A DNA stretch of 64,000 nt from Polyangiales bacterium (GTDB taxonomy: Bacteria; Myxococcota_A; Polyangia; Polyangiales; Polyangiaceae). Both the position numbers and the translations under genes were made by a program. The notes under the pieces were generated by a model. That model did not search any database and was not told the origin of the DNA. It was given only the letters and a program-made list of their open reading frames with translations. The stretch spans positions 64,001-128,000 of the forward strand of contig JBBRLQ010000005.1 in NCBI GenBank assembly GCA_038231275.1. Reading direction: 5' to 3'. Every line of letters begins with the position of its first letter. The stretch's first letter is position 1. Of this stretch, positions 1 through 64,000 are shown one piece after another.

Positions 1-172
1 GCGTCGCGGCGACGGCGGCGTGCTTCAGGACGAGCTTCGCGTTCGCCAGCGCGGCGACCTGCGTGAAGCAGAAGAACATCATGAGGAGCGGCACCGCGGC
101 GATGACGAACTCCACGAGGACGGCGCCTCGCTCGTCTCGCGTGCTGCATGTGCCGCGCCGCGTCGACGTCAC
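1..172 (-). CDS. TadE/TadG-like pseudopilin (partial, runs off left edge)
   Basis: Manual translation from GTG at 172, which overlaps the TGA of the peptidase (GTGA): MTSTRRGTCSTRDERGAVLVEFVIAAVPLLMMFFCFTQ... The G|AxxxEF prepilin motif is followed by a hydrophobic helix. Not in the ORF track. Confidence 0.8.
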   Translation of the reverse strand, partial: MTSTRRGTCSTRDERGAVLVEFVIAAVPLLMMFFCFTQVAALANAKLVLKHAAVAAT

Positions 173-714
173 CGCGCCCTCCAATGCATGAGCGCGGCCA
201 GAGCGGTGCCCACGAAGATGGCGGGTCCGAGACGGAACCACGACATCATCTCCTGGTCGACGGTGCGGCGCTTTTCTTTGGGCATGAAGGGGTTGATCGC
301 GAGGGCCAGCGTGTTCTTGAGGGTCTTGAGGAGCTTTCCTTCGTAGGCGAGGCGCGCGGGAGCGAGGAGAGCGGCGGCGACGAATCCGTAGGTCTGGGCT
401 TCGAGCCCCATCATCGGCTGGAGCAGGGCGCCGAGCGCCGCGAACAGCTTCACGTCCCCGAACCCGATCGCGCTCTGCCGGTAGAGGAGGAGCGGGATCG
501 CCGCGCACCCGATGGCGCCGGCGAGCGACCATCCGGCTTCGCTCACGGCAACGTCGGTCCCCGCGTGGGTGACGACGCCGCGGAGCAAGTACGCGACGGG
601 AGCGCCGAGAAGGACAGGAAGCGTGAGCTTGTCGGGGATGATCCCGGTGCGCCAGTCACTTACGGCGGCGATCCCGGCGACGACGACCGCAGCAACGAGG
701 AAGGGCAGCATCAC
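169..714 (-). CDS. A24 family prepilin peptidase (TadV/CpaA-like)
   Basis: Hydrophobic 181 aa protein with the two catalytic Asp motifs 'SDWRTGIIPD' and 'GFGDVKL'; lies beside Flp pilins. Confidence 0.9.
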   Translation of the reverse strand: MMLPFLVAAVVVAGIAAVSDWRTGIIPDKLTLPVLLGAPVAYLLRGVVTHAGTDVAVSEAGWSLAGAIGCAAIPLLLYRQSAIGFGDVKLFAALGALLQPMMGLEAQTYGFVAAALLAPARLAYEGKLLKTLKNTLALAINPFMPKEKRRTVDQEMMSWFRLGPAIFVGTALAALMHWRAR

Positions 715-831
715 GCTTTCAGGAGAGCACGGTGGGAACGACGCCCACGCGCGCGGGGCACACGCCTCCCGTCCGCACCGAGAGCCTGCGCGTGGACGAA
801 CGAGTGGCGTGCGAGAGTCGACGCAGCAGTG

Positions 832-1002
832 TTAGAGCTGGCCGCCGGCGCTGGTCGCCGCTGCGCCGACCTTGGGACCGAGCGCCTTGTATGCGCCGGC
901 CGCGAGGAGGAGGATCGCGACGAGAAGGAGAGCGTACTCGACCATGCTGGCGCCACGAGCGCGCGAGCGGAGACGAGCAGGGGTGGGTCGAGCCATCTTC
1001 AT
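832..1002 (-). CDS. flp: Flp family type IVb pilin
   Basis: 56 aa, 'RG|ASMVEYALLLVAILLLAAGAY'; AAGGAG RBS upstream of ATG at 1002. Confidence 0.88.
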   Translation of the reverse strand: MKMARPTPARLRSRARGASMVEYALLLVAILLLAAGAYKALGPKVGAAATSAGGQL

Positions 1003-1060
1003 GTTGTCGTGTTCTCCTTGGGTTTCGAGAGGCAAAGGATTCGGTAGCTTGTGTGATTCG

Positions 1061-1279
1061 CTACGGCGTGTTCTGGAGCATCATCGCGCGCTCGCGCTGG
1101 TAGTTCGCGTACATCTGCACGCCGCCGACGCCGATGCCGATCATCGTCGGGATCGCAACCGCCACGAGGAGTAGCGCGTACTCCACGAGCACGGCCCCGC
1201 GAGCGCTCGCGAGCGCGACACGTCGCGAGCGGCGATTGCGAGGTTTGGCGCTGGTGGGCGCGTTGGCAGGTTTGTTCAT
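1061..1279 (-). CDS. Second Flp/TadE-like pilin
   Basis: 72 aa from MNKPAN; 'RG|AVLVEYALLLVAVAIPTMIGIGVGG' Flp motif. Confidence 0.8.
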   Translation of the reverse strand: MNKPANAPTSAKPRNRRSRRVALASARGAVLVEYALLLVAVAIPTMIGIGVGGVQMYANYQRERAMMLQNTP

Positions 1280-1363
1280 GATCGAGATTGGCCGAGATTC
1301 CAACGGATCAGAGTAGCGAATTCCGTTCGGGCTGCATCCGTATGATGCGTGTGGAACAATCAC

Positions 1364-1379
1364 TACATGCTTCGTGCCA
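1364..1379 (-). promoter_or_regulatory. Possible sigma54 (-24/-12) promoter of the pilin genes
   Basis: Minus strand TGGCACGAAGCATGTA versus consensus TGGCACG-N4-TTGCW. The -24 element is perfect and the -12 is imperfect (ATGT). About 85 bp upstream of the first pilin. Confidence 0.35.
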
Positions 1380-1555
1380 GGGAGGTTCGGCTCGCCTCGC
1401 GCGTATTGGGCGGCTGAATCCGAGCACCTACCGAACGAATGCGCACACTATCCGACATTGTCTTCCGGATCGCCTACGCCCCAGCGGCTCCATACCGATC
1501 CACAAATGGGGACCGCCCCCCCAGGCCCCGCGCGGGCGAACAAACGCCGTCACTT

Positions 1556-1590
1556 AGGAGCGTTTCGCTCCGCTGCGCTTCGCTCCACTC
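1556..1590. repeat. 35-bp REP-like palindromic repeat, copy 1
   Basis: AGGAGCGTTTCGCTCCGCTGCGCTTCGCTCCACTC is identical to 58317-58351 and contains the hairpin GGAGCG-TTT-CGCTCC. Confidence 0.85.
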
Positions 1591-1592
1591 CT

Positions 1593-2261
1593 TCAGAGGT
1601 GCGTGGGCTTTTTCGGACCGGCGACGTACTTCACGGGATCTTTGTCGCGCGTGAAGCGCTGATCGAAGAGGAACACCTCGTCTTGCGCGCGCACGACGAA
1701 GGGCGCGGTGGGGTTCTGCGGGCGGAGCTTCTCGTTGCCGCGCTCGCCTGTCGCGAGCATGAGCTCGAACGAATCACCGGGCTTGGCGGGCAAGAAGAAG
1801 TGCGCGGCGCCCGATGCGTCGGTGCGCGCGACCTCCTTGTTCAAGTACATCACCGGGAGGTTCGCGCCGTTCTCCGCGCGGATCGCGACGACGACCGCGC
1901 GCTGGTTCGGCGGGCAAACGGCGTCGTATTGCGGTAGGCGCGAGGGATCGGAGATCCGGCGGAGCGACGCGGGGACCGGCTTCGTCGGGCTGCTGAAGCC
2001 GTCGGGGCAACGCACCCAGAGGTCGAACGTGTCGCCCTCGTTTCCCACGAACGAGAGGCGCGCGCGCCCATCGGCCTGCGTCGTCCCGCGCTCGCGGCCG
2101 TTGACGACGAGCACCGCGCCGGCGAGCGGTCGCCCCGGATCGCTCTCGACGTGCGCGAGGATCTCGAAGGGAGGCTGCGTCTTCTTGTCGAGGCTCTGAC
2201 ACCCGAAAACGCCGGAAGCGAGCGCGATCGAAGCGACGGCGATGGCGAACGGTCCTTTCAT
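1593..2261 (-). CDS. Hypothetical lipoprotein (two beta-sandwich-like repeats)
   Basis: Lipobox-like 'GVFGC'; repeated 'GTTQADGRA' / 'ARTDASGAA' segments; GAGGA RBS. Confidence 0.7.
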   Translation of the reverse strand: MKGPFAIAVASIALASGVFGCQSLDKKTQPPFEILAHVESDPGRPLAGAVLVVNGRERGTTQADGRARLSFVGNEGDTFDLWVRCPDGFSSPTKPVPASLRRISDPSRLPQYDAVCPPNQRAVVVAIRAENGANLPVMYLNKEVARTDASGAAHFFLPAKPGDSFELMLATGERGNEKLRPQNPTAPFVVRAQDEVFLFDQRFTRDKDPVKYVAGPKKPTHL

Positions 2262-2318
2262 CCTCCTCGAAAGCTATGGGCAAGCGGCGCCGTGTCAAGG
2301 CGGCCCACGACGGTCGCG

Positions 2319-3722
2319 TCAGCGGACGTGCTTCTTCGCCATGTTGAGCGCTTCGTCGACCATGAGCTGCTGCTCGCCCGCGTCCTCCCAGCGACGCTGA
2401 ATGACCGTCGAGAGCTGGTGGAGCGGATCGAAGTAGAGGAAGAACTGCCCCGGCTTCACGCTCGGCGCCGTGTAGACGCTGATGCCCGTCTCGCGGTTGT
2501 AATACTCGTACGAGTGCGCGTCGCGCTTGCCGCCGCCGCCTGGCGCGTCGACGACGAACGTGGGCGTGTTGAAGCCGGCGGTGCTGCCGCGTACGTGTTT
2601 TTCCAGGTAAATCGCGGTGTCGACGGTGGTGCGGAGATCCTCGACGCCCTTCACGAGATCGTGCACGTAGACGTAGTACGGGTGCACGTTGACGTGGCCG
2701 AGGCGCTTCACGAGGAGCGTCATCACCTCCGGCGTGTCGTTCACGCCGCGCTGGAGCACGCTCTGGTTTCGCACGGTGATGCCGCGCTCCATGAGCTTGT
2801 CGAGGCCGCGCTCGGTGTGGCTCGTGATCTCATTGGGGTGGTTGAAGTGCGTGTGGAGGACGACCTCCTTGTGCATCTTGCGCCCCTTCTCGACGATGCC
2901 GGTGAGCGCGTCGACCCACGGATCGTCGGTGAGGAGCTTCTGCGGCATGACCGCGGGCCCCTTGCTGGCGAAGCGCATGCGGCGGACGTTCGGCATGGCC
3001 AGCAGCGCCTCGCCGATCTCGGTCAAGTGGCTCGCGCGGAGCTGGTACGCGTCGCCGCCGGAGATGACGATGTCGGCGAGCTCGGGGCGCGAGGCGATGT
3101 AGTTGAACGCGCGCTTCCACCGGTCGTCGTTGGGTCGGAGGTGGACCTTCTCGACCTCCTCGGTGTCGAGCCCGATCGCGTAGCTGCGCGTGCAGAAGCG
3201 GCAGTAGACGGGGCACGTGTCGAGCGGCAGAAAGAGCGCCTTGTCGGGGTAGCGGTGGGTGAGGCCCGGCACCGGCGCGTCCTCTTGCTCGTGAAGCGAG
3301 TCGAGGTTCAGCTTCGGGTGATCGCCGAGGAGGCGCGACGCGAGCGGGAAGAACTGGATGCGCAGCGGATCGGTGTACGGGTTCTCCCAATCGATGAGCG
3401 AGCAGAGGTACGGGCTCACGCGAACGCTCATCGGCGATTTCTTGATGCCGAGCTCGGTGTCTTTGATGAAATCGGCGGGGACGAGATCCTTCACCGTCGC
3501 AAGCAGCTTCTCGATCTTCGTGATCGAGTTCTTCGCCTGCCAGTTGTGATCGAGGAACTGCTCTTCGCTCACGTCCTTGTACGCGGGGATCTTCTTCCAC
3601 CACTCGCCGGAACGCAGGTCCTTGTAGGCGAGCGTGGCCGGATCGGCCGGCGGCTTCTTCGCGACGATCGGCTCGTCCTGGATGACCCGGAGGGTGGTGG
3701 GCGGCGTCTGCTGGACGGTCAT
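2319..3722 (-). CDS. KamA family radical SAM enzyme (lysine 2,3-aminomutase-like)
   Basis: CPVYCRFC radical SAM motif, 'HRYPDKALF', 'SGGDA', 'THFNHPNE', 'NQSVLQRGVND' and PLP-lysine motif 'DAPGGGGK'. Start taken at MTVQQ. Confidence 0.92.
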   Translation of the reverse strand: MTVQQTPPTTLRVIQDEPIVAKKPPADPATLAYKDLRSGEWWKKIPAYKDVSEEQFLDHNWQAKNSITKIEKLLATVKDLVPADFIKDTELGIKKSPMSVRVSPYLCSLIDWENPYTDPLRIQFFPLASRLLGDHPKLNLDSLHEQEDAPVPGLTHRYPDKALFLPLDTCPVYCRFCTRSYAIGLDTEEVEKVHLRPNDDRWKRAFNYIASRPELADIVISGGDAYQLRASHLTEIGEALLAMPNVRRMRFASKGPAVMPQKLLTDDPWVDALTGIVEKGRKMHKEVVLHTHFNHPNEITSHTERGLDKLMERGITVRNQSVLQRGVNDTPEVMTLLVKRLGHVNVHPYYVYVHDLVKGVEDLRTTVDTAIYLEKHVRGSTAGFNTPTFVVDAPGGGGKRDAHSYEYYNRETGISVYTAPSVKPGQFFLYFDPLHQLSTVIQRRWEDAGEQQLMVDEALNMAKKHVR

Positions 3723-3786
3723 GATTTCTGCCTTTTCCCACGGCGTCGCGGGCAGCGCAATCGTAGCGCTTCTGGCCGACTCTCGC

Positions 3787-4818
3787 TTAGGTCGCATAAC
3801 GCGCCGCGGCGCGACGGAGAGCGGCCGCGACGGAAGCGGCGAGGGTGTCGGGCTCGATGACGCGGGCCTGATCGCCGAATCCGAGCACCCAGCGGGTGAG
3901 CTCGGTCGTGTCGGGCAGGGACAAGGAGAGGCGGACGCGGCCGTCTGGGGCGACGGCAACCTTCTGAGACGGGTGGAGCTTCGTGCGCTGCACCTCATGC
4001 GCGGCCTTCGCGTCGAACTCGACCACGACGCGCGTGCGAGGGCCCGGCCGAGCGACGCCGAACGCACCTTGCAGGAATGGCGTGACGTCGAAATCGGCGG
4101 GGAGGGGGAATCGCTCCTCTTCGTGAGCCGTCACTTCGGTCATCCGCTCGAACGCGAAGCTCCGCACCTCGGCGGCGCCGAGCTCCCAGCCGACCAGGAC
4201 GATTGCTCCTTTGTGAAGCACCATCGCGTACGGGTGGAGGTGGCGCGACGTGCCCTCGTACGCGAAGCGGACCGCGTAGAGCTCGGCGACCGCCAAGAAG
4301 ATCGCGTCGACCTCGTCGCCACGCTTCGCGATCGCGCGGGGCGGATGGGGCAGGTACACGAAGCGCTCCTCGAGGCGCTGATCGCTCGCGATCTCTCCCT
4401 TCATGACGGCGCGCGCGGGGCGCTGCGCGAGCTGGAGGATCTGGCGGTGGGCGAGATCGAGCTCGTCGAAGATCGCCGACCCGCGGAGGGGCTCGAACGC
4501 GGCGCGCGCGGCGAGGAGGGCGTAGGCCTGCGTTCGGCGGAGGTGAACGGAGCGGCCGCGCTCGGTCGGCTTGATCCGCCAGAGGTGCGCGCCGCCGGGC
4601 TCCTTCGAGAGCGACTCGAGCTCGGTGATCTTCGCGAGCTCGTCGAGGTACCGGCGCACCGAGCGCGTCGTGACGTGCAGCATTGCCGCGAGATCGGCGA
4701 GCTCCACGCCGCCGGGGTGCGCCTCGAGCGCGGTCTGGAGCTTCGAGAGGCGCCTGTGCTGCGTGAAGCTCCCGAGGGGTCGGCCGAGCCGCTTCTTCGC
4801 GCGGGGGGAGGGTCTCAC
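3787..4818 (-). CDS. HTH-WYL-WCX (PafC/DriD-like) transcriptional regulator with degenerate WYL motif
   Basis: N-terminal wHTH 'LADLAAMLHVTTRSVRRYLDEL'; WYL-like 'RHLHPYAM...VRSFAFERM'; WCX 'WVLGFGDQARVIEP'. Confidence 0.88.
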   Translation of the reverse strand: MRPSPRAKKRLGRPLGSFTQHRRLSKLQTALEAHPGGVELADLAAMLHVTTRSVRRYLDELAKITELESLSKEPGGAHLWRIKPTERGRSVHLRRTQAYALLAARAAFEPLRGSAIFDELDLAHRQILQLAQRPARAVMKGEIASDQRLEERFVYLPHPPRAIAKRGDEVDAIFLAVAELYAVRFAYEGTSRHLHPYAMVLHKGAIVLVGWELGAAEVRSFAFERMTEVTAHEEERFPLPADFDVTPFLQGAFGVARPGPRTRVVVEFDAKAAHEVQRTKLHPSQKVAVAPDGRVRLSLSLPDTTELTRWVLGFGDQARVIEPDTLAASVAAALRRAAARYAT

Positions 4819-4831
4819 TCGGGTCGCGCCG

Positions 4832-5335
4832 TCAGGGAAGGGGACGCGTGCGGAGCTCGGATTTGTACTTGTTCTTGTACTGCTTGTGGCACTCGGTGCA
4901 CGACGCGCGCGCGGCGTCGAGGTTCCCCGCGCGCGCCGCCGCGGCTCCGTCCTTCGTGATCGAGACCCAGTTCGTGTACCCCGGCGGCGCCATTCCGACG
5001 ATCGCGTCGAGCGCCTTGGCGAGCGCGGGCAGGTCCCCCGCCTGGCTCGCGGCCGACGTGTTGTCCTTCATCCACTTCTGCATCGGGCAGTCGGGAAGGC
5101 CTTTTTTTCCGCACGTGACGCCGCCGTCGCCGCCCCCATCCGCCAGCGGCGCAGGCGCAGGTGCCGAGGCCGACGCCGTTGCCGACGCCGACGCCGACGC
5201 CGTTGCCGACACCGACGCCGACACGGGGACCGACGCCGACACCGACGCCGACACGGAAGGAGCAGGGCTGGAGCCCTCGGATTTGGAGCACGCGAGGAGC
5301 GCCGCGAGCGCGGCGATGGGGATCGAAGCACGCAT
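4832..5335 (-). CDS. Lipoprotein with Ser/Ala linker and C-terminal CxxCH (cytochrome c'-like)
   Basis: 'LAALLAC' lipobox, SASV/SA low-complexity linker, helical domain ending 'ASCTECHKQYK'. Confidence 0.75.
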   Translation of the reverse strand: MRASIPIAALAALLACSKSEGSSPAPSVSASVSASVPVSASVSATASASASATASASAPAPAPLADGGGDGGVTCGKKGLPDCPMQKWMKDNTSAASQAGDLPALAKALDAIVGMAPPGYTNWVSITKDGAAAARAGNLDAARASCTECHKQYKNKYKSELRTRPLP

Positions 5336-5392
5336 GGGCCCCGAGTCTACGCGGTTCATTGTCGCCGGGTGAAGGAGTACGATCGCGCGACC

Positions 5393-6703
5393 ATGCGGAC
5401 CAACGTCGAGCTCATCGCTTCCAAGCGAGACGGTCAGCGGCTTACCGACGCCGAGATCCGCGGGCTCATCGGCTCGTTCATGGACGGCGGCCTCGCGGAC
5501 TACCAGATGGCGTCGCTCCTGATGGCGATCTTCTTCCGCGGCCTCGACGACGCCGAGACCGTCTCGCTGACCGAGGCGATGCTCCACTCCGGCAAGGTGC
5601 TCGATCTGTCGGCCATCCCCGGAACCAAGGTCGACAAGCACTCCACCGGCGGCGTCGGCGACAAGGTGTCGATCTGCCTCGCGCCGCTCGTGGCCGCGTG
5701 CGGCGTACCGGTGCCGATGGTCAGCGGCCGCGGCCTCGGCCACACCGGCGGGACCCTCGACAAGCTCGAGGCGATCCCTGGATTTCGCACCGACCTGTCG
5801 ACCGATGACTTTGCGCGCCTCGTCGGCTCGGTCGGGACGTGCATGATTGGACAGACGAAGGACGTCGCGCCCGCCGACAAGCGCATCTACGCGCTGCGCG
5901 ACGTCACCGCGACGGTGGAGTGCGTGCCGCTCATCGTCGCATCGATCTTGTCGAAGAAGCTCGCGGAGGGCATCGACGGCCTCGTCCTCGACGTCAAGGT
6001 CGGCCGCGGCGCGTTCATGAAGGATCTGGAGCACGCGACGACCCTCGCGCAGGCGCTCGTCCGCGTGGGGACGCGCGCAGGCAAGAAGGTGGTCGCCGTC
6101 CTCACGTCGATGGAGTCGCCGCTGGGCGAGGCGGTCGGCAACGCGCTCGAGACGCGCGAGGCGATCGAGGTCTTGCACGGCAAGGGGCCCGCCGATCTCG
6201 TCGAGTGCACGATGGTGCTCGGCGCGGAGATGCTGGTCCTCGGCGGCAAGGCGAAGGACGAAGCCTCGGCGCGCGCGCGGCTCGCGGAGGTGATCGCGAA
6301 CGGCTCGGCGCGTCGCACGATGGAGCGGATGATCGCCGCGCAGGGCGGGGATCCGGCCGTCGTCGCCGAGCCTTCGCGCCTTGCCGTCGCCGCGCACGAC
6401 GTGAAGATCGCGGCGCCGAGCGACGGGTTCGTGACGCGGGCCGACGCGCTCGAGATCGGGCTCGCCGCCGTGGCGATGGGGGCCGGCCGCACGCGGGCCG
6501 ATCAAGCGGTCGATCCGGCGGTCGGCATCTCGGTGCACGCCAAGCCGGGCGCGCGCGTGGCGATGGGGGACGCGCTCGCCACGTTGCATGTGCGCCACGC
6601 GGCCGACGCCGCGCCGATCGCGGATCGCGTCGGGGCCGCGTTCGAGGTGGGGCCGGCGGCGCCACCGCCAAGACCGTTGGTCCTTGGCCGCATCGAGGCG
6701 TGA
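5393..6703 (+). CDS. deoA: Thymidine/pyrimidine-nucleoside phosphorylase
   Basis: 'DKHSTGGVGDK', 'SGRGLGHTGGTLDKLE', 'SILSKKLAEG', 'DVKVGRGAFMK'. Confidence 0.95.
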   Translation: MRTNVELIASKRDGQRLTDAEIRGLIGSFMDGGLADYQMASLLMAIFFRGLDDAETVSLTEAMLHSGKVLDLSAIPGTKVDKHSTGGVGDKVSICLAPLVAACGVPVPMVSGRGLGHTGGTLDKLEAIPGFRTDLSTDDFARLVGSVGTCMIGQTKDVAPADKRIYALRDVTATVECVPLIVASILSKKLAEGIDGLVLDVKVGRGAFMKDLEHATTLAQALVRVGTRAGKKVVAVLTSMESPLGEAVGNALETREAIEVLHGKGPADLVECTMVLGAEMLVLGGKAKDEASARARLAEVIANGSARRTMERMIAAQGGDPAVVAEPSRLAVAAHDVKIAAPSDGFVTRADALEIGLAAVAMGAGRTRADQAVDPAVGISVHAKPGARVAMGDALATLHVRHAADAAPIADRVGAAFEVGPAAPPPRPLVLGRIEA

Positions 6704-6713
6704 CGGGGACACG

Positions 6714-9554
6714 ATGGGGGAAGTGGAAGACGCGAAAAAGAGCAAGGAGAGCGACGACGCCGTCGTCGACACGATCGTGCGCGCCGTCGCAGCGAGCGAG
6801 TCGGGGTTCGACGACGCGGTGCTGGGCGCGCTGTTCCAAGCGCTGAGCGGCAGCATCGCGCTCGAACACTTCGTCGTGTCGCTCGAAGAGGAAGACGGCA
6901 AGAGCTTCCGCGTTTTCGCGAGGGCGGGCGGCCCGGAGGACATCGCGTTTCCCGTCGGCATCCGCGTCCCGTTCGACGGCGTCGCCGAGGGCTTCACCGA
7001 GCCGATCCGCACGCAGGAGCCGGTCGTCGTCGACGACGTGGGCTCGCGGGGCTCCCCCCTCGACACCGCGCTCTTCCAGGCCGGCGTGCGGAGCTACGTC
7101 ACGGTGCCGGTCCAAGGAAAGGTCGGCAACCGCATCTTCATCTCGCTCACGAGCGGTGACGCACGCACGCCGTGGCGGGACAAGGTCAGCCTCTTCGCGC
7201 GCGTCGCACGCGTGCTCGAGCCGGCGTTCGGCCGGATCCGCTCGTTCTTGCGCGCGAACGTGCTCGCCGCGCTCGTCGAGGCGTCGCCCGACGGGATGCT
7301 CGCGCTCGACGGGAGCTTCGTGGTGCGCGAATGCAACGCGGCGGCGCTGCGGCTCCTCCGAAAGAAGCGCGCGGACGTCGTGGCGAGGACGCTTCGCGAA
7401 GTGCTCGGAAGCGAGGGGGGCGCGCGCGTCCAAGAGGCCCTGGCGGTCGGCGCGTCGGGCTTCGCGGGCGGGCTCGCCATCGGCGCGGGAGAGACCGAGC
7501 TCGTCGTCGACGCGACGGTGGGCGCGGTGGTCGGCGAGACCGAGGCCGCGTACCACGTTCACCTGCGGGACGCGCGCGAGCGCCGCGCCGTGGAGGCCGC
7601 GATGTCGCGCCGCCTCGAGCACCTCACGTTCCTCCGAACGTTGGGCGAGTCGCTCGGGAGCGATCTGCGCGTCCACACCGCCGTCGAACGCGCGCTGGAC
7701 GTGTGCATCGCGCACAGGCCCATCCGCACCATCGCGGCCCTTCGCGCCGAGGAAGCCGGGACCCTTCGCCTCATGGCCAGCCGTGGCGCCGAGGCATCCC
7801 TCGTGACCCGCCTCGGCTGGGTCCGGCGCGATCAGCTCGAGGCGCTCCGCGTCGGCGCCTCGTGGTCTCTCATCCTCCCATTGTCTCACGCGCGCAGGAC
7901 GTGGGGCACCCTCTTCGTCGTCGGCCGGGGCGATGGGGAGATTCCCCCGCACGAGCGCGAGCTCTGGGAGTCGGTCGCCGCGACGGTCGCGTCGGCCGTT
8001 CACGCGGCGCAGGACTACGAGCACGTCGTCGAGCTCGAGGCGGAGAAGCGCGTCCTGGTCGACAGCCTCCCGGTCATCGTCGCGCGCGTAGAGCCGGCGC
8101 TCGCGTGGTCGACGTCGTTCGTGAACGGCGCCGCGGAGCGGATTCTCGGCGCATCGGCGGGAGAGCTCGCGGGCCTCCCTGGCCTCGACGGAATGTTGGA
8201 TCCCACCGATCGAGAGGCGGCGGCGAAGACGCGACGGCGCGCGGCGTGCGGGGAGAAGGTCGACTGGGCGGATCGCCACTACCGCCACAAGGACGGCCGC
8301 CCGCTCACGCTCCGCGAGTACGTCTACCCCGTGTACGACGCCGACGGGAGCGTACGCGCGGTGCAAATCATCGCGTACGACGTGACGACCGAGATCGAGT
8401 CGCGGCGTCGGCTCATCCAGACCGATCGCCTCGCATCGTTGGGCGCGCTCGCCGCCGGCATCGCCCACGAGATCAACAACCCCGTCGCCTTCATCGGGCT
8501 GGCCGCCGGGCAGCTCCCGCGCCAGACCGATCCCGAGCGCGTCGCCGAGCTCTCGCGCGAGATCGGCGACGCCGCGCACCGCATCGCGCACATCGTCGGG
8601 GAGCTCAAGCTCTTTACACGCATCCCCGACGGCGCCGCGGCGACGCCGGTTGACGTCAACCGCATGCTCGAGAACGCGGTGACGCTGACCTCGGCGGAGG
8701 TGCGCCGGCGCGCGCGACTCGACGTCGTGCTCGGCGATCTGCCGCTCGCGCCCGGGCGCTTCTCCAGCCTCGGGCAGGCGTTCGTGAACCTCCTGCTCAA
8801 CGGCGCGCAGGCGGTGGAGCTCTCGCCGCCGGGCGTCACGCGCGCGGTCACCGTGACGAGCTCCACGCGCGACGGCACCATCGTCGTGGAGTTCACCGAC
8901 AGCGGACCCAGCATCCCGCGCGAGCAGCTGTCGCGGATCTTCGATCCGTTCTTCGCGTCGGAGCGAATGGTCGCGGGGCTCGGCCTCTCCATCGCGTACG
9001 ACATCGTGCGTCGCGGAGGAGGCGAGCTGCGCGTCGACGCGACGGCAGCGGGCGGGACCAAATTCGAGGTCGTCCTGCCGATCGACGGCGCCGATCGCGA
9101 GGATGACGCCGAGGTCGCGCTCCCGCGCCGCATGACCTTCGAGAAGCCGTCGCCCATCCCGGCGGCCGGCGAGCGTCGTCGCGTGCTCATCATCGACGAC
9201 GAGCTCGCGCTGGCCAAGGCGCTCGCTCGGCAGCTCGCGGGGCGCTACGAGGTCGACACCGCCTCGACCGCCGCCGACGCGCTCGCGCAGCTGGCGGTGC
9301 ACGCCTACGACGCGGTCGTGTGCGATCTGCGGATGCCGGATCAGTCTGGCCCGTCCATCCACGCGGCGATCCACGCGCGCGCGAAGGCCCAGGCCGATCG
9401 CTTCATCTTCACGACCGGCGGCAGCTACGGCACCAGCGACGACGAGATCCACGAGCGCGCGACCCGCACCGGCCGCCCCGTGCTCGAGAAGCCGTTCGAC
9501 GGTCAGAGCTTCGAGGCGCTCGTCGCCGAAGTTGCCAGCGCCCCCGTCGGCTAG
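6714..9554 (+). CDS. Cytoplasmic hybrid histidine kinase (GAF/PAS-HisKA-HATPase-REC)
   Basis: H-box 'AAGIAHEINNP', N-box 'QAFVNLLLNGAQA', 'GLGLSI', receiver 'VLIIDDE...CDLRMP...KPF'; PAS 'VEASPDGMLALD'. Confidence 0.9.
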   Translation: MGEVEDAKKSKESDDAVVDTIVRAVAASESGFDDAVLGALFQALSGSIALEHFVVSLEEEDGKSFRVFARAGGPEDIAFPVGIRVPFDGVAEGFTEPIRTQEPVVVDDVGSRGSPLDTALFQAGVRSYVTVPVQGKVGNRIFISLTSGDARTPWRDKVSLFARVARVLEPAFGRIRSFLRANVLAALVEASPDGMLALDGSFVVRECNAAALRLLRKKRADVVARTLREVLGSEGGARVQEALAVGASGFAGGLAIGAGETELVVDATVGAVVGETEAAYHVHLRDARERRAVEAAMSRRLEHLTFLRTLGESLGSDLRVHTAVERALDVCIAHRPIRTIAALRAEEAGTLRLMASRGAEASLVTRLGWVRRDQLEALRVGASWSLILPLSHARRTWGTLFVVGRGDGEIPPHERELWESVAATVASAVHAAQDYEHVVELEAEKRVLVDSLPVIVARVEPALAWSTSFVNGAAERILGASAGELAGLPGLDGMLDPTDREAAAKTRRRAACGEKVDWADRHYRHKDGRPLTLREYVYPVYDADGSVRAVQIIAYDVTTEIESRRRLIQTDRLASLGALAAGIAHEINNPVAFIGLAAGQLPRQTDPERVAELSREIGDAAHRIAHIVGELKLFTRIPDGAAATPVDVNRMLENAVTLTSAEVRRRARLDVVLGDLPLAPGRFSSLGQAFVNLLLNGAQAVELSPPGVTRAVTVTSSTRDGTIVVEFTDSGPSIPREQLSRIFDPFFASERMVAGLGLSIAYDIVRRGGGELRVDATAAGGTKFEVVLPIDGADREDDAEVALPRRMTFEKPSPIPAAGERRRVLIIDDELALAKALARQLAGRYEVDTASTAADALAQLAVHAYDAVVCDLRMPDQSGPSIHAAIHARAKAQADRFIFTTGGSYGTSDDEIHERATRTGRPVLEKPFDGQSFEALVAEVASAPVG

Positions 9555-9618
9555 ACGGCCGACCTCGACGGCTCAGCTCACCCTCGACCCCAACAGTGCC
9601 GGCCGGCCACGAAAGATA

Positions 9619-9657
9619 CGAACACAGGCTTGACAAAAGTTAGACAAAAGCTATTCA
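9619..9657 (+). promoter_or_regulatory. sigma70 promoter overlapped by 11-bp-phased TnnACA direct repeats (CarA/CarH/LitR-type operator)
   Basis: CGAACA (9619), TTGACA (9630, also the -35), TAGACA (9641) and TATTCA (9652) are exactly 11 bp apart. AT-rich island directly before the lipid operon. Confidence 0.7.
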
Positions 9658-9664
9658 TTGATGA

Positions 9665-10969
9665 GTGAGTATGTACACAGCCAACGAAAATGCCGATCGG
9701 AGCCACGCGCCCCCGCATGGGAAGGGCTCGTCGTTGAAGATCGCCGTCGTCGGCACCGGAATCGCGGGAAACGTCGCCGCTCATCTGCTGGCGGACGACC
9801 ACGACCTGACGATTTTCGAGAAGAACGACTACGTCGGCGGCCACACCAACACCGTCCGCGTCGATGCAGAAGACGGCACGCACGCCATCGACACGGGCTT
9901 CATCGTCTTCAACGAGGAGCGCTACCCGAGCTTCGTGAAGCTCCTCGCGCGGATCGGCGCCGCCTCGCAGCCGACGGGCATGAGCTTCAGCGTACGCAGG
10001 GACGACGACGGCCTGGAGTACTCGAACCGCGCGCTCTTCGCGCAGAGACGAAACGCCGTGTCGCCGCGCTTCCTTCGGATGGTCGCGGACATCGTTCGCT
10101 TCAACGCGAGCTCGCGCGAGCTCCTCCTCGCCGCCGACGACCGCGTCCTCCTCGGGCCCTATCTCGAGGAGCATCGCTACTCGGAAGCGTTCATCGAGAG
10201 CTTTCTCTACCCGATGGGAGCGGCCATCTGGTCGTCAGACCCGCTCCAGATGCGGGAGTTCCCGGCGCGCTTTTTCGCCCAATTCTTCACGAACCACCGC
10301 TTCCTCGACATCTTCGGACAGCCGGAGTGGCGGGTCGTCCGTGGCGGCTCGAGCGCGTACGTCGACAAACTCATGGCAGGCGTCCGGGATCGGATTCGCC
10401 TCTCGACCCCGGTGACGTCGATCCGCCGCGAAGGCGATCACGTCCTCGTCACGCCGCGCGGTGGTGAGCCGGAGCGCTTCGACGAGGTCGTGATCGCCGC
10501 GCACGCCGACGAGGCGCTCGCGATGTTGGAGGATCCGACCGCTCTCGAGCGCGAAATCCTCGGGAGCTTCCGGTTTCAGGAGAACGTCGCGGTGCTCCAC
10601 ACCGACACGAAGCTGATGCCTCGACGCCGTCCCGCGTGGGCGTGCTGGAACGCGAACGTCCCGCGGCAGAAGACCGGCGCCGTCTCCGTCACCTACGACA
10701 TGAACCTCCTCCAGGGGCTCCGGACGAAGGCCGAGTACCTCGTGACGCTCAACCGCACCGAGCAGATCGACCCGCGCGCCGTCCTCCGCGAGATCCGGTA
10801 TCACCACCCGGTCTTCTCGGCCGCCGCGGTCGTCGCGCAGCGGAGGCACAGCGAGATCAGCGGACAGCGCCGTACGCACTTCTGCGGCGCCTACTGGGGC
10901 TTTGGGTTCCATGAGGACGGGGTAAACAGCGGCCTCGCGGTCGCACGCCACTTCGGAAAGGACCTCTAG
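9665..10969 (+). CDS. FAD-dependent oxidoreductase, amine-oxidase-like (UfaD-type fatty acyl desaturase)
   Basis: GxGxxG 'VVGTGIAG', 'GGHTNT', 'DTGFIVFN', 'YHHPVF', 'CGAYWGFGFHEDG'. Exact start uncertain (9665 or 9671). Confidence 0.88.
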   Translation: MSMYTANENADRSHAPPHGKGSSLKIAVVGTGIAGNVAAHLLADDHDLTIFEKNDYVGGHTNTVRVDAEDGTHAIDTGFIVFNEERYPSFVKLLARIGAASQPTGMSFSVRRDDDGLEYSNRALFAQRRNAVSPRFLRMVADIVRFNASSRELLLAADDRVLLGPYLEEHRYSEAFIESFLYPMGAAIWSSDPLQMREFPARFFAQFFTNHRFLDIFGQPEWRVVRGGSSAYVDKLMAGVRDRIRLSTPVTSIRREGDHVLVTPRGGEPERFDEVVIAAHADEALAMLEDPTALEREILGSFRFQENVAVLHTDTKLMPRRRPAWACWNANVPRQKTGAVSVTYDMNLLQGLRTKAEYLVTLNRTEQIDPRAVLREIRYHHPVFSAAAVVAQRRHSEISGQRRTHFCGAYWGFGFHEDGVNSGLAVARHFGKDL

Positions 10970-10971
10970 CG

Positions 10972-11751
10972 ATGGAGAGCGCCATCTTCCTCGGCCGCGT
11001 GCGTCACGCCCGCTTCATCGCGCCGCGCCGCGCATTCACCTACTCGATGTTCATGGTGTACCTGGACCTCGCGGAGCTCGACGACGTGTTCGCGCGGCGC
11101 TGGTTCTGGAGCACGAGCACGCCGAACGTCGCCTGGTTTCGCCGCCAGGATCACTACGGGGATCCCGATGTGCCGCTCGACGTGGCGATCCGCGATCTCG
11201 TGGCCGAGCGCACCGGTGCGCGTCCCGACGGGCCGATCCGCCTCCTCACGCACCTGCGCTACTTCGGGCATTGCTTCAACCCGGTGTCCTTCTACTACTG
11301 CTTCGCGAAGGACGGCCGGACGCTCCAGACGGTCGTCGCGGAGGTGAGCAACACACCGTGGGAGGAGCGGCACATGTACGTGCTGCCCGAGGCGGAGAAC
11401 CGCGGTACCGGAGGCGCCAAGCGCTACGACTTCGCCAAGGCGTTTCACGTCTCGCCATTTCTCGGGATGGACATGGAGTACGGCTGGCGGTTCGGGCTGC
11501 CACCGGCGAGTGGCCGCGGCCCGCTCTGGGTCCACATGAAGAACGGGCGCGGCGCGTCGCGCGTCTTCGAGGCGACGCTCACGCTCTCGCGCCGCCCCAT
11601 GACGGGACCGTGGCTCGCGCGCGTCCTCCTCCTGCACCCGATGATGACGCTCACGGTCGTCGTCGCGATCTACTGGCAAGCGCTCGTCCTGTGGGCGCGG
11701 CGAGCCCCGTTTCATCCGCATCCACGCACTCTGACCCCGAGGCAGCCATGA
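10972..11751 (+). CDS. DUF1365 family protein (UfaO-like)
   Basis: 'VRHARF', 'RYFGHCFNPVSFYYC', 'EVSNTPWEERH', 'KAFHVSPF', 'IYWQAL'. Confidence 0.9.
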   Translation: MESAIFLGRVRHARFIAPRRAFTYSMFMVYLDLAELDDVFARRWFWSTSTPNVAWFRRQDHYGDPDVPLDVAIRDLVAERTGARPDGPIRLLTHLRYFGHCFNPVSFYYCFAKDGRTLQTVVAEVSNTPWEERHMYVLPEAENRGTGGAKRYDFAKAFHVSPFLGMDMEYGWRFGLPPASGRGPLWVHMKNGRGASRVFEATLTLSRRPMTGPWLARVLLLHPMMTLTVVVAIYWQALVLWARRAPFHPHPRTLTPRQP

Positions 11752-13043
11752 GAGAATCATCACGCGCGCTCGTCGCCGACTCCGGACACTTCTACGCGGG
11801 CGCGGCCGGCGCGGCGTCCCTGTCTCTCCTCGACGGAGTGAGCCGTCGCCGCGTCCTCTCGCTCTTCGGCGAGATCGCGCGGGGCTCGCTCACCGTCGTG
11901 GACGGCGGAGAGCGTCTCGTCTTCGGCGAGCCTGGCCCGCTCGCGGCGACGATCACCGTGCACGATCCGGCAGCCTACCGCGCGCTCCTCTTTCACGGGA
12001 GTGTCGGCGCCGGGGAGGGGTACATGAAGGGCCTCTGGTCGTGCGACGATCTCGCCGCTCTCGCGCGGATCTTCGCCCGCAACCTGGACGCGCTCGGTGC
12101 GATGGAGGGTGGGGCCACGCGGCTCTCGCGCCTCGCGGGCGAGGTCCTCACGATGGTGACGCGTCGCAACACGCGGGCCGGCAGCCGGCGCAACATCGCG
12201 CATCACTACGATCTCTCGAACGAGCTGTTCGCGCTCTTCCTCGATCCGCAGATGATGTATTCGAGCGCGATCTTCGAGTCGAAGACCTCGACGCTCGAAG
12301 AGGCGCAGCTCGCGAAGCTCGATCGGATTTGCCAGAGGCTGGAGCTCGCGCCGACGGACCACGTCCTCGAGATCGGCACCGGCTGGGGCGCCTTCGCCAT
12401 CCACGCCGCGCGCGAATACGGCTGCCGCGTGACGACGACGACCGTCTCGGCGGAGCAGCACCGCTTGGCGATCGAACGCGTCCGAGCCGCGGGGCTCGAA
12501 GACCGGATCGAGGTGCTTCTTCGCGACTACCGCGACCTCGACGGGAAGTACGACAAGCTCGTCTCCATCGAGATGATCGAGGCCGTCGGGCACGAGTTCT
12601 TGCCGGAGTACTTTCGCGCGTGCAGCGAGCGGCTCGCGGCCGACGGGCGCATGCTCCTCCAGGCCATCACGATCGCGGATCAGAACCACGCGCGCCATCG
12701 CGCCAGCGTCGACTTCATCAAGCAGTACATCTTCCCGGGCAGCTGCATCCCGTCGGTGACCACGATGGTCGACGCGGCGACGGTCGCGTCCGATCTCCGT
12801 CTCGTCGGACTCGAGGACATCACGCCGCACTACGCGCAGACCCTCCGCGCCTGGCGCGCGCGCTTCCACGAGAACGCCGATCAGGTGCGGCGACTCGGCT
12901 TCGACGAGGCGTTCATGCGAATGTGGGACTACTACTTGGCCTACTGCGAAGGTGGGTTCGAGGAGCGGTACCTCGGGTGCGTCCACATGCTCTTCGACAA
13001 ACCGCGGGCGCGCGGCCAGTCGATCCTTCCCCGGCTCCGATGA
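11748..13043 (+). CDS. cfa: Cyclopropane-fatty-acyl-phospholipid synthase family methyltransferase (Cfa/UfaM-like)
   Basis: 'NIAHHYDLSN', 'VLEIGTGWG', 'SIEMIEAVG', 'FIKQYIFPG', 'RMWDYYLAYCEGGF'; ATGA overlap with the upstream gene. Confidence 0.92.
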   Translation: MRESSRALVADSGHFYAGAAGAASLSLLDGVSRRRVLSLFGEIARGSLTVVDGGERLVFGEPGPLAATITVHDPAAYRALLFHGSVGAGEGYMKGLWSCDDLAALARIFARNLDALGAMEGGATRLSRLAGEVLTMVTRRNTRAGSRRNIAHHYDLSNELFALFLDPQMMYSSAIFESKTSTLEEAQLAKLDRICQRLELAPTDHVLEIGTGWGAFAIHAAREYGCRVTTTTVSAEQHRLAIERVRAAGLEDRIEVLLRDYRDLDGKYDKLVSIEMIEAVGHEFLPEYFRACSERLAADGRMLLQAITIADQNHARHRASVDFIKQYIFPGSCIPSVTTMVDAATVASDLRLVGLEDITPHYAQTLRAWRARFHENADQVRRLGFDEAFMRMWDYYLAYCEGGFEERYLGCVHMLFDKPRARGQSILPRLR

Positions 13044-14035
13044 CCGCGATGTCCGCCCTCGTGCGCGCCCTTCGTAGCGTGACCGATTGGGTGCTCCCGT
13101 TTTCGTTCAACCGGATGGGGTTCGAGCTCAATCGACTCGGCTTCGACGCGGCCGAGGTCCCCGAGGACGGCGAGGGGCGCGTCGCGCTCGTGACCGGCGC
13201 GAACTCGGGGATCGGGCTCGCCACCGCGCGCGCTCTCGCGAAGCGCCGGTTCGACGTCTGGATGCTCTGCCGCGACCGGGCGAGGGGGGAGGACGCGCGA
13301 AAAACGCTCGCGCGCGAGCACGGGGAGGATCGCGTGCACCTCGCCGTCGTCGACATGTCGAGCCTCGACTCGATCCGGAGCGTCGCGAAGGAGCTGCCGC
13401 TGGATCGCGTCGATGTGCTCGTCCACAACGCCGGCGTCCTCCCGCACGAGAAGACGCTCACGGCCGACGGTGTGGAGCTCACGTTCGCGACCAACGTCCT
13501 CGGCCCCTACGCGCTCACCGGGCTGCTTCTCGACCGCCTCGCGCGATCGCAGGACGCGCGCGTCGTCTTCGTCGCCTCCGGAGGTCTCTACGCGCAGCGC
13601 CTCGATCTCTCTCTTCCCGACGTCGCCCCGGCGTCCTTCGACGGCGTACGCGCGTACGCCAACGCGAAGCGGGCGCAGGTCGTCCTCGCGCACGTGCTCG
13701 CGGACAGACTCGCGGGGCGCGCGCCGATCACGTTCGCGAGCATGCACCCCGGCTGGGCCGACACGGCGGCGGTGCGGACGTCGCTTCCCCGCTTTCATCA
13801 GACGATGCGGAGCGTCCTTCGCGACGCCGAGCAGGGTGCCGACACCGTCGTATGGCTCGCGACGAGCCCGCGCCCTCGAGGGACCCGCGGCAATTTCTGG
13901 TTCGACCGACGGGTGGTCGCCGAGTACCCGCTCCCGTGGACGCGTGAGCGCCGCGCCGCGCGCGAGGAGCTCGTCGCGACGTGCGCGCGGCTGAGCGGGG
14001 TCAGCGTCGACCTCTCCAACGGAAAGGCGGCATGA
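13040..14035 (+). CDS. Short-chain dehydrogenase/reductase (DHRS12-like)
   Basis: 'TGANSGIG', 'VHNAG', YxxxK 'YANAKR', 'MHPGWADT'; ATGA overlap. Confidence 0.88.
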   Translation: MTAMSALVRALRSVTDWVLPFSFNRMGFELNRLGFDAAEVPEDGEGRVALVTGANSGIGLATARALAKRRFDVWMLCRDRARGEDARKTLAREHGEDRVHLAVVDMSSLDSIRSVAKELPLDRVDVLVHNAGVLPHEKTLTADGVELTFATNVLGPYALTGLLLDRLARSQDARVVFVASGGLYAQRLDLSLPDVAPASFDGVRAYANAKRAQVVLAHVLADRLAGRAPITFASMHPGWADTAAVRTSLPRFHQTMRSVLRDAEQGADTVVWLATSPRPRGTRGNFWFDRRVVAEYPLPWTRERRAAREELVATCARLSGVSVDLSNGKAA

Positions 14036-14388
14036 CGGTGCGCACGGCCATCGTCCTCGCCGGGGGCTTCGCGGGGGCGATGGCCGTCCTGATCGGCCAC
14101 GCGCTGGTGACAGGAGCATTCTGGCAAGAAGGCAGCCTCCTCCTTTCGCTCGCATGGGGGAGGGTGACGCTCGCCGATCTGTACGTGGGCTTCGGCTTGT
14201 TCTCCGGCTGGGTGCTCTTCCGCGAGCGTCACGTGGGACGCGCGCTCGTGTTCGTGGTGCTCACGCTGTCGCTCGGAAACTTGTTCACGTGCATCTACGT
14301 TCTGATCGCGCTCCTCGGGAGTCGCGGAGATTGGGCGAAATTTTGGCTGGGTCACCGATCGGAGCGAGGAACAGGAGAGGCGCCATGA
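14032..14388 (+). CDS. Small membrane protein (DUF1475-like)
   Basis: 'WGRVTLADLYVGF..FSGWVLFRE', 'LGNLFTCIY'; translationally coupled. Confidence 0.7.
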   Translation: MTVRTAIVLAGGFAGAMAVLIGHALVTGAFWQEGSLLLSLAWGRVTLADLYVGFGLFSGWVLFRERHVGRALVFVVLTLSLGNLFTCIYVLIALLGSRGDWAKFWLGHRSERGTGEAP

Positions 14389-14822
14389 CCGTCGACGAAG
14401 ACCAGGCTCTCGCGGAGACGCTCCGCGACATCTACGTGTCGTTCGAGCGCGAGGGGGAAGGCGCGATCGCGAGGCTCGCCAGGATCTACGACAGGGACGT
14501 CGTCTTCGATGATCCGCTCCAGACCCTGCGCGGGCGTGAGGCCTTTCTCGCGATGAATCGGCGCATCCTCCGGAGGGCGCGCCGTCTCTCGTTCGACGTC
14601 TCGGACGTCGCGTCGGGAGGTGGAGCGATTTTCCTCGCCTGGAAGATGCTCTACCAGCCGCGCGTCGGGCCGACGCTGACCTTCGTCGGGGCCACACGCG
14701 CCCGAACTCGGGCGGGGCTCATCGTCGAGCAGAGGGACTACTGGGACTTGCTGTCGAGCGTCGCGCAGAGCCTCCCGCTCGTCGGACGGATCTACGCGTC
14801 GCTGACGCCGCACCTGGGATGA
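14385..14822 (+). CDS. SnoaL/NTF2-like protein
   Basis: 'YDRDVVFDDPL', 'IVEQRDYWD'. Confidence 0.82.
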   Translation: MTVDEDQALAETLRDIYVSFEREGEGAIARLARIYDRDVVFDDPLQTLRGREAFLAMNRRILRRARRLSFDVSDVASGGGAIFLAWKMLYQPRVGPTLTFVGATRARTRAGLIVEQRDYWDLLSSVAQSLPLVGRIYASLTPHLG

Positions 14823-15331
14823 GCGTGCGCGCGATCCTTCTGTTCCTCTGGTCCCAGGTCGGGTGGTTCGCCTGCGTGCTCGGGGCGGCGCGCGGTCACG
14901 TGTGGCTCGGGCCTGTCGTCGTCGCGGTCTCGCTCGCGGTGCACGTCGGGCGACGACGAGAACGACTTCGTGAGGGCGCGGTCCTCGCCGTCTCCGCGCT
15001 CGTGGGGTTCCTGGTCGACACGGCGCTCCTCCGCGCCGGCGTCGTTCGGATCTCGGGGGCGGCGTTCCCTCCGCTTTGGCTCGTGGCGCTCTGGCCGAAC
15101 TTCATCTCGACGACGGCCGAGGATGGGATCCTCCGCTCTCTTCCGAGGCGTCCGCTGCTCGCGGCGATCCTCGGCGCGATCGGCGGTCCGCTCGCCTACG
15201 ACGCAGGAGCCCGTTTGGGCGCGATCGCCTTGGGCCCAAATCGTCTCGTTTCGCTCGCCGTCGTCGGGCTCGTATGGGCAGCCGCAGTGCCCGCCCTCGT
15301 CACGGTACGCGCGCGTCTCGTGCCTCCGTGA
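14819..15331 (+). CDS. DUF2878-like membrane protein
   Basis: 'QVGWFACVLG', 'PLWLVALW', 'GAIGGPLAY..GARLGA'. Confidence 0.8.
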   Translation: MSVRAILLFLWSQVGWFACVLGAARGHVWLGPVVVAVSLAVHVGRRRERLREGAVLAVSALVGFLVDTALLRAGVVRISGAAFPPLWLVALWPNFISTTAEDGILRSLPRRPLLAAILGAIGGPLAYDAGARLGAIALGPNRLVSLAVVGLVWAAAVPALVTVRARLVPP

Positions 15332-15347
15332 TCGCCGAGGTCCGCCG

Positions 15348-17327
15348 CTACTTCAGGCGCGCGCCGGCCGCGACGTCGGGGACTGTCGCCAACGTGAGGG
15401 CCTCGCTCGGTCCCGTCGCGAGGAGCATGCCGTGCGAGACGAGCCCCTTGCCAAAATCGCGCGGCGCGAGGTTGGCGACGACGACGACGCGCCGCCCGAC
15501 GAGCTGCTCGGGCTGGAACGTCAGCGCGAGGCCGGCGACGATCTGACGCGGCTCTGCCTCGCCGACATCGACGGTGAGGCGGAGGAGCTTGTCCTTCTTG
15601 GGGACCTTCTCGCACGTGAGCACGATCCCGACGCGCAGATCGACGGCCGAGAACTGATCATAGGAAATGGTCGCTGTCGCGGTCGCGGTCGTGGTCGTGG
15701 TCGTGCTCGCGGTCGCGGTCGGGTCGGCGGGATCCGTCGGGACTTTGGGGACAAGCTTCTCGAGAAGCGCCTTCTCGGCGTCCTTGTCGTACGTCGGAAA
15801 AAGCGAGCCCGTCGGCGCGAGCGCGTGACCCGTCGCGAGCGGCGTCGCGCCCGCGGGCCAAAAATCGGACCCCTGCGCGAGCGTCAGCGGCGCGAGACCG
15901 AGCTGCTTCCGTAGCTCGCCGCTCTTCGTCGGCATCACCGGCCAGATCATCCGGCTCACCGCCTCGAGCACGGCGAGCAGCGTTCCGAGGATCGTCCCGA
16001 TCCGCGCCGTGTCTCCCTTCTTTGCCTCCGCCCACGGCGCCGCGCGATCGACGTACTGGTTCGCGGCGGCGCAGATCTCCCACGTCGCCTCGAGCGCGCG
16101 GTGCGGCGCGATCGCCTCCCACGCCTCGGCGGCCTCACGCGCCTTGTCGCGCGTCTTGGCCTCGAGCTCCGCCTCGAGCGGCCCGAGCTCGGCGCGCCCA
16201 GGGACCTTGCCTTCCGTCATCTTCGTGCAGAGGCCGAGCGTGCGCGACAGCAAATTGCCTAAATTTTTGCCGAGATCCGCGTTGTACCGCTCGAGCAGCG
16301 CCGCGTGCTCGAAGTCGCCGTCCTGCCCGAACGCGATCGCGCGGAGCAGGTGGTAGCGCAAGACGTCGACGCCGAGCTCCTTCGCGAGGCGCAGCGGATC
16401 GACCGCGTTGCGCAGGCTCTTGCTCATCTTCTGCCCGTCGACGGTCAGAAATCCGTGCGCGTACACCTGCGTCGGCAGCCCCTCGTCGCCATAGCCCGCC
16501 GCGAGCAAAAACGCCGGCCAGTAAATGGCGTGCTGCCGGAGGATGTCCTTGCCGACGAGGTGCACCGCGCGCCCCTTGGGCGGCCAATAACGCGTGAGCT
16601 CGCCGTTGCCGAGGATGCTGCGGTAATTCGCGAGCGCGTCGAACCATACGAACATGATGTGCTCGGGACGGTTCGGAACGGGGATGCCCCACGAGAAGCT
16701 CGTGCGCGACACGCTCAGATCGCGCAGCCCGCCCTCGACGAAGCTGATGACCTCATTGCGTCGTGTCGCCGGCTCGACGAACGAAGGGCGGCGCGCGTAG
16801 AGCTCGAGCAGGGGCTTTTCGTACTTCGAGAGGCGGAAGAAGTAGGTCTTTTCTTTGAGGCGATCGACGGCGCCCTTGTTCGGATGGAGCGGGCAGATGT
16901 TGCCAGGCAGGAGCTCTTTCTCCGTCTTGAACGACTCGCAGCCGACGCAGTACCAGTCCTCGTATTCGCCTTCGTAGAGGTCGCCCTTCTTCTCGATCGT
17001 CGTCCAGAGCTCCTGCACGAAGGCCTTGTGGCGCGCCTCGGTCGTGCGGACGAAATCGTCGGCCTCGATTCCGAGCAGAGGCCACGCCGCGCGGAACTTG
17101 GCGCTCACCTCGTCGACGAGCGCCGTCGGTGTCGTCCCTCGCTCCTTCGCCTCGCGCTCGATTTTGAGGCCGTGCTCGTCGGTGCCCGTGAGCATGCGCG
17201 CGTCCTCGCCGCGGAGCGAATGGAAGCGGCGCAGCGCGTCGGCCGCGATCGTCGTGTACGCCGAGCCCAGGTGCGGCACGTCGTTGACGTAGTAGATGGG
17301 CGTGGTGACGTAAAAAGGCCTGCTCAC
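15348..17327 (-). CDS. metG: Methionine--tRNA ligase with C-terminal tRNA-binding domain
   Basis: 'YVTTPIYYVNDVPHLG', 'GTDEHG', KMSKS, OB-fold 'DLRVGIVL...RQIVAGL'. Confidence 0.97.
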   Translation of the reverse strand: MSRPFYVTTPIYYVNDVPHLGSAYTTIAADALRRFHSLRGEDARMLTGTDEHGLKIEREAKERGTTPTALVDEVSAKFRAAWPLLGIEADDFVRTTEARHKAFVQELWTTIEKKGDLYEGEYEDWYCVGCESFKTEKELLPGNICPLHPNKGAVDRLKEKTYFFRLSKYEKPLLELYARRPSFVEPATRRNEVISFVEGGLRDLSVSRTSFSWGIPVPNRPEHIMFVWFDALANYRSILGNGELTRYWPPKGRAVHLVGKDILRQHAIYWPAFLLAAGYGDEGLPTQVYAHGFLTVDGQKMSKSLRNAVDPLRLAKELGVDVLRYHLLRAIAFGQDGDFEHAALLERYNADLGKNLGNLLSRTLGLCTKMTEGKVPGRAELGPLEAELEAKTRDKAREAAEAWEAIAPHRALEATWEICAAANQYVDRAAPWAEAKKGDTARIGTILGTLLAVLEAVSRMIWPVMPTKSGELRKQLGLAPLTLAQGSDFWPAGATPLATGHALAPTGSLFPTYDKDAEKALLEKLVPKVPTDPADPTATASTTTTTTATATATISYDQFSAVDLRVGIVLTCEKVPKKDKLLRLTVDVGEAEPRQIVAGLALTFQPEQLVGRRVVVVANLAPRDFGKGLVSHGMLLATGPSEALTLATVPDVAAGARLK

Positions 17328-17360
17328 GGCCCAACGCTTACCACTTGTGCAGGCGTGCTC

Positions 17361-18395
17361 CTAGGTCGCGCCGATGCCTGGCGCGGCCAGGTGCGGCGGG
17401 ACGCTGGTACGCGCGAGGCGCGGGGCGCGGTCGAGGGCGCGGCGCAGCGGGAGCATGAAGAGGCGCTCGATCGCGACGCGCTGATCGCGCGGAGGAGGCG
17501 CGTCGGGGACCGAGTGCATGAGGCGCATGTCGCGCACGAGCGCGCGCTGGACGAGCGCGTCGCCGGTGATGGCGCCCACCGGTCGCGGCGCGCGGCCGAC
17601 CATCCACGACGTCACCTCGCTCGGCAGCGGCGAGACGAGGACGACCTCGGTCGTGGCCTGGCGAAGCCACGTCGCCTGGTAAATCGTGGTCATCTGGCCC
17701 ATCGACTCGTGGAACATGAAGCCGCGCCACTCGAGCGGCGTGCGGAGATCGACGACGCGATCGCCGAGGTGCAGCGCGTCGCCGTCGAGCGTGACCGCGG
17801 CGCCGTGCGCGTCGGTGAGGAAGCAGCGCTCGAGGGCCTGCGGGGCCCGCGCGGCGATGAGCTCGACGAAGCGCGCGGCTTGGACCGCCGAGAGAGCGTC
17901 CCCTTCGTCGTCGGCGCCGAGGAGCACGTCGGCCTCGGTCACGGTCGAGGCGCGCGCGAGGAGCTGGCGCGCGCGCGCGGCGTCGTCGGCCCCGCGGATG
18001 CGAACGCGGACGTACCTCGTCCGCTCGCGCGAAGTGAACGCGAGGAGCGCGCGCGTGCGACCTTGATTGGCGAGGACGGTGAGGCCGAACGGCGCGTCGA
18101 AACTGGCCAGCTCGATCTCGCCGTGCTCGTCCTGGCGCGTCACGCGCCCCGGCTCGATCGTCACCCAACGCTTGGGCTGCCGCTTGGGGCGTGGCCGAAA
18201 CGCCAATCCCGCGAGCGCGAGCGCGACGATCGTGCCGGCGATGCCGATGCGTACCGGCAGCGAGACCCCGGGCAACGCCGCCGCCGCCGCCGTGGGCAGC
18301 GCGATCGCAGTGAGGATGGAGCGCCACGAACCTCGATCGTCCTCTGGACCACCAAGCCTCAGCCGCACGATCTCCTGTCCACGCGCCTTTTGCAT
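17361..18395 (-). CDS. Hypothetical membrane-anchored protein
   Basis: Two N-terminal hydrophobic segments and a coding-like composition. No recognised motif; start uncertain. Confidence 0.6.
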   Translation of the reverse strand: MQKARGQEIVRLRLGGPEDDRGSWRSILTAIALPTAAAAALPGVSLPVRIGIAGTIVALALAGLAFRPRPKRQPKRWVTIEPGRVTRQDEHGEIELASFDAPFGLTVLANQGRTRALLAFTSRERTRYVRVRIRGADDAARARQLLARASTVTEADVLLGADDEGDALSAVQAARFVELIAARAPQALERCFLTDAHGAAVTLDGDALHLGDRVVDLRTPLEWRGFMFHESMGQMTTIYQATWLRQATTEVVLVSPLPSEVTSWMVGRAPRPVGAITGDALVQRALVRDMRLMHSVPDAPPPRDQRVAIERLFMLPLRRALDRAPRLARTSVPPHLAAPGIGAT

Positions 18396-18541
18396 TCGCT
18401 CGAGTCCTTCGAAAGCAAGCGCGAACCGCGCCGAAATGCGGCCCGAGATTAAGAGCTAGCACCGATGACTCGGCTTGGCTCCCCCCGGCGGAAAGGCGTG
18501 GAGGAGGATCTCTTACTTTGCTCTCGCGCACGCTCGCGCGG

Positions 18542-20986
18542 CTATTTTTTCGAGGGATCGTTGGGGTCGGAGTCGACGTCGTCGGCCGCGCCGTCGTCGT
18601 CGGCGTCGCGCACCGGCGGCTTGAATCCGGTGACGACTGGCGCCTTGCCGGCGAACGCGTCGGCGAAGAAGCGCGTCGCCATGCTCTGGAGCTCTCGGTA
18701 CGGGCAGCTCACGTAGTAACCGTCGGAGAGGCGAGCGAACGGATCCCGGCGGCCGTCGGTGCTGCCGTACGGCACCGCGTAGCCGCGCTTGCCGCGCTTG
18801 CGAACGGCGTCGTAGCCGTGCTGACCGGGCGACGCTTGGACGACCACCGCGGTGACGCCGGGGACCGGAGTGTCGTGAATGCCCGTGGCGTCCGGCGCGA
18901 CGTCGAGGAGCGGGACGCGCTGCGTGTTGTTTGCCATCGTCTTGATGTCGACGATGCCGGCGTTCGAGCCGACGTTCGGAAGGGCGAGCCCCATCCCCGC
19001 CGCGCGCGCGAGCGCTTCGCCGCCTTCGTTCGCGACGAGCTCGTCGTAAATGACCTCGGTCACGACGATGTTGCGAGGTGACGTTGGCGCGCCCTTGAGC
19101 GGGTGCGGGCGAAGGACGAGGTTCGGCGCGTAGTCGAGTGGATCTCCCGGATCGGCGATCGTCTGCCCGATGACGTTGAGCGGATGCGACTCGTCGAAGC
19201 GCTCGGGGCCGAAGCGGAAGTTGAACGTCGCCGCCGCGCCGAGGAGCGCGCCGATGCCGGGGCCGTGCGCGGCGATCTCGGAGAAGAGCCCGCCGCCCGC
19301 GACGTTCAAGAACCACGCGCGCACGTGCGGCTCGATCGCGGCGGCCGTCGCGCCGGTGATGCCCCCGAACGAGTCGCCGAAGTAGGCGATCTTGTCGCCG
19401 TCGAACTTGGGGACGCCGGCGCCGGTGTCGAGCGGCGAGAGGTCCGGCGCGCTGCGAAGCAGCCGAACGAGCTGCGCGAGGTCGAAGCCCTGCTCGCGAA
19501 GCTGATCGCGGAGGGCCCCCATGTTCTTCAGGTTGCCGAAGAAGTCGACGGGGCCGTTCTCGTCGTCGGCGAGCCCGTCGGGGCCGGCGTACGCCGCGCC
19601 GTTCTTCCCGGCGTACGCGGTCCCTTTGTCGAGCTGGAATTTGGCCTCGGGCGCGCGCGCGCCGAAGGTCACGCCGTCGATCGCCGCCACCGCCCAGCCC
19701 ATCTTCGCCCACGTGTTCCCCATGTCGAGGAGGTACGCGCGCGAGCTCGAGAGGCCGTGCCCGACGATGACGACCGGATATCCGGCGGGCGGCATCGGTG
19801 CCGTCGGGATCGCGATCGTCACCCAGATTTTCGTCGTCGGCGCGTCGGCGGGGAGCGTGGGCTTGCCGCTCGCGTCGATCGCGATCGTGCCGTGATCCAT
19901 CGTGTCGTAGCCGCCGGGTCGGGTCTGAAGGTAATTCTGCGCGGCGAAGACGGCGGTGCCGAGTGCCGAGATCTTGTCGTGCGCGCGCACCGGGAGCTCG
20001 GCGTCGGGATCGTCGGTACCGTCCGGGAGCTTCGCGCTCGCGGCGACCACGCCGAGCCAATCGTCGAGGGATGCGGTGAAGCCGGCCGGCAGCGCGCCGC
20101 TCCCCTTCGCCGCGAAGCGCGCCGCACCCATCGGCGCGACCGTCGCCGCGTCCCACGCGAGGCGTGGCGTCGGCGCGTCCTCGAGCGCGTCACGCATCGC
20201 GTAGAGCGGCTCGGTCATCTTCTGCGTCGTGTACGGCGCGATCGCGACGATCTCCGCGTCCCCGAGCGCGCCCGCGAGCGCCGCGCGCGCCTTGGCGATC
20301 GCGTCGGCGTACATCCCCCGCGCCGCCGTTCCCCGATCGCCGCCCGCGACCGCGCGAAAGTCCGACGATGCGCCGAGCTTCCGTCCTTTGTCGTCCTTCA
20401 CGCGGCTGGTCACGACCGCCGCGTACGCGTGCCCCTCCTCCAAGAGCACTCCACGCGCAGGACCCACCGCGAGCACCGGCCGCGACGTCGCCCGCGCCCG
20501 ATCGTCGTGGAACGCCGCGCGGCACGGTACGCGCGTCTTGGCAGGATCGGCCGCCGCGAGGTCGAGAAAGAACACCGCGCTCCCGTCCGCGACGCAGTCC
20601 GCCTCCGTCTTCGGCAGCGTCGCCGCGTCGAGCGTCGCGGGCATCGGATCGCCGTTGTCGTCGGAGCCCGCCGCGAGATCGTCGATCACGAAGAGGGAAA
20701 GGGCGACCCGCGAGAACCCGTTCGCCTTGCCGAGCTCATGGGACAAAAAGGGCGCGTTGCTCGTGAACCATTTGTCGAGACCCGGGAGCGGGTCCGCGAT
20801 TTTTCCGCCCGTGAGGTAAGCGTCCGACGGGAACGGAACGTCGAGGAACGGCGGCATGTCCGCGACGAGCGAGAACCGCGCGACGACACCGGGCGGCGTC
20901 GTTTTCGTCGACGAGCACGCTGCTCCGAGCGCCGTGACGAGCACGAGCGAACCGAACGCCGGCGCGCGAAGGGAGGTCCAGCGCAT
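18542..20986 (-). CDS. Large alpha/beta-hydrolase lipoprotein (Pla-1/Cef lipase-like)
   Basis: Lipobox 'LGAAC', 'VIVGHGL', nucleophile elbow 'YFGDSFGG', C-terminal Ca-binding-like 'DADDDGAADDVDSDPNDP'. Confidence 0.78.
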   Translation of the reverse strand: MRWTSLRAPAFGSLVLVTALGAACSSTKTTPPGVVARFSLVADMPPFLDVPFPSDAYLTGGKIADPLPGLDKWFTSNAPFLSHELGKANGFSRVALSLFVIDDLAAGSDDNGDPMPATLDAATLPKTEADCVADGSAVFFLDLAAADPAKTRVPCRAAFHDDRARATSRPVLAVGPARGVLLEEGHAYAAVVTSRVKDDKGRKLGASSDFRAVAGGDRGTAARGMYADAIAKARAALAGALGDAEIVAIAPYTTQKMTEPLYAMRDALEDAPTPRLAWDAATVAPMGAARFAAKGSGALPAGFTASLDDWLGVVAASAKLPDGTDDPDAELPVRAHDKISALGTAVFAAQNYLQTRPGGYDTMDHGTIAIDASGKPTLPADAPTTKIWVTIAIPTAPMPPAGYPVVIVGHGLSSSRAYLLDMGNTWAKMGWAVAAIDGVTFGARAPEAKFQLDKGTAYAGKNGAAYAGPDGLADDENGPVDFFGNLKNMGALRDQLREQGFDLAQLVRLLRSAPDLSPLDTGAGVPKFDGDKIAYFGDSFGGITGATAAAIEPHVRAWFLNVAGGGLFSEIAAHGPGIGALLGAAATFNFRFGPERFDESHPLNVIGQTIADPGDPLDYAPNLVLRPHPLKGAPTSPRNIVVTEVIYDELVANEGGEALARAAGMGLALPNVGSNAGIVDIKTMANNTQRVPLLDVAPDATGIHDTPVPGVTAVVVQASPGQHGYDAVRKRGKRGYAVPYGSTDGRRDPFARLSDGYYVSCPYRELQSMATRFFADAFAGKAPVVTGFKPPVRDADDDGAADDVDSDPNDPSKK

Positions 20987-21114
20987 CCACTACCCCTAGC
21001 AAATGTTCGCCGCGCCAGCGGGAAAGGCGTGGCTCGCCCCGCGCAGATCAGGTAAGAAGGCCCTGCGATTTGGCTTGGTTTGTCGGGATTTTCTTGAGCC
21101 GGTAGGAGGCAGTC

Positions 21115-21672
21115 ATGACACGAGTCGGTCAGTGGATCATGGTGGGATCGATTTCGATGTCGCTGGCGGGCGGGTTCGCCGTCGGCTGCGGCAGCACCAC
21201 GACGGACAACCCCGTCGTCGACGCGGGTGGGGACACGTCGGCCGACGTGACGCTCGATCAAGGCGCGCAGGACACCGGCGCCGACGTGAAGGACAGCGGC
21301 GTCGCCTGCGTCGAGGACTCGAGCATCGCGACCCTCTCGCCGCCCGACGCCGCGATCGCCGACGGCGCGAGCAGCGTCGGCATCTGCCTCGGCTGCATCA
21401 AGGGCAACTGCGACACCGAGCTCAACGCATGCGCCGCGGACTGCGTGTGCAACAACGCCGTCGAGGGCATCATCGGCTGCGTCCTCACCGGCACGGCGAT
21501 CACGACGTGCGGGGCGCCGCTCGCCGGCTTGACCGGCAACTCCCAGCTCCTCGGGCTCTCGCTGGGCCAGTGCCTCATCGGCAACTGCCGCGCAGAGTGC
21601 GCGCCGAACATCGACGCTGGCCAGACGGACAGCGCCTCCGACGCGCCGGCCGACGCGCCCGACGCCGGCTGA
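21115..21672 (+). CDS. Cys-rich lipoprotein
   Basis: AGGAGG RBS, lipobox 'AVGC', about a dozen Cys, DAG-rich linkers typical of myxobacterial surface proteins. Confidence 0.75.
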   Translation: MTRVGQWIMVGSISMSLAGGFAVGCGSTTTDNPVVDAGGDTSADVTLDQGAQDTGADVKDSGVACVEDSSIATLSPPDAAIADGASSVGICLGCIKGNCDTELNACAADCVCNNAVEGIIGCVLTGTAITTCGAPLAGLTGNSQLLGLSLGQCLIGNCRAECAPNIDAGQTDSASDAPADAPDAG

Positions 21673-21687
21673 CAGGCTCAGCGCACT

Positions 21688-22464
21688 CTACGCGGCCGGA
21701 CGGAGGAACGCGCGGCGCCGCTCGCGCCACGCGTACCCCGCCGGCAGTCCCAGCGCCTCGAGGCCCGGGACGATGACCTCGATCACGGTCGAGTAGAAGA
21801 GATCGCGCGCGTCGCGGCCGTTGCAGAGGCCGAGGCACGCGCCTTCCTTCGGCGGCGCGGCCGCCGGGTTCAGGTGGGCGAGCTCGTGCTGCTCGAGGTG
21901 CAGGAGCGCAACCTTCAAGTACTCGCCGACACGCGCGAGCGCGGCGCCATCGAGCTGCGATGCGAGCCGACCCGCGAGGCGCCATCCGAAGCGCGCGTGC
22001 CCGACCTCGTCGGCGTAGATCGTCGTGAGCAGCTCGCGCAGCGGCCCTTCCGGCATCTCGAGCCGCTCGGCGCCGATGAGCGCAACCGCGACGGTCTCGC
22101 TCAAGCACGAGATGCTGAGCAGGTTTCGCAGCGCCGCTTCGATGCGCGAGGCGTCGGAGTGCTCGGGCACTTCTTCGAGCGGGGGCGCCTCGAACGTCGC
22201 CTCGCCGCCCAGGGCCTCGACGACTGCGCCGCAGAGGACGCCGTGACGACGCTCCTCGCCCGCGAAGCCGCGGCACTCGGCGACGATCTCCGGCTCGAGG
22301 CCGGCGTCCTCGAGCTGGCGCGCCAGCCCTTCGAAGACGCGCGCGGACGTGTGCTCATTGAGCATGCGCCCACGCCACGTCGCCAACGCAGCCTCCGCGA
22401 GGTGTGGAAGCACCGGTAGGGAGGGCGCGTGGCGACGGGCCTGGACTCTAAGATCGACAATCAT
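21688..22464 (-). CDS. Ferritin-like diiron carboxylate protein
   Basis: E...ExxH...E...ExxH pattern: 'MLNEHTS', 'GEERRH', 'CLSETVA', 'ADEVGHARFGW'; GGAG RBS before ATG at 22464. Confidence 0.85.
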   Translation of the reverse strand: MIVDLRVQARRHAPSLPVLPHLAEAALATWRGRMLNEHTSARVFEGLARQLEDAGLEPEIVAECRGFAGEERRHGVLCGAVVEALGGEATFEAPPLEEVPEHSDASRIEAALRNLLSISCLSETVAVALIGAERLEMPEGPLRELLTTIYADEVGHARFGWRLAGRLASQLDGAALARVGEYLKVALLHLEQHELAHLNPAAAPPKEGACLGLCNGRDARDLFYSTVIEVIVPGLEALGLPAGYAWRERRRAFLRPAA

Positions 22465-22487
22465 GGCAAGCTCCGACGAAAGAACGT

Positions 22488-22949
22488 TCAGGCGAGGAGA
22501 GCGGGCATGGCCGGCGGAACGGGCGGGCCCCACGGCGTGCACGTCCCCGCCGCGGCCCAGCCGATCGCTTCGCAGCACTGGGTGCGCTCGGGCCACGAGA
22601 ACGTCTGCGCCTTGTCGGCGTCCTTCGCGAGGACGGTGCAGCAGGCGCGCGTGAGCACGTCGACGCGCGTATCCGGTTTGTCCGACGGATGCGGATCCTT
22701 CGGGAACGACGCGCTCGCGACCTCGTCCTCGCAGCACTGCTTCTCGGTCTCGCCAGCGTGGTGCTTCGCGCAATAGCTCGCGACGGTCGTCCTGCGCGCC
22801 ACGCTCAGATCGTCGGCGCTCGTGTCCGCAGGGGCGGCGTTCGGATCGGCCGGCGTCTCGACGGTCGCGCCGCCGCAGCCCACCAGCACCGCCGAGAACG
22901 CCAGCTTGGCGGCCGCACGCAGCGCCGCCCGATGAATCTCCGGAGTCAT
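22488..22949 (-). CDS. Cys-rich lipopeptide with three CC doublets and C-terminal CTPWGPPVPP
   Basis: 153 aa, lipobox 'VLVGC', QCCE/ACCT/QCCE; 23 bp upstream of the ferritin-like gene. Confidence 0.75.
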   Translation of the reverse strand: MTPEIHRAALRAAAKLAFSAVLVGCGGATVETPADPNAAPADTSADDLSVARRTTVASYCAKHHAGETEKQCCEDEVASASFPKDPHPSDKPDTRVDVLTRACCTVLAKDADKAQTFSWPERTQCCEAIGWAAAGTCTPWGPPVPPAMPALLA

Positions 22950-23038
22950 TTGTCCCGTCCCCTTTTCGCCGCGCACACCGCGACCACCACCCTTCTAGCG
23001 CACGGGACCGTACGAACAATCATTATGACGTGGATTGT

Positions 23039-23061
23039 ATTGTATGCCCGAACGATACAAT
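23039..23061. promoter_or_regulatory. Inverted repeat / LysR-type T-N11-A box
   Basis: ATTGTAT-N9-ATACAAT perfect inverted repeat in an AT-rich gap between lysR and the lipopeptide gene. Confidence 0.6.
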
Positions 23062-23074
23062 CGTGTCGCGCGCG

Positions 23075-23968
23075 TCAGCGGAGCGGGTTCTTCGTCATCG
23101 TGCGAGCGAAAGCCTCGTAGATGACGCGCCGCGGATCGTCGGCGCGGAAGACGAGGCGGAAGAAGTCGTGCGTGGGGACGACCGACGGGAACACCCTCTT
23201 GAAGGCCCCGCCCTTGAGCTCACGCCGAACGAGGTACGCCGGCAGCACCGCCACGCCGACGCCCGCCGCGACGCGCTGGCGGATCGCCTCGATCGTCCCG
23301 AAGCGCACGATGCGCCCGAACCGCAGCCGATCGCCGCCCGACGGCGCGTCGCGCCAATACCGGTAGAGGGCGAGATCGGCGTCGATGTCCACGAGCGTGT
23401 GCTCCGCGGCGTGCTCGACGCGTGTGAGCGGCCGCTCGCGCAGGAGCTTGGCGGAGCCGACGAAGACGTAGTCCTCGCGGTGCATGCGGATGCTCTCGAG
23501 CTTCGGATCGGTGAAGCGCGACGAGGTGACGGCGCAGTCGATCTCCATCGTGCGCACGCGGAGCAGTAGATCGGAGCCCGAGCCGAAGTAGAGGTGCAGC
23601 TGCAGCTGCGGCTGCTCGCGCGTGAGGAGGTCGAGCTGCGGGAGGATCCACGAGAGGCCGAGCTCGTGGCGCGTGCCGAGGACGATGTCCATCGAGCCGG
23701 GGGCCGTCTCGCCGCCGCCCGCGCGCCCGCACTCTGCCGCGTAATGCAGCGCCTTTTCGGCGGATGGAAGCATCGCGAGCCCCGCCGCCGTCAGCCGAAC
23801 GCTCCGCGTCGTCCGCGCGAAGAGGACGATGCCGAGCTGACCCTCGAGCTGTTTGATGCGCTGCCCGAACGCGGCGGGCGTCAGCGCAACGTCGCGCGCC
23901 GCCGCCCGGAAGCTGAGGAGCTTGGCGGCCGCGACGAAGCAGCGGAGCGACTCGATCGGCGGCAGCAT
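23075..23968 (-). CDS. LysR family transcriptional regulator
   Basis: 'SFRAAARDVALTPAAFGQRIKQLEGQLGIVLFARTTRSVRLTAAG'. Confidence 0.93.
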   Translation of the reverse strand: MLPPIESLRCFVAAAKLLSFRAAARDVALTPAAFGQRIKQLEGQLGIVLFARTTRSVRLTAAGLAMLPSAEKALHYAAECGRAGGGETAPGSMDIVLGTRHELGLSWILPQLDLLTREQPQLQLHLYFGSGSDLLLRVRTMEIDCAVTSSRFTDPKLESIRMHREDYVFVGSAKLLRERPLTRVEHAAEHTLVDIDADLALYRYWRDAPSGGDRLRFGRIVRFGTIEAIRQRVAAGVGVAVLPAYLVRRELKGGAFKRVFPSVVPTHDFFRLVFRADDPRRVIYEAFARTMTKNPLR

Positions 23969-23978
23969 GAAGGAGGCC

Positions 23979-26102
23979 TCACTTCGCGGCGGTCACCGGC
24001 GACGGCGGCTTTACGCCGACGCTTTCCAATACCTCCCTCGCCGGAAACACGACGCCGCCGCGCATCGTGGAGACGACGTTGCGAACGTCCCCGATGCGCG
24101 CGAGCGGATCGCCGTCGACGACCACGAGGTCGGCGTCCTTGCCCACCGCGATCGAGCCGCTCTTTTTGTCTCGCCTCATCTCGCGCGCCGGCACGATCGT
24201 CGCGCTGCGCAGCGCTTCGGCGGGCGAGAGGCCCGCGTGCACGAAGAGCTCGAGCTCGCGATGGAGCGACAGGCCCGCGAGCGCGTCGGTCCCTGCCACG
24301 ACCGTCACCTTCGCGTCGCGCAGCGCCTTCACCGTCGCGATGACGTGCTCCCACGACTCCTGGCGCGCTTGCTCCTTGCCCTCGGGGATCGGCAGCCCTC
24401 CCATCAAGAAGTAGCGCTGCGTCTGAACCGGCAAGCGCGCGACGAGCCACTCGCTGCCCGGCGTGATCTTGCCGGGCACGCCGCCGAGTGTCGATTCGAA
24501 GGCGACGAGCGTCGGGTCGATGACCGTCTTCTTCTCACGGAGGAGCGCGAAGAAGTCCTGCACGGGCTTCCCCTTCAGGTCCACCGTCGTCGCCTTGTCG
24601 GCCACGATCGAAAAGCGCGCGGTGGTGCGCGTGTCGGTCTCGTGATCGGCGAGAAAGTTGAGGAACACCATGTTGATGTGCTCGATGCCGTCGTAGCCGG
24701 CGCGCACCGCCTCGTTCGCGAGCATGTGGACCGGGATGTGCCCGATGACCTGCATGCTGCGCGCGTGCGCCTCCTTCGCGAGGATCGGGACGAGCTCGGG
24801 CTTGATCGAGTTGTAGATCTTGATCCCCTCGTACCCGCGCTTGGAGAAGAACTCGACCGCCGCCTTCGCTTCGGCCTCGGTCTCGGCGGTCACCGTCGAC
24901 GACGCCGCCTTCTCGCCGCGCCCCTCGATGAAACCGAAGCGGAGGAGGCGCGGCCCCACCGCGGTCCCATCGTCGTAGCGCTTCTTCCAGTCGTCCAGCT
25001 TGTCGGGATCGTTGCCGACGTCGCGCGCGGTGGTGACGCCGGAGCCTATGTTCAGCGCGCCATCCGGATCGCCGACGTGCGCATGCATGTCCCAGAGCCC
25101 TGGGAGCAGGGCTTTTCCGGCGAGGTCCACGATCTCGGCACCGGCGGGCGGCTTGGCAGCAGCCGAGGGGCCGATCGAAAGGATCGCTCCCCTCGCGACG
25201 ACGACGGTCTGATCTGTGAGCCACGCGCCCTTCTCGACATCCAAGACGCGCGCGTGGACGTACGCCAGCCCCGCGGCCGGCGGGAGATGGGCCGTCGCCT
25301 TCGCGACCTTCACGTCCCGTTCCTTGTCGATCTGGTTTTGGCGCTGCTGGAGCGGCTCGATGACGCTCTCCCATCCCTCGGGAACCAGGGAAAACCAGGG
25401 CGATACGACGCCGAACCACGTTCCGTCGTCGTTCATCCAGATGTACTGCGGGATGAGCTCGAGGCCGCGGATCGCGTAGTTGGTGAGGTGCCGCTCCTCG
25501 GCGCCGACCTTGACCGTCGCGTCGCCGACCTTCTCGACGCGCGCGGTGCCCGAGGGCAAGACCGGGATCGTGCCGCCGGCCTTGAGGGCGGCCTGGGCAA
25601 GCAGGCCGAACGCGGACTGGACCTCCGCGATGGGGACGAAGAAGGCGGGCCCCGTCACCTCGCGGTCGCCGGACTCCTCGTGGCTCTTCCAGCGTGCGCG
25701 TGTCCCCTCGCGCGTGAACGTTTCGTCGGCGGCGGTGCCGAACTCGTGGTGCCCATGCGCATCGAGCGACGCGATTGTCCCGTCCGGCGCGAGCTTCAGC
25801 GTGGACTCGACGTGCGCGCCCCGGCCGTTCTGCATGACGTCGAAGACTTCGTGGAGCGTGCCGTCCGGGTCGCGCACTGTGGTGCACGTTCCGGACTTGC
25901 GCGAGAGCGAGACGACGATGCGCTTGCTCGTGATCGGCGTCGCGGATCCCGCCGCGCTGGCGGTCGGGGACATGCCGGTCCCGCTCGGGATCGTCGTCGG
26001 CGTTGGCGTGATCGGAGGCGGGCCCTCACCCCCGCACGACGCCGCGCCGAGCGCGGTGGTGACAGCCAGGACGAGCACGAGCGAGGCGGCCTTGGTGCGC
26101 AT
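23979..26102 (-). CDS. Secreted amidohydrolase family lipoprotein
   Basis: 'LLPGLWDMHAH', 'IKIY', 'GIEH', 'AGTDA', 'GSIAVGKDADLVVVDGDP'; lipobox 'AASC'. Confidence 0.88.
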   Translation of the reverse strand: MRTKAASLVLVLAVTTALGAASCGGEGPPPITPTPTTIPSGTGMSPTASAAGSATPITSKRIVVSLSRKSGTCTTVRDPDGTLHEVFDVMQNGRGAHVESTLKLAPDGTIASLDAHGHHEFGTAADETFTREGTRARWKSHEESGDREVTGPAFFVPIAEVQSAFGLLAQAALKAGGTIPVLPSGTARVEKVGDATVKVGAEERHLTNYAIRGLELIPQYIWMNDDGTWFGVVSPWFSLVPEGWESVIEPLQQRQNQIDKERDVKVAKATAHLPPAAGLAYVHARVLDVEKGAWLTDQTVVVARGAILSIGPSAAAKPPAGAEIVDLAGKALLPGLWDMHAHVGDPDGALNIGSGVTTARDVGNDPDKLDDWKKRYDDGTAVGPRLLRFGFIEGRGEKAASSTVTAETEAEAKAAVEFFSKRGYEGIKIYNSIKPELVPILAKEAHARSMQVIGHIPVHMLANEAVRAGYDGIEHINMVFLNFLADHETDTRTTARFSIVADKATTVDLKGKPVQDFFALLREKKTVIDPTLVAFESTLGGVPGKITPGSEWLVARLPVQTQRYFLMGGLPIPEGKEQARQESWEHVIATVKALRDAKVTVVAGTDALAGLSLHRELELFVHAGLSPAEALRSATIVPAREMRRDKKSGSIAVGKDADLVVVDGDPLARIGDVRNVVSTMRGGVVFPAREVLESVGVKPPSPVTAAK

Positions 26103-26165
26103 GCGCGGCAGCATACCCGAGACGCGAGGAGCCGCCGCGCCGCCGCGCGAGACCGTGCGCCCGCG

Positions 26166-27005
26166 CTACTTCACGAGCGCGTCGTGCATGATCAAGTAAA
26201 TCGACGGATCGTAAAACGTCTGGAAGTGATCGACGAACCCGTCGCACAGACCGATGTTGGTCGCGCCGGGGACGATCGACGTGCTGACGGGACGGATGTA
26301 CTCGTCGGTGCACGTGTAGATCGACGTCATGGGCACGCTCTTGGGGAGCGGCACGCCGTTGACCGCCTTCAAGAACGCGCTGCCCGGGGAGAGATCGTAG
26401 AGCGCGGGCCACCCGGCGATCACCGCGGCGATGGGCGCCTTCGCGATCCCGTGCTGGGGCGAAACGAAGGTGACGAGGCGCGACACGTTCTTGTCGCCGC
26501 CCAGCGACTGGATGTAGTGACGCGCGATGAGGCCGCCCGTGCACTCGGCGAGGATGTCGATCTTGTCCTGCCCACTCTCGGCCTTCACGCGCGCGACGAC
26601 GTCGCCGAGGTCCTTCGAGTTCTGGAAGAGGCTGCCGCTGAGGAGAGCCGGCGGCTCGTACACGACCGGTCGAAATCCGTCGCGCGTCAGGCGGGCGACG
26701 ATGGGGTCGAACCACTTGGCCGGGATCGTCACGCCGGTGATGAGGAGGACGGTGCGCGGCTCGGCGAGCGGCGTCGGGCCGGGCTCGAGCGTGCCGACGA
26801 CGAGCTTGTCGGCGTACGCGTGCAAGACCTTGTCGCCCCAGTAGTACGGCGAGCGGATGTCCTTCGCGCTGGCGTGAAACACCGTCTCGGCCTCGCCGAT
26901 GGTCTGCGGCCCGTCGGACTCCGACTCCGCGCTCTCCGGTGCGGAGGCGCATCCAACGGCGGCGGCGGCGACGAAAAGAAGGCTCGAACCCAGGTTTTTG
27001 AGCAT
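26166..27005 (-). CDS. Lipase class 2-like alpha/beta hydrolase lipoprotein with Cys at the nucleophile position
   Basis: 'KIDILAECTGGLIARHY' aligns with family 'VDIVAHSxGGLxARYY'; 'SPQHG', 'TDEYI', 'VDHF'; lipobox 'AVGC'. Confidence 0.8.
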   Translation of the reverse strand: MLKNLGSSLLFVAAAAVGCASAPESAESESDGPQTIGEAETVFHASAKDIRSPYYWGDKVLHAYADKLVVGTLEPGPTPLAEPRTVLLITGVTIPAKWFDPIVARLTRDGFRPVVYEPPALLSGSLFQNSKDLGDVVARVKAESGQDKIDILAECTGGLIARHYIQSLGGDKNVSRLVTFVSPQHGIAKAPIAAVIAGWPALYDLSPGSAFLKAVNGVPLPKSVPMTSIYTCTDEYIRPVSTSIVPGATNIGLCDGFVDHFQTFYDPSIYLIMHDALVK

Positions 27006-27044
27006 GACGTTTTCCTTGGCGAAGGTCAGCATTGAATTATCGAC

Positions 27045-27138
27045 TGAACGTTCATTCCTAGTACCGAAATGAAGACCGTCAAGCTCAATTTGTGCTGATT
27101 GTGCGATTGACTTCACCGTTCATCAAACGAATATTCAA
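27045..27138. promoter_or_regulatory. Divergent promoter region with two related palindromes (putative TetR operators)
   Basis: TGAACGTTCA (27045-27054) and cGAATATTCa (about 27129-27138) in an AT-rich gap between the hydrolase and tetR. Confidence 0.55.
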
Positions 27139-27148
27139 TCGAATCAAG

Positions 27149-27748
27149 ATGGTTCGAGCTACACGAGGACGGCCCCCGACGACGCCCGATCGGCGCGAGG
27201 AGATCATTGAGGCGGCGCTCCAGTGCTTCGTCGACCGCGGCTTCCACGGGACGGCCATGCCCCAGATCGCCGAGCGCGCCGGCACCGCGTCGGGGACGAT
27301 TTACCATTACTTCCCCAGCAAGGAGGCGCTGGTGAACGCCCTCTACCGCAAGTGGAAGGGCGAGGTGTCGAAGCGCGTGCTCACGGCGTTCCCGCAAGGC
27401 GCGCCGGTGCGCGAGCAGTTCTCGACGATGTGGCGGGAGATGGTCGCGTTCTTCTTGGAGCACCCGGCGGCGTTCGTCTTCTTGGAGCTCCACAGCCACA
27501 CCTCGTACCTCGACGCGGAGAGCGTGGCGGTGGACCGCGGGCTGAAGGAGTTCGGCGCGATGATGGTGAGGCCGGCGCAGGAGCAAGGGCTCCTGAAGCA
27601 GGCGAACCCACTCCTCTTGATGGAGCTCGTCTTCGGCGCGTTCAACGGCATGATGCGCGCGCACTGGGAGCGGCGCATCGAGCTGACACCCGAGGTCATC
27701 ACGCTGGCCGAGCAAGCGTGCTGGGACACCGTCGCCGTTCACCCATGA
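27149..27748 (+). CDS. TetR/AcrR family regulator
   Basis: 'IIEAALQCFVDRGFHGTAMPQIAERAGTASGTIYHYFPSKEAL'. Confidence 0.93.
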   Translation: MVRATRGRPPTTPDRREEIIEAALQCFVDRGFHGTAMPQIAERAGTASGTIYHYFPSKEALVNALYRKWKGEVSKRVLTAFPQGAPVREQFSTMWREMVAFFLEHPAAFVFLELHSHTSYLDAESVAVDRGLKEFGAMMVRPAQEQGLLKQANPLLLMELVFGAFNGMMRAHWERRIELTPEVITLAEQACWDTVAVHP

Positions 27749-29190
27749 GCGCGCCTCGTTCGCTCGTTCGCGTGGGGCTGCGGGCCGCCCTCCTCGTCAT
27801 GTCGGCCGCCGGCTGCCAACGCTGCACGAGTTCCGCTCCGCCCGGCGCGAGCGGTGAGGCGGGACTCGTTTCGCCGGACTTTCCCGAGCCCGTCGTACTC
27901 GCCGACAAGCAGCCGGCGCCATCTGCCGTCGCGGTCGACGAATCATTCGTCTACTGGAACAACGTCGGCGCCGGCGTCGTGAGCAAAGCGCCGAAAGGGG
28001 GCGGACCAATTACTAAGCTCTACGAAAGTGCGAGCCCGTTCGGAGGTCGTTCGATCGCGCTCGACCGCGACGCCGTCTACTTCGACGAAGCCTTCATGAT
28101 CAAGCGAGTGCCGAAGGCGGGAGGGCCGGTCACGAACGTCGGTCACGTGCCGCAAATTCCGGTGTGGATGACGGCAGACGACGATGGAGTCTACGCAGCT
28201 TCCGACACCGTGCTGAGGTTCGCGAAGGACGGGAGCTCGAGCACGAGTCTCTCGAGCGTGGAAGAGACGTGGGCTGTCGCGAGCGACGTGACGCATGTCT
28301 ATTGGGTCGCTCGCGACGGAGTGCGGCGCGCCGCGAAGAACGGTGGCCGCGTCGAGACGCTCGCCCGAGGAACGTTCCGTTTTTGCAAAATGGCGCTCTC
28401 GGACACGGAGGTTTTTTGGGGCGATGCCGTGCTCGAAGCCGTCTTCGCGGTCCCCAAGGCGGGCGGTCGCGCGCGTCTCGTGGCGCACGCGTGGGACATC
28501 GCTTCGAAGCGCCTGGTGGTGGACGCGCGCGCCGTCTGGGTACTGCAGAGCGGTGGCAGGCTCGAGCGGATCGACGCGATGCGCGGCACCGTCACCGTCG
28601 TCGCCGTTTCGCTAGCACGGGGCGGCTCGGCCGATCAGGACTTCGGGCTCGCGCTCTCGGGCGAAGACGCGTTCGTCGCCGCGGGCGGCACCGATGTGGT
28701 CGGTGCGGGCCCGGTGCACATCGACCTCACCGGCAGTGGCGATGCCGCATTTCCCACAATGACGCACGGCGGCCAAGTTCTCCGCGTCGCGACCGCGATT
28801 CCTCCCGGCGCGATCACCAAGAGCGAGAGCGCGCTCGAGATCGCGCGCGTTTGGTTCCAGGGCACGAGCGCCGTGGCTCAGGACCTCGGAAACGCAACAC
28901 GCTGGATCGGCAAGCTCGACGCAGCCGTCGTCCCTGACGTGAGAGCGGGACGGCTCGGCGTGACCCTCTTGGCCTTCGTCGGAGACGGCGTCGGTGAGGA
29001 TGTCGCTCGCGCCCGCGCGAAGATCGTCGAGGACGCCATCGTCGCCCAGCTCGGCGCTCGCGCTCGCGTCGCGACGACCACCCCGCAGGTAAGCGGCTAC
29101 CGCGGCGACGTGCAGGTCACGCTCGATCAAAACGATCTCGCGACGCTCATGGCCCCGCCACCCGAGCGGCGTGACGCCGGATCGAAATGA
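27745..29190 (+). CDS. Lipoprotein with beta-propeller repeats (DUF5050-like) and possible degenerate OmpA-like C-terminus
   Basis: Repeats 'AVDESFVYW', 'ALDRDAVYF', 'ASDVTHVYW' and 'PKAGG'; ATGA overlap with tetR. Confidence 0.65.
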   Translation: MSAPRSLVRVGLRAALLVMSAAGCQRCTSSAPPGASGEAGLVSPDFPEPVVLADKQPAPSAVAVDESFVYWNNVGAGVVSKAPKGGGPITKLYESASPFGGRSIALDRDAVYFDEAFMIKRVPKAGGPVTNVGHVPQIPVWMTADDDGVYAASDTVLRFAKDGSSSTSLSSVEETWAVASDVTHVYWVARDGVRRAAKNGGRVETLARGTFRFCKMALSDTEVFWGDAVLEAVFAVPKAGGRARLVAHAWDIASKRLVVDARAVWVLQSGGRLERIDAMRGTVTVVAVSLARGGSADQDFGLALSGEDAFVAAGGTDVVGAGPVHIDLTGSGDAAFPTMTHGGQVLRVATAIPPGAITKSESALEIARVWFQGTSAVAQDLGNATRWIGKLDAAVVPDVRAGRLGVTLLAFVGDGVGEDVARARAKIVEDAIVAQLGARARVATTTPQVSGYRGDVQVTLDQNDLATLMAPPPERRDAGSK

Positions 29191-29208
29191 GCGATTCGCG
29201 AGCTCGCG

Positions 29209-30726
29209 TCAGCCGCGGAGACGCGCGCGGTGCTGAGCGACCCATGGCGAGAGGCGCGAGCCGGTCTCGCCGGTGGTCGCGTCCTTCGCGCCCGCGGCTC
29301 GTTCGAGTCGGGCGGCGGCGAGCGCGACGGCGACCGCGATCTTCTCGCGATCCTCTGCCGGTACCGTGGGGTAGCCGAGGAGCTGCTCTTTGTTCCGCTC
29401 GAGGAACCCCGTGTCGTACCGGCCGGCGACGAACTCCGGGTGCTCGAAGAGCTTGGAGTGGAACGCGAGGTTCGTGCGGATGCCAGTGACCACGTACTCG
29501 CCGAGCGCGCGGCGCATGCGCTCGACGGCGCGCGCGCGCGTGGGGGCCCACACGCTGAGCTTGGAGATGAGCGGATCGTAGAAGCTCGAGATCGAGCAGC
29601 CGGGGTAGGCGCCGCCGTCGTCGCGAACGCCGGGGCCGGCGGGGACGACGAGGCTCTCGATGGTGCCGGGCGAGGGCAAAAATCCGCTCGCCGGGTCCTC
29701 CGCGTAGACGCGGCACTCGATGGCGGCGCCGCGCGCGACCAGATCGTCCTGCGCGAACGAGAGCTTCTCGCCCTGCGCGACGAGCACCATCTCGCGCACC
29801 AGATCGAGGCCGGTCACGAGCTCGGTGACGGGGTGCTCGACTTGGAGGCGCGTGTTCATCTCGAGGAAATAGAAGCTGCCGTCCTCGGCGAGGAGGAACT
29901 CGAACGTCCCGGCGGAGTGGTAGCCGACGGCCTTTGCGCCTTGCACGGCGATCGCGCCCATCTTCGCGACGAGCTCGCGCGAGGCGGCAGGCGACGGCGT
30001 CTCCTCGACGACCTTCTGGTTGCGCCGCTGGATGGAGCAGTCGCGCTCGAAGACGTGAACCAAGTTGCCCTCGCGATCGCCGAGGACCTGGATCTCGACG
30101 TGGCGCGGCTTCTGGATCGCCTTTTCGAGGTAGACGGTGTCGTCGCCGAAGAACTTCTTCGCCTCGCTGCGCGCGCGTTCCCAGGCGTTGGCCATCTCGC
30201 TCGCGGCGTTCACGAGGCGCATGCCCTTGCCGCCGCCGCCGCTCGACGCCTTCAGCATCACCGGGAAGCCGATCTTGGTGGCCGCGGCGATCGCCTCGTC
30301 GCTCGTGTCGCACGTCGCGCCGGGCACGATGGGGACGCCGGCGTCGCTCATGCGCGCGCGAGCTGCGGTCTTGCTGCCCATCTGGCGCATCGCGGAGGCG
30401 GGCGGGCCGATGAACGCAATGCCGGCCTTCTCGCACGCCTCGGGCAGCGCGGGGTTCTCGCTGAGGAAGCCGTAGCCGGGGTGGATGCCGTCGCAGCCGG
30501 CCTTCTTGGCGGCGGCGATGATCTTGTCGACACGGAGGTAGCTCTCGGCGGCGGGCGCGGGTCCGAGCAGGTACGCCTCGTCGCAGACGCGGACATGGAG
30601 CGCCGCGCGATCGGCCTCCGAGTAGACCGCGACCGCGCCGAGGCCCATCTCGTGGAGGGTGCGTGCGACGCGCACGGCGATCTCGCCGCGGTTGGCGATG
30701 AGGACCTTCTTCCAGGGTCGAGCCAT
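29209..30726 (-). CDS. accC: Biotin carboxylase subunit of acetyl/propionyl-CoA carboxylase
   Basis: 'KVLIANRGEIAVR', 'HPGYGFLSEN', 'GGGGKGMR', 'ERDCSIQRR', 'EMNTRLQVEHPVTE'. Confidence 0.95.
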   Translation of the reverse strand: MARPWKKVLIANRGEIAVRVARTLHEMGLGAVAVYSEADRAALHVRVCDEAYLLGPAPAAESYLRVDKIIAAAKKAGCDGIHPGYGFLSENPALPEACEKAGIAFIGPPASAMRQMGSKTAARARMSDAGVPIVPGATCDTSDEAIAAATKIGFPVMLKASSGGGGKGMRLVNAASEMANAWERARSEAKKFFGDDTVYLEKAIQKPRHVEIQVLGDREGNLVHVFERDCSIQRRNQKVVEETPSPAASRELVAKMGAIAVQGAKAVGYHSAGTFEFLLAEDGSFYFLEMNTRLQVEHPVTELVTGLDLVREMVLVAQGEKLSFAQDDLVARGAAIECRVYAEDPASGFLPSPGTIESLVVPAGPGVRDDGGAYPGCSISSFYDPLISKLSVWAPTRARAVERMRRALGEYVVTGIRTNLAFHSKLFEHPEFVAGRYDTGFLERNKEQLLGYPTVPAEDREKIAVAVALAAARLERAAGAKDATTGETGSRLSPWVAQHRARLRG

Positions 30727-30784
30727 GCCCCCTCGATACCACGAAAGGCCGCCGGATCGCGCGACGGTGCGCGACGGTGTTACC

Positions 30785-31252
30785 GTGATCTCCGTGCTCC
30801 GTTCGCTCGTGATCGCGCTCGTCCTCGTGACCCCGCGGATGGCCGCGGCGCAAGGGGCCCCGCACACGCGCGCGTCGTGCCCTGAGGGCTCGCTCCTCTC
30901 GTCGCCGCCGGACGGACGTGAGGTCTGCGCGCCGCTGAACTGCGCGTCCGACGTGGACTGTGGACCAGGTCGCGTCTGCCGCGATCTCTCGCTGTGCGTC
31001 GAGACGCCGATGGGCTCGACCACGAAATCCGCGGTGTCTGCCTGCGAATCGAGTGCAAAATGCACGTATCCGGCGGAGTGCGACGAGACGAGCAAGCGAT
31101 GCGTCCGCGCGGGGCTCGTCGAGCGGTACCGGACCTCGTGCGGGTGCGCAGTGCCGGGGCTCGGTGGAGAAGGCGGGCTCGCGGGGTCGTGCGCGCTGGG
31201 GGTGGCCACGTTGCTCGTCCACCGTCGCGCGCGAAGGCGACGTGGAGTATGA
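30785..31252 (+). CDS. Small Cys-rich secreted protein with MYXO-CTERM sorting signal
   Basis: Signal peptide, 'CASDVDCGPGRVC', C-terminal 'SCGCAVPG...hydrophobic...RRARRRR'. Confidence 0.72.
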   Translation: MISVLRSLVIALVLVTPRMAAAQGAPHTRASCPEGSLLSSPPDGREVCAPLNCASDVDCGPGRVCRDLSLCVETPMGSTTKSAVSACESSAKCTYPAECDETSKRCVRAGLVERYRTSCGCAVPGLGGEGGLAGSCALGVATLLVHRRARRRRGV

Positions 31253-32684
31253 CCAGGACGTGGCCGATCGGGATCGCGACCGGAACCTGACGCTAGATTT
31301 CGCGGCGCCGCCTCCTCCGGAGCCGAAGCCCGTGGTCGCGGAGCCGCGGCCCTTCGTAGCCCCACCTCCGCCGGTCGTCGCGGAGGCACCGGAGCCGAAG
31401 GCGCCCGAGCCGAAGCCGGAGCCGCCGCGTGCGCTCACCGTTGCCGAGCTCGATCGCGCGATCAAGGGCTCGCTCGACGAGACGTTCATTCGCGCCGTGT
31501 GGGTGTGCGGAGAGGTCACCGGCGCGCGACCGGCGTCGAGCGGCCACCTGTACTTTTCGCTCAAGGACGAGGAGGAGGACGCGTCGATCGACGTCGTCAT
31601 GTACAAGACGAACGTTTCGCCGCGGGCGCGCACGCTCGTGAAAGACGGCGCGCGCATCCGCGTGCGGGGTCGGCCGACGTTCTGGGCGCCGCGCGGCAAG
31701 CTCCAGATGATCTGCGATCGCGCCGACGCGGTGGGGCGCGGCGCGCTGCTCGAGGCGCTCGAGAAGCTGAAGGCCAAGCTCGCGGCCGAGGGGCTCTTCG
31801 CCCCCGAGCGAAAGCGGCCGCTGCCCGCCGAGCCGCGCACAGTCGGTGTCGTGTCGAGCGCGACCGGCGCGGTCATCCACGACATCTGCAAGGTCGCGTT
31901 CCGGCGCGGCGGCGCGCGCGTGCTGCTGGCGCCCGCGGTCGTTCAGGGCGACGGCGCGCCCGAGTCGATCCGCCGCGCGCTCGCGATGCTCCAGCGTGTG
32001 CGCGACGTGGACGTCATCCTCGTCGCGCGTGGCGGTGGGTCGGCCGACGAGCTCATGGCGTTCAACGACGAGGCGCTCGTGCGCGCCGTCGCGTCGTGCC
32101 GCGTGCCCGTGGTCAGCGCGGTGGGCCACGAGGTGGACGTCACGCTCTGCGATTTCGCGGCCGATCAGCGCGCCGCCACGCCGTCGCAAGCGGCGGAGAT
32201 GGCGGTCCCCGATACGAGGGCGCGCCGAACGCTGCTGGGCGAGCGCAAAAATAGGCTCCTCAGGGCCATGCGCGCGCAGATCGCCGACGACCAGCAGACG
32301 AAAGACGATCGCGCGACGCGCCTCGCTGCCGCCGTGCACCGCACGCTTGCGCGAAGGAAGGAGAGCGGCCACGCGGTCACCGTGCGCCTCGCCGCGCTCC
32401 ACCCCCGCGCAGTCATCTCGCGCGAGCGCGCCGACGTGGTGCGGATGGAGCACCGCATCGCCAGCGCCGCGCGCGCGCTCCTCGCCCGTCGCGCGTCGTC
32501 GAACGGCTCGCTCGCCGCGCGCCTCGACGCCATGAGCCCGCTCAAGGTGCTGGGCCGCGGCTACGCCATCGCCACGCGCGCGGACGGTCGGGCAATCCGC
32601 TCGCCGGCCGACGTGGACGACGGCGCGCGCATCGCGGTTCGGGTCGACGGCGGAGAGATCGTGGCGGACGTGGTGAAGTCGTGA
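31242..32684 (+). CDS. xseA: Exodeoxyribonuclease VII large subunit
   Basis: 'VWVCGEV', 'SGHLYFSLKD', 'ARGGGS', 'SAVGHEVD', 'ATPSQAAE', 'SPLKVLGRGY'; Pro-rich N-terminal extension. Confidence 0.95.
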   Translation: MEYDQDVADRDRDRNLTLDFAAPPPPEPKPVVAEPRPFVAPPPPVVAEAPEPKAPEPKPEPPRALTVAELDRAIKGSLDETFIRAVWVCGEVTGARPASSGHLYFSLKDEEEDASIDVVMYKTNVSPRARTLVKDGARIRVRGRPTFWAPRGKLQMICDRADAVGRGALLEALEKLKAKLAAEGLFAPERKRPLPAEPRTVGVVSSATGAVIHDICKVAFRRGGARVLLAPAVVQGDGAPESIRRALAMLQRVRDVDVILVARGGGSADELMAFNDEALVRAVASCRVPVVSAVGHEVDVTLCDFAADQRAATPSQAAEMAVPDTRARRTLLGERKNRLLRAMRAQIADDQQTKDDRATRLAAAVHRTLARRKESGHAVTVRLAALHPRAVISRERADVVRMEHRIASAARALLARRASSNGSLAARLDAMSPLKVLGRGYAIATRADGRAIRSPADVDDGARIAVRVDGGEIVADVVKS

Positions 32685-33442
32685 AATTCGCGGTCGTGGG
32701 CGACAAGGTCGCCCACTCCAAGAGCCCGCGCATGCACGCGGCGGCGTACGCGGCGCTCGGGATGGATCACACGTACGAGGCGATCCGCGCGACGGCCGCC
32801 GAGCTGCCCGCGGTCGTCGCGCGGTTGCGGGCGGGTGAGCTCGGGGGGATGAACGTGACGGTGCCCCACAAGGTCCGCGTCCTCGATCTCGTCGACGTCG
32901 TCGCGCCCAGCGCCGCCGCGGTCGGCGCCGCGAATACGCTGGTGCGCGACGCCGGCGGGCGCATCACCGCGCACAACACCGACGTCCCCGCGCTCGCCGC
33001 CGAGCTCGCGCTCCTCGGTCCTCCTGCGGGCGCAGCGCTGGTCCTCGGCACCGGCGGAGCGAGCCGCGCAGCGGTGACGGCGCTTCGTGACCACCTTCGC
33101 GTCGCGCGCGTCACCGTCCGAGGTCGTCCCCTCGTTTCTGACTCCGCGATCGAGAGGGACGTCGCCATCGTCGTCCAAACGACCAGCTGCGGAATGACCG
33201 GCGCCGATCCCGGCGAGATCGTCCGTGACGCCGTCGCATGGGACGCGTTGGCTGCCGGGGCCGTCGTCCTCGACGTGGTGTACGCGCCCGAGGAGACGCC
33301 GCTCCTCGCCGAAGCGCGCCGCCGTGGCCACCCCGCCGCGAACGGCCTCGGCATGCTCGCGCGCCAAGGAGCGCTCGCCTTCGAGCTCTGGCTCGGCGTC
33401 CCCGCTCCGCTCGCCGCGATGGCCGCGTCCCTGGGCGCGTAG
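32681..33442 (+). CDS. aroE: Shikimate dehydrogenase
   Basis: 'HSKSPRMH', 'NVTVPHK', 'GAANT', 'NTD', 'LGTGGA', 'GLGMLARQG'. Confidence 0.93.
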   Translation: MKFAVVGDKVAHSKSPRMHAAAYAALGMDHTYEAIRATAAELPAVVARLRAGELGGMNVTVPHKVRVLDLVDVVAPSAAAVGAANTLVRDAGGRITAHNTDVPALAAELALLGPPAGAALVLGTGGASRAAVTALRDHLRVARVTVRGRPLVSDSAIERDVAIVVQTTSCGMTGADPGEIVRDAVAWDALAAGAVVLDVVYAPEETPLLAEARRRGHPAANGLGMLARQGALAFELWLGVPAPLAAMAASLGA

Positions 33443-33465
33443 TTCGGAGTGGTGTACCTGGGACC

Positions 33466-34560
33466 ATGCGTCTTCGCGCCATCGACTGGGTCCGCGGCCT
33501 CGTCATGCTCCTCATGACGGTCGATCACGCGGGCAACATCTTCGACGCCGCCCACATGCACGGAGACGCCGCGCACGATTGGATCGTCGGCTCACCCTTG
33601 CCGGCGGGCGAATTTCTCACGCGCTGGATCACGCACCTCTGCGCGCCCACCTTCGTTCTGCTCGCCGGCGCGTCGCTGGCGCTCTCGGCGGAGAAGCGAC
33701 GCGGCCAGCCCGGGCAGACGCGCTTCATCGTCACCCGCGGCCTCTTCATCGCGGCGCTCGACCCGTTGTGGATGACGTTCGCGTTCGTCCAGTACCGCTT
33801 CTTCGTCTTCCAGGTGCTCTACGCCATCGGAATCTCGATGGTCTGCATGGCGGGACTGCGCCGCCTCTCCTCCCGCGCGCTCCTCGGCGGCGCGTTCGCG
33901 ATCCAGGTTTTTGGCGAGCTCTCGGCGCACGTTCACCCGGGCGCGCAGCCTTTACGCGCTGTGTGGAGCCTCCTCTTCGTGGGCGGTTGGGTGACCGATC
34001 AGGTGGTGTGCGCGTACCCGCTCGTGCCGTGGCTCTCGATCATGATGATGGGTTGGGTGCTTGGCCGCTGGCTCCTCGAGCCGCGCGCGGCGTTGTCGCG
34101 AGCACGGGCGCTCGCGCTCGTGGGCGTCCTCTCGCTCGGCATCTTCGGCGTCGTTCGCGGCATCGACGGGTACGGCAACTGGAACCTCCACCGCGACTCG
34201 CTCGACGTCCTCCAGTGGCTCCACGTCGCGAAGTACCCGCCGTCGATCGCGTTCACGACGCTCGAGCTCGGGATTTCGCTCCTCTTGCTCGCGGGCTTCA
34301 CCACGCTCGAGGACTCGGCGCGGGCACGACGGCCCCTCGCGCTCCTGTCTCTGCTCGGCGCGACGGCGTTCTTCTTCTACCTGCTGCACGCCCATCTCAT
34401 GTGGGGAGCGCAGGCGCTGCTCCACCTCGATCGCGATCACGGCGGCCTCGCCAAGACGTGGCTGGCCGCGGCGCTCGCCGTCGCCGTCCTGGTCGGTCCG
34501 TGCTGGCTGTACCGCCGCTACAAGGCGGCGCACCCCGACGGGTGGACGCGCTACGTTTGA
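33466..34560 (+). CDS. DUF1624 / HGSNAT-like membrane acyltransferase
   Basis: 'AIDWVRGLVMLLMTVDH', 'TRWITHLCAPTF', 'KYPPS', 'FFFYLLH'. Confidence 0.82.
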   Translation: MRLRAIDWVRGLVMLLMTVDHAGNIFDAAHMHGDAAHDWIVGSPLPAGEFLTRWITHLCAPTFVLLAGASLALSAEKRRGQPGQTRFIVTRGLFIAALDPLWMTFAFVQYRFFVFQVLYAIGISMVCMAGLRRLSSRALLGGAFAIQVFGELSAHVHPGAQPLRAVWSLLFVGGWVTDQVVCAYPLVPWLSIMMMGWVLGRWLLEPRAALSRARALALVGVLSLGIFGVVRGIDGYGNWNLHRDSLDVLQWLHVAKYPPSIAFTTLELGISLLLLAGFTTLEDSARARRPLALLSLLGATAFFFYLLHAHLMWGAQALLHLDRDHGGLAKTWLAAALAVAVLVGPCWLYRRYKAAHPDGWTRYV

Positions 34561-34585
34561 GGGCGGGCGTGGTAGACCGGGAACC

Positions 34586-36256
34586 GTGGCGCCGCGCACC
34601 CGTCGACGCATCCTGCTGGCGCTCGGTGTCGTTCTCGTCGCCGCGATCGGCGTCATCGCGTGGCGCGTGCTGGCGCGCCGTACGAAGGTCGAGCCGCGCG
34701 TGGTCGAGATCGTCGCGCTCGGCCAAGTCCTTGGCGCGCTCGAGCTGGAGCGGAGCGTCACGGTGCCCATCGAGATTGCGGTGAGCGGCGCGTCGAGCGT
34801 CGCGCGCGTCTCCAGCGTGACCTCGCAGGACAGGTCCGTCGTGCGTGCGCTTCTGTCTCCCAAGGCAGACGAGGCCTCCGCCCGCATGGAGATCCTGGAG
34901 CGCCTCCGGAGCGCGGCCCTCCCCGAGCGGGTGAGCCCCGCGCTCGCGCCTGCGGGCGGCGGTGTCACGCTCACGTACGCGCTCGTGCCGGCGCCGACGA
35001 CCGATCCGATCGCGCTGCGAACGCTCCAGGACTGGGACGTCGAGCGCGCGCTGCTCACGGTCTCCGGGGTCGCTGCGGTGAGCGCGTGTGGTGGACGCGC
35101 GAAGCGGATCGAGGTCGTGATCGACCCGGCGCGCCTACGGGCGTTCGGCATCGCTCCGACCGCAGTGGTCGACGCGATCGCTGGCGCGCCACGGCTCCGC
35201 ATGGACGACCTCGCTGTCCTCGTGGTCGCGTCGAAAAACGGCGCGCCGGTCAAAGTGGCAGACGTCGCCGCGGTCACCGTGGGAAGCGCGTCCCCGGACT
35301 GCGGTGCGTTCCGCGACGGCAAGGAGCTGATCGTGGGAGAGGTCGTGCTTCGACCTGGCGCAGACGCCGCGGCGATCGCGGCAATCGTCGCGCGCCTTCA
35401 GGCGCTTTCGGCGCGGTGGCCCGGCGCGCGCCTAGAGCCCCTGGAGACCGACGCGCGCGCCCATTGGATCCATGCGCGTGTCGCCTCCCCTGGCGACGCG
35501 ACGGACGCGCTCGTCGCTGCCGCGCGGGCCTCTGGCGACGTCACGGACGTGCTCACGCGACGTCGCGACGACGAGATGGAGATCCTGGCGCACGTGCGCA
35601 CCGGCGCGGCGATCGGCGACGCGGCGCGCGCGATGGCCCGCGCGATCGAGAAGGTCCCAGGCGCCCGCTACGACATCACCTCGCCCGCCGCCCCGCTCGC
35701 GCGCGAGCTGCGCGTCGTGCGCGCGCGACTGCAAGGCGAAGATCTCGAAGCGCTACGCGGTGCGGCGGACGCGGCGGTTGGGGTGCTCGCCGACGTCCCC
35801 GGCGTCCACGGCGTCGCCGCGCCCGACGCGCGCAGGTCCCCGCGCGCCACAGTCGTCCCCGACCGCTCCGCGCTCGCGCGCTTTGGCGTCTCACTCGGGA
35901 GCTTCGCAGAGCTCGTCGAGGTCGCGCTCGGCGGCCGGGTGGCAGGCACGCTCTACGAGGGGGAGCGGCGCTTCGACGTCGTGGTGCGCTTGCCCCGCAT
36001 CGGCGACGCCAAGGACCTCGCCGATCTCACGATCGCGACCCCGAGCGGCGCGTCGGTCCCTCTCACCTCGTGCGCGCAAGTGAAGCTCGAGGACGAGCCG
36101 GCGCGGATCACGCGCGACGGCGGACGTCGCGCCCTCGATGTCCTCTTCGACGCCCCCGATCCGCGCGTCCTCGAGGCCGCGCGGGCGCGCCTCGCCACGA
36201 CCCTGAAGCTTCCCGTCGGCGTCGAGCTCACGTTCACGCGCGCGGGCGAGGAGTGA
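34586..36256 (+). CDS. CzcA/CusA-derived protein retaining only the N-terminal anchor and periplasmic porter/docking domains
   Basis: HME-RND signatures 'LRTLQDWDV', 'DPARLRAFGI', 'GAPVKVADVA', 'LYEGERRFDVVVRL', 'ITRDGGRR', 'LKLPVG'; only one hydrophobic helix in 556 aa. Confidence 0.75.
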   Translation: MAPRTRRRILLALGVVLVAAIGVIAWRVLARRTKVEPRVVEIVALGQVLGALELERSVTVPIEIAVSGASSVARVSSVTSQDRSVVRALLSPKADEASARMEILERLRSAALPERVSPALAPAGGGVTLTYALVPAPTTDPIALRTLQDWDVERALLTVSGVAAVSACGGRAKRIEVVIDPARLRAFGIAPTAVVDAIAGAPRLRMDDLAVLVVASKNGAPVKVADVAAVTVGSASPDCGAFRDGKELIVGEVVLRPGADAAAIAAIVARLQALSARWPGARLEPLETDARAHWIHARVASPGDATDALVAAARASGDVTDVLTRRRDDEMEILAHVRTGAAIGDAARAMARAIEKVPGARYDITSPAAPLARELRVVRARLQGEDLEALRGAADAAVGVLADVPGVHGVAAPDARRSPRATVVPDRSALARFGVSLGSFAELVEVALGGRVAGTLYEGERRFDVVVRLPRIGDAKDLADLTIATPSGASVPLTSCAQVKLEDEPARITRDGGRRALDVLFDAPDPRVLEAARARLATTLKLPVGVELTFTRAGEE

Positions 36257-36383
36257 CGCCGCGGCCGCAGAGCCCTCCGGGTCGGGCGCGCCGTCGGTCA
36301 GGAGGCCGTCACTTGCCTCGTCGAGGGCCTGAAGTAGAAATATTCCGAGAAACCGATTCTGCCTCTGCGCGTCCGACGGCGAA

Positions 36384-37355
36384 GTGTGGCAAGAATTGGC
36401 GGTGGCGCAGAAGAACCGGCAACGCCTCGGATACCGCAGGATCGTCCAGCTCCTCGTCTACCTGATCATCATCCCGACGGTCCTCCTCCTCAGCCTGGGC
36501 ATCGTCCTGATGTTCATCGGCGAGGCGCGCGTGAACATCGTCCTCGGCATCCTCACGGTGAGCTTCGTCTCCGTCATGGTGACGGGCGGAATCCTCGTCC
36601 TCGTCTTCGTGCGCCGCGAGGCCAACCTCTCCGAGCTGCAAGCCGACTTCGTTTCGAAAGTGAGCCACGAGCTGCGCACGCCGCTCACCGCCATTCGCCT
36701 CTTCGCCGAGACGCTCGCAAAGACGCAAGACGAAGAGACGAAGGCCAAGTGCCTCGCCGTCATGACGACCGAGGTCGAGCGCCTCTCGCGCCGCATCGAG
36801 CGCCTCCTCGACTGGGGCCGCATGGAGGCGGGACGTAAGGCGTACGATCTCCACGAGGAGAGCGTGCAGCAGATCGTGGACGACGCGATCGCCGCCTTTC
36901 CTGCGGTGCGCTTCGATCAGGTGCGCTTCGAGAGCGAGGTCCCCGAGGGCACGCCGATGGTCATCGCCGATCGTCCGGCGCTCGTGGACGCGCTCGTGAA
37001 CCTGCTCTCCAACGCGCACAAATACGGCGGCTCGCCGCCCATCATCACCCTGCGCGTGCACACGTCGCCCAAGGGGGAGGTCTCGTTCGAGGTCAGCGAC
37101 AACGGTGACGGCATCGCGCACCCCGAGCATCGCCGCATCTTCGACAAGTTCTACCGCATCGACGATCGCCTCTCGCGCACGCGCGAAGGGAGCGGGCTCG
37201 GGCTCGCCATCGTCAAGCACACCGTGCGCGCGCACGACGGGCGCATCGCGGTCGAGAGCGCGAAAGGCAAAGGGTCGACGTTCCGCATCACGCTGCCGCC
37301 GCGCAAGAAGGCTATCGAGCAGCTCAAAATCGCGGTAAAACCGGTCGCCCAATGA
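36384..37355 (+). CDS. Two-TM sensor histidine kinase (intramembrane-sensing type)
   Basis: 'VSHELRTPL', 'NLLSNAHKY', 'DNGDGI', 'GSGLGLAIV'; two TMs joined by about 5 residues. Start may be GTG at 36402. Confidence 0.9.
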
Positions 37356-38044
37356 ACGAGCGGTCCAAGCGTCGCGTGCTCGTCGTGGAGGACGACGCCT
37401 CGATCGCGCTCGGCCTACGGATCAACCTCGAGGGCGAGGGGTACACGGTGGAGGTCGCGGAGGACGGCGAGCGCGGCCTCGAGCTGGTTCGCGCCGAGCA
37501 GCCCGACATCGTGATCCTCGACGTGATGCTCCCGCGCATGAACGGCTTCGAGGTGCTCCAGACCTTGCGTCGCGAAGGCCGGCAGATGCCGATCATCATC
37601 CTGTCGGCGAGGAACGCAGAAATGGACAAGGTGACCGGCCTCGAGCTCGGGGCCGAGGACTACGTCGCGAAGCCCTTCAGCCTCGCCGAGCTGCTCGCCC
37701 GCGTGCGCGCCGCGCTCCGTCGTGGGCCTATGGCCATCGCGCCCAAGCGCATCGTCTTCGGCGACGTCGCAATCGACATCGAAGCCCGCAGCGTGCGCCG
37801 CGCCGGGGAGCTCGTCGACATGACGGCGACCGAGTTCGACGTCCTCATGTGCATGGTGGACCTGCGCGGCCGCGCGCTCACGCGTGAAGAGATCTTCAAA
37901 AAGGTGTGGGGCGAGAACCATCACGGGACACCGCGCACCATCGACAACTTCATGCAGCAGCTGCGCGCGAAGCTGGAGGCCGACCCGCAGGAGCCGCGCT
38001 TCTTCCAGACGGTGCGCGGCGTCGGGTATCGCTTCGACGGCTGA
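37352..38044 (+). CDS. OmpR/PhoB family response regulator
   Basis: 'VVEDD', 'LDVMLP', 'KPFS', wHTH 'TVRGVGYRF'. Confidence 0.95.
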
Positions 38045-38087
38045 CGACGTGACCGCGGCGCGGTTCTGCGCTAGATCCCGCGTCCCC

Positions 38088-38555
38088 ATGGAAACGTCGC
38101 TCCTCCGCTCGTACCTGGCGACGGTCTACGAGCTCCCGACCGCGAACGGCCCGATCCGCGCCTCGCTCGACGGTGACGTCGTGACCGATCCGTCGACGTT
38201 GCCCGAGCTCCTCACGCGCCCGTTCACGGTGCTCACCGCCTACAACCCGCGATCGATGCTCCTGCCGCGCAAGGTCAACGAGTCGCGGCACGTCGTCCTC
38301 CGCGATCTGCTCATCCTGGGCTGCTACCGCGTCGAGTCGTGCGTCGGCTACGAGGAGGACCCCGAGGGGACCTGGCGCGAGCCGTCGTGGCTCGTGCATG
38401 GGATGGATCGCGACGAGGCGATCGCCTTCGGGCGCGTCTTCCGGCAGAACAGCATCCTCCTCTGCAAGAGCGGGCGGCCGGAGCTCATCGTCACCGATCC
38501 GACGTGCGACGACTTGGGTCGCACGATCGTCGGCAACTGGCGCGTGCGCAATTAG
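38088..38555 (+). CDS. DUF3293-like protein
   Basis: 'LTAYNPRS', 'WREPSW', 'AIAFGRVFRQNSI'. Confidence 0.7.
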   Translation: METSLLRSYLATVYELPTANGPIRASLDGDVVTDPSTLPELLTRPFTVLTAYNPRSMLLPRKVNESRHVVLRDLLILGCYRVESCVGYEEDPEGTWREPSWLVHGMDRDEAIAFGRVFRQNSILLCKSGRPELIVTDPTCDDLGRTIVGNWRVRN

Positions 38556-38613
38556 TGCAGAAGTCGTTTGCGCGGCGGGCAAACGACTGGAGCGACCCAC
38601 AAGACGCGCAGCT

Positions 38614-39609
38614 TCACTCGGCGTCCTTCGCGCAGCGGAAGCCGGTCATCACCAGTCGGAAGCGTCCGGGATGGTGGACGCGGTTCATGCTTCGGAGGCC
38701 GGGGCCGTCGTAGTTGTACGCGCCGCCGCGCAGAACGTGCTCGCACTCGGTCGGGATCGGGTTCGAGCCGGTGAAGCCTTGCTTGCCGTCCGCGCGGAGC
38801 TGCTGCAGCGATTTCATGATCTCCGGGCACGTGCCGGGAACTCCCTTCGCGGCGCCGGCGCGGGTGTAGGCGATCGGATCGTACTCGTCCTCGATCCACT
38901 CCCACACATTGCCCGCGAGATCGTCGTGACCGTAGGGGCCGCGACCGGTCGGGTGCGATCCGACGTCGTCCGTACCCTCGGCGCCGTACGCGCGACCGAA
39001 GACGGTTCGCTCGCGCGTCGCGGGCTCGTTGCCCCACGGGAATCTGCGCCCGTCGTCGCTGCGGCACGCCTTTTCGAACTCGGCCTCGCGGGGCAGGCGC
39101 TTGCCCTTCCACGCGCAGAACGTGCGTCCGTCGTTCCACGTGACGCCGTTGACCGGCTGCTTCGGGCGCGAGAAGAGCGTGTCGGGCCCCGCGTGCGTCG
39201 AGCTCGCGATGTGCGTGTTCGACGGGCCGCACGCCTTCGCGGCGACGCACGCGGCGTACGCCTCGTTCGTGACCTCGGTGCGATCGAGCCAAAATGCCCC
39301 CAAGGTGACCTGGTGCGCGGGCCGCTCGTCGTCCTCGCCGCCGCTGTCGCCGCCCATCGTGAAGGATCCGGCGGGCACGAAGAGCATGCCCTCGGGCGCC
39401 GGCGCGCTCGCGTCGACCGTCGCAGCTTCGTCAGCCCCGGATGGGGACGCGTCGAAGGACGCGTCGACGCCGGCATCGACGGCATCGGGGACCACAGGGT
39501 GGTCGCTCGAGCTGCCGGTCCCGGCGGGGGGGATCGGCGTGGACGTGGGCGTGCTCGCCGAGGGACAGCCGCTCAGGAGCGCTACGATAAGGACGATTGC
39601 CGTTCGCAC
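38614..39609 (-). CDS. FGE/SUMF1-sulfatase-fold lipoprotein (likely non-catalytic)
   Basis: 'FTMG', 'DRTEVTN', 'RLPREAEFE', 'DLAGNVWEW', 'RGGAY', 'GFRCA'; lacks the FGE catalytic Cys pair; lipobox 'LSGC'. Confidence 0.85.
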   Translation of the reverse strand: MRTAIVLIVALLSGCPSASTPTSTPIPPAGTGSSSDHPVVPDAVDAGVDASFDASPSGADEAATVDASAPAPEGMLFVPAGSFTMGGDSGGEDDERPAHQVTLGAFWLDRTEVTNEAYAACVAAKACGPSNTHIASSTHAGPDTLFSRPKQPVNGVTWNDGRTFCAWKGKRLPREAEFEKACRSDDGRRFPWGNEPATRERTVFGRAYGAEGTDDVGSHPTGRGPYGHDDLAGNVWEWIEDEYDPIAYTRAGAAKGVPGTCPEIMKSLQQLRADGKQGFTGSNPIPTECEHVLRGGAYNYDGPGLRSMNRVHHPGRFRLVMTGFRCAKDAE

Positions 39610-39685
39610 CCACGCGCCTCCGCATGCTAGGAGATAACCGTATCGTGGCGACGCGTCGCGGACATTCGAATCGGAAGGCGCGCGG

Positions 39686-40048
39686 TTGAGCGCGTCGCCG
39701 CTCCTCATCCTGGTCGTGGACGACGATCGCCTCGTCCGCGCGGCGATGGTGCGCACGCTGAAGCGCGTGCCCGCGGCCACCGTTCACGACTTTCCCGACG
39801 GCCCCGCCGCCCTCGAGGCGCTCGAAGGCAAGGCGTACGACGTCGCGGTCCTCGACCTCAAGATGCCGGGGATGGATGGCGTCGAGCTCGGGACGGCGTT
39901 GCGCGCGAAGCTCCCCACGCTTCGACTGGTGTTCGTGACCGCGGATCCTCACGGCGATCTCGCCCAGCGCGCGCGGCTGCTCAATCCCGCGGGCGTCCTC
40001 GCGAAGCCGTGGACGCCCGACGAGCTGGTCGCGCTGCTTCGTCCGTAG
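39686..40048 (+). CDS. Single-domain response regulator
   Basis: 'VVDDD', 'LDLKMPGMDG', 'KPW'. Confidence 0.88.
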   Translation: MSASPLLILVVDDDRLVRAAMVRTLKRVPAATVHDFPDGPAALEALEGKAYDVAVLDLKMPGMDGVELGTALRAKLPTLRLVFVTADPHGDLAQRARLLNPAGVLAKPWTPDELVALLRP

Positions 40049-40092
40049 AGGAGAAACGGCGCGAGTCGTGGTATTCGCTGCCTGGCACGCGC

Positions 40093-41064
40093 ATGATTTC
40101 GGTCCAGAACCTCGTGAAGCGCTACGACGGCCGCCTCGCCGTCGACGGCGTCTCGTTCGAGGTCGAAAAGGGTGAGGTCGTCGGGTTCCTCGGCCCCAAC
40201 GGCGCCGGCAAGAGCACCACGCTGCGCATCCTCGCCGGCTTCCTCGGAATGACGAGCGGCAAGGTGGAGGTGTGCGGCCACGACATCCAGGACGCGCCGC
40301 ACGAGGCGAAGAAGCTCCTCGGGTACATGCCGGAGGCGGTCCCGCTCTACCCCGAGATGCGCGTCGCCGAGTACCTCACGTTCCGCGCCGAGCTGAAAGG
40401 CGTCCCGCGCGGGAAGCGCACATCGTTCGTCGACGACGCGATGCAGAAGGCGAACGTGCACGACGTCGCCAACCTCACCGTCGGCAAGCTCTCCAAGGGA
40501 TACCGCCAGCGCGTCGGGCTCGCGGACGCGCTGGTCGCCAAGCCGCCGCTCCTCATCCTCGACGAACCCACGGCGGGCCTCGACCCGAACCAGATCCGCG
40601 AGGTGCGCGACGTCATCCGCGCGCTCGGCAAGGAGCACACCGTCCTCCTGTCGACGCACATCCTCCACGAGGTCGAGCAGAGCTGCAGCAAGGTCGTCGT
40701 CATCGCCAAGGGCAAGCTCGTCGCGGCGGGGACGCTCGACGAGGTGCAGAAGAAGCGCCGTCCGCGCGGCGTCGAGATCGTGGTGCGTGGCGATGGCGCC
40801 CGTGCGCGTTCGGCCATCGAGGGCGTCGACGGCGCGACCAAGGTGAAGGTGGATGCGGCGGGCGACGTGCTCCACGCCTCGGCGACCTGGGGAAAGAAGC
40901 TCGACGCCGACGCGATCGGCGTCGCCATCGAGAAGACCGTCGCTGCGCTCGTCGGCGCCGGGCTGAGCGTTCGCGAGGTCCGTCCCATCGGCAGCTCGCT
41001 CGAGGAGGTCTTCGTCGAGCTCACCCGCGGCGCGCGGCCGGACGACGCGGAGGAGCCGTCGTGA
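40093..41064 (+). CDS. ABC transporter ATP-binding protein (GldA-like)
   Basis: Walker A 'GPNGAGKST', 'LSKGYRQR', 'LDEPTAGLDP'. Confidence 0.93.
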   Translation: MISVQNLVKRYDGRLAVDGVSFEVEKGEVVGFLGPNGAGKSTTLRILAGFLGMTSGKVEVCGHDIQDAPHEAKKLLGYMPEAVPLYPEMRVAEYLTFRAELKGVPRGKRTSFVDDAMQKANVHDVANLTVGKLSKGYRQRVGLADALVAKPPLLILDEPTAGLDPNQIREVRDVIRALGKEHTVLLSTHILHEVEQSCSKVVVIAKGKLVAAGTLDEVQKKRRPRGVEIVVRGDGARARSAIEGVDGATKVKVDAAGDVLHASATWGKKLDADAIGVAIEKTVAALVGAGLSVREVRPIGSSLEEVFVELTRGARPDDAEEPS

Positions 41065-41810
41065 GGGGCTTCTGGCCGATCTACAAGCGCGAGCTCTTCG
41101 CGTTCTTCGTGACCCCGCTCGCGTGGGTGCTCATCACGGTCTTCTTGCTCGTCCAGGGCATGCATTTCTTCCTGCTCGTCGATCACTTCGCGAGTCAGGC
41201 GCAGGTGACGAGCGATCAGACGCCGCTGCAGTCGTTCTTCGGCAACACGGTCCTCCTCTACTTGGTCATCTTTCTCCTCGTGCCGCCCATGACGATGCGT
41301 CTCTTCGCAGAGGAGCGTCGCAGCGGCACGATCGAGTCGCTCCTCACCACGCCGGTCTCCACCGTCGCCGTCGTCCTGTCGAAGTACCTCGCCGCGCTGA
41401 CGACGTACCTCGCGATGTGGGCGCCGACGCTCCTCTACCTCGTCATCCTGAAGCGCACCGGCACGCTCGACTGGCACGCGGCGATGGCGAGCTACCTCGG
41501 CGTCTCGCTCGTCGGCGCGGGGTACCTGTCGCTCGGGCTCCTGATGAGCGCGCTCACGAAGAGCCAGTTTCTCGCGCTCGTGATGACCGCGCTGGTGGTG
41601 CTGGTCCTCTTCATCCTCGGCATCGGCGAGTTCGTCGCGCGGGAGGGCACGCTCGCGCATTCCATCTGCCAGCACGTCTCGATCTGGGCGCACATGAACG
41701 ACTTCGCAAACGGCGTCGTCGACTCCCGGCGCCTCGTGTTCTACGGCACGCTCATCGTCCTGCCGCTCTTCCTGACGACGCGCGCCGTCGACGCGTGGAG
41801 GTGGGGATGA
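41061..41810 (+). CDS. ABC-2 permease (GldF-like)
   Basis: 'KRELFAFFVTPLAW', 'TMRLFAEERRSGTIESLLT'; multiple TMs. Confidence 0.9.
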   Translation: MRGFWPIYKRELFAFFVTPLAWVLITVFLLVQGMHFFLLVDHFASQAQVTSDQTPLQSFFGNTVLLYLVIFLLVPPMTMRLFAEERRSGTIESLLTTPVSTVAVVLSKYLAALTTYLAMWAPTLLYLVILKRTGTLDWHAAMASYLGVSLVGAGYLSLGLLMSALTKSQFLALVMTALVVLVLFILGIGEFVAREGTLAHSICQHVSIWAHMNDFANGVVDSRRLVFYGTLIVLPLFLTTRAVDAWRWG

Positions 41811-43372
41811 GCGCGAAGAAGAAGCTCCTCGGCCTCGACCCCGCGCAGCTCACGGCGGTCATCGGCGTCGTCGCGGCGTTCGTGATCGCCGTCTTCGCCA
41901 ACGTGCTCGCCGCGCGCCGCTACACGCGCTGGGACTGGACGACGGCGCAGCGCTACTCGCTCTCGGCGGCGACGAAGACGACGCTCCATGGCCTCGGCGA
42001 GCCGGTCGATCTGTGGGTGCTCATGGGCGGCGCCGATCCACTGGAGCAGAGCGTGAAGCAGCTCCTCGTCTCGTACGAGGCGGAGACCAGCCAGCTTCAC
42101 GTCCACTACGTCGATCCCGATCGTGACACCGCCGAGCTCGAGGACGTCCGCAAGCGCTTCAACATCCAGGCTGGCGTGACGCAGGACGGGCACGTCGCGA
42201 CCGACGCGATCCTCGTCGTCGCCAAGGGCGACAAGCACTGGTTCCTCGGCGCGTCCGACATGGTGGAGGTCACCAGCGCCGAGGACACGCGCGCGAGGCC
42301 TCGCGAAGAGCAGGCGATCACCTCGGCGATCCGCAACGTCTCGCGCGACGAAGAACGGCCCCGCCTCTGCTTCACCTCCGGGCACGGAGAGCTCGCGCTC
42401 GGCGAAGGGGGACCGCGCGGTCTCTCGTTTCTCCAGGACATCCTCGCCAAGGACAACTACGAGCCGGTCGTCGTCGACACGACCGATCCGAACCTCCACG
42501 AGCCGTTCAAGGGGTGCGCGGTCGTCGTCATCGCGGGGCCGCGCGGCGATTTCCCGAAGGACGAGGAGGCGCGCCTCCGGACCTACCTGCTCGAAGGCGG
42601 GAGCCTGCTCGCGGCGCTGTCGCCGATCAACGCATCGAACGAGACGGGGATGGTTCCTCCCGGAATCGGCGACGCGCTCGCGCCGTTCGGGATCGGCGTC
42701 GACGACGATCTGGTGTTCGAGACGGATCCGGCGCTCGTCCTCCCGAGCTCGCGCAACATCCGATTCTACGCGAACGCAAAGCCGCACCCGGTCACCGCGG
42801 GGCTCGTCCGCAGCGACGAGGTGCACGATCCGCCTCGCGTTTCGCTGCATTTTTCGCGATCTCTGAAGCACGTCGCGCCGCCCGGGGCGGTCCCCGCGGT
42901 CGATCTCTTGGCGACCAGCGACAAGGCGTTCGCGGTCACCAGCATCGTCGGCGCCGCCGACTGGAAGGAGATGCCGACCCCGAAGGACACCGAGCCGAAG
43001 GGCTCGCTCGTCCTCGCGATGGCCAGCGAGCGCGCGAAGACGTCGAAGGACGCGCCGCACGGCCCGCGCGTGGTCGTCATCGGGACCGCCAGCGTCCTCA
43101 TCCGCCAGAACTGGGAGGAGCCGATGCCGCTCCGTGGCTCGGTCTTCCTCGTCGAGAGCGCGATCTCGTGGCTGGCGTCCAAGCCGGAGATCCTCGACGT
43201 CCCCGCCAAGCCCGAGGTGTCGGCCGGCATCCGCATCAATGAGGAGTCGCGGAGCGAGGTTCGGCGGTACGTCCTCATCTTCATGCCGCTCGCGGCCGCG
43301 CTGCTCGGCATCGCGGTGGCCTTGCGCCGGCGCTCGACCGAAGGGACGCCGCGGAAGAAGCCGGCCGCGTGA
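41807..43372 (+). CDS. GldG-like ABC auxiliary component
   Basis: 'RWDWTTAQRYSLS', 'YVDPD', 'FTSGHGE', N- and C-terminal TMs. Confidence 0.85.
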   Translation: MSAKKKLLGLDPAQLTAVIGVVAAFVIAVFANVLAARRYTRWDWTTAQRYSLSAATKTTLHGLGEPVDLWVLMGGADPLEQSVKQLLVSYEAETSQLHVHYVDPDRDTAELEDVRKRFNIQAGVTQDGHVATDAILVVAKGDKHWFLGASDMVEVTSAEDTRARPREEQAITSAIRNVSRDEERPRLCFTSGHGELALGEGGPRGLSFLQDILAKDNYEPVVVDTTDPNLHEPFKGCAVVVIAGPRGDFPKDEEARLRTYLLEGGSLLAALSPINASNETGMVPPGIGDALAPFGIGVDDDLVFETDPALVLPSSRNIRFYANAKPHPVTAGLVRSDEVHDPPRVSLHFSRSLKHVAPPGAVPAVDLLATSDKAFAVTSIVGAADWKEMPTPKDTEPKGSLVLAMASERAKTSKDAPHGPRVVVIGTASVLIRQNWEEPMPLRGSVFLVESAISWLASKPEILDVPAKPEVSAGIRINEESRSEVRRYVLIFMPLAAALLGIAVALRRRSTEGTPRKKPAA

Positions 43373-45495
43373 GCCTCCGGCAGCACGCGACCTCGCTCCT
43401 CCTCGTGCTCGCGGCGTGCGGGCTCGGCGCCTACGCGTGGATCGATCGCGGCAGCGTCTCGGTGGGTGAAAAGTCCCGGCGCGATCGCAACGTGTTCGTC
43501 GCGTGGCGGCGCGAAGACCTCACGCGCATCACGCTCGCGCACGGAAAAGACGAGGTCGTGCTGCTGCGCGCGACGAAGGGTGACGGGATGTGGCGAATGA
43601 CGGCGCCACGCGACGGCGAGGTGGACGCGGCGCTCGTCGATCGCTTCCTCTCGACGCTCGAATTCGCGACGGTCGTTCGCAAGGCGTCGGGACCGGTGCC
43701 GGGCTTCGACACGCCGCGTGCGCGCGGGACGATCGAGATGGGCGCGGTGAGGTACGAGTTCGCGCTTGGACCCGAAGCGCCGACGCCGCCGGGCGCTGCG
43801 TATTTTCGGATGAACGGCGGCGATCCGGTTGTCGTCGGCAAAGAGCTGGCGGTCGATCTCATGAAGGGCGTCGACGCGTTTCGAACGCGGACGCTGGTGC
43901 CGTACCTCTCGCTCGATCTGGCGCGCCTGGAGGTCCACGGGCGCGCGAGCTCACTCGTGCTGGAGCGAAAAGGGAACGAGCGCGCGTTCGTCCTGCCGGA
44001 GCGTGGCCTCCGCGCGTCACGCGAGCGGCTCGACAAGCTGTGGCGCGCGTTCGCGGAGATGCGCGCGGAGGCGTTCGTGTCCGACGACGTCGCCGAGGCC
44101 GCCGCGAAGGAGCCGGTGCTGCGCATCACGATGACGCCGAAGGACGGGCGTCCGGCCGGCGAGCTGCTCGTGGGCGGTCCGTGCCCGGGGCAGCCGAACG
44201 ACGTCGTCGTCATCCAGCGCGCGCCGAACAAGAGCGCGGCGTGCGCGCCGAAAGGGATCCTCGAAGGCCTGTCGGTCACGGCGGGGTGGCTCGTCGATAC
44301 GCGTCTCTTCTCTCTGCACGAGGACGAGATCGAAGAGGCCCGCCTCGAGTCGTCGCCGACGGGGGCCGCCCTCGACGTGGCGCGCAAAGGAAGCGGCTTC
44401 CGCGAGCTCGCGCCCGAGACGCGCGACTTGAACGAAGGCGAGGCCGACGCGGCGAAGGTCCTCGTGAAGGATCTGGCGCGTTTGGAAGGCGAGATCGTCG
44501 GCCGCGACGAGGCGAACGCGCTGCGCCGCGGCCTCACCGGTCGCGTGACCGTCACCCACGCCGAGGCCGGCGAAGAAGAGCTCGTCGAGCTGGGATGGGA
44601 GGCGGACGAAGGAAGCCTCTTCGTTCGTCGTCGCGCCGACGGCGCCGTCCTTCGCGTCTCCGCCGAGACCGCGCGCAAGCTCCTTCCGCGGGCGACCGCG
44701 CTTCGATCACGCGCGCTCTGGCCAGAGCCTCTTGCGGGAAAGCCGGTCGCGACGATCGATTCGCGCTGCGGAGGCCTCGTTCAGCATGTCTCGCGTGAAG
44801 GTGACGCATTTCGCCTCGCGGTCGACGGCGTACCGGTCACGCCGGACACGGGGATGATCCTGGACGCGATCGACGCGCTCTCCCGCGCGCGCGCCGAGGC
44901 GTGGGTGGCCGACGCGGACGACGGGAGCTTCGGTTTGTCGCCGAGCTCGTGCACGTTCCGCGTGACCTTCGCCGGCGACGCCGGATCGAACGCCGCGGGC
45001 CTCACGTTCGGCGCGGACGGGGAGGGCGGGACGTATGCGCGCCTCGACGGCGATCGCGCGGTGCTCGTCGCATCGCCGGGTCTGCGCGCCACGCTGACCG
45101 CGCCGTTTCTCGATCGCCATCGCCTCGTCGTCGACCCGTACGCGCTCCGCGCGATCGAGATCGTGCGAGCGGGAGGTAAGGGAGCGCGCCGAATGCTCGA
45201 CCCGCACGGGAAGGACGACGCCGGCATCCTCCTCGGCGACGACGCGGCGACCATCGTGACCGAGACCGTTCACATGGGCCCCGCTCGTCCCAGCGAGGGC
45301 TTCGATGCGTCGATCGAGATCGTCCTTCACCTCGCCCCCGACGGGGGAAAGCCCGACGTCCGGCTCACCGTCGGCGCCTTCGTCGATCGCGGCGGTCGCA
45401 AGATGCGCTTCGTCCGCGTACCCGGCGTCGAGGCCACGCTCGCCGCGCCCGCCGGCCCCGACGACGCGCTCGGCCGCCTCCTCGCGGGGTTTTGA
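43369..45495 (+). CDS. DUF4340-repeat periplasmic protein
   Basis: Last gene of the GldAFG-like operon; 'WRMTAP...VD', repeated modules; N-terminal anchor. Confidence 0.7.
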   Translation: MSLRQHATSLLLVLAACGLGAYAWIDRGSVSVGEKSRRDRNVFVAWRREDLTRITLAHGKDEVVLLRATKGDGMWRMTAPRDGEVDAALVDRFLSTLEFATVVRKASGPVPGFDTPRARGTIEMGAVRYEFALGPEAPTPPGAAYFRMNGGDPVVVGKELAVDLMKGVDAFRTRTLVPYLSLDLARLEVHGRASSLVLERKGNERAFVLPERGLRASRERLDKLWRAFAEMRAEAFVSDDVAEAAAKEPVLRITMTPKDGRPAGELLVGGPCPGQPNDVVVIQRAPNKSAACAPKGILEGLSVTAGWLVDTRLFSLHEDEIEEARLESSPTGAALDVARKGSGFRELAPETRDLNEGEADAAKVLVKDLARLEGEIVGRDEANALRRGLTGRVTVTHAEAGEEELVELGWEADEGSLFVRRRADGAVLRVSAETARKLLPRATALRSRALWPEPLAGKPVATIDSRCGGLVQHVSREGDAFRLAVDGVPVTPDTGMILDAIDALSRARAEAWVADADDGSFGLSPSSCTFRVTFAGDAGSNAAGLTFGADGEGGTYARLDGDRAVLVASPGLRATLTAPFLDRHRLVVDPYALRAIEIVRAGGKGARRMLDPHGKDDAGILLGDDAATIVTETVHMGPARPSEGFDASIEIVLHLAPDGGKPDVRLTVGAFVDRGGRKMRFVRVPGVEATLAAPAGPDDALGRLLAGF

Positions 45496-45501
45496 GGAGC
45501 C

Positions 45502-46098
45502 TCAGCGCTGCAGTGAGGGAGCCTGCTTACCCCAGAGAAATGCGGCGGGAATCGCGACGGCGTCGAACGGTTCCGCGCATACCGCGTCGTCGCCGCCAAA
45601 TGTTCCCACGAGGGCGTAAAGAGCGCCGCCGTGACGGAACACCTCCACAGTCCGCTCGCGCGGATCGACGAGCCACACGTGACCGACGTTCTCGCGGGCG
45701 TAGATGGGCATCTTCTTCATTCTGTCGATGCGTTCGGTTCCAGGCGACAAGACTTCGCACGCCCAGTCGGGGGGGACCGTGATGAACGGCTCGTCCACAT
45801 CGTCCCGATCGACGAGCCTTCCCGCCCGCCACCCGCCGATGTCGGGAACGACGATGTCGGGCTCGGCTCCGAGGTGCAGCTCTGGCTCGACGAGGATGGT
45901 CCATCCGCCTGGGCCGCCCGCACCCACGTGGAACGCGCCGAAAAGAAAGGAACCAAGCCCGGATGCGCTCCGAAGGTGAGAGCGCCGTGGCCGCGGCATC
46001 AGGTGGAGGTCCCCATCGAGGACCTCCGCCGTGACGGTCTCCGGGGCGGCGAGAACATCCTCGTACGTCGCGCGCCTCCGGAGCGGGTTGCCGGCCAT
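45502..46098 (-). CDS. Uma2 (DUF820) family endonuclease-like protein
   Basis: 'ATYEDVLAAP', 'EPELHL', 'VPDIGGWR', 'PDWACEVLSPGT', 'WLVDP'. Confidence 0.92.
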   Translation of the reverse strand: MAGNPLRRRATYEDVLAAPETVTAEVLDGDLHLMPRPRRSHLRSASGLGSFLFGAFHVGAGGPGGWTILVEPELHLGAEPDIVVPDIGGWRAGRLVDRDDVDEPFITVPPDWACEVLSPGTERIDRMKKMPIYARENVGHVWLVDPRERTVEVFRHGGALYALVGTFGGDDAVCAEPFDAVAIPAAFLWGKQAPSLQR

Positions 46099-46157
46099 CG
46101 CGAGAAAGTCTAGCACCGGGCCATGGCCCCGTCTTTGGCACGCCGAGGGTAGAGCTC

Positions 46158-47027
46158 GTGCGCGAAATCGGGTACCTGGAATGCGTGGCGAAGCCGATCG
46201 TGAAGTGGGCCGGGGGGAAGACCCGGCTCCTCAAGCACCTCGTCCCCTTCGCCACCGAGCGCAAGATGCGCGTGTACGCCGAGCCGTTCGCGGGCGGCGC
46301 TGCGCTCTTCTTCAAGCTGGCGTCGATGCCGGAGCGGCGCTTCGAGACCGCCATCCTCGCCGATCAGAACCCCGAGCTCGTCGCCGCGTACGTCGCCGTG
46401 AAGAAGCACGTCGACCGCGTCCTCGCTGCGTTGCAGAAGTACGCCGACCGCGAAGATCGCCGCGAGCTCTACTACGAGACGCGCGATCAGCAGACGCAGA
46501 AGCTGAGTGACGTCGAGCGCGCCGCGCGCCTCATCTTCCTGAACCGCACCGGCTACAACGGCCTCTGGCGCGTCAACTCGAAGGGCAAGTTCAACGTCCC
46601 CTACGGGCGCTACAAGAACCCCAAGATCGTCGACCCCGAGCGCCTCCACGCCGCCTCCGAAGCGCTGGCGTTCGCGCAGATCCGTCACGCCGATTTTTCG
46701 GAGGTGTCGAAGGATCGCGAAGAGGGGGACTTCGTGTACTTCGATCCGCCGTACGTACCGCTCTCCAAGACGGCGACGTTCACGGCGTACGCGTCGCAGG
46801 GCTTCGGGCCCGCCGATCAGGAGCGCCTCGCGAAGGAGCTGCGCCGCCTCCAGGGCCGCGGCGTGCGCGCGATGCTCTCCAACGCATGGAACGCCGAGAC
46901 GCGCCGCCTCTACGAGGGCCTCGAGGTCGAGGTGGTCTACGCCCCGCGCGCGATCAACTCCGACCCCACCAAGCGCGGCGAGATCGCCGAGGCGCTCGTC
47001 CGCAACTGGAAGGCCGGGGGTCGCTGA
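46158..47027 (+). CDS. dam: Dam-family DNA N6-adenine methyltransferase
   Basis: 'KWAGGK', 'EPFAGG', 'FLNRTGYNGLWRVN', catalytic 'DPPY'. Recognition sequence not determinable from this window. Confidence 0.9.
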   Translation: MREIGYLECVAKPIVKWAGGKTRLLKHLVPFATERKMRVYAEPFAGGAALFFKLASMPERRFETAILADQNPELVAAYVAVKKHVDRVLAALQKYADREDRRELYYETRDQQTQKLSDVERAARLIFLNRTGYNGLWRVNSKGKFNVPYGRYKNPKIVDPERLHAASEALAFAQIRHADFSEVSKDREEGDFVYFDPPYVPLSKTATFTAYASQGFGPADQERLAKELRRLQGRGVRAMLSNAWNAETRRLYEGLEVEVVYAPRAINSDPTKRGEIAEALVRNWKAGGR

Positions 47028-47028
47028 C

Positions 47029-47661
47029 GTGGACGCGCCGCCGCGGCACTCGCACAAGCTCGCGCCCGACGATCACATTCGCCGCAAGGTGAAGGCCGAG
47101 CTCCGCAAGCGCTTGCGAGGCCTCCGCGCCACGACGCCGGCCGATGCCTGCGCCGTGCGATCGGCAAAGCTGGTCCTCCGCCTCGAAGCGCTGCCGCAGA
47201 TCGTCGCGGCGCGCGCGGTCGCCCTCTTCTGGCCCATCCTCGACAAGCACGAGGTGGATCTCCGCCCCCTCGACGCGTCTCTGCGTGCGCGCGGCGTCCG
47301 CGTCGCGTACCCGTCGATCGATCCCGCGACGAAGGACATGTCGTTCCGATTCGTCGAGAGCGTCGACGATCTCGACGAGCGCGGCTTCGGCTTCCGCGAG
47401 CCGCCGCACACCGCCCCTTCGTGCGCGCGCGGAGATCTCGACGTCGTCGTCGTACCCGCGATCGCGATCTCGCCCGATGGTCACCGCATCGGGTACGGCG
47501 CCGGATTTTACGACCGCACGCTCCCCACGGTCGCGCCGCCTGCCGTCATGGTCGGGGTCGCGTTCGACTTTCAGCTCCTCGCCGAGGTCCCGGCCACCGA
47601 GGGGGACGTCGCCGTGGACGTGGTCGTCACCGACGCCCGCGACGTGGTCGTGCGGCCGTAG
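47029..47661 (+). CDS. 5-formyltetrahydrofolate cyclo-ligase
   Basis: 'KAELRKR', 'EP', 'VVPAIA', '[13 protein letters not shown]', 'DVAVDVVVT'. Confidence 0.92.
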
Positions 47662-47678
47662 TAGGAAAGAAGTCACAG

Positions 47679-49340
<1,662 letters not shown>

Positions 49341-49362
49341 GCGGCGCGGCCCGATCGGCGGG

Positions 49363-49929
49363 TCAGTTCTTCTTCCGCTTCTTCTTCTGGCAGTCGGGGC
49401 ACACGCCGTACATCTCGTGCTTGTGGCTGCGGAGCTCGAAGCCGTACTTCGCGGCGATCGACTCTTGGAGGACCTCGATCTGCGGCTCCTCGAACTCGGT
49501 GATCGAGCCGCACTCGACGCAGATGAGGTGGTCGTGGTGCGACGTATCGTCGGCGAGCTCGTACCGCGTGAGGCCGTCGCCGAAGCGGCGCTCGAAGGCG
49601 ACGCCGCACTCGGCGAGGAGCTTCAGCGTGCGGTACACCGTCGCGTACCCGACGCGCGGATCCTTGTCGCGCACGACGGCGAGGAGCTCCTCGATGCTGA
49701 CGTGGTTCGGCGCCTCGAAAAACGTCTCGATGATGAGGCGGCGCTGATCGGTCGAGCGGAGGCCCTTCTTCGCCATGTACTGCTGGAGGAGATCCCGAAA
49801 GTGCTCGAAATTGGGCACTTCGCCGCCGGCGTGCGCGCCGTGACCGCCCGAGCGCGCGTCGGCGCGCCTCCCCCTCGGAATGTTCTCGCCCACGTGTGAA
49901 GGAGTCCCCTTGTTCGGCCGCCTCGTCAA
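49363..49929 (-). CDS. fur: Fur family transcriptional regulator
   Basis: 'ATVYRTL', 'HHDHLICVECG', 'GVCPDC'. Start uncertain. Confidence 0.9.
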   Translation of the reverse strand: MTRRPNKGTPSHVGENIPRGRRADARSGGHGAHAGGEVPNFEHFRDLLQQYMAKKGLRSTDQRRLIIETFFEAPNHVSIEELLAVVRDKDPRVGYATVYRTLKLLAECGVAFERRFGDGLTRYELADDTSHHDHLICVECGSITEFEEPQIEVLQESIAAKYGFELRSHKHEMYGVCPDCQKKKRKKN

Positions 49930-49965
49930 GCCTCACGTCACGTAGAGGTGTATAAGCGCGTTTCG

Positions 49966-51072
49966 ATGCGTGGACGACGGGCGCGGGGTCTCGGGGGATG
50001 GCGGCTCGTCGCGGCGGGCGCCGCCTGGGCGATCGCGTGCGGGGCGCCGGCGCCGGCGCAGGCTCCGTCGCGTGTCGCACCTTCACCCTCGCAGCCCAGC
50101 CCATCGGGCGCGCCAACCCAGTCGGTCGGTGCGGTCGAGCGTCTTCGCGCCGACGCGCGAAAGCTCGAGCCGCTCGTCGGCGCGCCGTTCACCCGACAGT
50201 TCCTCGGCGCGACGTCGGCGCTGCCCCACGTCGCGCCGCGCACGCTCTACCGCGACGAAGAAAAGACCCGCTATTTCACCGCGCGCGAGCACGCCGCACT
50301 CGGCGAGGACGCGCGACGTGGCCTCGTGCGCGACGTCGCCGGAGAGGGCGTCTACTACGAGACGAAGTACGGCTCGCCGCTGTCCTACGCGCGCGCGCTC
50401 GACGTGCTCGCGGAGAACGGCGTCACGCTGCGCGCGGGGGCGCGGCTCATGGACTTCGGGTTCGGCTACGTCGGGCACTTGCGCCTGATGGCGTCGCTCG
50501 GGATGGATACGGTCGGGGTCGACGTCGATCCTATGCTGCGGGCGCTGTACGCGGAGCCAGGCGACCAGGGGACCATCGCGGGGACACAAGGTGCGTCGGG
50601 CGGGCGCGTGCGGCTCGTCATTGGAAAATTTCCGGCCTCGCGAGACGTACGCACGGTGGTCGGGGGCGGCTTCGACGTCGTCCTCTCCAAGAACACGCTC
50701 AAGCGCGGGTACATCCACCCCGAGCGCCCGGCCGATCCGAAGAAGCTCATCGACCTCGGCGCGACCGACGCGGACGTCCTCGCCGCGTTTCACGACGCGC
50801 TGGTCCCGGGCGGCACGATGCTCGTCTACAACATTTGCCCGGCGCCGACGCCGCCCGACAAGCCGTTCGTCCCGTGGTCGGACGGGCGCTCGCCGTTCTC
50901 GAAGGAGCAGTGGAAGGCCGCGGGGTTCGACGTCCTGATCTTCGATCGCGACGACACCGCGACGCTCCGCACGTTCGCGCGCGCGCTGGGCTGGGGCGAC
51001 GATCCCGAGGAGCCCTGGGATCTCGATCGCGATTTGAGTGTAATCTACACGCTTGCGCGGCGTGCCCGCTGA
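49966..51072 (+). CDS. Lipoprotein with class I SAM-methyltransferase-like fold
   Basis: Signal/lipobox 'WAIAC'; motif-I-like 'MDFGFGYVG', 'VGVDVD', 'FDVVLS', 'ALVPGG'. Confidence 0.65.
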   Translation: MRGRRARGLGGWRLVAAGAAWAIACGAPAPAQAPSRVAPSPSQPSPSGAPTQSVGAVERLRADARKLEPLVGAPFTRQFLGATSALPHVAPRTLYRDEEKTRYFTAREHAALGEDARRGLVRDVAGEGVYYETKYGSPLSYARALDVLAENGVTLRAGARLMDFGFGYVGHLRLMASLGMDTVGVDVDPMLRALYAEPGDQGTIAGTQGASGGRVRLVIGKFPASRDVRTVVGGGFDVVLSKNTLKRGYIHPERPADPKKLIDLGATDADVLAAFHDALVPGGTMLVYNICPAPTPPDKPFVPWSDGRSPFSKEQWKAAGFDVLIFDRDDTATLRTFARALGWGDDPEEPWDLDRDLSVIYTLARRAR

Positions 51073-51082
51073 GGGTCGCGCG

Positions 51083-51796
51083 CTACGGGCGCTCGATCGG
51101 GAGACCTTCGGCCTCCCACGCGAGGAGACCTCCTTCGAGGAACGCCACCGGCACCCCGGCCTCCGCGAGGGTCGTCGCGAGGACCTTGGTCTTGTCGCCG
51201 GAGCGGCAGTAGACGACCGGCTGCGCGGCCAGCATGGCGAGTTCGGCGAGGCGCCCCTCGATCTCCTCGAGGGGGATGTTCACGGCGCTCGGCAGATGCG
51301 CCCGGCCGAACGCGGCGGCGTCGCGCGTGTCGACGGGGATCACCGATTTCTCCTTCAAGAGCTGCGCGACCTCGCCCGCCTTCAGCGCGCCCGCGGCGCG
51401 AGGGATGAACGGATCGACCATCTCGTGGAGGCGCTTCTTGCTCAGAGCACCGAACTGCGCGTCGGCGATGCGCTGCTCCGCGAAGACCATGAACGCCGGG
51501 AGCTGCTGGATGCGCAGCTGATTGACGAGGGAAGGAGACTTGTCGACGTCGACGCGGACGACCTTGACCCGTCCGCGAACCTCCGCGGCGAAGGCGTCGA
51601 CCTCCTGCGCGAGGCGCGCCGACACCGACGTACGCGGAGACGAGAACTCGAGGAGGACCGGCAGCTCGCTGCGGAGCACCTCCGCTTCGAACTCGCGATC
51701 GGTGATCGTGACGACGTCCGAACTGCCCTTCTTGCCCGCGCCTGCGCCTGCGCCCGCTCCGCCGCGGGGTGGCACGCCGCCTCCCAGGATCGACAT
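51083..51796 (-). CDS. Thioredoxin-like (no CxxC) - rhodanese fusion protein
   Basis: Trx fold 'FEAEVLRSELPVLLEF...VDVDKSP..LRIQQLP'; rhodanese 'DTRD...AHLPSAVNIP', 'YCRSG', 'LEGGLLAW'. Confidence 0.85.
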   Translation of the reverse strand: MSILGGGVPPRGGAGAGAGAGKKGSSDVVTITDREFEAEVLRSELPVLLEFSSPRTSVSARLAQEVDAFAAEVRGRVKVVRVDVDKSPSLVNQLRIQQLPAFMVFAEQRIADAQFGALSKKRLHEMVDPFIPRAAGALKAGEVAQLLKEKSVIPVDTRDAAAFGRAHLPSAVNIPLEEIEGRLAELAMLAAQPVVYCRSGDKTKVLATTLAEAGVPVAFLEGGLLAWEAEGLPIERP

Positions 51797-51835
51797 TTGA
51801 CCTACCGAGCTCCTTCTCTTCGAGATGGCTCGATA

Positions 51836-53071
51836 TCACGCGTGCGTCGTGCCGTCGAACGCCGTGCTGGAGGGGGCGATGGTCGGGCGGTCGCCGTCCC
51901 CCGCGGCGTGCGCGGCGCCGCTGCCGCCGACGGCCGCGTGGAGCCTGGGGTCGAGCGCGTCGCGCAGCGCCTCACCGACGAGGTTCAGGGAGACCACCGA
52001 CAGGAACAGCGAGAGCCCCGGGAACACGAGCAGCCACCACGCCGCCAGGTGATCGCGCGACTCGCTCAACATCTCGCCCCACGACGGGACCGGTCCCGGG
52101 AGACCGACGCGCAAGAAATCCAGCGCCGCCTCGATGAGCACGACCGACGCGAGCCCGAACGTCGCCGACACGAGCACCGGCGCGCGCGCGTTCGGCGCCA
52201 CGTGCCGCCACAAGACGCGCGCCGGCGACGCCCCCAGAGCGCGCGCCGCGAGGACGTAATCCTGCGACGTGATGAGGATGACCTCCGCTCTGACGAGCCG
52301 CGCCACTTCGGTCCAGCGCGTGAGCGCCAGCGTGATGAGCAGTGTAGCGGTGGTGGGGTGCGGGACGAGCGCCTGCACGACGAGGACGAGGATCAGCGTG
52401 GGAAACGCGGTCAGCGTCTCGACGATGCGCGAGACGAGGCCATCGAACGGACCGCCGAAGAAGCCAGCGAGCGCGCCGAGCAACGTCCCGAGCGACACGA
52501 ACGCGAGAACGGCGAGCAGTGCGATCGACATCGCGGTGCGGGCGCCGTGGACGAGGCGGGCGAAGACGTCGCGACCGAACGCGTCGGTCCCCAGCGGGTG
52601 CGCGCGCGACAGAGACGGCGCGACCAGCGGCGCGACGTCGGCGCCGGACGCGGTCTGCCTCGGCCCATACGGCACGAGCGGCGCGAGCGAGAACCCTCCG
52701 GGCCCGGCCTCCGCGGTGACGCGCGCGTTGTCCCACCCCGCGAGCGCCGCCGGGTGGGTCACCGCCGGGAGCACGTACGTCGTTCCTTGCACTCTGCATA
52801 GAATTGGGAGATCGCTCGCCAGCAGATCCGCGAACACACTGAGGAGGAACAGCCCGCAGATCGCGACGAGCCCCAGCATCGCGTGCCGGCTCCTCCGCAT
52901 CCGCGCGAGGACTTGGCGCATCGTCCCTTCGGGCGCCGGGACGAGCGCCGGCGGCGGCATGCTCGGGGGAACCCGCTCGCTCGGCGGAGGCGCGACGCTT
53001 CTCTTGCGCGTCTGGAGCGGCATCGCCCCGTCGAACGGCTCTTCGCCCGGCGGCGTCGTTCGCTCGGTCAC
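51836..53071 (-). CDS. Peptide/nickel ABC permease (DppC/OppC-like)
   Basis: 'HPLGTDAFGRDVFARLVHGAR', EAA 'DYVLAARALGAS', 'LVGEALRDALDPR'. Confidence 0.9.
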   Translation of the reverse strand: MTERTTPPGEEPFDGAMPLQTRKRSVAPPPSERVPPSMPPPALVPAPEGTMRQVLARMRRSRHAMLGLVAICGLFLLSVFADLLASDLPILCRVQGTTYVLPAVTHPAALAGWDNARVTAEAGPGGFSLAPLVPYGPRQTASGADVAPLVAPSLSRAHPLGTDAFGRDVFARLVHGARTAMSIALLAVLAFVSLGTLLGALAGFFGGPFDGLVSRIVETLTAFPTLILVLVVQALVPHPTTATLLITLALTRWTEVARLVRAEVILITSQDYVLAARALGASPARVLWRHVAPNARAPVLVSATFGLASVVLIEAALDFLRVGLPGPVPSWGEMLSESRDHLAAWWLLVFPGLSLFLSVVSLNLVGEALRDALDPRLHAAVGGSGAAHAAGDGDRPTIAPSSTAFDGTTHA

Positions 53072-54621
53072 GCCGCCACCTCTCGTCGCCCGCGCCGGCC
53101 GAAGCTCTCCCGCATGCGCGGATCGAGGACGCCGTACGCGACGTCGCTCGCGAGGATCGCCAGCGTCGTGACGACGGCGGTGACGAGCACGATGACGACG
53201 AGCCACGGCGCGTCGTGGGTCTCCACCGCGCGGAGAGTCTCCCACCCGAGCCCCGGCAGCGCGAAGACCTCTTCCACGACGAACGCTCCGCCGAGGAGCG
53301 CAGGGAACTGGAGCCCGGCGAGCGTCACGGTCGGCAGCATCGCGTTGCGGAGAGCGTGCACGACGACGACGCGGAACGCGCTGAGCCCCTTCGCGCGCGC
53401 GGTGCGGACATAGTCCTGCCCGATGACGTCGAGCATCGACGCGCGCTGGTACCGCGAGAGCGTCGCGAGCGAGCCGACCGTGAGCGCGACGACCGGCGCC
53501 GTCAGCGACCAAGATCCCGGCGTGCGCGCCAGCACCTGCGCCACCAGGAACGTGGGCATCGAGTAGAGGCCGAAGAGCACGAACGCCAGCGTGGTGTCGA
53601 TCGCCGTCCCGCGCCGCCACGCCGCGAGGACGCCGAGCGGGATGGCGAGCGCGTACGAGAGGAGCATCGCGAGCGCCGTGAGGCCCAACGTGAGCGGCGC
53701 GCGCGCGAAGAGCTTGCGGGTGATCGGCTCGCCGTCGCGGGTCGACAGGCCGAGCTCGCCCTTCGCCGCGCCGAGCATCCATCGTCCGTACCGCGTCTCG
53801 GTGAGGCTGCCGGCCACGCGCTCCGCGCCGTCGAGCTGCTCGTAGTCACCCTTGTGGATGAACCACCACGCGCGCCAATCGGAGATCGCGCGCTCCACGT
53901 CGGCGTCGCTGGAGGCTGGCGTGATGCGATGACCGCGCCTCGTCGCGTGAACGGCGAGGCTCGTCAGGCGATGGAGCGCCTCGCGATCGGTGGTCGTCTG
54001 CATCGCCGCGATCGTCTCGGTCAGCGCGAACGTGTCGACGAGGACGAGGTCCTTTTCGCGGATGTCGGTGCCGTGGAGGACGAGGCGGTGGACGGCGCGG
54101 CGCACGGCCGGCGACGTGAAATCGAGCGCGCGATCCTCCCAGAAGCGCTGCCAGAAGAGCGCCGCTTGCTCGGGATCGGAGAGCACCTTCGCGTCGCCGA
54201 GCCCCATTCGCTCGGCGATCGGCGCGAGGACGACGGCGACGCGACCGCGCTGCGTCGGAGGCAAGTTGTCGAGCTTCGGCAGGACGAACGGCAGCGCGGC
54301 GCCTCCCATGCGCACCAGCCGATGCGCCGCCAGGGTGGACGTCGCGTCTGCTGCGACGACGCGCGCGAGCGCCTCCTCCGCGCGCGTCCGCACGTCGGCG
54401 GGGCGCGCGTTGAAGAAGCGCGGCAGGTCGAGGAAATGCTGCCGGCGCTTCTCGTCGAGCTCGTCGAAACGAAACGGATCGAGCTCGAGCAGGCTCAGCG
54501 TGGCGTCCGCGTCCTCTCCCGCCGGATCCGGCAGGAGCGTCGTCACGAAGAAGACGACGAGGCTCACCCCGAAGAGCGTCGGGATGGCCCAGAGGACGCG
54601 CCGGAGCACGTGGCGGAGCAT
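53068..54621 (-). CDS. Peptide/nickel ABC permease (DppB/OppB-like) with enlarged periplasmic domain
   Basis: 'RRVLWAIPTLFGVS', 'DYVRTARAKGL', 'HALRNA', 'YGVLDPR'; 517 aa. Confidence 0.88.
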   Translation of the reverse strand: MLRHVLRRVLWAIPTLFGVSLVVFFVTTLLPDPAGEDADATLSLLELDPFRFDELDEKRRQHFLDLPRFFNARPADVRTRAEEALARVVAADATSTLAAHRLVRMGGAALPFVLPKLDNLPPTQRGRVAVVLAPIAERMGLGDAKVLSDPEQAALFWQRFWEDRALDFTSPAVRRAVHRLVLHGTDIREKDLVLVDTFALTETIAAMQTTTDREALHRLTSLAVHATRRGHRITPASSDADVERAISDWRAWWFIHKGDYEQLDGAERVAGSLTETRYGRWMLGAAKGELGLSTRDGEPITRKLFARAPLTLGLTALAMLLSYALAIPLGVLAAWRRGTAIDTTLAFVLFGLYSMPTFLVAQVLARTPGSWSLTAPVVALTVGSLATLSRYQRASMLDVIGQDYVRTARAKGLSAFRVVVVHALRNAMLPTVTLAGLQFPALLGGAFVVEEVFALPGLGWETLRAVETHDAPWLVVIVLVTAVVTTLAILASDVAYGVLDPRMRESFGRRGRREVAA

Positions 54622-54645
54622 GATCCCGATGGATCATCGCACGAA

Positions 54646-54864
54646 TCACTTCAGGATCACGTTGTCGAGCTTTCCGATCCGGGCGAAATCGGAGTCGAAG
54701 GTGACGAGCTGCGCTCCGACGTCGATCGCCGCCGCTGCGATCCAGATATCGTTCACGGGGATCGACGTCCCCGCTTCGCGAAGGGCGACGAAGATCTCGC
54801 CGTACCGTCGCGCCACACTCGGCGTCACGGGGAGCACTCCGACGAAATCCTCGCGCAGAAACTC
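54646..54864 (-). pseudogene. C-terminal remnant of a VapC/PIN toxin
   Basis: 'ARRYGEIFVALREAGTSIPVNDIWIAAAA...LVTFDSDF'. The upstream frame loses similarity and reaches TAG at 54907-54909, so the N-terminal 'LDT' half and vapB are absent. Confidence 0.8.
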
Positions 54865-54921
54865 CCCGCCCGCCGCATCCGGGGTTTCAGCGCGCCGCGC
54901 TTTGCGCTACCCCAACCCGTA

Positions 54922-56682
54922 ATGAACGCCTCCTCCGACGATCTCCGTGCGCGCGCGCTGGCTTGGGCCGAAGCCGATCCCGATCCCGGGACAAAGGCCG
55001 AGCTCCTGGGTCTCCTCGCGGCGCCCGATCTCGCGAAGACGGATCTCGCGGATCGCTTCGCCGGCGCGCTCGAGTTCGGAACCGCGGGCCTGCGCGGCGT
55101 GCTCGGCGCTGGACCTAACCGGATGAACCGCGCGGTCGTGTTGCGGACCACGTGGGGCCTCGCGGCGTACCTGAAGGAGAAGGTCCCCGACGTGGCGTCG
55201 CGGGGTGTCGTCATCGGCTTCGACGGCCGCCACATGAGCCGCGAGTTCGCCGCCGACACGGCGGGCGTGCTCGCTTCGGCGGGCATCAAGGTGCACCTCT
55301 TCACGGACTACGCGCCGACGCCGCTCACCGCGTACGCGATCGGCAAGGTCGGCGCGCGCGCCGGCGTCATGGTGACGGCGAGCCACAACCCGCCCGAGTA
55401 CAACGGGTACAAGGCGTACTGGGGCAACGGCGCGCAGATCGTCCCGCCGGTGGACCAAGGCATCGCCGCCGCGATCGATCGCGCCCCCGCCGCGCGCGAC
55501 GTCCCACGCCTCTCGCTCGACGAAGCGCGGGCGAAGGGGCTCGTCGTCGATCTCGGCGAGGCGACCGAGCGCGCGTACCTCGACGCGATCCTCGCGCTCG
55601 GCGTCCCCGGTCGCGGCGATCGCTCGCTCTCGGTCGTGTATACGCCGATGCACGGCGTCGGCGGCAAGCTGGCGGGCCGCGTCTTCGCCGAGGCCGGGTA
55701 TGCGCGTTTCGTGCAGGTCCCAGAGCAGGCCGCTCCGGACGGCGCGTTCCCGACCGTGGCGTTCCCTAACCCCGAGGAAAAGGGCGCGATGGATCTCTCC
55801 TTCGCCCTCGCGAAAAAGGAGAAGGCCGATCTGGTCCTCGCCAACGATCCCGATGCCGATCGCTTGGCCGTCGCGCTCCCGCTCGCCAGCGCGCCTTCGG
55901 GTTACCTCCAGCTGACCGGCAACCAGGTCGGCGTCCTACTCGGGCACTACCTCTTGACCGAGCGCCCGCCGCCGTCCGGCAAGCCGCTCGTCATCGCGTC
56001 GCTCGTCTCGTCGCCGATGCTCGGTCACATCGCGGCGAAGCTCGGCGTTCGCTACGAAGAGACGCTCACCGGCTTCAAGTGGATCGCCAACCGCGCCATG
56101 GAACTCGAGAAGGAGGGGTACTCCTTCGTCTACGGCTACGAGGAAGCGCTCGGCTACACCGTCGGCGACGTGGTCCGCGACAAGGACGGCATCAGCGCCG
56201 CGCTCATCTTCGCAGAGCTGACGGCGGCGCTGCGCGAGAAGGGACAGACCGTGCTCGCCGCGCTCGAGGCCGTCTACCGCCAGTACGGCCTCTTCGTGAG
56301 CTCGCAGGTGAACATCACGAAGAAGGGGGCCGACGGCGCCGCGCAGATCAAGGGGATGATGCAGAAGCTCCGCGCGAGCCGGCCCTCGACGGTCGGGGAC
56401 ACGAAGATCGTCGCGGTCAGCGACTACGACGCCCAGACGCGCCGCGCGGCAGACGGCAAGACGACCGCGTTGTCACTCCCGAAGTCGAACGTCCTCGCGT
56501 ACGAGCTCGAGGGGGGCAGCCGCATCATTGCCCGCCCGAGCGGCACCGAGCCCAAGATCAAGTTCTACTTCGACGTCCGCGAAGAGATGCGCGCGGGCGA
56601 GGGCCTCCTCGACGCCGAGGCTCGCGCTGGCGCGTCGATGGAGAAGCTCGCCGCTGCGTGGACCACGCAGCTCGGGGCCTGA
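54922..56682 (+). CDS. Phosphoglucomutase/phosphomannomutase
   Basis: 'FGTAGLRG', 'TASHNP', 'DPDADR', 'GFKW', 'YEEALG', 'RPSGTEPKIKFY'. Confidence 0.95.
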   Translation: MNASSDDLRARALAWAEADPDPGTKAELLGLLAAPDLAKTDLADRFAGALEFGTAGLRGVLGAGPNRMNRAVVLRTTWGLAAYLKEKVPDVASRGVVIGFDGRHMSREFAADTAGVLASAGIKVHLFTDYAPTPLTAYAIGKVGARAGVMVTASHNPPEYNGYKAYWGNGAQIVPPVDQGIAAAIDRAPAARDVPRLSLDEARAKGLVVDLGEATERAYLDAILALGVPGRGDRSLSVVYTPMHGVGGKLAGRVFAEAGYARFVQVPEQAAPDGAFPTVAFPNPEEKGAMDLSFALAKKEKADLVLANDPDADRLAVALPLASAPSGYLQLTGNQVGVLLGHYLLTERPPPSGKPLVIASLVSSPMLGHIAAKLGVRYEETLTGFKWIANRAMELEKEGYSFVYGYEEALGYTVGDVVRDKDGISAALIFAELTAALREKGQTVLAALEAVYRQYGLFVSSQVNITKKGADGAAQIKGMMQKLRASRPSTVGDTKIVAVSDYDAQTRRAADGKTTALSLPKSNVLAYELEGGSRIIARPSGTEPKIKFYFDVREEMRAGEGLLDAEARAGASMEKLAAAWTTQLGA

Positions 56683-56713
56683 AAGTTGTATGACCAATTT
56701 GTATTACAACTTT
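56682..56713. promoter_or_regulatory. AT-rich 32-bp inverted repeat (protein-binding site candidate)
   Basis: AAAGTTGTATGAC-CAATTT-GTATTACAACTTT; arms 11/13 symmetric; includes the palindrome TTGTATTACAA. Confidence 0.6.
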
Positions 56714-56756
56714 GAGGGGTATTCCCGTCCCGCAAAAGCGCCCGCCGCGGCATCTC

Positions 56757-56785
56757 TTGACAAGAGCCCGACATTCCACCATAAA
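56757..56785 (+). promoter_or_regulatory. sigma70 promoter of rpmI-rplT
   Basis: TTGACA-17 bp-CATAAA. Confidence 0.7.
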
Positions 56786-56879
56786 CCCGCTCCCCGCATC
56801 AGGCAGGCCTCGCAACGCCAATTTACCCAATGGTTTTGGGATTGGCGGCCTCACCGGAGCGGCAGTTAGGAAGGCACCC

Positions 56880-57077
56880 ATGCCCAAGATGAAGACGAAG
56901 AAGACCGCCGCGAAGCGGTTCAAGGTGAGCGGCAGCGGCCGCGTTCGCCGCCCGAAGGGTGGCGGAAACCACGGGATGCAGGAGAAGTCGCGCAAGCGCC
57001 TCCGCCGCCTTCGCAACAACGACATGGTCCACAAGTCGCTGCAGAAGCACATCAAGCGGATGCTGCCGTACGGCTGA
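56880..57077 (+). CDS. rpmI: 50S ribosomal protein L35
   Basis: 'MPKMKTKKTAAKRFKVSGSG...KRMLPYG'. Confidence 0.97.
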   Translation: MPKMKTKKTAAKRFKVSGSGRVRRPKGGGNHGMQEKSRKRLRRLRNNDMVHKSLQKHIKRMLPYG

Positions 57078-57095
57078 TCTGAAGGAGAATTAGAT

Positions 57096-57449
57096 ATGCC
57101 GCGCGCAAAACGTGGATTCAAGGCTCGTCGCCGTCGTAACCGCCTGCTCAAGCACGCCTCGGGCTTTCACAGTGCCCGCTCGCGCCTCTTCGCCTACGCG
57201 CAAGAGGTCGTTCGCAAGTCGTGGGTGTACGCGTACGCCCATCGCAAGCTGAAGAAGCGCGATTTCCGTCGCCTGTGGATCGCGCGCATCAACGCTGCGG
57301 CCCGCGCGAACGGGACGTCGTACTCCCGCCTCATGCACGGCCTGAAGACGGCCAAGATCGCGCTCGACCGCAAGGTGCTCAGCGATCTGGCGATCGTCGA
57401 CGCGACCGCCTTCACCAAGATCGTCAAGACCGCCGCCGCCGCGAAGTGA
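57096..57449 (+). CDS. rplT: 50S ribosomal protein L20
   Basis: 'MPRAKRG', 'KKRDFRRLWIARINAA', 'LDRKVLSDLA'. Confidence 0.97.
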   Translation: MPRAKRGFKARRRRNRLLKHASGFHSARSRLFAYAQEVVRKSWVYAYAHRKLKKRDFRRLWIARINAAARANGTSYSRLMHGLKTAKIALDRKVLSDLAIVDATAFTKIVKTAAAAK

Positions 57450-58270
57450 CCTTCGCCGGGGGAGGCATCGATCATCCTGCGCTGCCGTACGAGCGCTCCG
57501 TCAGGGAGCTTCGTACGCGCGCGCGCATCGCCGTCGGCGCGCTCGGCGTGACGATGCTCGCGCGCGCGTGGGACATCGGCGGACGTGCGTGGTCGATCGC
57601 GCTGCTGAAGTCGTTTGTCGCCGCGGACGAGGTGGGACAGGCATCGATCATGGGCGACCTGGAGAGTGCCGACCGGCTCGTGAACTTCGGCGCGATCGTC
57701 ATCAACTCGATGCTCTTGGTGACCGCCATCGCGTTTCTCTTCTGGGTACACCGCCTGGTGACACTGACGCGGGCGCTAGGCGGGCAAGGCTTGCGATGGA
57801 CGCCGGGCCAGGCGGTCTGGGGATTCTTAATTCCCATCCTCAGCCTCGTACGCCCGTTCCAGGTGCTCCGCGACGTGCAGCAGGCGCTGGAGCCCGAGGA
57901 GATCGAGTCGCCCGCGCCGCGCGTCGATCCTAGCGCACTTACGGATTACCGCAGCGTGGCGCTCGTGATGCCGCCCGCCGCGAAGGAGCTGCCGCGCTTC
58001 TTCATCGGAGCGTGGTGGGGGTCGTTCGTGATGACGAACCTGGTCAGCCGACTGGCGACGATCGGAACGTTTTCGAAGGGCGCGGAGGGCGTGATCTGGC
58101 GGTACGACTGGGCGATCGTCGCCGGCGTGCTCGCGGTGGTCGCCGCCGGGCTCGCGATTCGCGTCGTGCGCGGTTTGACGGCGCGCCTCGACGAGCGCTT
58201 TCGTCGGATCCGCCACTCGACGCCCGAAGCGTTGGCCGCCCAGCAAATCGAGATCGAGCCGCATCGTTAG
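57446..58270 (+). CDS. DUF4328-like membrane protein
   Basis: 'FLFWVHR', 'WTPGQAVWGFLIPILSLVRPFQV', 'GAWW'; GTGA overlap with rplT. Confidence 0.75.
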   Translation: MTFAGGGIDHPALPYERSVRELRTRARIAVGALGVTMLARAWDIGGRAWSIALLKSFVAADEVGQASIMGDLESADRLVNFGAIVINSMLLVTAIAFLFWVHRLVTLTRALGGQGLRWTPGQAVWGFLIPILSLVRPFQVLRDVQQALEPEEIESPAPRVDPSALTDYRSVALVMPPAAKELPRFFIGAWWGSFVMTNLVSRLATIGTFSKGAEGVIWRYDWAIVAGVLAVVAAGLAIRVVRGLTARLDERFRRIRHSTPEALAAQQIEIEPHR

Positions 58271-58282
58271 GCTTCGCTCAGG

Positions 58283-58307
58283 GCCTGACCAGAAAAGCCG
58301 GTCAGGC
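58283..58307. terminator. Hairpin between convergent genes
   Basis: GCCTGACC-N9-GGTCAGGC 8-bp stem; no clear U-tract. Confidence 0.45.
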
Positions 58308-58316
58308 ATTCCCGTC

Positions 58317-58351
58317 AGGAGCGTTTCGCTCCGCTGCGCTTCGCTCCACTC
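58317..58351. repeat. 35-bp REP-like palindromic repeat, copy 2
   Basis: Identical to 1556-1590. Confidence 0.85.
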
Positions 58352-59339
58352 AGCGCGCGGCTTCGGCGGCCGCGCGGACGTCGAATGCCAGCGCGCACGC
58401 GTCGAGGCCGCTCGCGAACTCGGTTCGTGAGGTCTGCGACCATGGCGTTGGGTCGACGCGACGACGCATGCGCAGGAGCACCTTGCCGGCGGCGAGGTCG
58501 ATGAGCGCCACGCGGACGTCGTGCGCGCGCTCGCCGTCGAGCTCGGTGAGGCCTCCGGGCGTGCCCGGCTCGTCGACGGCGACGAGCAGAACCTCTGCGC
58601 GCGCCGCCTGTCGTGCGCGCGCGAGCGGGGCGCGTTCGAGCTCCGTGCGAAGCGCTGCGAGCTCTTTCGGTTCCTTGGCCGCGACGACGCGCGCAGACCA
58701 CGGCGGCGAAAGGAGCGGCATCCCGACCTCGGCCTCGTGGAGGCGCCGTACGTTTGGCGTCCTCGTCTCCACCGACGCGACGCTCCCGTACGCGGCGCGA
58801 ACCTTCGGGAGCAGCGCCTTCTCCGTTCGTGCGGCCGGAGGGTCGGCCAAGCAGACGACCAGCGCGTCCTTGAGCGACGCGGCCGCCGCGCGGCGTGATC
58901 TCTCGATCGAGCCGAAATCCTCGAGCGGCCCGCGCACGTACACGATCGGTCGCATCACGAGCGCCCCGAGCGCCCCGGGCGCGCGCAGCTCCGGGACGAC
59001 GAGATCGCCTTCGAACGCGCCGCCCGCGCGCGGGAGCCACGCCTCAATGCGCGCCACCGCGCCGTCGTCCGCCGCCGTCAGCTGCGCGCGCTCCTTCTGC
59101 ACTGCCGCGAGCAGCGACGCGCGATCGCGCTCGAACGCTTGCTGCTCGCCCCGTCTCACCATCACGACCGCCACAACGACCGAGACGACGGTGAGCACGA
59201 TCACGAGGCGTACGATCGACATCAGCCGCGGCGTCGTGAAGCGATGCGTGCTCGGGCGCCCGCGTCTCCCCGAGACGCTCGCCTCCACGCGCGCCGCGAG
59301 GGCGGGCGACATCTTCGACGTGACGAGGAGCGTCGGCAT
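58350..59339 (-). CDS. Hypothetical bitopic membrane protein
   Basis: One TM 'IVRLVIVLTVVSVVVAVVMV'; starts 6 bp after the MutS-like stop. Confidence 0.7.
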   Translation of the reverse strand: MPTLLVTSKMSPALAARVEASVSGRRGRPSTHRFTTPRLMSIVRLVIVLTVVSVVVAVVMVRRGEQQAFERDRASLLAAVQKERAQLTAADDGAVARIEAWLPRAGGAFEGDLVVPELRAPGALGALVMRPIVYVRGPLEDFGSIERSRRAAAASLKDALVVCLADPPAARTEKALLPKVRAAYGSVASVETRTPNVRRLHEAEVGMPLLSPPWSARVVAAKEPKELAALRTELERAPLARARQAARAEVLLVAVDEPGTPGGLTELDGERAHDVRVALIDLAAGKVLLRMRRRVDPTPWSQTSRTEFASGLDACALAFDVRAAAEAAR

Positions 59340-59345
59340 CCGCGC

Positions 59346-60986
59346 TCAGCCCGTCGGCGCCTGCCGCGCTGCAGCGGCGATGTTCCGCTCGATGAGCGCC
59401 ATCAGCTGATCGCCGGTGACGCCGAGGCGCGCCGCCGCGTGCCCTGCGAGCGACGTCTTCGCGACGCCCGGCACGAACTGGTACGTCGGCTCGTGGCTCG
59501 GACCGAGCTGCACTTGCAAAAAGCGCAGATCCTCGATCTTCCGCTCCTGCTCGAGCCGCGCCGCGAACGCGAGAAAGTGCGTCGTGATGAACGCCTGCGG
59601 GCGGAGGCGCGTCAGCATGCGGATGACGAGCTCGAAGATCTCCTCGCCCTCCGACGGGTTCGTGCCGGAGCAGAGCTCGTCGAGGAGCACCATCGCGCCC
59701 GGAGGAAGACGCTCGAAGAGCGCGCGGATGCGAATGAGCTCCATCCCGAGGCGCCCCTCCGCCTGATCGGCGGTCGTGTCCTGGATGAGCGACACGACGA
59801 GGGACGGCGCCGGCGCGAGACGAGCGACGCGCGCAGGAACGAAGAGCCCCCCCTGCGCGAGGAGCTGCGCGAGGCCCAGCGATTGGAGGAGGCGCGTCTT
59901 GCCGCCGGAGTTCGGCCCGGTGAGGAGCAGCGTCGTGTCGGGCCGATCGGTGCGCACGTCGCAGGGCACCGGCGCCGTGCCGTGCGCGAGGAGGAGCGGG
60001 TTCCACAGCCCCTCGAGCACGCGCGGCGAGCCGGCGGTCGCGAGCTCGGGCAGGCACACGTCCAGCCCTGCCGCCTGCGCGCGCTCCCGAAATCCGAGCG
60101 CGCCGAGGTAGAGCTCGAGATCGCCAGTGAGCTGGACGATTCGAACGAGCTCGTCCTCGATGCCGTCGTAGACCGCGTCGATGAGGCGCGCCATCACCTC
60201 GCCGTCGCTGAACCCGTAGCCGCGCACGAAGAGCTCGAGCTTCGCGAGCCACCGCCGCGCCGCCCCCGCGACGAACGGGTTCTCGGTGTGCTCCTGGATT
60301 CCCATGAGCTGAAATCCGCGAATTTTCCCGTCGGCGCCGACGCTCACCTTGAGGTTCAGGGTCGCGAGCTGCTCGTCGTACCGAAGCAGATCGGCGAGCG
60401 AGCGGTACGGCTCGCTGGCCTGGACGCGCGCGCCGAACTCCGCGAGGCGGGACAGCCCGGACCGCGCGCCCGCGAAGCCCTTCGCCATCGCATCGATCAT
60501 CTCTTTGACGAGCGCGAGGATGTCGAGCTGACGTCGGTTCGAGTCCCACTTGCCGACGCCGGTGGCGCCCTCGAGGAGCGTCCGAAACCGGCACACGAGG
60601 CCGTACAGCTTGCCGAGCTCCTCTGCGAGCGCAGGCGACTCGACGAGCTCCTTCGCGACTCCGCGTCGATGCGCGACGATCGCCGGATCCGACGGCGGGC
60701 GCGTGAGCAGCTTCACGAGGTGGGTCGTCGCGAGCAGCGCGTCGCCGCCCCCGAGCTTCACCTTGAACGACAGCGCGACGAAATTCTGAACGAACAGATC
60801 GTGCTCGAAGAGCTCCGGCTGCCACGTCGACGGCGCGAAGGTCGCGCGCTCCAGCGCCTCCGCGAAGAGGCCGCCCGACACGCCGCTCGCGAACGCCAGC
60901 GCCATCGCCAGCCGCGTATGCTCGACGTCGACGCGGCTCTGGGGGACGGGGTGCAGCAGATCCGGAATCAGGACAGGCTCGTGCAC
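59346..60986 (-). CDS. MutS-related protein (ATPase domain V only)
   Basis: 'LWNPLL', Walker A 'TGPNSGGKT', 'GRLGMEL', Walker B 'LLDELCSGTNPSEG', 'ITTHF'; no mismatch-binding or Smr domain recognised; GAGGA RBS before GTG. Confidence 0.85.
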   Translation of the reverse strand: MHEPVLIPDLLHPVPQSRVDVEHTRLAMALAFASGVSGGLFAEALERATFAPSTWQPELFEHDLFVQNFVALSFKVKLGGGDALLATTHLVKLLTRPPSDPAIVAHRRGVAKELVESPALAEELGKLYGLVCRFRTLLEGATGVGKWDSNRRQLDILALVKEMIDAMAKGFAGARSGLSRLAEFGARVQASEPYRSLADLLRYDEQLATLNLKVSVGADGKIRGFQLMGIQEHTENPFVAGAARRWLAKLELFVRGYGFSDGEVMARLIDAVYDGIEDELVRIVQLTGDLELYLGALGFRERAQAAGLDVCLPELATAGSPRVLEGLWNPLLLAHGTAPVPCDVRTDRPDTTLLLTGPNSGGKTRLLQSLGLAQLLAQGGLFVPARVARLAPAPSLVVSLIQDTTADQAEGRLGMELIRIRALFERLPPGAMVLLDELCSGTNPSEGEEIFELVIRMLTRLRPQAFITTHFLAFAARLEQERKIEDLRFLQVQLGPSHEPTYQFVPGVAKTSLAGHAAARLGVTGDQLMALIERNIAAAARQAPTG

Positions 60987-61064
60987 GACGCTTCCTCCTC
61001 TAACACCCAGAGACCCGGCTGTCTTTGGTCGCCGCGTCGGCAGGTGTGGTAGACGTTCTGGCCC

Positions 61065-62111
61065 ATGGATTCGCCCATCGACGAAGCGCTCGCGCGCCTG
61101 CGGGGAGAGTTCCCCGCCCGGTTCGAGCAGGCGCAGACCGAGCAGGCGCTCCGCGACGAGAACGCCAAGATCCTCGGCAAAAAGGGCGAGCTGACCGCCA
61201 TCCTGAAGGACATGGGCAAGCTCGCGCCCGACGCCCGCAAGGCCATTGGCGAGAAGGTGAACGTCGTCAAGCAGGAGGTCGAGAAGAAGTTCCACGCGTG
61301 CCTCCTCGCGCTCGCGAAGGCGAAGCGCGCCGCGGATCTCGACGCGCGCCCGTTCGATCTCTCGCTCCCCGGCCGCGTGCCGGTGCCGCTCGGCCACAAG
61401 CACCCGATCTCGATCGTCCGCGAAGAGGTCGTCGAGATCTTCCGCGGCATGGGCTTCGCGGTGCACGACGGACCGGACGTCGATCTCGAAGAGAACAACT
61501 TCACCAAGCTCGGCTTCCCGCCCGATCACCCGGCGACCGACATGCAGGACAGCTTCTGGACGACGTCCGGGCACCTGCTCCGCACTCACACGAGCAACAT
61601 CCAGGTCCGCGCGATGACGACGCACGCGCCGCCGATGGCGTTCATTGCGCCCGGCAGCGTCTTCCGCCGCGACGACGACGCGACCCACTCGCCGATGTTC
61701 CACCAGCTCGAGGCGTTCCTCATCGACGAGAACGTGTCCCTCGCACACCTCAAGGGCGTCCTCGCGGAGTTCGCCGAGCGCATGTACGGCCCCGGCACGC
61801 CGGTGCGCCTGCGCCCCAGCTACTTCCCGTTCGTCGAGCCTGGCGCCGAGGTCGACGTGGCGTGTGTATTCTGCAAGCAACCCGACGGCACCCGCAAGGG
61901 CTGCAACATGTGCAAGCACACCGGCTGGATCGAGATCCTGGGCTGCGGGATGATCCACCCCGTCGTCTTCGAGGCGTGCGGCATCGATCCCGAGAAGTGG
62001 ACCGGCTTCGCGCTCGGCATGGGCCTCGAGCGCATCGCGATCCTCCGGTACGGCATCCCCAACATCAAGCTCATGTTCGAGAGCGATCCGCGCTTCCTCG
62101 CGCAGTTCTGA
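61065..62111 (+). CDS. pheS: Phenylalanine--tRNA ligase alpha subunit
   Basis: 'HPATDMQDSF', 'LRTHTS', 'THSPMFHQLE', 'RPSYFPFVEP', 'GFALGMGLER'. Confidence 0.97.
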   Translation: MDSPIDEALARLRGEFPARFEQAQTEQALRDENAKILGKKGELTAILKDMGKLAPDARKAIGEKVNVVKQEVEKKFHACLLALAKAKRAADLDARPFDLSLPGRVPVPLGHKHPISIVREEVVEIFRGMGFAVHDGPDVDLEENNFTKLGFPPDHPATDMQDSFWTTSGHLLRTHTSNIQVRAMTTHAPPMAFIAPGSVFRRDDDATHSPMFHQLEAFLIDENVSLAHLKGVLAEFAERMYGPGTPVRLRPSYFPFVEPGAEVDVACVFCKQPDGTRKGCNMCKHTGWIEILGCGMIHPVVFEACGIDPEKWTGFALGMGLERIAILRYGIPNIKLMFESDPRFLAQF

Positions 62112-62181
62112 GGCTCGTTCGGCGCTCGTGCACGGCTGTCGCTTTCGAGGTCCGCGCGTGCGATATTTGTCGGTCTAGGAA

Positions 62182-63018
62182 ATGTCGTTCAAGCTCGTCT
62201 TCGGCGCGGTGCGACGCGACGACTCGGAGGTCGGCAAGAAGCCCCTCGAGCGCTTCGCGCGCGCCCTCGGTGAGCTCGCGAATCTCGACGTGCAGGTGTA
62301 CGAGGCGCCAACGTACGAGGACCTCGCGGCAGCGATCGCGCGCGGGGACGTCGACGCCGCGTGGCTCCCGCCCATCCCGTTCATCGCGCTCGAACGAAAA
62401 GGCGTGGCCGAGGGGCTCGTGAGCCAGCGCCGCGCGGGCCGCGCCGAGTTCCACGCCGTCTTGATCGTCAACGCCGCGTCGTCGATCAAGGCCATCGAGG
62501 ACGTACAGGGGACCCGCGCGGCGTGGGTCGATCCGTACAGCGCGAGCGGCTACGTCGTTCCGCGCATCGAGCTCGACGCGCGAGGGATCGATCCGCGCGC
62601 CGCGTTCTCGGCCGAGCGCTTCTTCCGCTCGCACGCCGAGGTCGCGCGCGCGGTCATCGAAGGTCGCGCCGACGTGGGGGCGACGTACGGCGGCGTCGAC
62701 AGCGGAGTGGTGAGCCGCGGCGCATGGCTCGAGCTCTCGCGCGGCGCCGAGTCGATCCGCGTCCTCTCCGTGCTCGCGGCGATCCCCGGCGACGTGATCG
62801 CCGCGCGCAACGATCTCCCCAAGCGCACGCGCGAGACGCTCACGCGCGCCCTCGTCGCCATCGCGCGCGATCGCGTGCAGCGCGTCTTCGTGCGTGATCT
62901 GTTCGGCAGCGAGGATTTCCGCCGATGGATGCCCGCGGGCTACGACGAGCTCCGCGAGCAGACCGCGGCGGCCTCCGCGAAAGGAATGCTCGAGGCCGAA
63001 GAGCACGGGTACAAGTGA
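62182..63018 (+). CDS. PhnD-like substrate-binding fold protein (no signal peptide)
   Basis: 'YEDLAAAIARGDVDAAWLPP', 'WVDPYSASGYVVP', 'SHAEVARAV', 'IPGD'. Confidence 0.8.
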   Translation: MSFKLVFGAVRRDDSEVGKKPLERFARALGELANLDVQVYEAPTYEDLAAAIARGDVDAAWLPPIPFIALERKGVAEGLVSQRRAGRAEFHAVLIVNAASSIKAIEDVQGTRAAWVDPYSASGYVVPRIELDARGIDPRAAFSAERFFRSHAEVARAVIEGRADVGATYGGVDSGVVSRGAWLELSRGAESIRVLSVLAAIPGDVIAARNDLPKRTRETLTRALVAIARDRVQRVFVRDLFGSEDFRRWMPAGYDELREQTAAASAKGMLEAEEHGYK

Positions 63019-63113
63019 CCCGCCTTCCGCTCTTTCCGCTCTTCCGGTCGTTCCGCTGACAACGGAAAATCACGGGTCACGCTCTTGCAGAACTCCTCTC
63101 CGGAGGACAACGA

Positions 63114-63857
63114 ATGCGCTTTGGCTGGCTCGCCTTGCTCCCCCTCGTCGCGGCCTTCGCGTGCGGCGGCACCAAGAAACACGCGGAAGATCCGTCGTCT
63201 ACGACGACCACCGGCGAGGCCTCTCACGACGGCCCGGCCGAGGTCGGGAAGCCGGCCCCGGATCTCGCGATCCAGCCGCTGAACGCCGGCCAAGCCGTCA
63301 AGCTCGACGCGCTGGCGGGTAAGGTCGTCGTCGTCGACTTCTGGGCGACGTGGTGCGGCCCCTGCCGCCAGTCGTTCCCGGGTCTCCAGGCGCTCTCGAA
63401 GCGGTACGAGGGACAGGTCGCGGTCGTCGGCGTGTCGGTCAACGACGAGCAAGACGGCATCACCGATTTCGCGAAGGAGCTCGGCACGACGTTCCCGATC
63501 GGATGGGACAAGGGGCACACGATCGCCGATCGCTGGAAGGTCGCGTCGATGCCCTCGTCGTACGTCGTCGACGGCACGGGGACGGTCCGCTTCGTCCACT
63601 CCGGCTACCACGACGGCGACGAGGCCGAGATCGAGAAGGAGGTCGCGTCGCTCCTCGGCAAGGCGCCTGCGCCGACGTCGGGCGACAAAGCCGACAAGAA
63701 GCCCGAGCCCGAGGCCGCAGCGTCGACGCCTGCGAACGACGACACGAAGGCGACCATCGACACCCCCAAGTCGACCACGCAGCGCGCGCGCCCCACCAGG
63801 AAGACGACCAAGAAGAAGAGCAAGAAGAAGAAGCCGACCGCGACGCCCGACACGTGA
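63114..63857 (+). CDS. TlpA-family thiol-disulfide oxidoreductase lipoprotein
   Basis: Lipobox 'AFAC', 'DFWATWCGPC', 'MPSSY'; Lys-rich tail. Confidence 0.9.
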   Translation: MRFGWLALLPLVAAFACGGTKKHAEDPSSTTTTGEASHDGPAEVGKPAPDLAIQPLNAGQAVKLDALAGKVVVVDFWATWCGPCRQSFPGLQALSKRYEGQVAVVGVSVNDEQDGITDFAKELGTTFPIGWDKGHTIADRWKVASMPSSYVVDGTGTVRFVHSGYHDGDEAEIEKEVASLLGKAPAPTSGDKADKKPEPEAAASTPANDDTKATIDTPKSTTQRARPTRKTTKKKSKKKKPTATPDT

Positions 63858-63942
63858 CGCCGCGGGATCCGGGATAGTCGTCTCCACCGATGACGCCAGG
63901 TCGTTGCCCAATCGGCCGGGCGCAACTAGGTTGTCAGCCGAG

Positions 63943-64000
63943 ATGGGTGCCTACGAGGAGACGGTGGAGGCGTGGCGCAGTGCCCGCTACAAGCGCCTCA
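63943..64000 (+). CDS. Start of a CDS (possibly DUF1684-like), truncated by window end
   Basis: MGAYEETVEAWRSARYKRL...; only 19 codons visible. Confidence 0.35.
   Translation, partial: MGAYEETVEAWRSARYKRL

Follow-up and report, generated by a model that had tools for sequence, protein, structure and literature searches.

Layout and upstream region of the locus

What does a ferritin-like diiron protein do to the cysteine-rich lipoprotein-like protein that is encoded just upstream of it? This question is raised by a locus within the 64-kb stretch of DNA that was analyzed (the window), for which a preliminary description had proposed that the first protein oxidatively modifies the tail of the second. 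That description had listed a lysR gene, an inverted-repeat spacer, a 153-aa gene, a 23-bp gap and a 258-aa gene. All of these were found on the minus strand, with lysR co-directional with the other two genes, and not divergent:

23075..23968, minus strand: LysR-family transcriptional regulator P0003, 297 aa (Pfam HTH_1 and LysR_substrate)
22995..23061, minus strand: conserved cis-regulatory spacer with boxes 1–3 (inverted repeats and alignment across loci)
22488..22949, minus strand: cysteine-rich lipoprotein-like protein P0002, 153 aa (ATG at 22949, stop at 22488)
22875..22949, minus strand: P0002 codons 1–25, signal-peptide-like N-terminus MTPEIHRAALRAAAKLAFSAVLVGC (A-L-R-A-A-A-K core and lipobox Cys)
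22506..22541, minus strand: P0002 codons 137–148, tail motif CTPWGPPVPPAM (family consensus C-T-P-W-G-P-P-x-P-P-x-M)
22465..22487, minus strand: P0002–P0001 intergenic spacer, 23 bp (GGAG 9 bp before the P0001 ATG)
21688..22464, minus strand: ferritin-like diiron-carboxylate protein P0001, 258 aa (AF2 fold and ligand set)

No match for P0001, P0002 or P0003 was returned by PADLOC, Rfam gave nothing at E <= 1 on 21000–24500, and consensus scans for sigma-70 promoters and terminators found none on 21500–24100.

P0003 matched Pfam HTH_1 (E 4e-18) and LysR_substrate (E 4.8e-27), and its best NCBIfam match was GcvA-type at 128 bits (cut-off 288 bits). In the spacer, which is AT-rich, box 1 is the inverted repeat ATTGTAT-N9-ATACAAT, with fully (100%) complementary 7-nt arms at 23039–23045 and 23055–23061. 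It contains the T-N11-A pattern (23039–23061) that is seen in LysR-type promoter dyads. Box 2 is ACAATC-N11-GATTGT (arms 23016–23021 and 23033–23038); on the minus strand, its GATTGT arm corresponds in the alignment to CTGATTGTC at other loci. Box 3 (22995–23001) reads CGCTAGA on the minus strand. All three boxes could be aligned in a set of 22 upstream regions chosen from 77, some of them at loci that have no adjacent LysR, and loose regex counts, which carry no chance control, placed box 1 in 11/77 and box 2 in 15/77 upstream regions. At loci with an adjacent LysR, this regulator probably controls the pair via the conserved upstream T-N11-A box region. The wording "LysR-controlled cassette" was nevertheless too strong for the family, as LysR is adjacent in only 29/80 loci and in four different arrangements.

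All-against-all clustering of the ORFs from 80 related loci returned the enzyme together with its antisense frame, LysR (32 loci), Ser/Thr kinases (28 loci), an SLT transglycosylase and one ORF that had no match in Pfam. The kinases, whose positions varied, were taken as abundant paralogs and left out of the module. Among the window neighbors, the amidohydrolase, the phospholipase-like protein, the 185-aa Cys-rich ORF and the 316-aa ORF had matches at 0/80 loci, and the TetR at 2/80.

The diiron protein and its lipoprotein-like partner

P0001 matched no Pfam or NCBIfam family, and in Pfam nothing appeared even at E 10. Its AF2 model (pLDDT 95.8, pTM 0.91) was compared with solved structures by Foldseek. 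The best match was the aldehyde-deformylating oxygenase 5ux2_B (E 3.6e-4, TM 0.54/0.62), followed by PaaA, RNR R2/NrdF and acyl-ACP desaturase, with five matches at E <= 0.001. Across the solved diiron folds, E ranged from 3.6e-4 to 4e-2, TM from 0.5 to 0.68 and identity from 13 to 18%. The complete E / ExxH / E / ExxH ligand set that had been reported is present as E37 (helix 20–53), E71xxH74 (helix 58–84), E123 (helix 107–136) and E153xxH156 (helix 141–168), on four successive predicted helices. These six putative metal ligands are invariant in 80/80 loci and are kept in 118/119 close database matches. The residues C78, C120, E133, a third ExxH at 194–197 and C214 form a family-specific invariant set, in which C78 and C214 occur in 80/80 loci and C120 in 79/80.

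Relatives gave sub-threshold Pfam matches to AurF, Ferritin_2 and Rubrerythrin; the sister-group protein P0237 scored 23.2 bits against AurF (PF11583; cut-off 29.6). Assignment of P0001 to Ald_deCOase or AurF was rejected because the Pfam gathering score was not reached, and the best match of its profile among PDB sequences had E 1.1. By its predicted structure, P0001 has the fold of the ferritin-like diiron-carboxylate superfamily, with conserved ligand sets. Its family is new and uncurated. The sequence matches comprise at least 1,681 clusters at 90% identity, and 170 stretches of species-representative genomes encode a relative. P0001 has no hydrophobic N-terminal segment, in agreement with the earlier statement that it has no signal peptide, and the same holds for its sister family. 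Within the first 40 aa, Kyte-Doolittle hydropathy in 11-residue windows peaked at 1.3 for P0001 and at 2.1 for P0002.

P0002 also belongs to no Pfam or NCBIfam family; 41 homologs were found. It begins with a conserved N-terminal region with the lipobox LVGC (Cys25), followed by a disordered acidic linker, a helical domain of ~85 aa with three CC pairs, and the tail motif. Its cysteines are located at positions 25, 60, 72, 73, 103, 104, 125, 126 and 137, and the translation bears out the eight cysteines after the lipobox and the QCCE, ACCT and QCCE elements (at 71, 102 and 124) that had been noted earlier. Comparison of the P0002 model with PDB folds gave no match (Foldseek, best E 2.7), and the family profile matched PDB sequences only at the signal region of the LpqN lipoprotein, weakly (E 0.025). 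The best ESM Atlas match (score 0.78) is a lead only. A word index also returned two longer relatives of 414 and 436 aa; fused forms were better recovered by exhaustive profile search than by the word index.

The tail was described earlier as a C-terminal CTPWGPPVPP. This element is present (residues 137–146) but near-terminal, as AMPALLA follows, and the motif C-x-P-W-G-P-P-x-P-P-x-M is located seven residues from the C-terminus. A six-frame scan found one copy of the full motif in the 64-kb window; the other loose-pattern matches (two WGPP and one C..WGP) had none of the remaining motif. Among 78 motif ORFs, collected with a regex that itself required C..WGP[PA] and therefore leaves only P6 (all P), P8, P9 and position 11 as independent observations, C, W, G, P5, P6 and P8 were found in 78/78, T in 63, P2 in 69, P9 in 74 and M in 54. 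Thus the PWGPP tail, for which loss of conservation had been named as a refutation, is conserved, with W, G, P, P and the next-but-one P present in every motif ORF. Conservation in this variable protein is concentrated in the motif, after which 1 to 27 non-conserved residues follow. Mutual information between its variable positions and enzyme columns (76 pairs) had its top scores on high-entropy columns; with these columns and no phylogenetic correction, this result is uninformative.

In the AF2 monomer of P0002, residues 55–140 had pLDDT 85–94 and residues 1–52 below 50. Residues 131–140, including Cys137 and Trp140, had pLDDT ~85, so the start of the motif may belong to the folded domain and not to a free tail. 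This feature of the model counts against modification of the motif.

The N-terminus of P0002 resembles a lipoprotein signal peptide, with basic residues R7, R11 and K15 upstream of the lipobox at residues 22–25. In the alignment, A9, A14 and C25 are invariant and L10, R11, A12, A13 and A17 occur at >=90%. In all full-length N-termini of the family (76/76), a hydrophobic run precedes a closing [G/A/S/P]-Cys. In P0002, however, only 9 uncharged residues come before the lipobox Cys, and the PROSITE-type lipobox rule that we applied was passed by only 26/76 family N-termini, with P0002 short by one residue. Export of P0002 is therefore likely, as far as its sequence indicates, but not certain. The atypical signal peptide, with its short h-region and highly conserved n-region, counts against modification followed by export. 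A Tat signal was rejected, since the window has H-R-A-A-L-R and RR-x-x-hydrophobic occurs in only 14/76 family N-termini. Tat hitch-hiking of the signal-less P0001 with exported P0002 would have reconciled the two localizations; it was rejected on the same count, and none of the fused forms has RR directly before the conserved A-L-R core.

Alternatively, P0002 might not be exported at all. Its N-terminus would then be an amphipathic or hydrophobic helix, and its Cys-rich domain would bind a metal or an iron-sulfur cluster and serve the diiron protein as a cytoplasmic electron donor or metallochaperone. Fusion of a dedicated donor to its diiron enzyme is common, with rubrerythrin and the rubredoxin-AlkB pairs as examples. 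A cytoplasmic P0002 would remove the topology conflict of the fusions described below, and it agrees with the 9-residue h-region, the 50/76 N-termini that fail the lipobox rule and an n-region conserved above that of usual signal peptides. It also agrees with the number of cysteines after the lipobox, which is 4 to 10 and often odd in the raw count; after correction for misplaced lipoboxes the modes are 8, 7 and 6, which means that simple disulfide pairing is not enforced. This explanation is very unlikely in our judgment, because a small residue and Cys follow the hydrophobic run in every full-length N-terminus, the Cys is followed by a variable, acidic, Ser/Thr/Pro/Gly-rich low-complexity linker like the tethers of lipoproteins, the modelled interface with P0001 (see below) consists of the tail motif without the Cys-rich domain, and Pfam, NCBIfam and Foldseek gave neither a family nor a fold of the ferredoxin or rubredoxin type.

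Gene pairing and the predicted complex

At 77/80 related genome loci, the motif ORF and the enzyme gene are neighbors. This pairing is far above chance, and in Polyangia the two genes are a near-obligate module; absence of co-occurrence, the other refutation that had been named, was not observed. Of the three loci without a motif ORF, two are cut by contig ends, and in the third (L080) the upstream position is taken by a sigma-factor-like ORF. The C..WGPP ORF was upstream and separate in 63 of the 77 loci, fused in 10 and downstream only in four, which belong to one clade where the gene order is flipped and the pairing kept.

The paired genes are also tightly coupled. At 51/59 junctions the start codon of the enzyme frame overlaps the stop codon (GTGA 33, ATGA 12, TGATG 6), and at the other 8/59, including the window, there is a gap. 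The constant relative frame at 53/59 junctions results from these overlapping stop and start codons, and programmed frameshifting was rejected for this reason. The 10 one-frame fusions require at least five independent events. The fused polypeptides keep the lipoprotein-like N-terminus (10/77 loci), and 6/10 have no ATG, GTG or TTG <=10 codons before the enzyme domain. A fusion with an export N-terminus implies that the folded enzyme domain is either unfolded and exported, or cut off; no protease is conserved near the pair across the 80 loci. Neither translational coupling nor enzyme-substrate fusions had been among the predictions of the preliminary description.

Coupling and recurrent fusions fit a stoichiometric, perhaps single-turnover, relationship, which is awkward for simple modification followed by export. 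One-to-one translational coupling also counts against modification, as it is seen more typically between the subunits of a complex than between a catalyst and its substrate.

The same junctions could be read in terms of regulation. The small ORF might encode a SecM-like monitoring or arrest peptide, in which W-G-P-P-x-P-P causes ribosome stalling a few codons ahead of the stop and tunes translation of the downstream gene by export status. The signal-peptide-like N-terminus, a Trp and polyproline stretch 1 to 27 codons from the stop, a next gene that starts at the stop codon, and conservation of the motif at the amino-acid level are all in line with this. We consider it extremely improbable, because the motif ORF comes last in the four-locus clade with reversed order, there is no stop codon in the 10 fused loci, and the ORF encodes a confidently folded conserved domain. 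Moreover, the downstream gene encodes a ferritin-like protein outside the export machinery, in contrast to what is expected of SecM/MifM/VemP-type peptides, and in the model that protein binds the motif as a specific ligand.

This docking was obtained by prediction of the enzyme and tail complex, a check that had been proposed earlier. The motif was placed in the ligand-lined cleft of P0001 with a score of 0.64, compared to 0.01 for the best control, which supports binding of the two proteins. The P0001–P0002 runs gave 0.80, 0.48 and 0.64, with contacts agreeing at >=53%; the mark used for this score is reached by 58/80 solved complexes versus 2/110 mismatched pairs. The confident interface of P0002 comprises residues 137–149 only, i.e., the motif, and that of P0001 includes all six ligands (37, 71, 74, 123, 153 and 156) and the family-specific H193 and H197. 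In this complex, which was predicted without metals, P0002 had pLDDT 46–68 (>=45) and its own fold is uncertain. Searches of PDB sequences and folds found no solved complex of this kind, and a memorized structure is thus an unlikely source of the score.

A large and confident interface would equally be expected if P0001 and P0002 formed a stable complex without any modification. The motif would then be a docking peptide, or a lid or plug of the active site, by which the diiron protein is attached to the lipoprotein, and another, small substrate would be used at the membrane or surface. The overlapping start and stop codons, the recurrent natural fusions and the order flip without loss of pairing all suit such a complex, and the nearest solved folds (ADO, acyl-ACP desaturase and PaaA) bind lipids or acyl chains. 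It appears rather unlikely, since the diiron protein is separate and has no export signal in 67/77 loci and therefore cannot join an exported lipoprotein there, the Tat hitch-hiker route is unsupported, and the modelled motif sits on the metal ligands, where it would block another substrate.

As P0001 has no signal peptide, contact with its partner in the 67 loci with separate genes must take place in the cytoplasm. The reading that we prefer, and judge about as likely as not, is that a dedicated diiron enzyme oxidatively modifies the motif of its partner in the cytoplasm before export. P0001 and P0002 would thus be a dedicated enzyme-substrate pair. We infer that P0001 binds metal and is catalytically active, as a cytoplasmic, oxygen-activating, ferritin-like diiron enzyme that would recognize only the short motif C-x-P-W-G-P-P-x-P-P-x-M of its partner. 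The motif would be threaded into the cleft, above the two-metal site, and would there be oxidatively modified, most likely at Cys137 and/or Trp140, or at a neighboring Pro. Export and lipidation of P0002 via the lipoprotein pathway would follow. As both proteins would be made one-to-one, P0001 may act once per substrate. Overall, the motif conservation, co-occurrence, diiron fold and modelled docking partly support the interpretation given in the preliminary description; its LysR control is an overstatement for the family, and nothing points to metal chelation by the product, which it had also suggested.

A more specific version of the proposed modification is distinctly unlikely in its entirety. 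Here, P0001 would represent the first ferritin-like diiron family that modifies a ribosomally made protein, once per molecule, by forming a Cys-Trp crosslink or a Trp-derived quinone at C-x-P-W of a co-translated or fused partner. Cysteine tryptophylquinone and tryptathionine are models for such products. The result would be a lipid-anchored surface protein that has a redox cofactor of its own and is widespread in Polyangia; where the genes are fused, the enzyme domain would act as a disposable maturation module that consumes itself.

Comparison with known systems

The closest parallel is provided by the DAG-RiPPs. In these, a signal-less MNIO was shown experimentally to act in the cytoplasm on lipobox-bearing precursors, in which it modifies a conserved C-terminal motif; the precursors then enter the lipoprotein pathway (PMC13056109). 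DAG-RiPPs (ChrH/DybH-type MNIO) share with the module a lipoprotein signal (a likely one in P0002) in which the lipobox Cys is invariant, an N-terminal body that varies, and, close to the C-terminus, a short conserved motif with Cys that a neighboring signal-less iron enzyme recognizes (a recognition that is modelled for the module); whole-protein substrates are possible, and Myxococcota are among the hosts (PMC13056109). In contrast to DAG-RiPPs, the module has a ferritin-like four-helix-bundle diiron enzyme instead of a TIM-barrel MNIO (DUF692), and its motif is C-x-P-W-G-P-P-x-P-P-x-M instead of CPxCGxG (PMC13056109). Furthermore, its genes are translationally coupled or fused, and its modification is a prediction. 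No MNIO/DUF692 match was found by Pfam or NCBIfam in P0001 or the window neighbors. On our best reading, which is by analogy, the modify-in-cytoplasm-then-export logic of the pair would mirror that of the DAG-RiPPs with a different enzyme fold.

Oxazolins (PMC11252979) and bufferins (PMC11626156) are likewise Cys-containing Sec-signal proteins or peptides that cytoplasmic non-haem iron enzymes modify ahead of secretion; an example is HvfA, a Sec-signal protein modified by HvfBC (oxazolins; PMC11252979). These systems use an MNIO with a DUF2063/RRE partner, and have repeated Cys motifs and copper-binding products (PMC11252979 and PMC11626156). The module differs from them in that it lacks a partner protein and has one copy of its motif, and nothing in it points to copper.

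On the enzyme side, the cyanobacterial ADO, PaaA, RNR R2/NrdF, acyl-ACP desaturase and AurF are ferritin-like diiron-carboxylate oxygenases that have the fold and the E / ExxH / E / ExxH pattern in common with P0001. The ADO-like oxygenases act on a small molecule, whereas the modelled substrate of P0001 is a protein tail. A covalent link between enzyme and substrate is known from the borosin OphMA, a methyltransferase joined to its own substrate, with the core peptide after the enzyme. Unlike in borosins, the substrate of the fused module precedes the enzyme and carries an export signal. Single-turnover diiron chemistry on a protein's own side chains is known from R2lox, CADD and the tyrosyl radical of RNR R2. 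Such self-modifying proteins act on their own residues, whereas P0001 is proposed to act on the tail of its partner. Within the open full-text literature, we found no ferritin-like enzyme acting on a ribosomal peptide, and no paper on the PWGPP motif or its pairing with the enzyme.

The pair probably represents a new route to the chemical tailoring of a surface protein. If so, the ferritin-like diiron proteins would be a second, structurally unrelated class of iron enzymes that tailor exported proteins before secretion, a role filled so far by the TIM-barrel MNIOs. The pair is readily testable, as it consists of two genes with a 12-residue recognition motif and natural enzyme-substrate fusions and has a clear mass-spectrometry read-out. 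The reaction space of diiron-carboxylate proteins would become wider, with a short, portable tag that is recognized by an oxygenase, and a function would be assigned to a conserved module that lacks annotation and occurs in a large group of bacteria from soil and sediment.

The gene pair and its products

All three genes of interest are encoded on the minus strand of the window (G+C content 69.3%), with lysR co-directional with the gene pair and not divergent from it:

23968-23075, minus strand: lysR, encoding P0003 (297 aa; Pfam HTH_1, E 4e-18; LysR_substrate, E 4.8e-27)
22949-22488, minus strand: gene of P0002, a Cys-rich lipoprotein-like protein of 153 aa counted from the ATG
22464-21688, minus strand: gene of P0001, the 258-aa ferritin-like enzyme, after a 23-bp gap

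The ATG of P0002 was preferred to an upstream GTG (22976) because close homologs all begin at the same MTPE.

P0001 found no counterpart in Pfam or NCBIfam, with E values up to 10 admitted, or among PDB sequences (best E 1.1). Its AlphaFold2 model, built from a 44-sequence alignment, was all-helical (mean pLDDT 95.8, pTM 0.91). In a Foldseek search against the PDB the top hit was the cyanobacterial aldehyde-deformylating oxygenase 5ux2_B (E 3.6e-4, TM 0.54/0.62); a further entry for this enzyme, 6jzu_B, gave TM 0.59/0.68, and the next ranks were held by PaaA, RNR R2/NrdF and stearoyl-ACP desaturase, with identity of 13-18% throughout. The putative metal ligands are E37 on helix 20-53, E71 and H74 on helix 58-84, E123 on helix 107-136, and E153 and H156 on helix 141-168, which in the model corresponds to the canonical diiron-carboxylate arrangement. 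The two ExxH motifs of the preliminary description lie at positions 71 and 153, and a third is present at 194. Neighbors in the ESM Atlas were unnamed Myxococcota clusters, with minority tags Rubrerythrin, Ald_deCOase, AurF and FA_desaturase_2. From its fold and ligands, P0001 is therefore a member of an uncurated family within the ferritin-like diiron superfamily.

Of 275 pattern matches in a species scan (one genome per species), 170 encoded an enzyme relative, and from these the 80 best loci were retrieved together with their flanks. All six putative ligands were unchanged in 80/80 of these loci, as were E133, C214 and C78, the last of which lies four positions after H74; C120, three residues before E123, was present in 79. 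The six ligands were also kept in 118 of 119 close database matches. The sole deviating sequence, the metagenomic P0005 (79% identical), carries E71Q and E153D and may be a decaying copy. Scoring of 8,000 candidates put at least 1,681 clusters (90% identity) in the family at a threshold of E 1e-3. An exhaustive profile search matched 2,260 representatives (50% identity), 142 of which reached E 1e-30 or better. A sister group of ~280-295 aa, of which 12 sequences were read (P0219, P0222, P0225, P0236, P0237, P0239, P0244, P0249, P0253, P0259, P0274 and P0287), keeps the six ligands as well as the two Cys adjacent to them. These 12 proteins have a different N-terminal extension of ~45 aa without a signal peptide, mostly lack the 194-197 ExxH and C214, and carry no fused lipoprotein part.

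P0002 belongs to no family in Pfam or NCBIfam; its sole match, a weak one of the N-terminus to an anchoring domain named 'lipo-invert' in NCBIfam, stayed below threshold (15 bits with a cut-off of 37, E 0.023). The lipobox LVGC with Cys25 and the eight further Cys (60, 72, 73, 103, 104, 125, 126 and 137), as well as QCCE, ACCT and the second QCCE, were all found as previously described. The CTPWGPPVPP segment, said to be terminal, proved to be near-terminal: it spans residues 137-146 and is followed by AMPALLA. The AlphaFold2 run (38-sequence alignment) divided the protein as follows, and the model matched no PDB fold (best E 2.7):

Residues 1-52: N-terminus and linker, pLDDT <50
Residues 55-140: four short helices bearing the CC pairs, pLDDT 85-94
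Residues 141-153: tail, pLDDT 53-63

Homologs of P0002 share an N-terminal region, x-A-L-R-A-A-A-K-[VL]-A, closing with a small residue and Cys, then a variable, acidic, low-complexity linker between lipobox and helical domain. The CC pairs are conserved, and the tail motif is conserved most of all. The consensus over 78 motif ORFs, with counts in parentheses, is C, T (63), P (69), W, G, P, P, x, P (78), P (74), x, M (54), with L or F at the last position wherever it is not M. Beyond it lies a non-conserved tail of 1-27 residues. Raw counts gave 4-10 Cys downstream of the lipobox; after correction of lipoboxes misplaced by the script, the modes were 8, 7 and 6, and even parity is therefore not enforced. 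Judged by its sequence, P0002 looks like a tethered lipoprotein with an atypical signal: the uncharged run before the Cys is just 9 residues long, and a PROSITE-type lipobox rule is passed by 26 of 76 family N-termini. A protein that instead stays in the cytoplasm as a Cys-rich metal or electron partner would suit such a signal, but we hold this to be improbable given the lipoprotein-like N-terminus.

Three neighboring genes were also inspected. A 185-aa ORF (21115-21672, plus strand) converges on the enzyme gene, with stops 16 bp apart; its N-terminus is lipoprotein-like (..FAVGC), it contains >10 Cys, and it matched nothing in Pfam or NCBIfam and had no counterpart in the 80 related loci. 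The gene of a 711-aa amidohydrolase-family protein (23979-26114, minus strand; Amidohydro_1, E 2.1e-23) stops 10 bp short of the start codon of lysR, and the two genes, on the same strand, may be co-transcribed; it adjoined the module of motif ORF and enzyme gene in 0/80 loci. An 814-aa protein (18542-20986, minus strand) resembles lipoproteins at its N-terminus and matches the VolA/Pla-1 phospholipase family below the NCBIfam threshold (65 bits with a cut-off of 384, E 4.2e-18).

Pairing and fusion across genomes

The best 80 of the 170 loci come from Polyangiaceae, Labilitrichaceae, Nannocystaceae, Kofleriaceae and one Bradymonadia bin. A few bins labelled as other phyla nest among myxobacterial rows in the enzyme tree. 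These are L013, L019, L034, L035, L036, L049 and L072, labelled Proteobacteria, Alphaproteobacteria, Enterobacteriaceae or Cognaticolwellia; the labels probably stem from outdated names or errors in binning, and not from gene transfer.

A C..WGP motif ORF adjoins the enzyme gene in 77 of these best 80 loci, in three arrangements:

Motif ORF upstream and separate: 63/77 loci, two of which have a second copy downstream as well
Motif ORF fused with the enzyme in a single frame, no stop between: 10/77 loci
Motif ORF downstream only: 4/77 loci

Two of the three exceptions, L034 and L061, sit at a contig end with no sequence upstream; the third, L080, is the only locus that could be evaluated and lacks a motif ORF, and it has a sigma-70/ECF-like ORF (2514-3734, plus strand) immediately 5' of the enzyme gene. 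Loci with the downstream order group in one clade (support 100/99). At separate junctions the start codon of the enzyme frame overlaps the stop in 51 of 59 cases (GTGA 33, ATGA 12, TGATG 6), and the remaining 8, the window included, are gapped. The sister loci L040 (6763-7203) and L049 (6247-6714) carry, besides the upstream motif ORF, a second, diverged one (CMAWGPPRPPAV) directly 3' of the enzyme gene, and one enzyme may therefore serve two substrates there. In several loci, from the set L009, L014, L016, L020, L025, L027 and L041, the region upstream of LysR or the module contains a conserved ORF of ~500 aa without a Pfam match (e.g., 3732-5255 in L009) and, beyond it, an SLT-domain transglycosylase on the opposite strand; the arrangement seems to be synteny restricted to one clade and not part of the module.

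The fusions retain the lipoprotein-like N-terminus and include the cultured isolates Polyangium jinanense and Enhygromyxa salina; in six of the ten, the 10 codons that precede the enzyme domain contain no ATG, GTG or TTG. Mapped on a maximum-likelihood tree built from the 80 enzyme domains, the fused/separate state needed 8 changes, of which well-supported branches force at least 5. Among the best 150 representatives of the exhaustive search, 34 were long forms of 329-474 aa with a C-terminal enzyme domain, a count that may be affected by a bias of cluster representatives toward the longest member. Seven long representatives were read: five had a lipoprotein-like N-terminus, four of those with the motif, and P0165 had the motif with a cut N-terminus. 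P0201 (474 aa) has a lipoprotein-like start and a variant junction motif without Trp, C-N-A-G-S-G-G-P-L-A-P-P-P-I-P-P. P0305 (336 aa), a distant sister-group protein, has neither the lipoprotein-like N-terminus nor the motif; its first part is short, rich in Cys and devoid of a signal peptide, and a segment containing proline then leads to a distant ferritin-like domain. Either protein could be a divergent form or an ORF-calling artefact.

LysR linkage and upstream elements

The spacer between lysR and the P0002 gene is 125 bp long, unusually AT-rich for DNA of the window, and contains two inverted repeats:

23039-23045 / 23055-23061: ATTGTAT-N9-ATACAAT
23016-23021 / 23033-23038: ACAATC-N11-GATTGT

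A LysR homolog adjoins the module in 29/80 loci, placed as follows; a thirtieth match is a distant homolog located far away:

Upstream, same strand: 21 loci
Upstream, divergent: 2 loci
Downstream, same strand: 5 loci
Downstream, opposite strand: 1 locus

Adjacency changes 22 times on the enzyme tree, and the link between LysR and the module is therefore real but loose. Aligned upstream regions (n = 22, chosen from 77 for related elements seen earlier) share three conserved boxes, ATTGTA-N11-ATAC, ATCAT-n-CTGATTGTC and CGCTA(G/C)A, which are also present at loci without an adjacent LysR gene. Loose regex counts over the 77 upstream regions gave 11 for the first box and 15 for the second, as raw numbers without a chance control. 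The layout resembles that of LysR promoters in general, with a putative recognition site for LysR and, after it, a putative activation site overlapping a weak -35 element. Consensus scans around the module found no sigma-70 promoter or terminator, and no Rfam element was found there.

The modelled complex and a possible pre-export modification

Complex prediction was performed as one controlled run set, with the enzyme alignment and a small-protein alignment of residues 56-153; metals were left out of the model. The prediction supports binding, with a score of 0.64 (runs 0.80, 0.48 and 0.64) against 0.01 for the best control; the score mark used was attained by 58/80 solved complexes and 2/110 mismatched pairs. 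At least 53% of contacts agreed between runs, and partner pLDDT was at least 45 (46-68). Recall of a known structure is an unlikely source of the score because no solved complex with a relative of either protein was found. On the partner side, the confident interface consists only of residues 137-149, i.e., the motif and one residue. On the enzyme side, it includes residues 35-37, 71, 74, 122-123, 153 and 156, so that all six putative ligands are covered, and further residues 113-119, 126, 129-130, 185-189, 193 and 197-198. The sole nearly invariant part of the partner is also its sole modelled contact, a 12-residue motif on the metal ligands.

In 67/77 loci the enzyme is a separate protein without an export signal, whereas its partner looks exported; the two would therefore meet only in the cytoplasm. 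The simplest reading, to which we give about an even chance, is that the enzyme meets its P0002-type partner there, that the motif is the substrate, seated, within an oxygenase-type fold, on the metal ligands, and that it would be oxidatively modified before the partner is exported. Cys137 and Trp140 are the chemically obvious candidate residues. The predicted binding would also suit a stable complex of the two proteins without catalysis, which we consider unlikely, with the motif placed on the ligands of such a fold. That the near-terminal motif acts as a SecM-like arrest peptide would agree with its position and with the overlapping junctions, but with the motif modelled on the enzyme we regard this as very improbable.

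The main unexplained point of the pre-export modification reading is the fusions: a folded enzyme domain joined to a lipoprotein that is exported would have to be unfolded and follow it out, be cleaved off, or remain behind. Both the coupling and the fusions would make sense if the enzyme turned over once and could then be dispensed with.

Comparable systems are built on MNIO (DUF692) enzymes. DAG-RiPP precursors, which bear a lipobox and include proteins >30 kDa, are recognized via a minimal C-terminal CPxCGxG, and the signal-less enzymes ChrH/DybH recognize these precursors, which then enter the lipoprotein pathway (PMC13056109); HvfA, a Sec-signal protein, is modified by HvfBC (PMC11252979). 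For MNIO enzymes, the logic of an iron enzyme tailoring an exported-type protein before export has thus been shown by experiment. The module differs from these systems in its enzyme fold, its motif, the lack of a partner protein, and its one-to-one coupling or fusion. A search of the main text of freely accessible papers found nothing on the motif, the pairing, or ribosomal peptides as substrates of a ferritin-like enzyme. Pre-export tailoring of lipoproteins by an iron enzyme is known as such, and the enzyme class and the architecture of the module would be new to it.

Follow-up and report, generated by a model that had tools for sequence, protein, structure and literature searches.

Pumps of the RND superfamily have been viewed as indivisible machines, in which the periplasmic head moves only through proton coupling by the membrane domain. 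CusF-type periplasmic metallochaperones are small proteins that bind the substrate of HME-RND pumps and hand it over to the pump. For CusA, the proton relay is described as a membrane-domain network including D405, and the Cu(I) site as M573, M623, E625, and M672 (PMC8092243). An engineered head-only construct, AcrBper, is reported to be soluble, to fold without the membrane domain, and to bind drugs; it was made from a multidrug (HAE-1) pump with a synthetic linker, has no membrane anchor, keeps the full protruding loop, and crystallises as a trimer with a DARPin (PMC8617272). AcrBΔloop, from which 17 of the 30 residues of the protruding loop were removed, is reported to be a well-folded monomer (PMC3230630). 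In a full-text literature search, none of the listed titles and beginnings of abstracts described an RND protein that is naturally TM-less.

Here we describe P0001, a bacterial protein that consists of an RND head without the membrane bundles. Its closest sequence and structure relatives are CusA of E. coli and ZneA/CzcA of Cupriavidus (PDB 3k07, 4k0e). The window refers to the whole stretch of DNA that was analysed (64,000 nucleotides).

The gene and its domain layout

The gene and the segments of its product are as follows.

34586..36256, + strand: gene of P0001, a 556-aa TM-less RND head protein, GTG start
34586..34681, + strand: aa 1-32, Arg-rich N-terminus and one hydrophobic helix, homologue of RND TM1 (aligned to ZneA 12-39), presumed signal-anchor
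34691..35440, + strand: aa 36-285, first periplasmic loop (PN1, PN2, DN), aligned to CusA/ZneA ~40-325
35411..35482, + strand: aa 276-299, junction from the end of loop 1 to the first PC1 strand, TM2-TM7 being absent between aa 285 and 287
35444..36238, + strand: aa 287-551, second periplasmic loop (PC1, PC2, DC), aligned to CusA/ZneA ~555-865

The ORF extends from a GTG at 34586 to a stop at 36256 (556 aa). It makes up the 3' end of a longer frame that opens at 34061 and overlaps the upstream gene. The intact ORF alone is little evidence because a G+C content of ~73% lets long frames survive by chance; spurious ORFs of 400-900 aa were numerous in other frames around the gene. The product matched Pfam PF00873 (ACR_tran) with an E value of 2.3e-54. 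With NCBIfam TIGR00914 (CusA/CzcA), P0001 scored 191.3 bits, which is below the curated cut-off of 701.45, and three other TM-less proteins of the same family scored 56-97 bits. Existing database entries label such heads as 'Cu/Ag efflux pump CusA' or handle them as fragments, and consequently the counts of efflux genes in myxobacteria-like genomes are slightly inflated. An Rfam scan of the window gave no match. In the region 31000-38700, a scan for promoter-like sites found none, and three terminator-like sites were found against 2.3 expected.

Kyte-Doolittle windows of 19 residues exceeded 1.6 only within residues 5-31 (peak of 2.45 at 8-26), and the next-best window reached 1.44 at 253-271. 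The TM1-like helix comprises residues 8-30, and the AlphaFold model contains a single N-terminal helix at 3-32. By the same crude measure, the median number of hydrophobic segments was 13 in 56 full-length relatives versus one in P0001. Arg and Lys residues were found on both flanks of the anchor, and the positive-inside rule leaves its topology ambiguous.

In P0029, a full-length relative, residues 8-325 aligned with residues 1-285 of P0001, and residues 558-861 with residues 287-551; the family profile likewise aligned to ZneA 16-321 and 554-835. Between the two blocks lies an in-frame gap of ~232 residues (TM2-TM7), and everything from the start of TM8 is also absent, so that P0001 has no equivalents of the full-length residues ~326-557 and 862-end. 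The junction sequence quoted in an earlier note on this DNA maps to aa 276-299; the motif 'LKLPVGVELTF' occupies aa 540-550, and the C-terminus lies 5 aa past aa 551, at the expected start of TM8. The membrane-domain region bearing the proton-relay residues is absent, and P0001 does not have the twelve-TM layout of two six-helix bundles of RND permeases. The earlier note had described an intact 556-aa ORF with one N-terminal TM, in which the first loop runs directly into the second and the protein ends at the TM8 boundary. The hydropathy profile and the alignments to P0029 and ZneA agree with this description in full.

Fold of P0001

The structure of P0001 predicted by AlphaFold2 had a pLDDT of 90 and a pTM of 0.83, and was confident in every subdomain. 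In VIA-align, the model matched ZneA with a Z of 36.8 and CusA with a Z of 35.8 (rmsd of 2.6 Å over 518 residues), whereas multidrug pumps gave a Z of ~30. All six periplasmic subdomains (PN1, PN2, DN, PC1, PC2, and DC) superposed on those of CusA. P0001 is homologous to the periplasmic head of the RND superfamily in these six subdomains. The family profile matched ZneA at an E value of 2e-103 and CusA at 4e-91; HME pumps, not multidrug pumps, are the closest relatives both by sequence and by structure. A family member in lipoprotein form, from genome G230, showed the same fold (pLDDT of 80; CusA Z of 33.7, 3.7 Å over 525 residues). A two-copy complex prediction with residues 36-535 and the family alignment returned no answer (score of 0.00), which speaks neither for nor against self-association.

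The top Foldseek matches of P0001 included AcrBper (TMq 0.76-0.78, TMt 0.72-0.75), and the family profile matched AcrBper in a single stretch (profile 30-568, AcrBper 3-599). The engineered construct has the same architecture as P0001, reached by design. Unlike AcrBper, the natural family is derived from HME pumps (18-19% identity in Foldseek), has a presumed TM1 or lipid tether, joins its loops directly, and has a Cys pair and a shortened protruding loop.

A family of TM-less RND heads

In an exhaustive HMMER search over 1.84 billion cluster representatives, the best 150 matches were assessed, and 25 of them were proteins of the same build (461-631 aa, spanning the query), with 5 further fragments. 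Most of the 25 gave profile matches from end to end in a single stretch. Four further genomes were found to carry a gene for a TM-less head. In these proteins, loop 1 is fused straight to loop 2 and the C-terminus lies just past an 'LPxG' motif; the alignment shows that P0001 conforms to this build. The homologues of the same architecture, a search for which the earlier note had proposed, therefore exist.

In the tree, all 30 short proteins were placed on one side of a branch (SH-aLRT of 99) and the 70 full-length pumps on the other, and P0001 was sister to P0019 with a support of 97. The tree is compatible with a single origin, in which TM-less heads would have arisen once from full-length HME-like RND pumps. 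The nearest relative of P0001 was 51% identical. The nearest full-length paralogues in the same genome were only 26-37% identical, and hence the loss of the TM blocks is an old event at the level of the family. The view that both TM blocks had been removed in frame at subdomain boundaries is thus borne out by the alignments to P0029 and ZneA, but the loss did not take place in this gene or genome.

A word-index search at near lengths returned only P0001 itself and fragments of full-length pumps, and one with the family alignment and a wider length window returned mainly full-length pumps. The ESM Atlas gave only clusters of RND fragments (score of 0.90), and scans of metagenome and genome contigs with single proteins (P0001, P0019, P0168, and the G230 protein) gave no matches. 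TM-less RND heads constitute a small, conserved, sparsely distributed, and apparently undescribed family.

Cys pair, anchor, trimer loop, and ligand site

Three sites within the first periplasmic loop distinguish P0001 from full-length pumps.

35087..35089, + strand: codon of Cys168, in a 'CGG' motif versus F/I/Y-G-G in full-length pumps, family-specific
35177..35209, + strand: aa 198-208, an 11-residue stump left of the protruding (trimer-locking) loop of DN
35300..35302, + strand: codon of Cys239, Gly in 70/70 full-length pumps, family-specific, presumed disulfide partner of Cys168

Cys168 was conserved in 28/30 and Cys239 in 29/30 short proteins; each was found in 0/70 full-length pumps, and P0001 has both. 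Cys168 and Cys239 are presumed to form a stabilising disulfide.

A regular expression detected a lipobox-like motif in the N-termini of 15/30 short proteins, of which ~4, by manual reading, lie inside TM-like anchors; a few further lipoboxes were picked by eye beyond this set. In several family members, a predicted lipoprotein signal takes the place of TM1. Judging from the sequences, P0001 carries a TM1-like N-terminal export or anchor signal, and its relatives carry putative TM anchors or lipoboxes. The head of P0001 would accordingly be located in the periplasm.

The loop segment between the anchor columns was 33-39 aa in 70/70 full-length pumps (33 in 67/70), versus 11 aa in P0001 and 10-29 aa in 29/30 short proteins. 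P0001 does not have the full-length protruding loop that locks homotrimers. AcrBΔloop and AcrB P223G are monomeric AcrB mutants; of the segment equivalent to the loop shortened in AcrBΔloop, P0001 is without 22 residues in comparison with full-length pumps. By analogy with these mutants, P0001 is probably monomeric. They are, however, inactive laboratory mutants of a full-length pump, whereas the short loop of the P0001 family is natural, variable, and under selection.

In the profile alignment, M623, E625, and M672 of the Cu(I) site of CusA corresponded to E330, E332, and A369 of P0001, with M573 outside the aligned part, although this register may shift by one residue and M331 is adjacent. 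No conserved Met was found among the family columns. Apart from the two Cys, no family-specific conserved residues marking a binding site were found. The aligned positions indicate that the ligand of P0001 would not be Cu(I) bound in the manner of CusA.

Compared with CusA and ZneA, P0001 retains the homology of TM1. It differs from them in the absence of TM2-TM12, and hence of the proton relay and the transmembrane methionine pairs, in the loss of the Cu(I) methionine triad, in the reduction of the protruding loop from 33 to 11 residues, in the addition of Cys168 and Cys239, and in the absence of an adjacent MFP or OMF gene.

Proposed role of the tethered head

We propose that P0001 is the product of a real gene and would represent the whole periplasmic head of a heavy-metal-type RND pump tethered to the membrane. 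The ancestral TM1 helix would hold the head, TM2-TM12 having been lost and the proton relay with them. The family may have gained the Cys pair and shrunk the trimer-locking loop, and a lipoprotein signal may have replaced TM1 in several of its members. Such a protein would be unable to pump because it has no energy coupling. The cleft between PC1 and PC2 and the porter pockets would most likely be used passively, and P0001 may serve as a tethered module for binding, holding, or handing off a periplasmic ligand, or as a docking surface for envelope partners. The role suggested in the earlier note, that of a repurposed periplasmic ligand-binding or sensing protein, is a candidate one. That P0001 is a membrane-tethered periplasmic RND head functioning without proton coupling is likely.

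The more specific role is put forward tentatively. P0001 may be a free-standing natural RND head, the counterpart of AcrBper, of a kind that has been maintained repeatedly and over long periods. Tethered, disulfide-stapled, and in this case probably monomeric, it may act as an energy-independent periplasmic receptor: the porter cleft could take up a metal or some other ligand of the envelope, which would then be either transferred to pumps or signalling proteins or kept from them. CusF has an energy-independent role of the kind proposed here; its fold and size are unrelated to those of P0001, and the likeness would be one of function only.

A conserved family that keeps the whole head and drops the motor shows that the head is useful by itself. 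For studies of binding and structure, the family also makes available heads from the heavy-metal branch, which is poorly studied; they would be naturally soluble and stabilised by a disulfide. If the receptor reading is true, these proteins would make up a new class of function that originated from RND transporters, and would provide naturally soluble RND heads for studies of substrate recognition.

Genomic neighbourhood and possible partners

The surroundings of the gene contain the following features.

33443..36383, no strand: block of ~2.9 kb that separates aroE from the kinase gene and is confined to this genome
33466..34560, + strand: upstream gene, 25 nt off, for an HGSNAT/DUF1624-like polytopic membrane protein, part of the same insertion as the P0001 gene in comparison with congeners
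36396..38044, + strand: PhoR/PnpS-like histidine kinase, with two TMs but without a periplasmic domain, and a regulator of the OmpR type, both kept in relatives without the P0001 gene

At the site of the insert, the genomes G002 and G015 have a gap of ~40 nt, and G001 has a different insert of 1.7 kb. In its host genome, the P0001 gene does not belong to a pump but is an accessory insert. A functional link to the HGSNAT-like gene upstream was also considered and was dropped; in G002 and G015, the orthologues of that gene (70% identical) lie elsewhere, without a TM-less neighbour.

The absence of an adjacent MFP or OMF partner, which the earlier note had read from the sequence, was reproduced in the domain scans: 0/19 HlyD_D23 and 0/29 OEP matches of the genome fall in the window, the nearest MFP is ~65 kb from the gene, and no MFP or OMF domain was found in the 11 neighbouring genes scanned. 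These results bear on the possibility that P0001 is a regulatory or decoy subunit, the head of which would bind MFP, OMF, or full-length RND protomers and modulate, plug, or re-route tripartite pumps; it could, for instance, titrate adaptors or act as a periplasmic entry port for an ABC/MFP/OMF system. Candidate partners are present in the same genome, which has 12 full-length RND genes along with 19 MFP and 29 OEP matches. Per-subdomain conservation in the short family was 0.75-0.96 of that in full-length pumps, and the docking subdomains DN (0.96) and DC (0.87) show a degree of conservation similar to that of the porter subdomains. Furthermore, the G230 gene adjoins, and is convergent with, an ABC-HlyD-OEP operon. 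However, no MFP or OMF gene was found near the P0001 gene or near the G130 and G233/G305 copies. The trimer-locking loop is reduced to 11 residues, and mixed trimers would require more than the 26-37% identity that P0001 shares with the genome's own full-length RND proteins, which is low for this purpose. On balance, a regulatory or decoy subunit appears rather unlikely. No gene was shared among the five available family neighbourhoods, and hence none of their conserved genes indicates a partner.

The neighbouring kinase is another candidate partner, for which P0001 would be an accessory periplasmic sensor that passes a ligand signal through TM-TM contact. The two genes lie on the same strand; the kinase starts 128-140 nt past the P0001 stop, and the interval contains no terminator-like site. 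The kinase has two TM helices but itself lacks a periplasmic domain; its Pfam matches are only HisKA and HATPase_c, past the two N-terminal hydrophobic stretches. Nevertheless, G001 and G002, neither of which has a P0001 gene, encode the kinase and the regulator with 89-91% identity, and aroE abuts the kinase directly in G002 and G015. A kinase ~90% identical in congeners without P0001 speaks against an obligate pairing. In addition, the four other family members examined have no two-component system immediately beside them on the same strand. We thus regard the sensor role as very unlikely.

Retention, selection, and distribution

P0001 was absent as an orthologue from two congeners. A stricter first look at 382 other genomes of the host family gave no match of the same architecture at E<=1e-33. 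A junction fragment (aa 230-355) gave no match at 1e-6 in 400 genomes of the class, in a search that was insensitive, as it also missed the known carrier G130. The G230 copy was likewise absent from 4/4 congeners, which is the pattern of dispensable accessory genes. RNA runs holding the P0001 sequence were not found, and one DNA run held it.

Another reading is that P0001 is a non-functional remnant, namely a passenger gained recently and now in decay, with a frame that remains open only since stops are rare at ~73% G+C; the family may function elsewhere. The insert is lineage-specific, the searches made found no close orthologue, and long spurious ORFs of 400-900 aa occur in other frames. P0001 is off the family consensus at 6/58 conserved positions. 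Three of these are nearly invariant in RND pumps, and there P0001 has D82 and D328 in place of Gly and W278 in place of Pro. On the other side, the 556 codons contain neither a frameshift nor an internal stop, profile homology extends from end to end, and P0001 retains the consensus at 52/58 conserved positions as well as both Cys. Its terminal branch (0.33) is the shortest in the clade, the near-identical G233/G305 rows aside. The GC contents by codon position (0.79/0.55/0.87) are like those of neighbouring genes, and the predicted fold is confident in every subdomain.

The dN/dS was 0.126 over 522 codons in the orthologue pair of the family from G233 and G305, which does not include P0001 itself, and 0.055-0.274 in nine neighbouring genes in the same comparison. 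A value near 1 had been named in the earlier note as speaking against its reading; this one pair is under purifying selection. The proposal in the same note that the architecture does not reflect random decay is supported by this selection, the occurrence of the architecture in 25 other representatives and 4 further genomes, the SH-aLRT of 99, the Cys pair, and the pLDDT of 90. We consider a non-functional remnant highly improbable.

The assembly, for which the earlier note had called for a check against reads, was compared with a Logan contig of 2079 nt made by an independent assembler. This contig covers 34258-36336, and thus the whole ORF, without a gap and with one synonymous difference; the run from which it derives, a sediment metagenome, is the only public run holding the sequence and probably the source sample, and the comparison hence tests the assembler, not the sample. 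Although the source genome is an assembly of 164 contigs and the sequence is held by that single run, a chimeric contig joining two halves of a normal RND gene, or a binning artefact, has a negligible probability in view of the gap-free second contig, the same junction and C-terminal end in 25 other representatives and 4 other genomes, and the family-specific Cys pair, which a chimera would not create.

Gene and domain architecture of P0001

34586-36256 (+): P0001, GTG start, 556 aa, RND head protein without the membrane domain

Upstream, the open frame of P0001 reaches 34061, overlapping the gene before it. After the stop of that gene the earliest start codon is GTG 34586, from which the protein begins with an Arg-rich stretch and continues into a hydrophobic helix. 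GC at the three codon positions was 0.79, 0.55, and 0.87, and the flanking genes were alike. Hydropathy (19-residue window) exceeded 1.6 only within residues 5-31, in agreement with the earlier note, which had described one intact 556-aa frame with a single N-terminal transmembrane (TM) segment; a second segment was not predicted, the next-best window being 1.44.

Pfam ACR_tran matched P0001 in three stretches (E 2.3e-54), and the NCBIfam CusA/CzcA model gave 191 bits, far under its 701-bit cut-off. When compared with solved structures, residues 7-280 corresponded to about 12-324 of the heavy-metal pumps ZneA/CusA, and 349-553 to about 633-867. In a joint alignment, residues 1-285 matched 8-325 of a full-length relative and 287-551 matched 558-861, and the family profile matched ZneA at 16-321 and 554-835. 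The joint alignment and the profile matches indicate that TM2-TM7 (about 232 residues) are absent in frame and that P0001 ends where TM8 would start. The proposal that the first periplasmic loop runs into the second, that the protein stops at the second TM bundle, and that both TM blocks were removed in frame was thus borne out; the landmark strings on which it was based lie at residues 276-299 and 540-550.

Structure prediction

The AlphaFold2 model of P0001 (25-row alignment; mean pLDDT 90, pTM 0.83) showed a single helix at the N-terminus and, after it, six subdomains built of beta-alpha-beta repeats. Using VIA-align, the model was superposed on ZneA with Z 36.8 (rmsd 4.6 Å, 542 residues), on CusA with Z 35.8 (2.6 Å, 518 residues; model 31-556 on chain 38-864), and on multidrug pumps with about Z 30. 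The top Foldseek matches were CusA and chains of AcrBper (5en5, 7b8r-t; TMq 0.76-0.78, TMt 0.72-0.75), the engineered soluble periplasmic head of AcrB, which retains drug binding (PMC8617272). The family profile also aligned with AcrBper in one stretch; by fold and by this alignment, the TM-less heads are a natural counterpart of AcrBper. A distant, lipoprotein-type member from genome G230, 24-31% identical to the other short proteins, was likewise modelled with confidence (pLDDT 80) and superposed on CusA with Z 33.7 (3.7 Å over 525 residues).

Family census and phylogeny

A word-index search with P0001 found nothing comparable. In an exhaustive HMMER search of 1.84 billion representatives, the best 150 matches comprised 25 proteins of 461-631 aa spanning the query, most in a single stretch, 5 shorter fragments of the same type, 119 pumps or pump fragments of at least 731 aa, and P0001 itself. 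The closest short relatives were P0019 (51% identity), P0020 (40%), and P0022-P0027 (37-38%). By the hydropathy measure used for P0001, 23 of 26 short proteins had at most one hydrophobic segment, which was N-terminal; in two, an internal window of borderline height (1.70-1.73) was the sole one, and P0114 combined an N-terminal segment with an internal window at the borderline (1.65). The median for full-length relatives (n=56) was 13 segments. Across 301 genomes of this order, the profile gave contiguous matches to both halves in at least five, namely this genome (G000), G130, G230, G233, and G305, a floor taken from 150 matches listed, with 871 further ones outside them. Homologues of the same architecture, on which the earlier reading had been made to depend, therefore exist among the best 150 matches and in at least four other genomes of the order.

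An unrooted IQ-TREE phylogeny (LG+G4, quick search), computed on 530 columns shared by 30 short and 70 full-length proteins, placed all of the short ones on one side of a branch (SH-aLRT 99), with P0001 sister to P0019 (support 97). The simplest reading of these sequences is a single origin of the short proteins. Many of the best full-length matches (P0033, P0036, P0038, and others) were about 1420-1490 aa, some 400 aa over canonical RND pumps, and the 12 sampled mostly grouped together. The earliest-branching short protein, P0114 (616 aa), comes from a lower-GC organism; it is without both family Cys residues and appears to lack PC1 wholly, and its loop region carries a large insertion (51 residues vs 33). 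It may be an independent or further-reduced derivative.

No Pfam or NCBIfam model was found for this architecture; members score far under the RND cut-offs, and source annotations name them 'Cu/Ag efflux pump CusA'. Among the papers listed by full-text searches of a library with few subscription journals, none described a naturally occurring RND protein that lacks the TM domain. The family is RND-derived and lacks the defining membrane features of RND permeases.

Family-specific features

Among 58 positions conserved in at least 75% of the short proteins, only C168 and C239 are private to them. At the first position, 28 of 30 short proteins carry Cys, and the 70 full-length pumps carry Phe, Ile, or Tyr and never Cys; at the second, Cys is found in 29 of 30 and Gly in all 70 pumps. 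This pattern suggests that the two positions touch, with a bulky residue facing an invariant Gly in the pumps, and Cys at both in the short proteins suggests a disulfide bond, as would fit an oxidising periplasmic location.

The N-terminus is variable. The P0001 subclade retains a TM1-like anchor, and a regular expression detected a lipobox-like motif in 15 of 30 N-termini, about four of them, as judged by inspection, inside TM-like anchors; a few more were seen by eye. Clear lipoboxes were ALGC, LFAC, LVGC, and ASGC, and the remaining N-termini were truncated. The segment of the protruding loop, which locks the trimer, has 33-39 residues in all 70 full-length proteins; in P0001 it has 11, and 29 of the 30 short proteins have 10-29. 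In AcrB, the 30-residue loop reaches into a tunnel in the next protomer, and AcrB minus 17 loop residues is a folded monomer (PMC3230630); by analogy, P0001 with its shortened loop is predicted to be monomeric. Relative to full-length pumps, the short family showed 0.75-0.96 of the identity in each subdomain, and none had collapsed.

Genomic setting

The genes lie on one strand with small gaps, in this order:
xseA
aroE
HGSNAT/DUF1624-like membrane protein
P0001
PhoR/PnpS-like kinase
OmpR-type regulator
DUF3293 protein

The aroE-to-kinase gap is about 40 nt in the congener G002 and in G015; in the congener G001 the site holds a 1.7-kb insert of another kind. Hence the HGSNAT-like gene and P0001 together make up a genome-specific block of 2.9 kb. 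Orthologues of the HGSNAT-like gene (70% identical) lie elsewhere in G002 and G015 with no TM-less neighbour. The aroE-kinase site (33443-36383) is an indel hot spot in the genus; the G001 insert (L028, contig C91, about 6487-8226, opposite strand) comprises a short ORF and a gene for a secreted, Cys-rich protein (about 344-362 aa).

Neighbours of other family members were unrelated: 2-oxoacid-dehydrogenase-like and GNAT genes in G130, M50 peptidase and acyl-CoA ligase genes in G233 and G305, and a convergent ABC-HlyD-OEP operon with a sigma-54 activator in G230, whose copy is missing from four congeners. In these settings the family looks like a rare accessory gene that has no constant partner.

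Other features of the window were as follows:
30659-31252 (+): 197-aa Cys-rich secreted protein, passed over by codon-composition gene calling, no NCBIfam match; its terminal Gly-rich hydrophobic stretch and Arg-rich tail resemble a MYXO-CTERM-type sorting signal
40093-43372 (+): ABC ATPase, ABC-2 permease, and ABC_transp_aux + DUF7088 domain protein in a row, an arrangement resembling gliding-motility GldA/F/G-type clusters
62737-62829 (-): tRNA-Val (CAC), 93 nt, an unusual length among bacterial tRNAs, most being shorter (ARAGORN)

Function and alternative explanations

Because P0001 has no TM2-TM12 and hence no proton relay, active transport is excluded; the RND mechanism depends on a membrane proton relay (PMC8092243). 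Two features, the lipoprotein signals in relatives and the pair of Cys residues, suggest that the family proteins are exported. Since the whole head is present and conserved and there are signs of export, a passive periplasmic role is suggested. P0001 is probably a binding, holding, or docking module that would act in the periplasm, tethered to a membrane, with no proton-driven transport. By profile alignment, CusA M623, M672, and E625 correspond to E330, A369, and E332; these two Cu(I)-site Met residues are not matched by Met in P0001, whereas E625 is matched by a Glu. No conserved Met column was found in the short-protein alignment.

A role as a decoy or regulator of tripartite pumps is possible but doubtful; as the earlier note had observed, no MFP or OMF partner gene adjoins P0001, and none was found within the window. 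Action as a co-sensor of the neighbouring PhoR/PnpS-like kinase is improbable.

That P0001 is a decaying passenger copy is likewise improbable. It retains 52 of 58 family-conserved positions and both Cys residues, and its end branch (0.33) is the shortest in the clade, two near-identical G233/G305 rows aside; these are good indirect signs suggesting selection on P0001 itself. It deviates at three near-universal RND positions (D82 for Gly, W278 for Pro, D328 for Gly). The relatives of P0001 are too distant for a codon test, which was carried out on the G233/G305 orthologues (85% identical): dN was 0.092, dS 0.725, and dN/dS 0.126 over 522 codons, far from the value near 1 expected of random decay, and nine flanking genes gave 0.055 to 0.274.

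We give hardly any weight to an assembly artefact. The P0001 sequence was present in only one public run, a sediment metagenome that is probably the source; its Logan contig (2079 nt) is gapless over 34258-36336, spanning the whole ORF with one synonymous difference, so a second assembler yields the same gene. The genome has 12 full-length RND genes and one split between two frames, P0001 being the only short one. A recent deletion of a resident pump was ruled out, since the full-length paralogues are only 26-37% identical to P0001. The split gene (contig C20, 74073-77254; overlapping open frames of 661 and 419 aa) lies between an MFP match (73224-73823) and OEP matches (77517-78803); it represents a pump with a frameshift, or else the sequence is in error.
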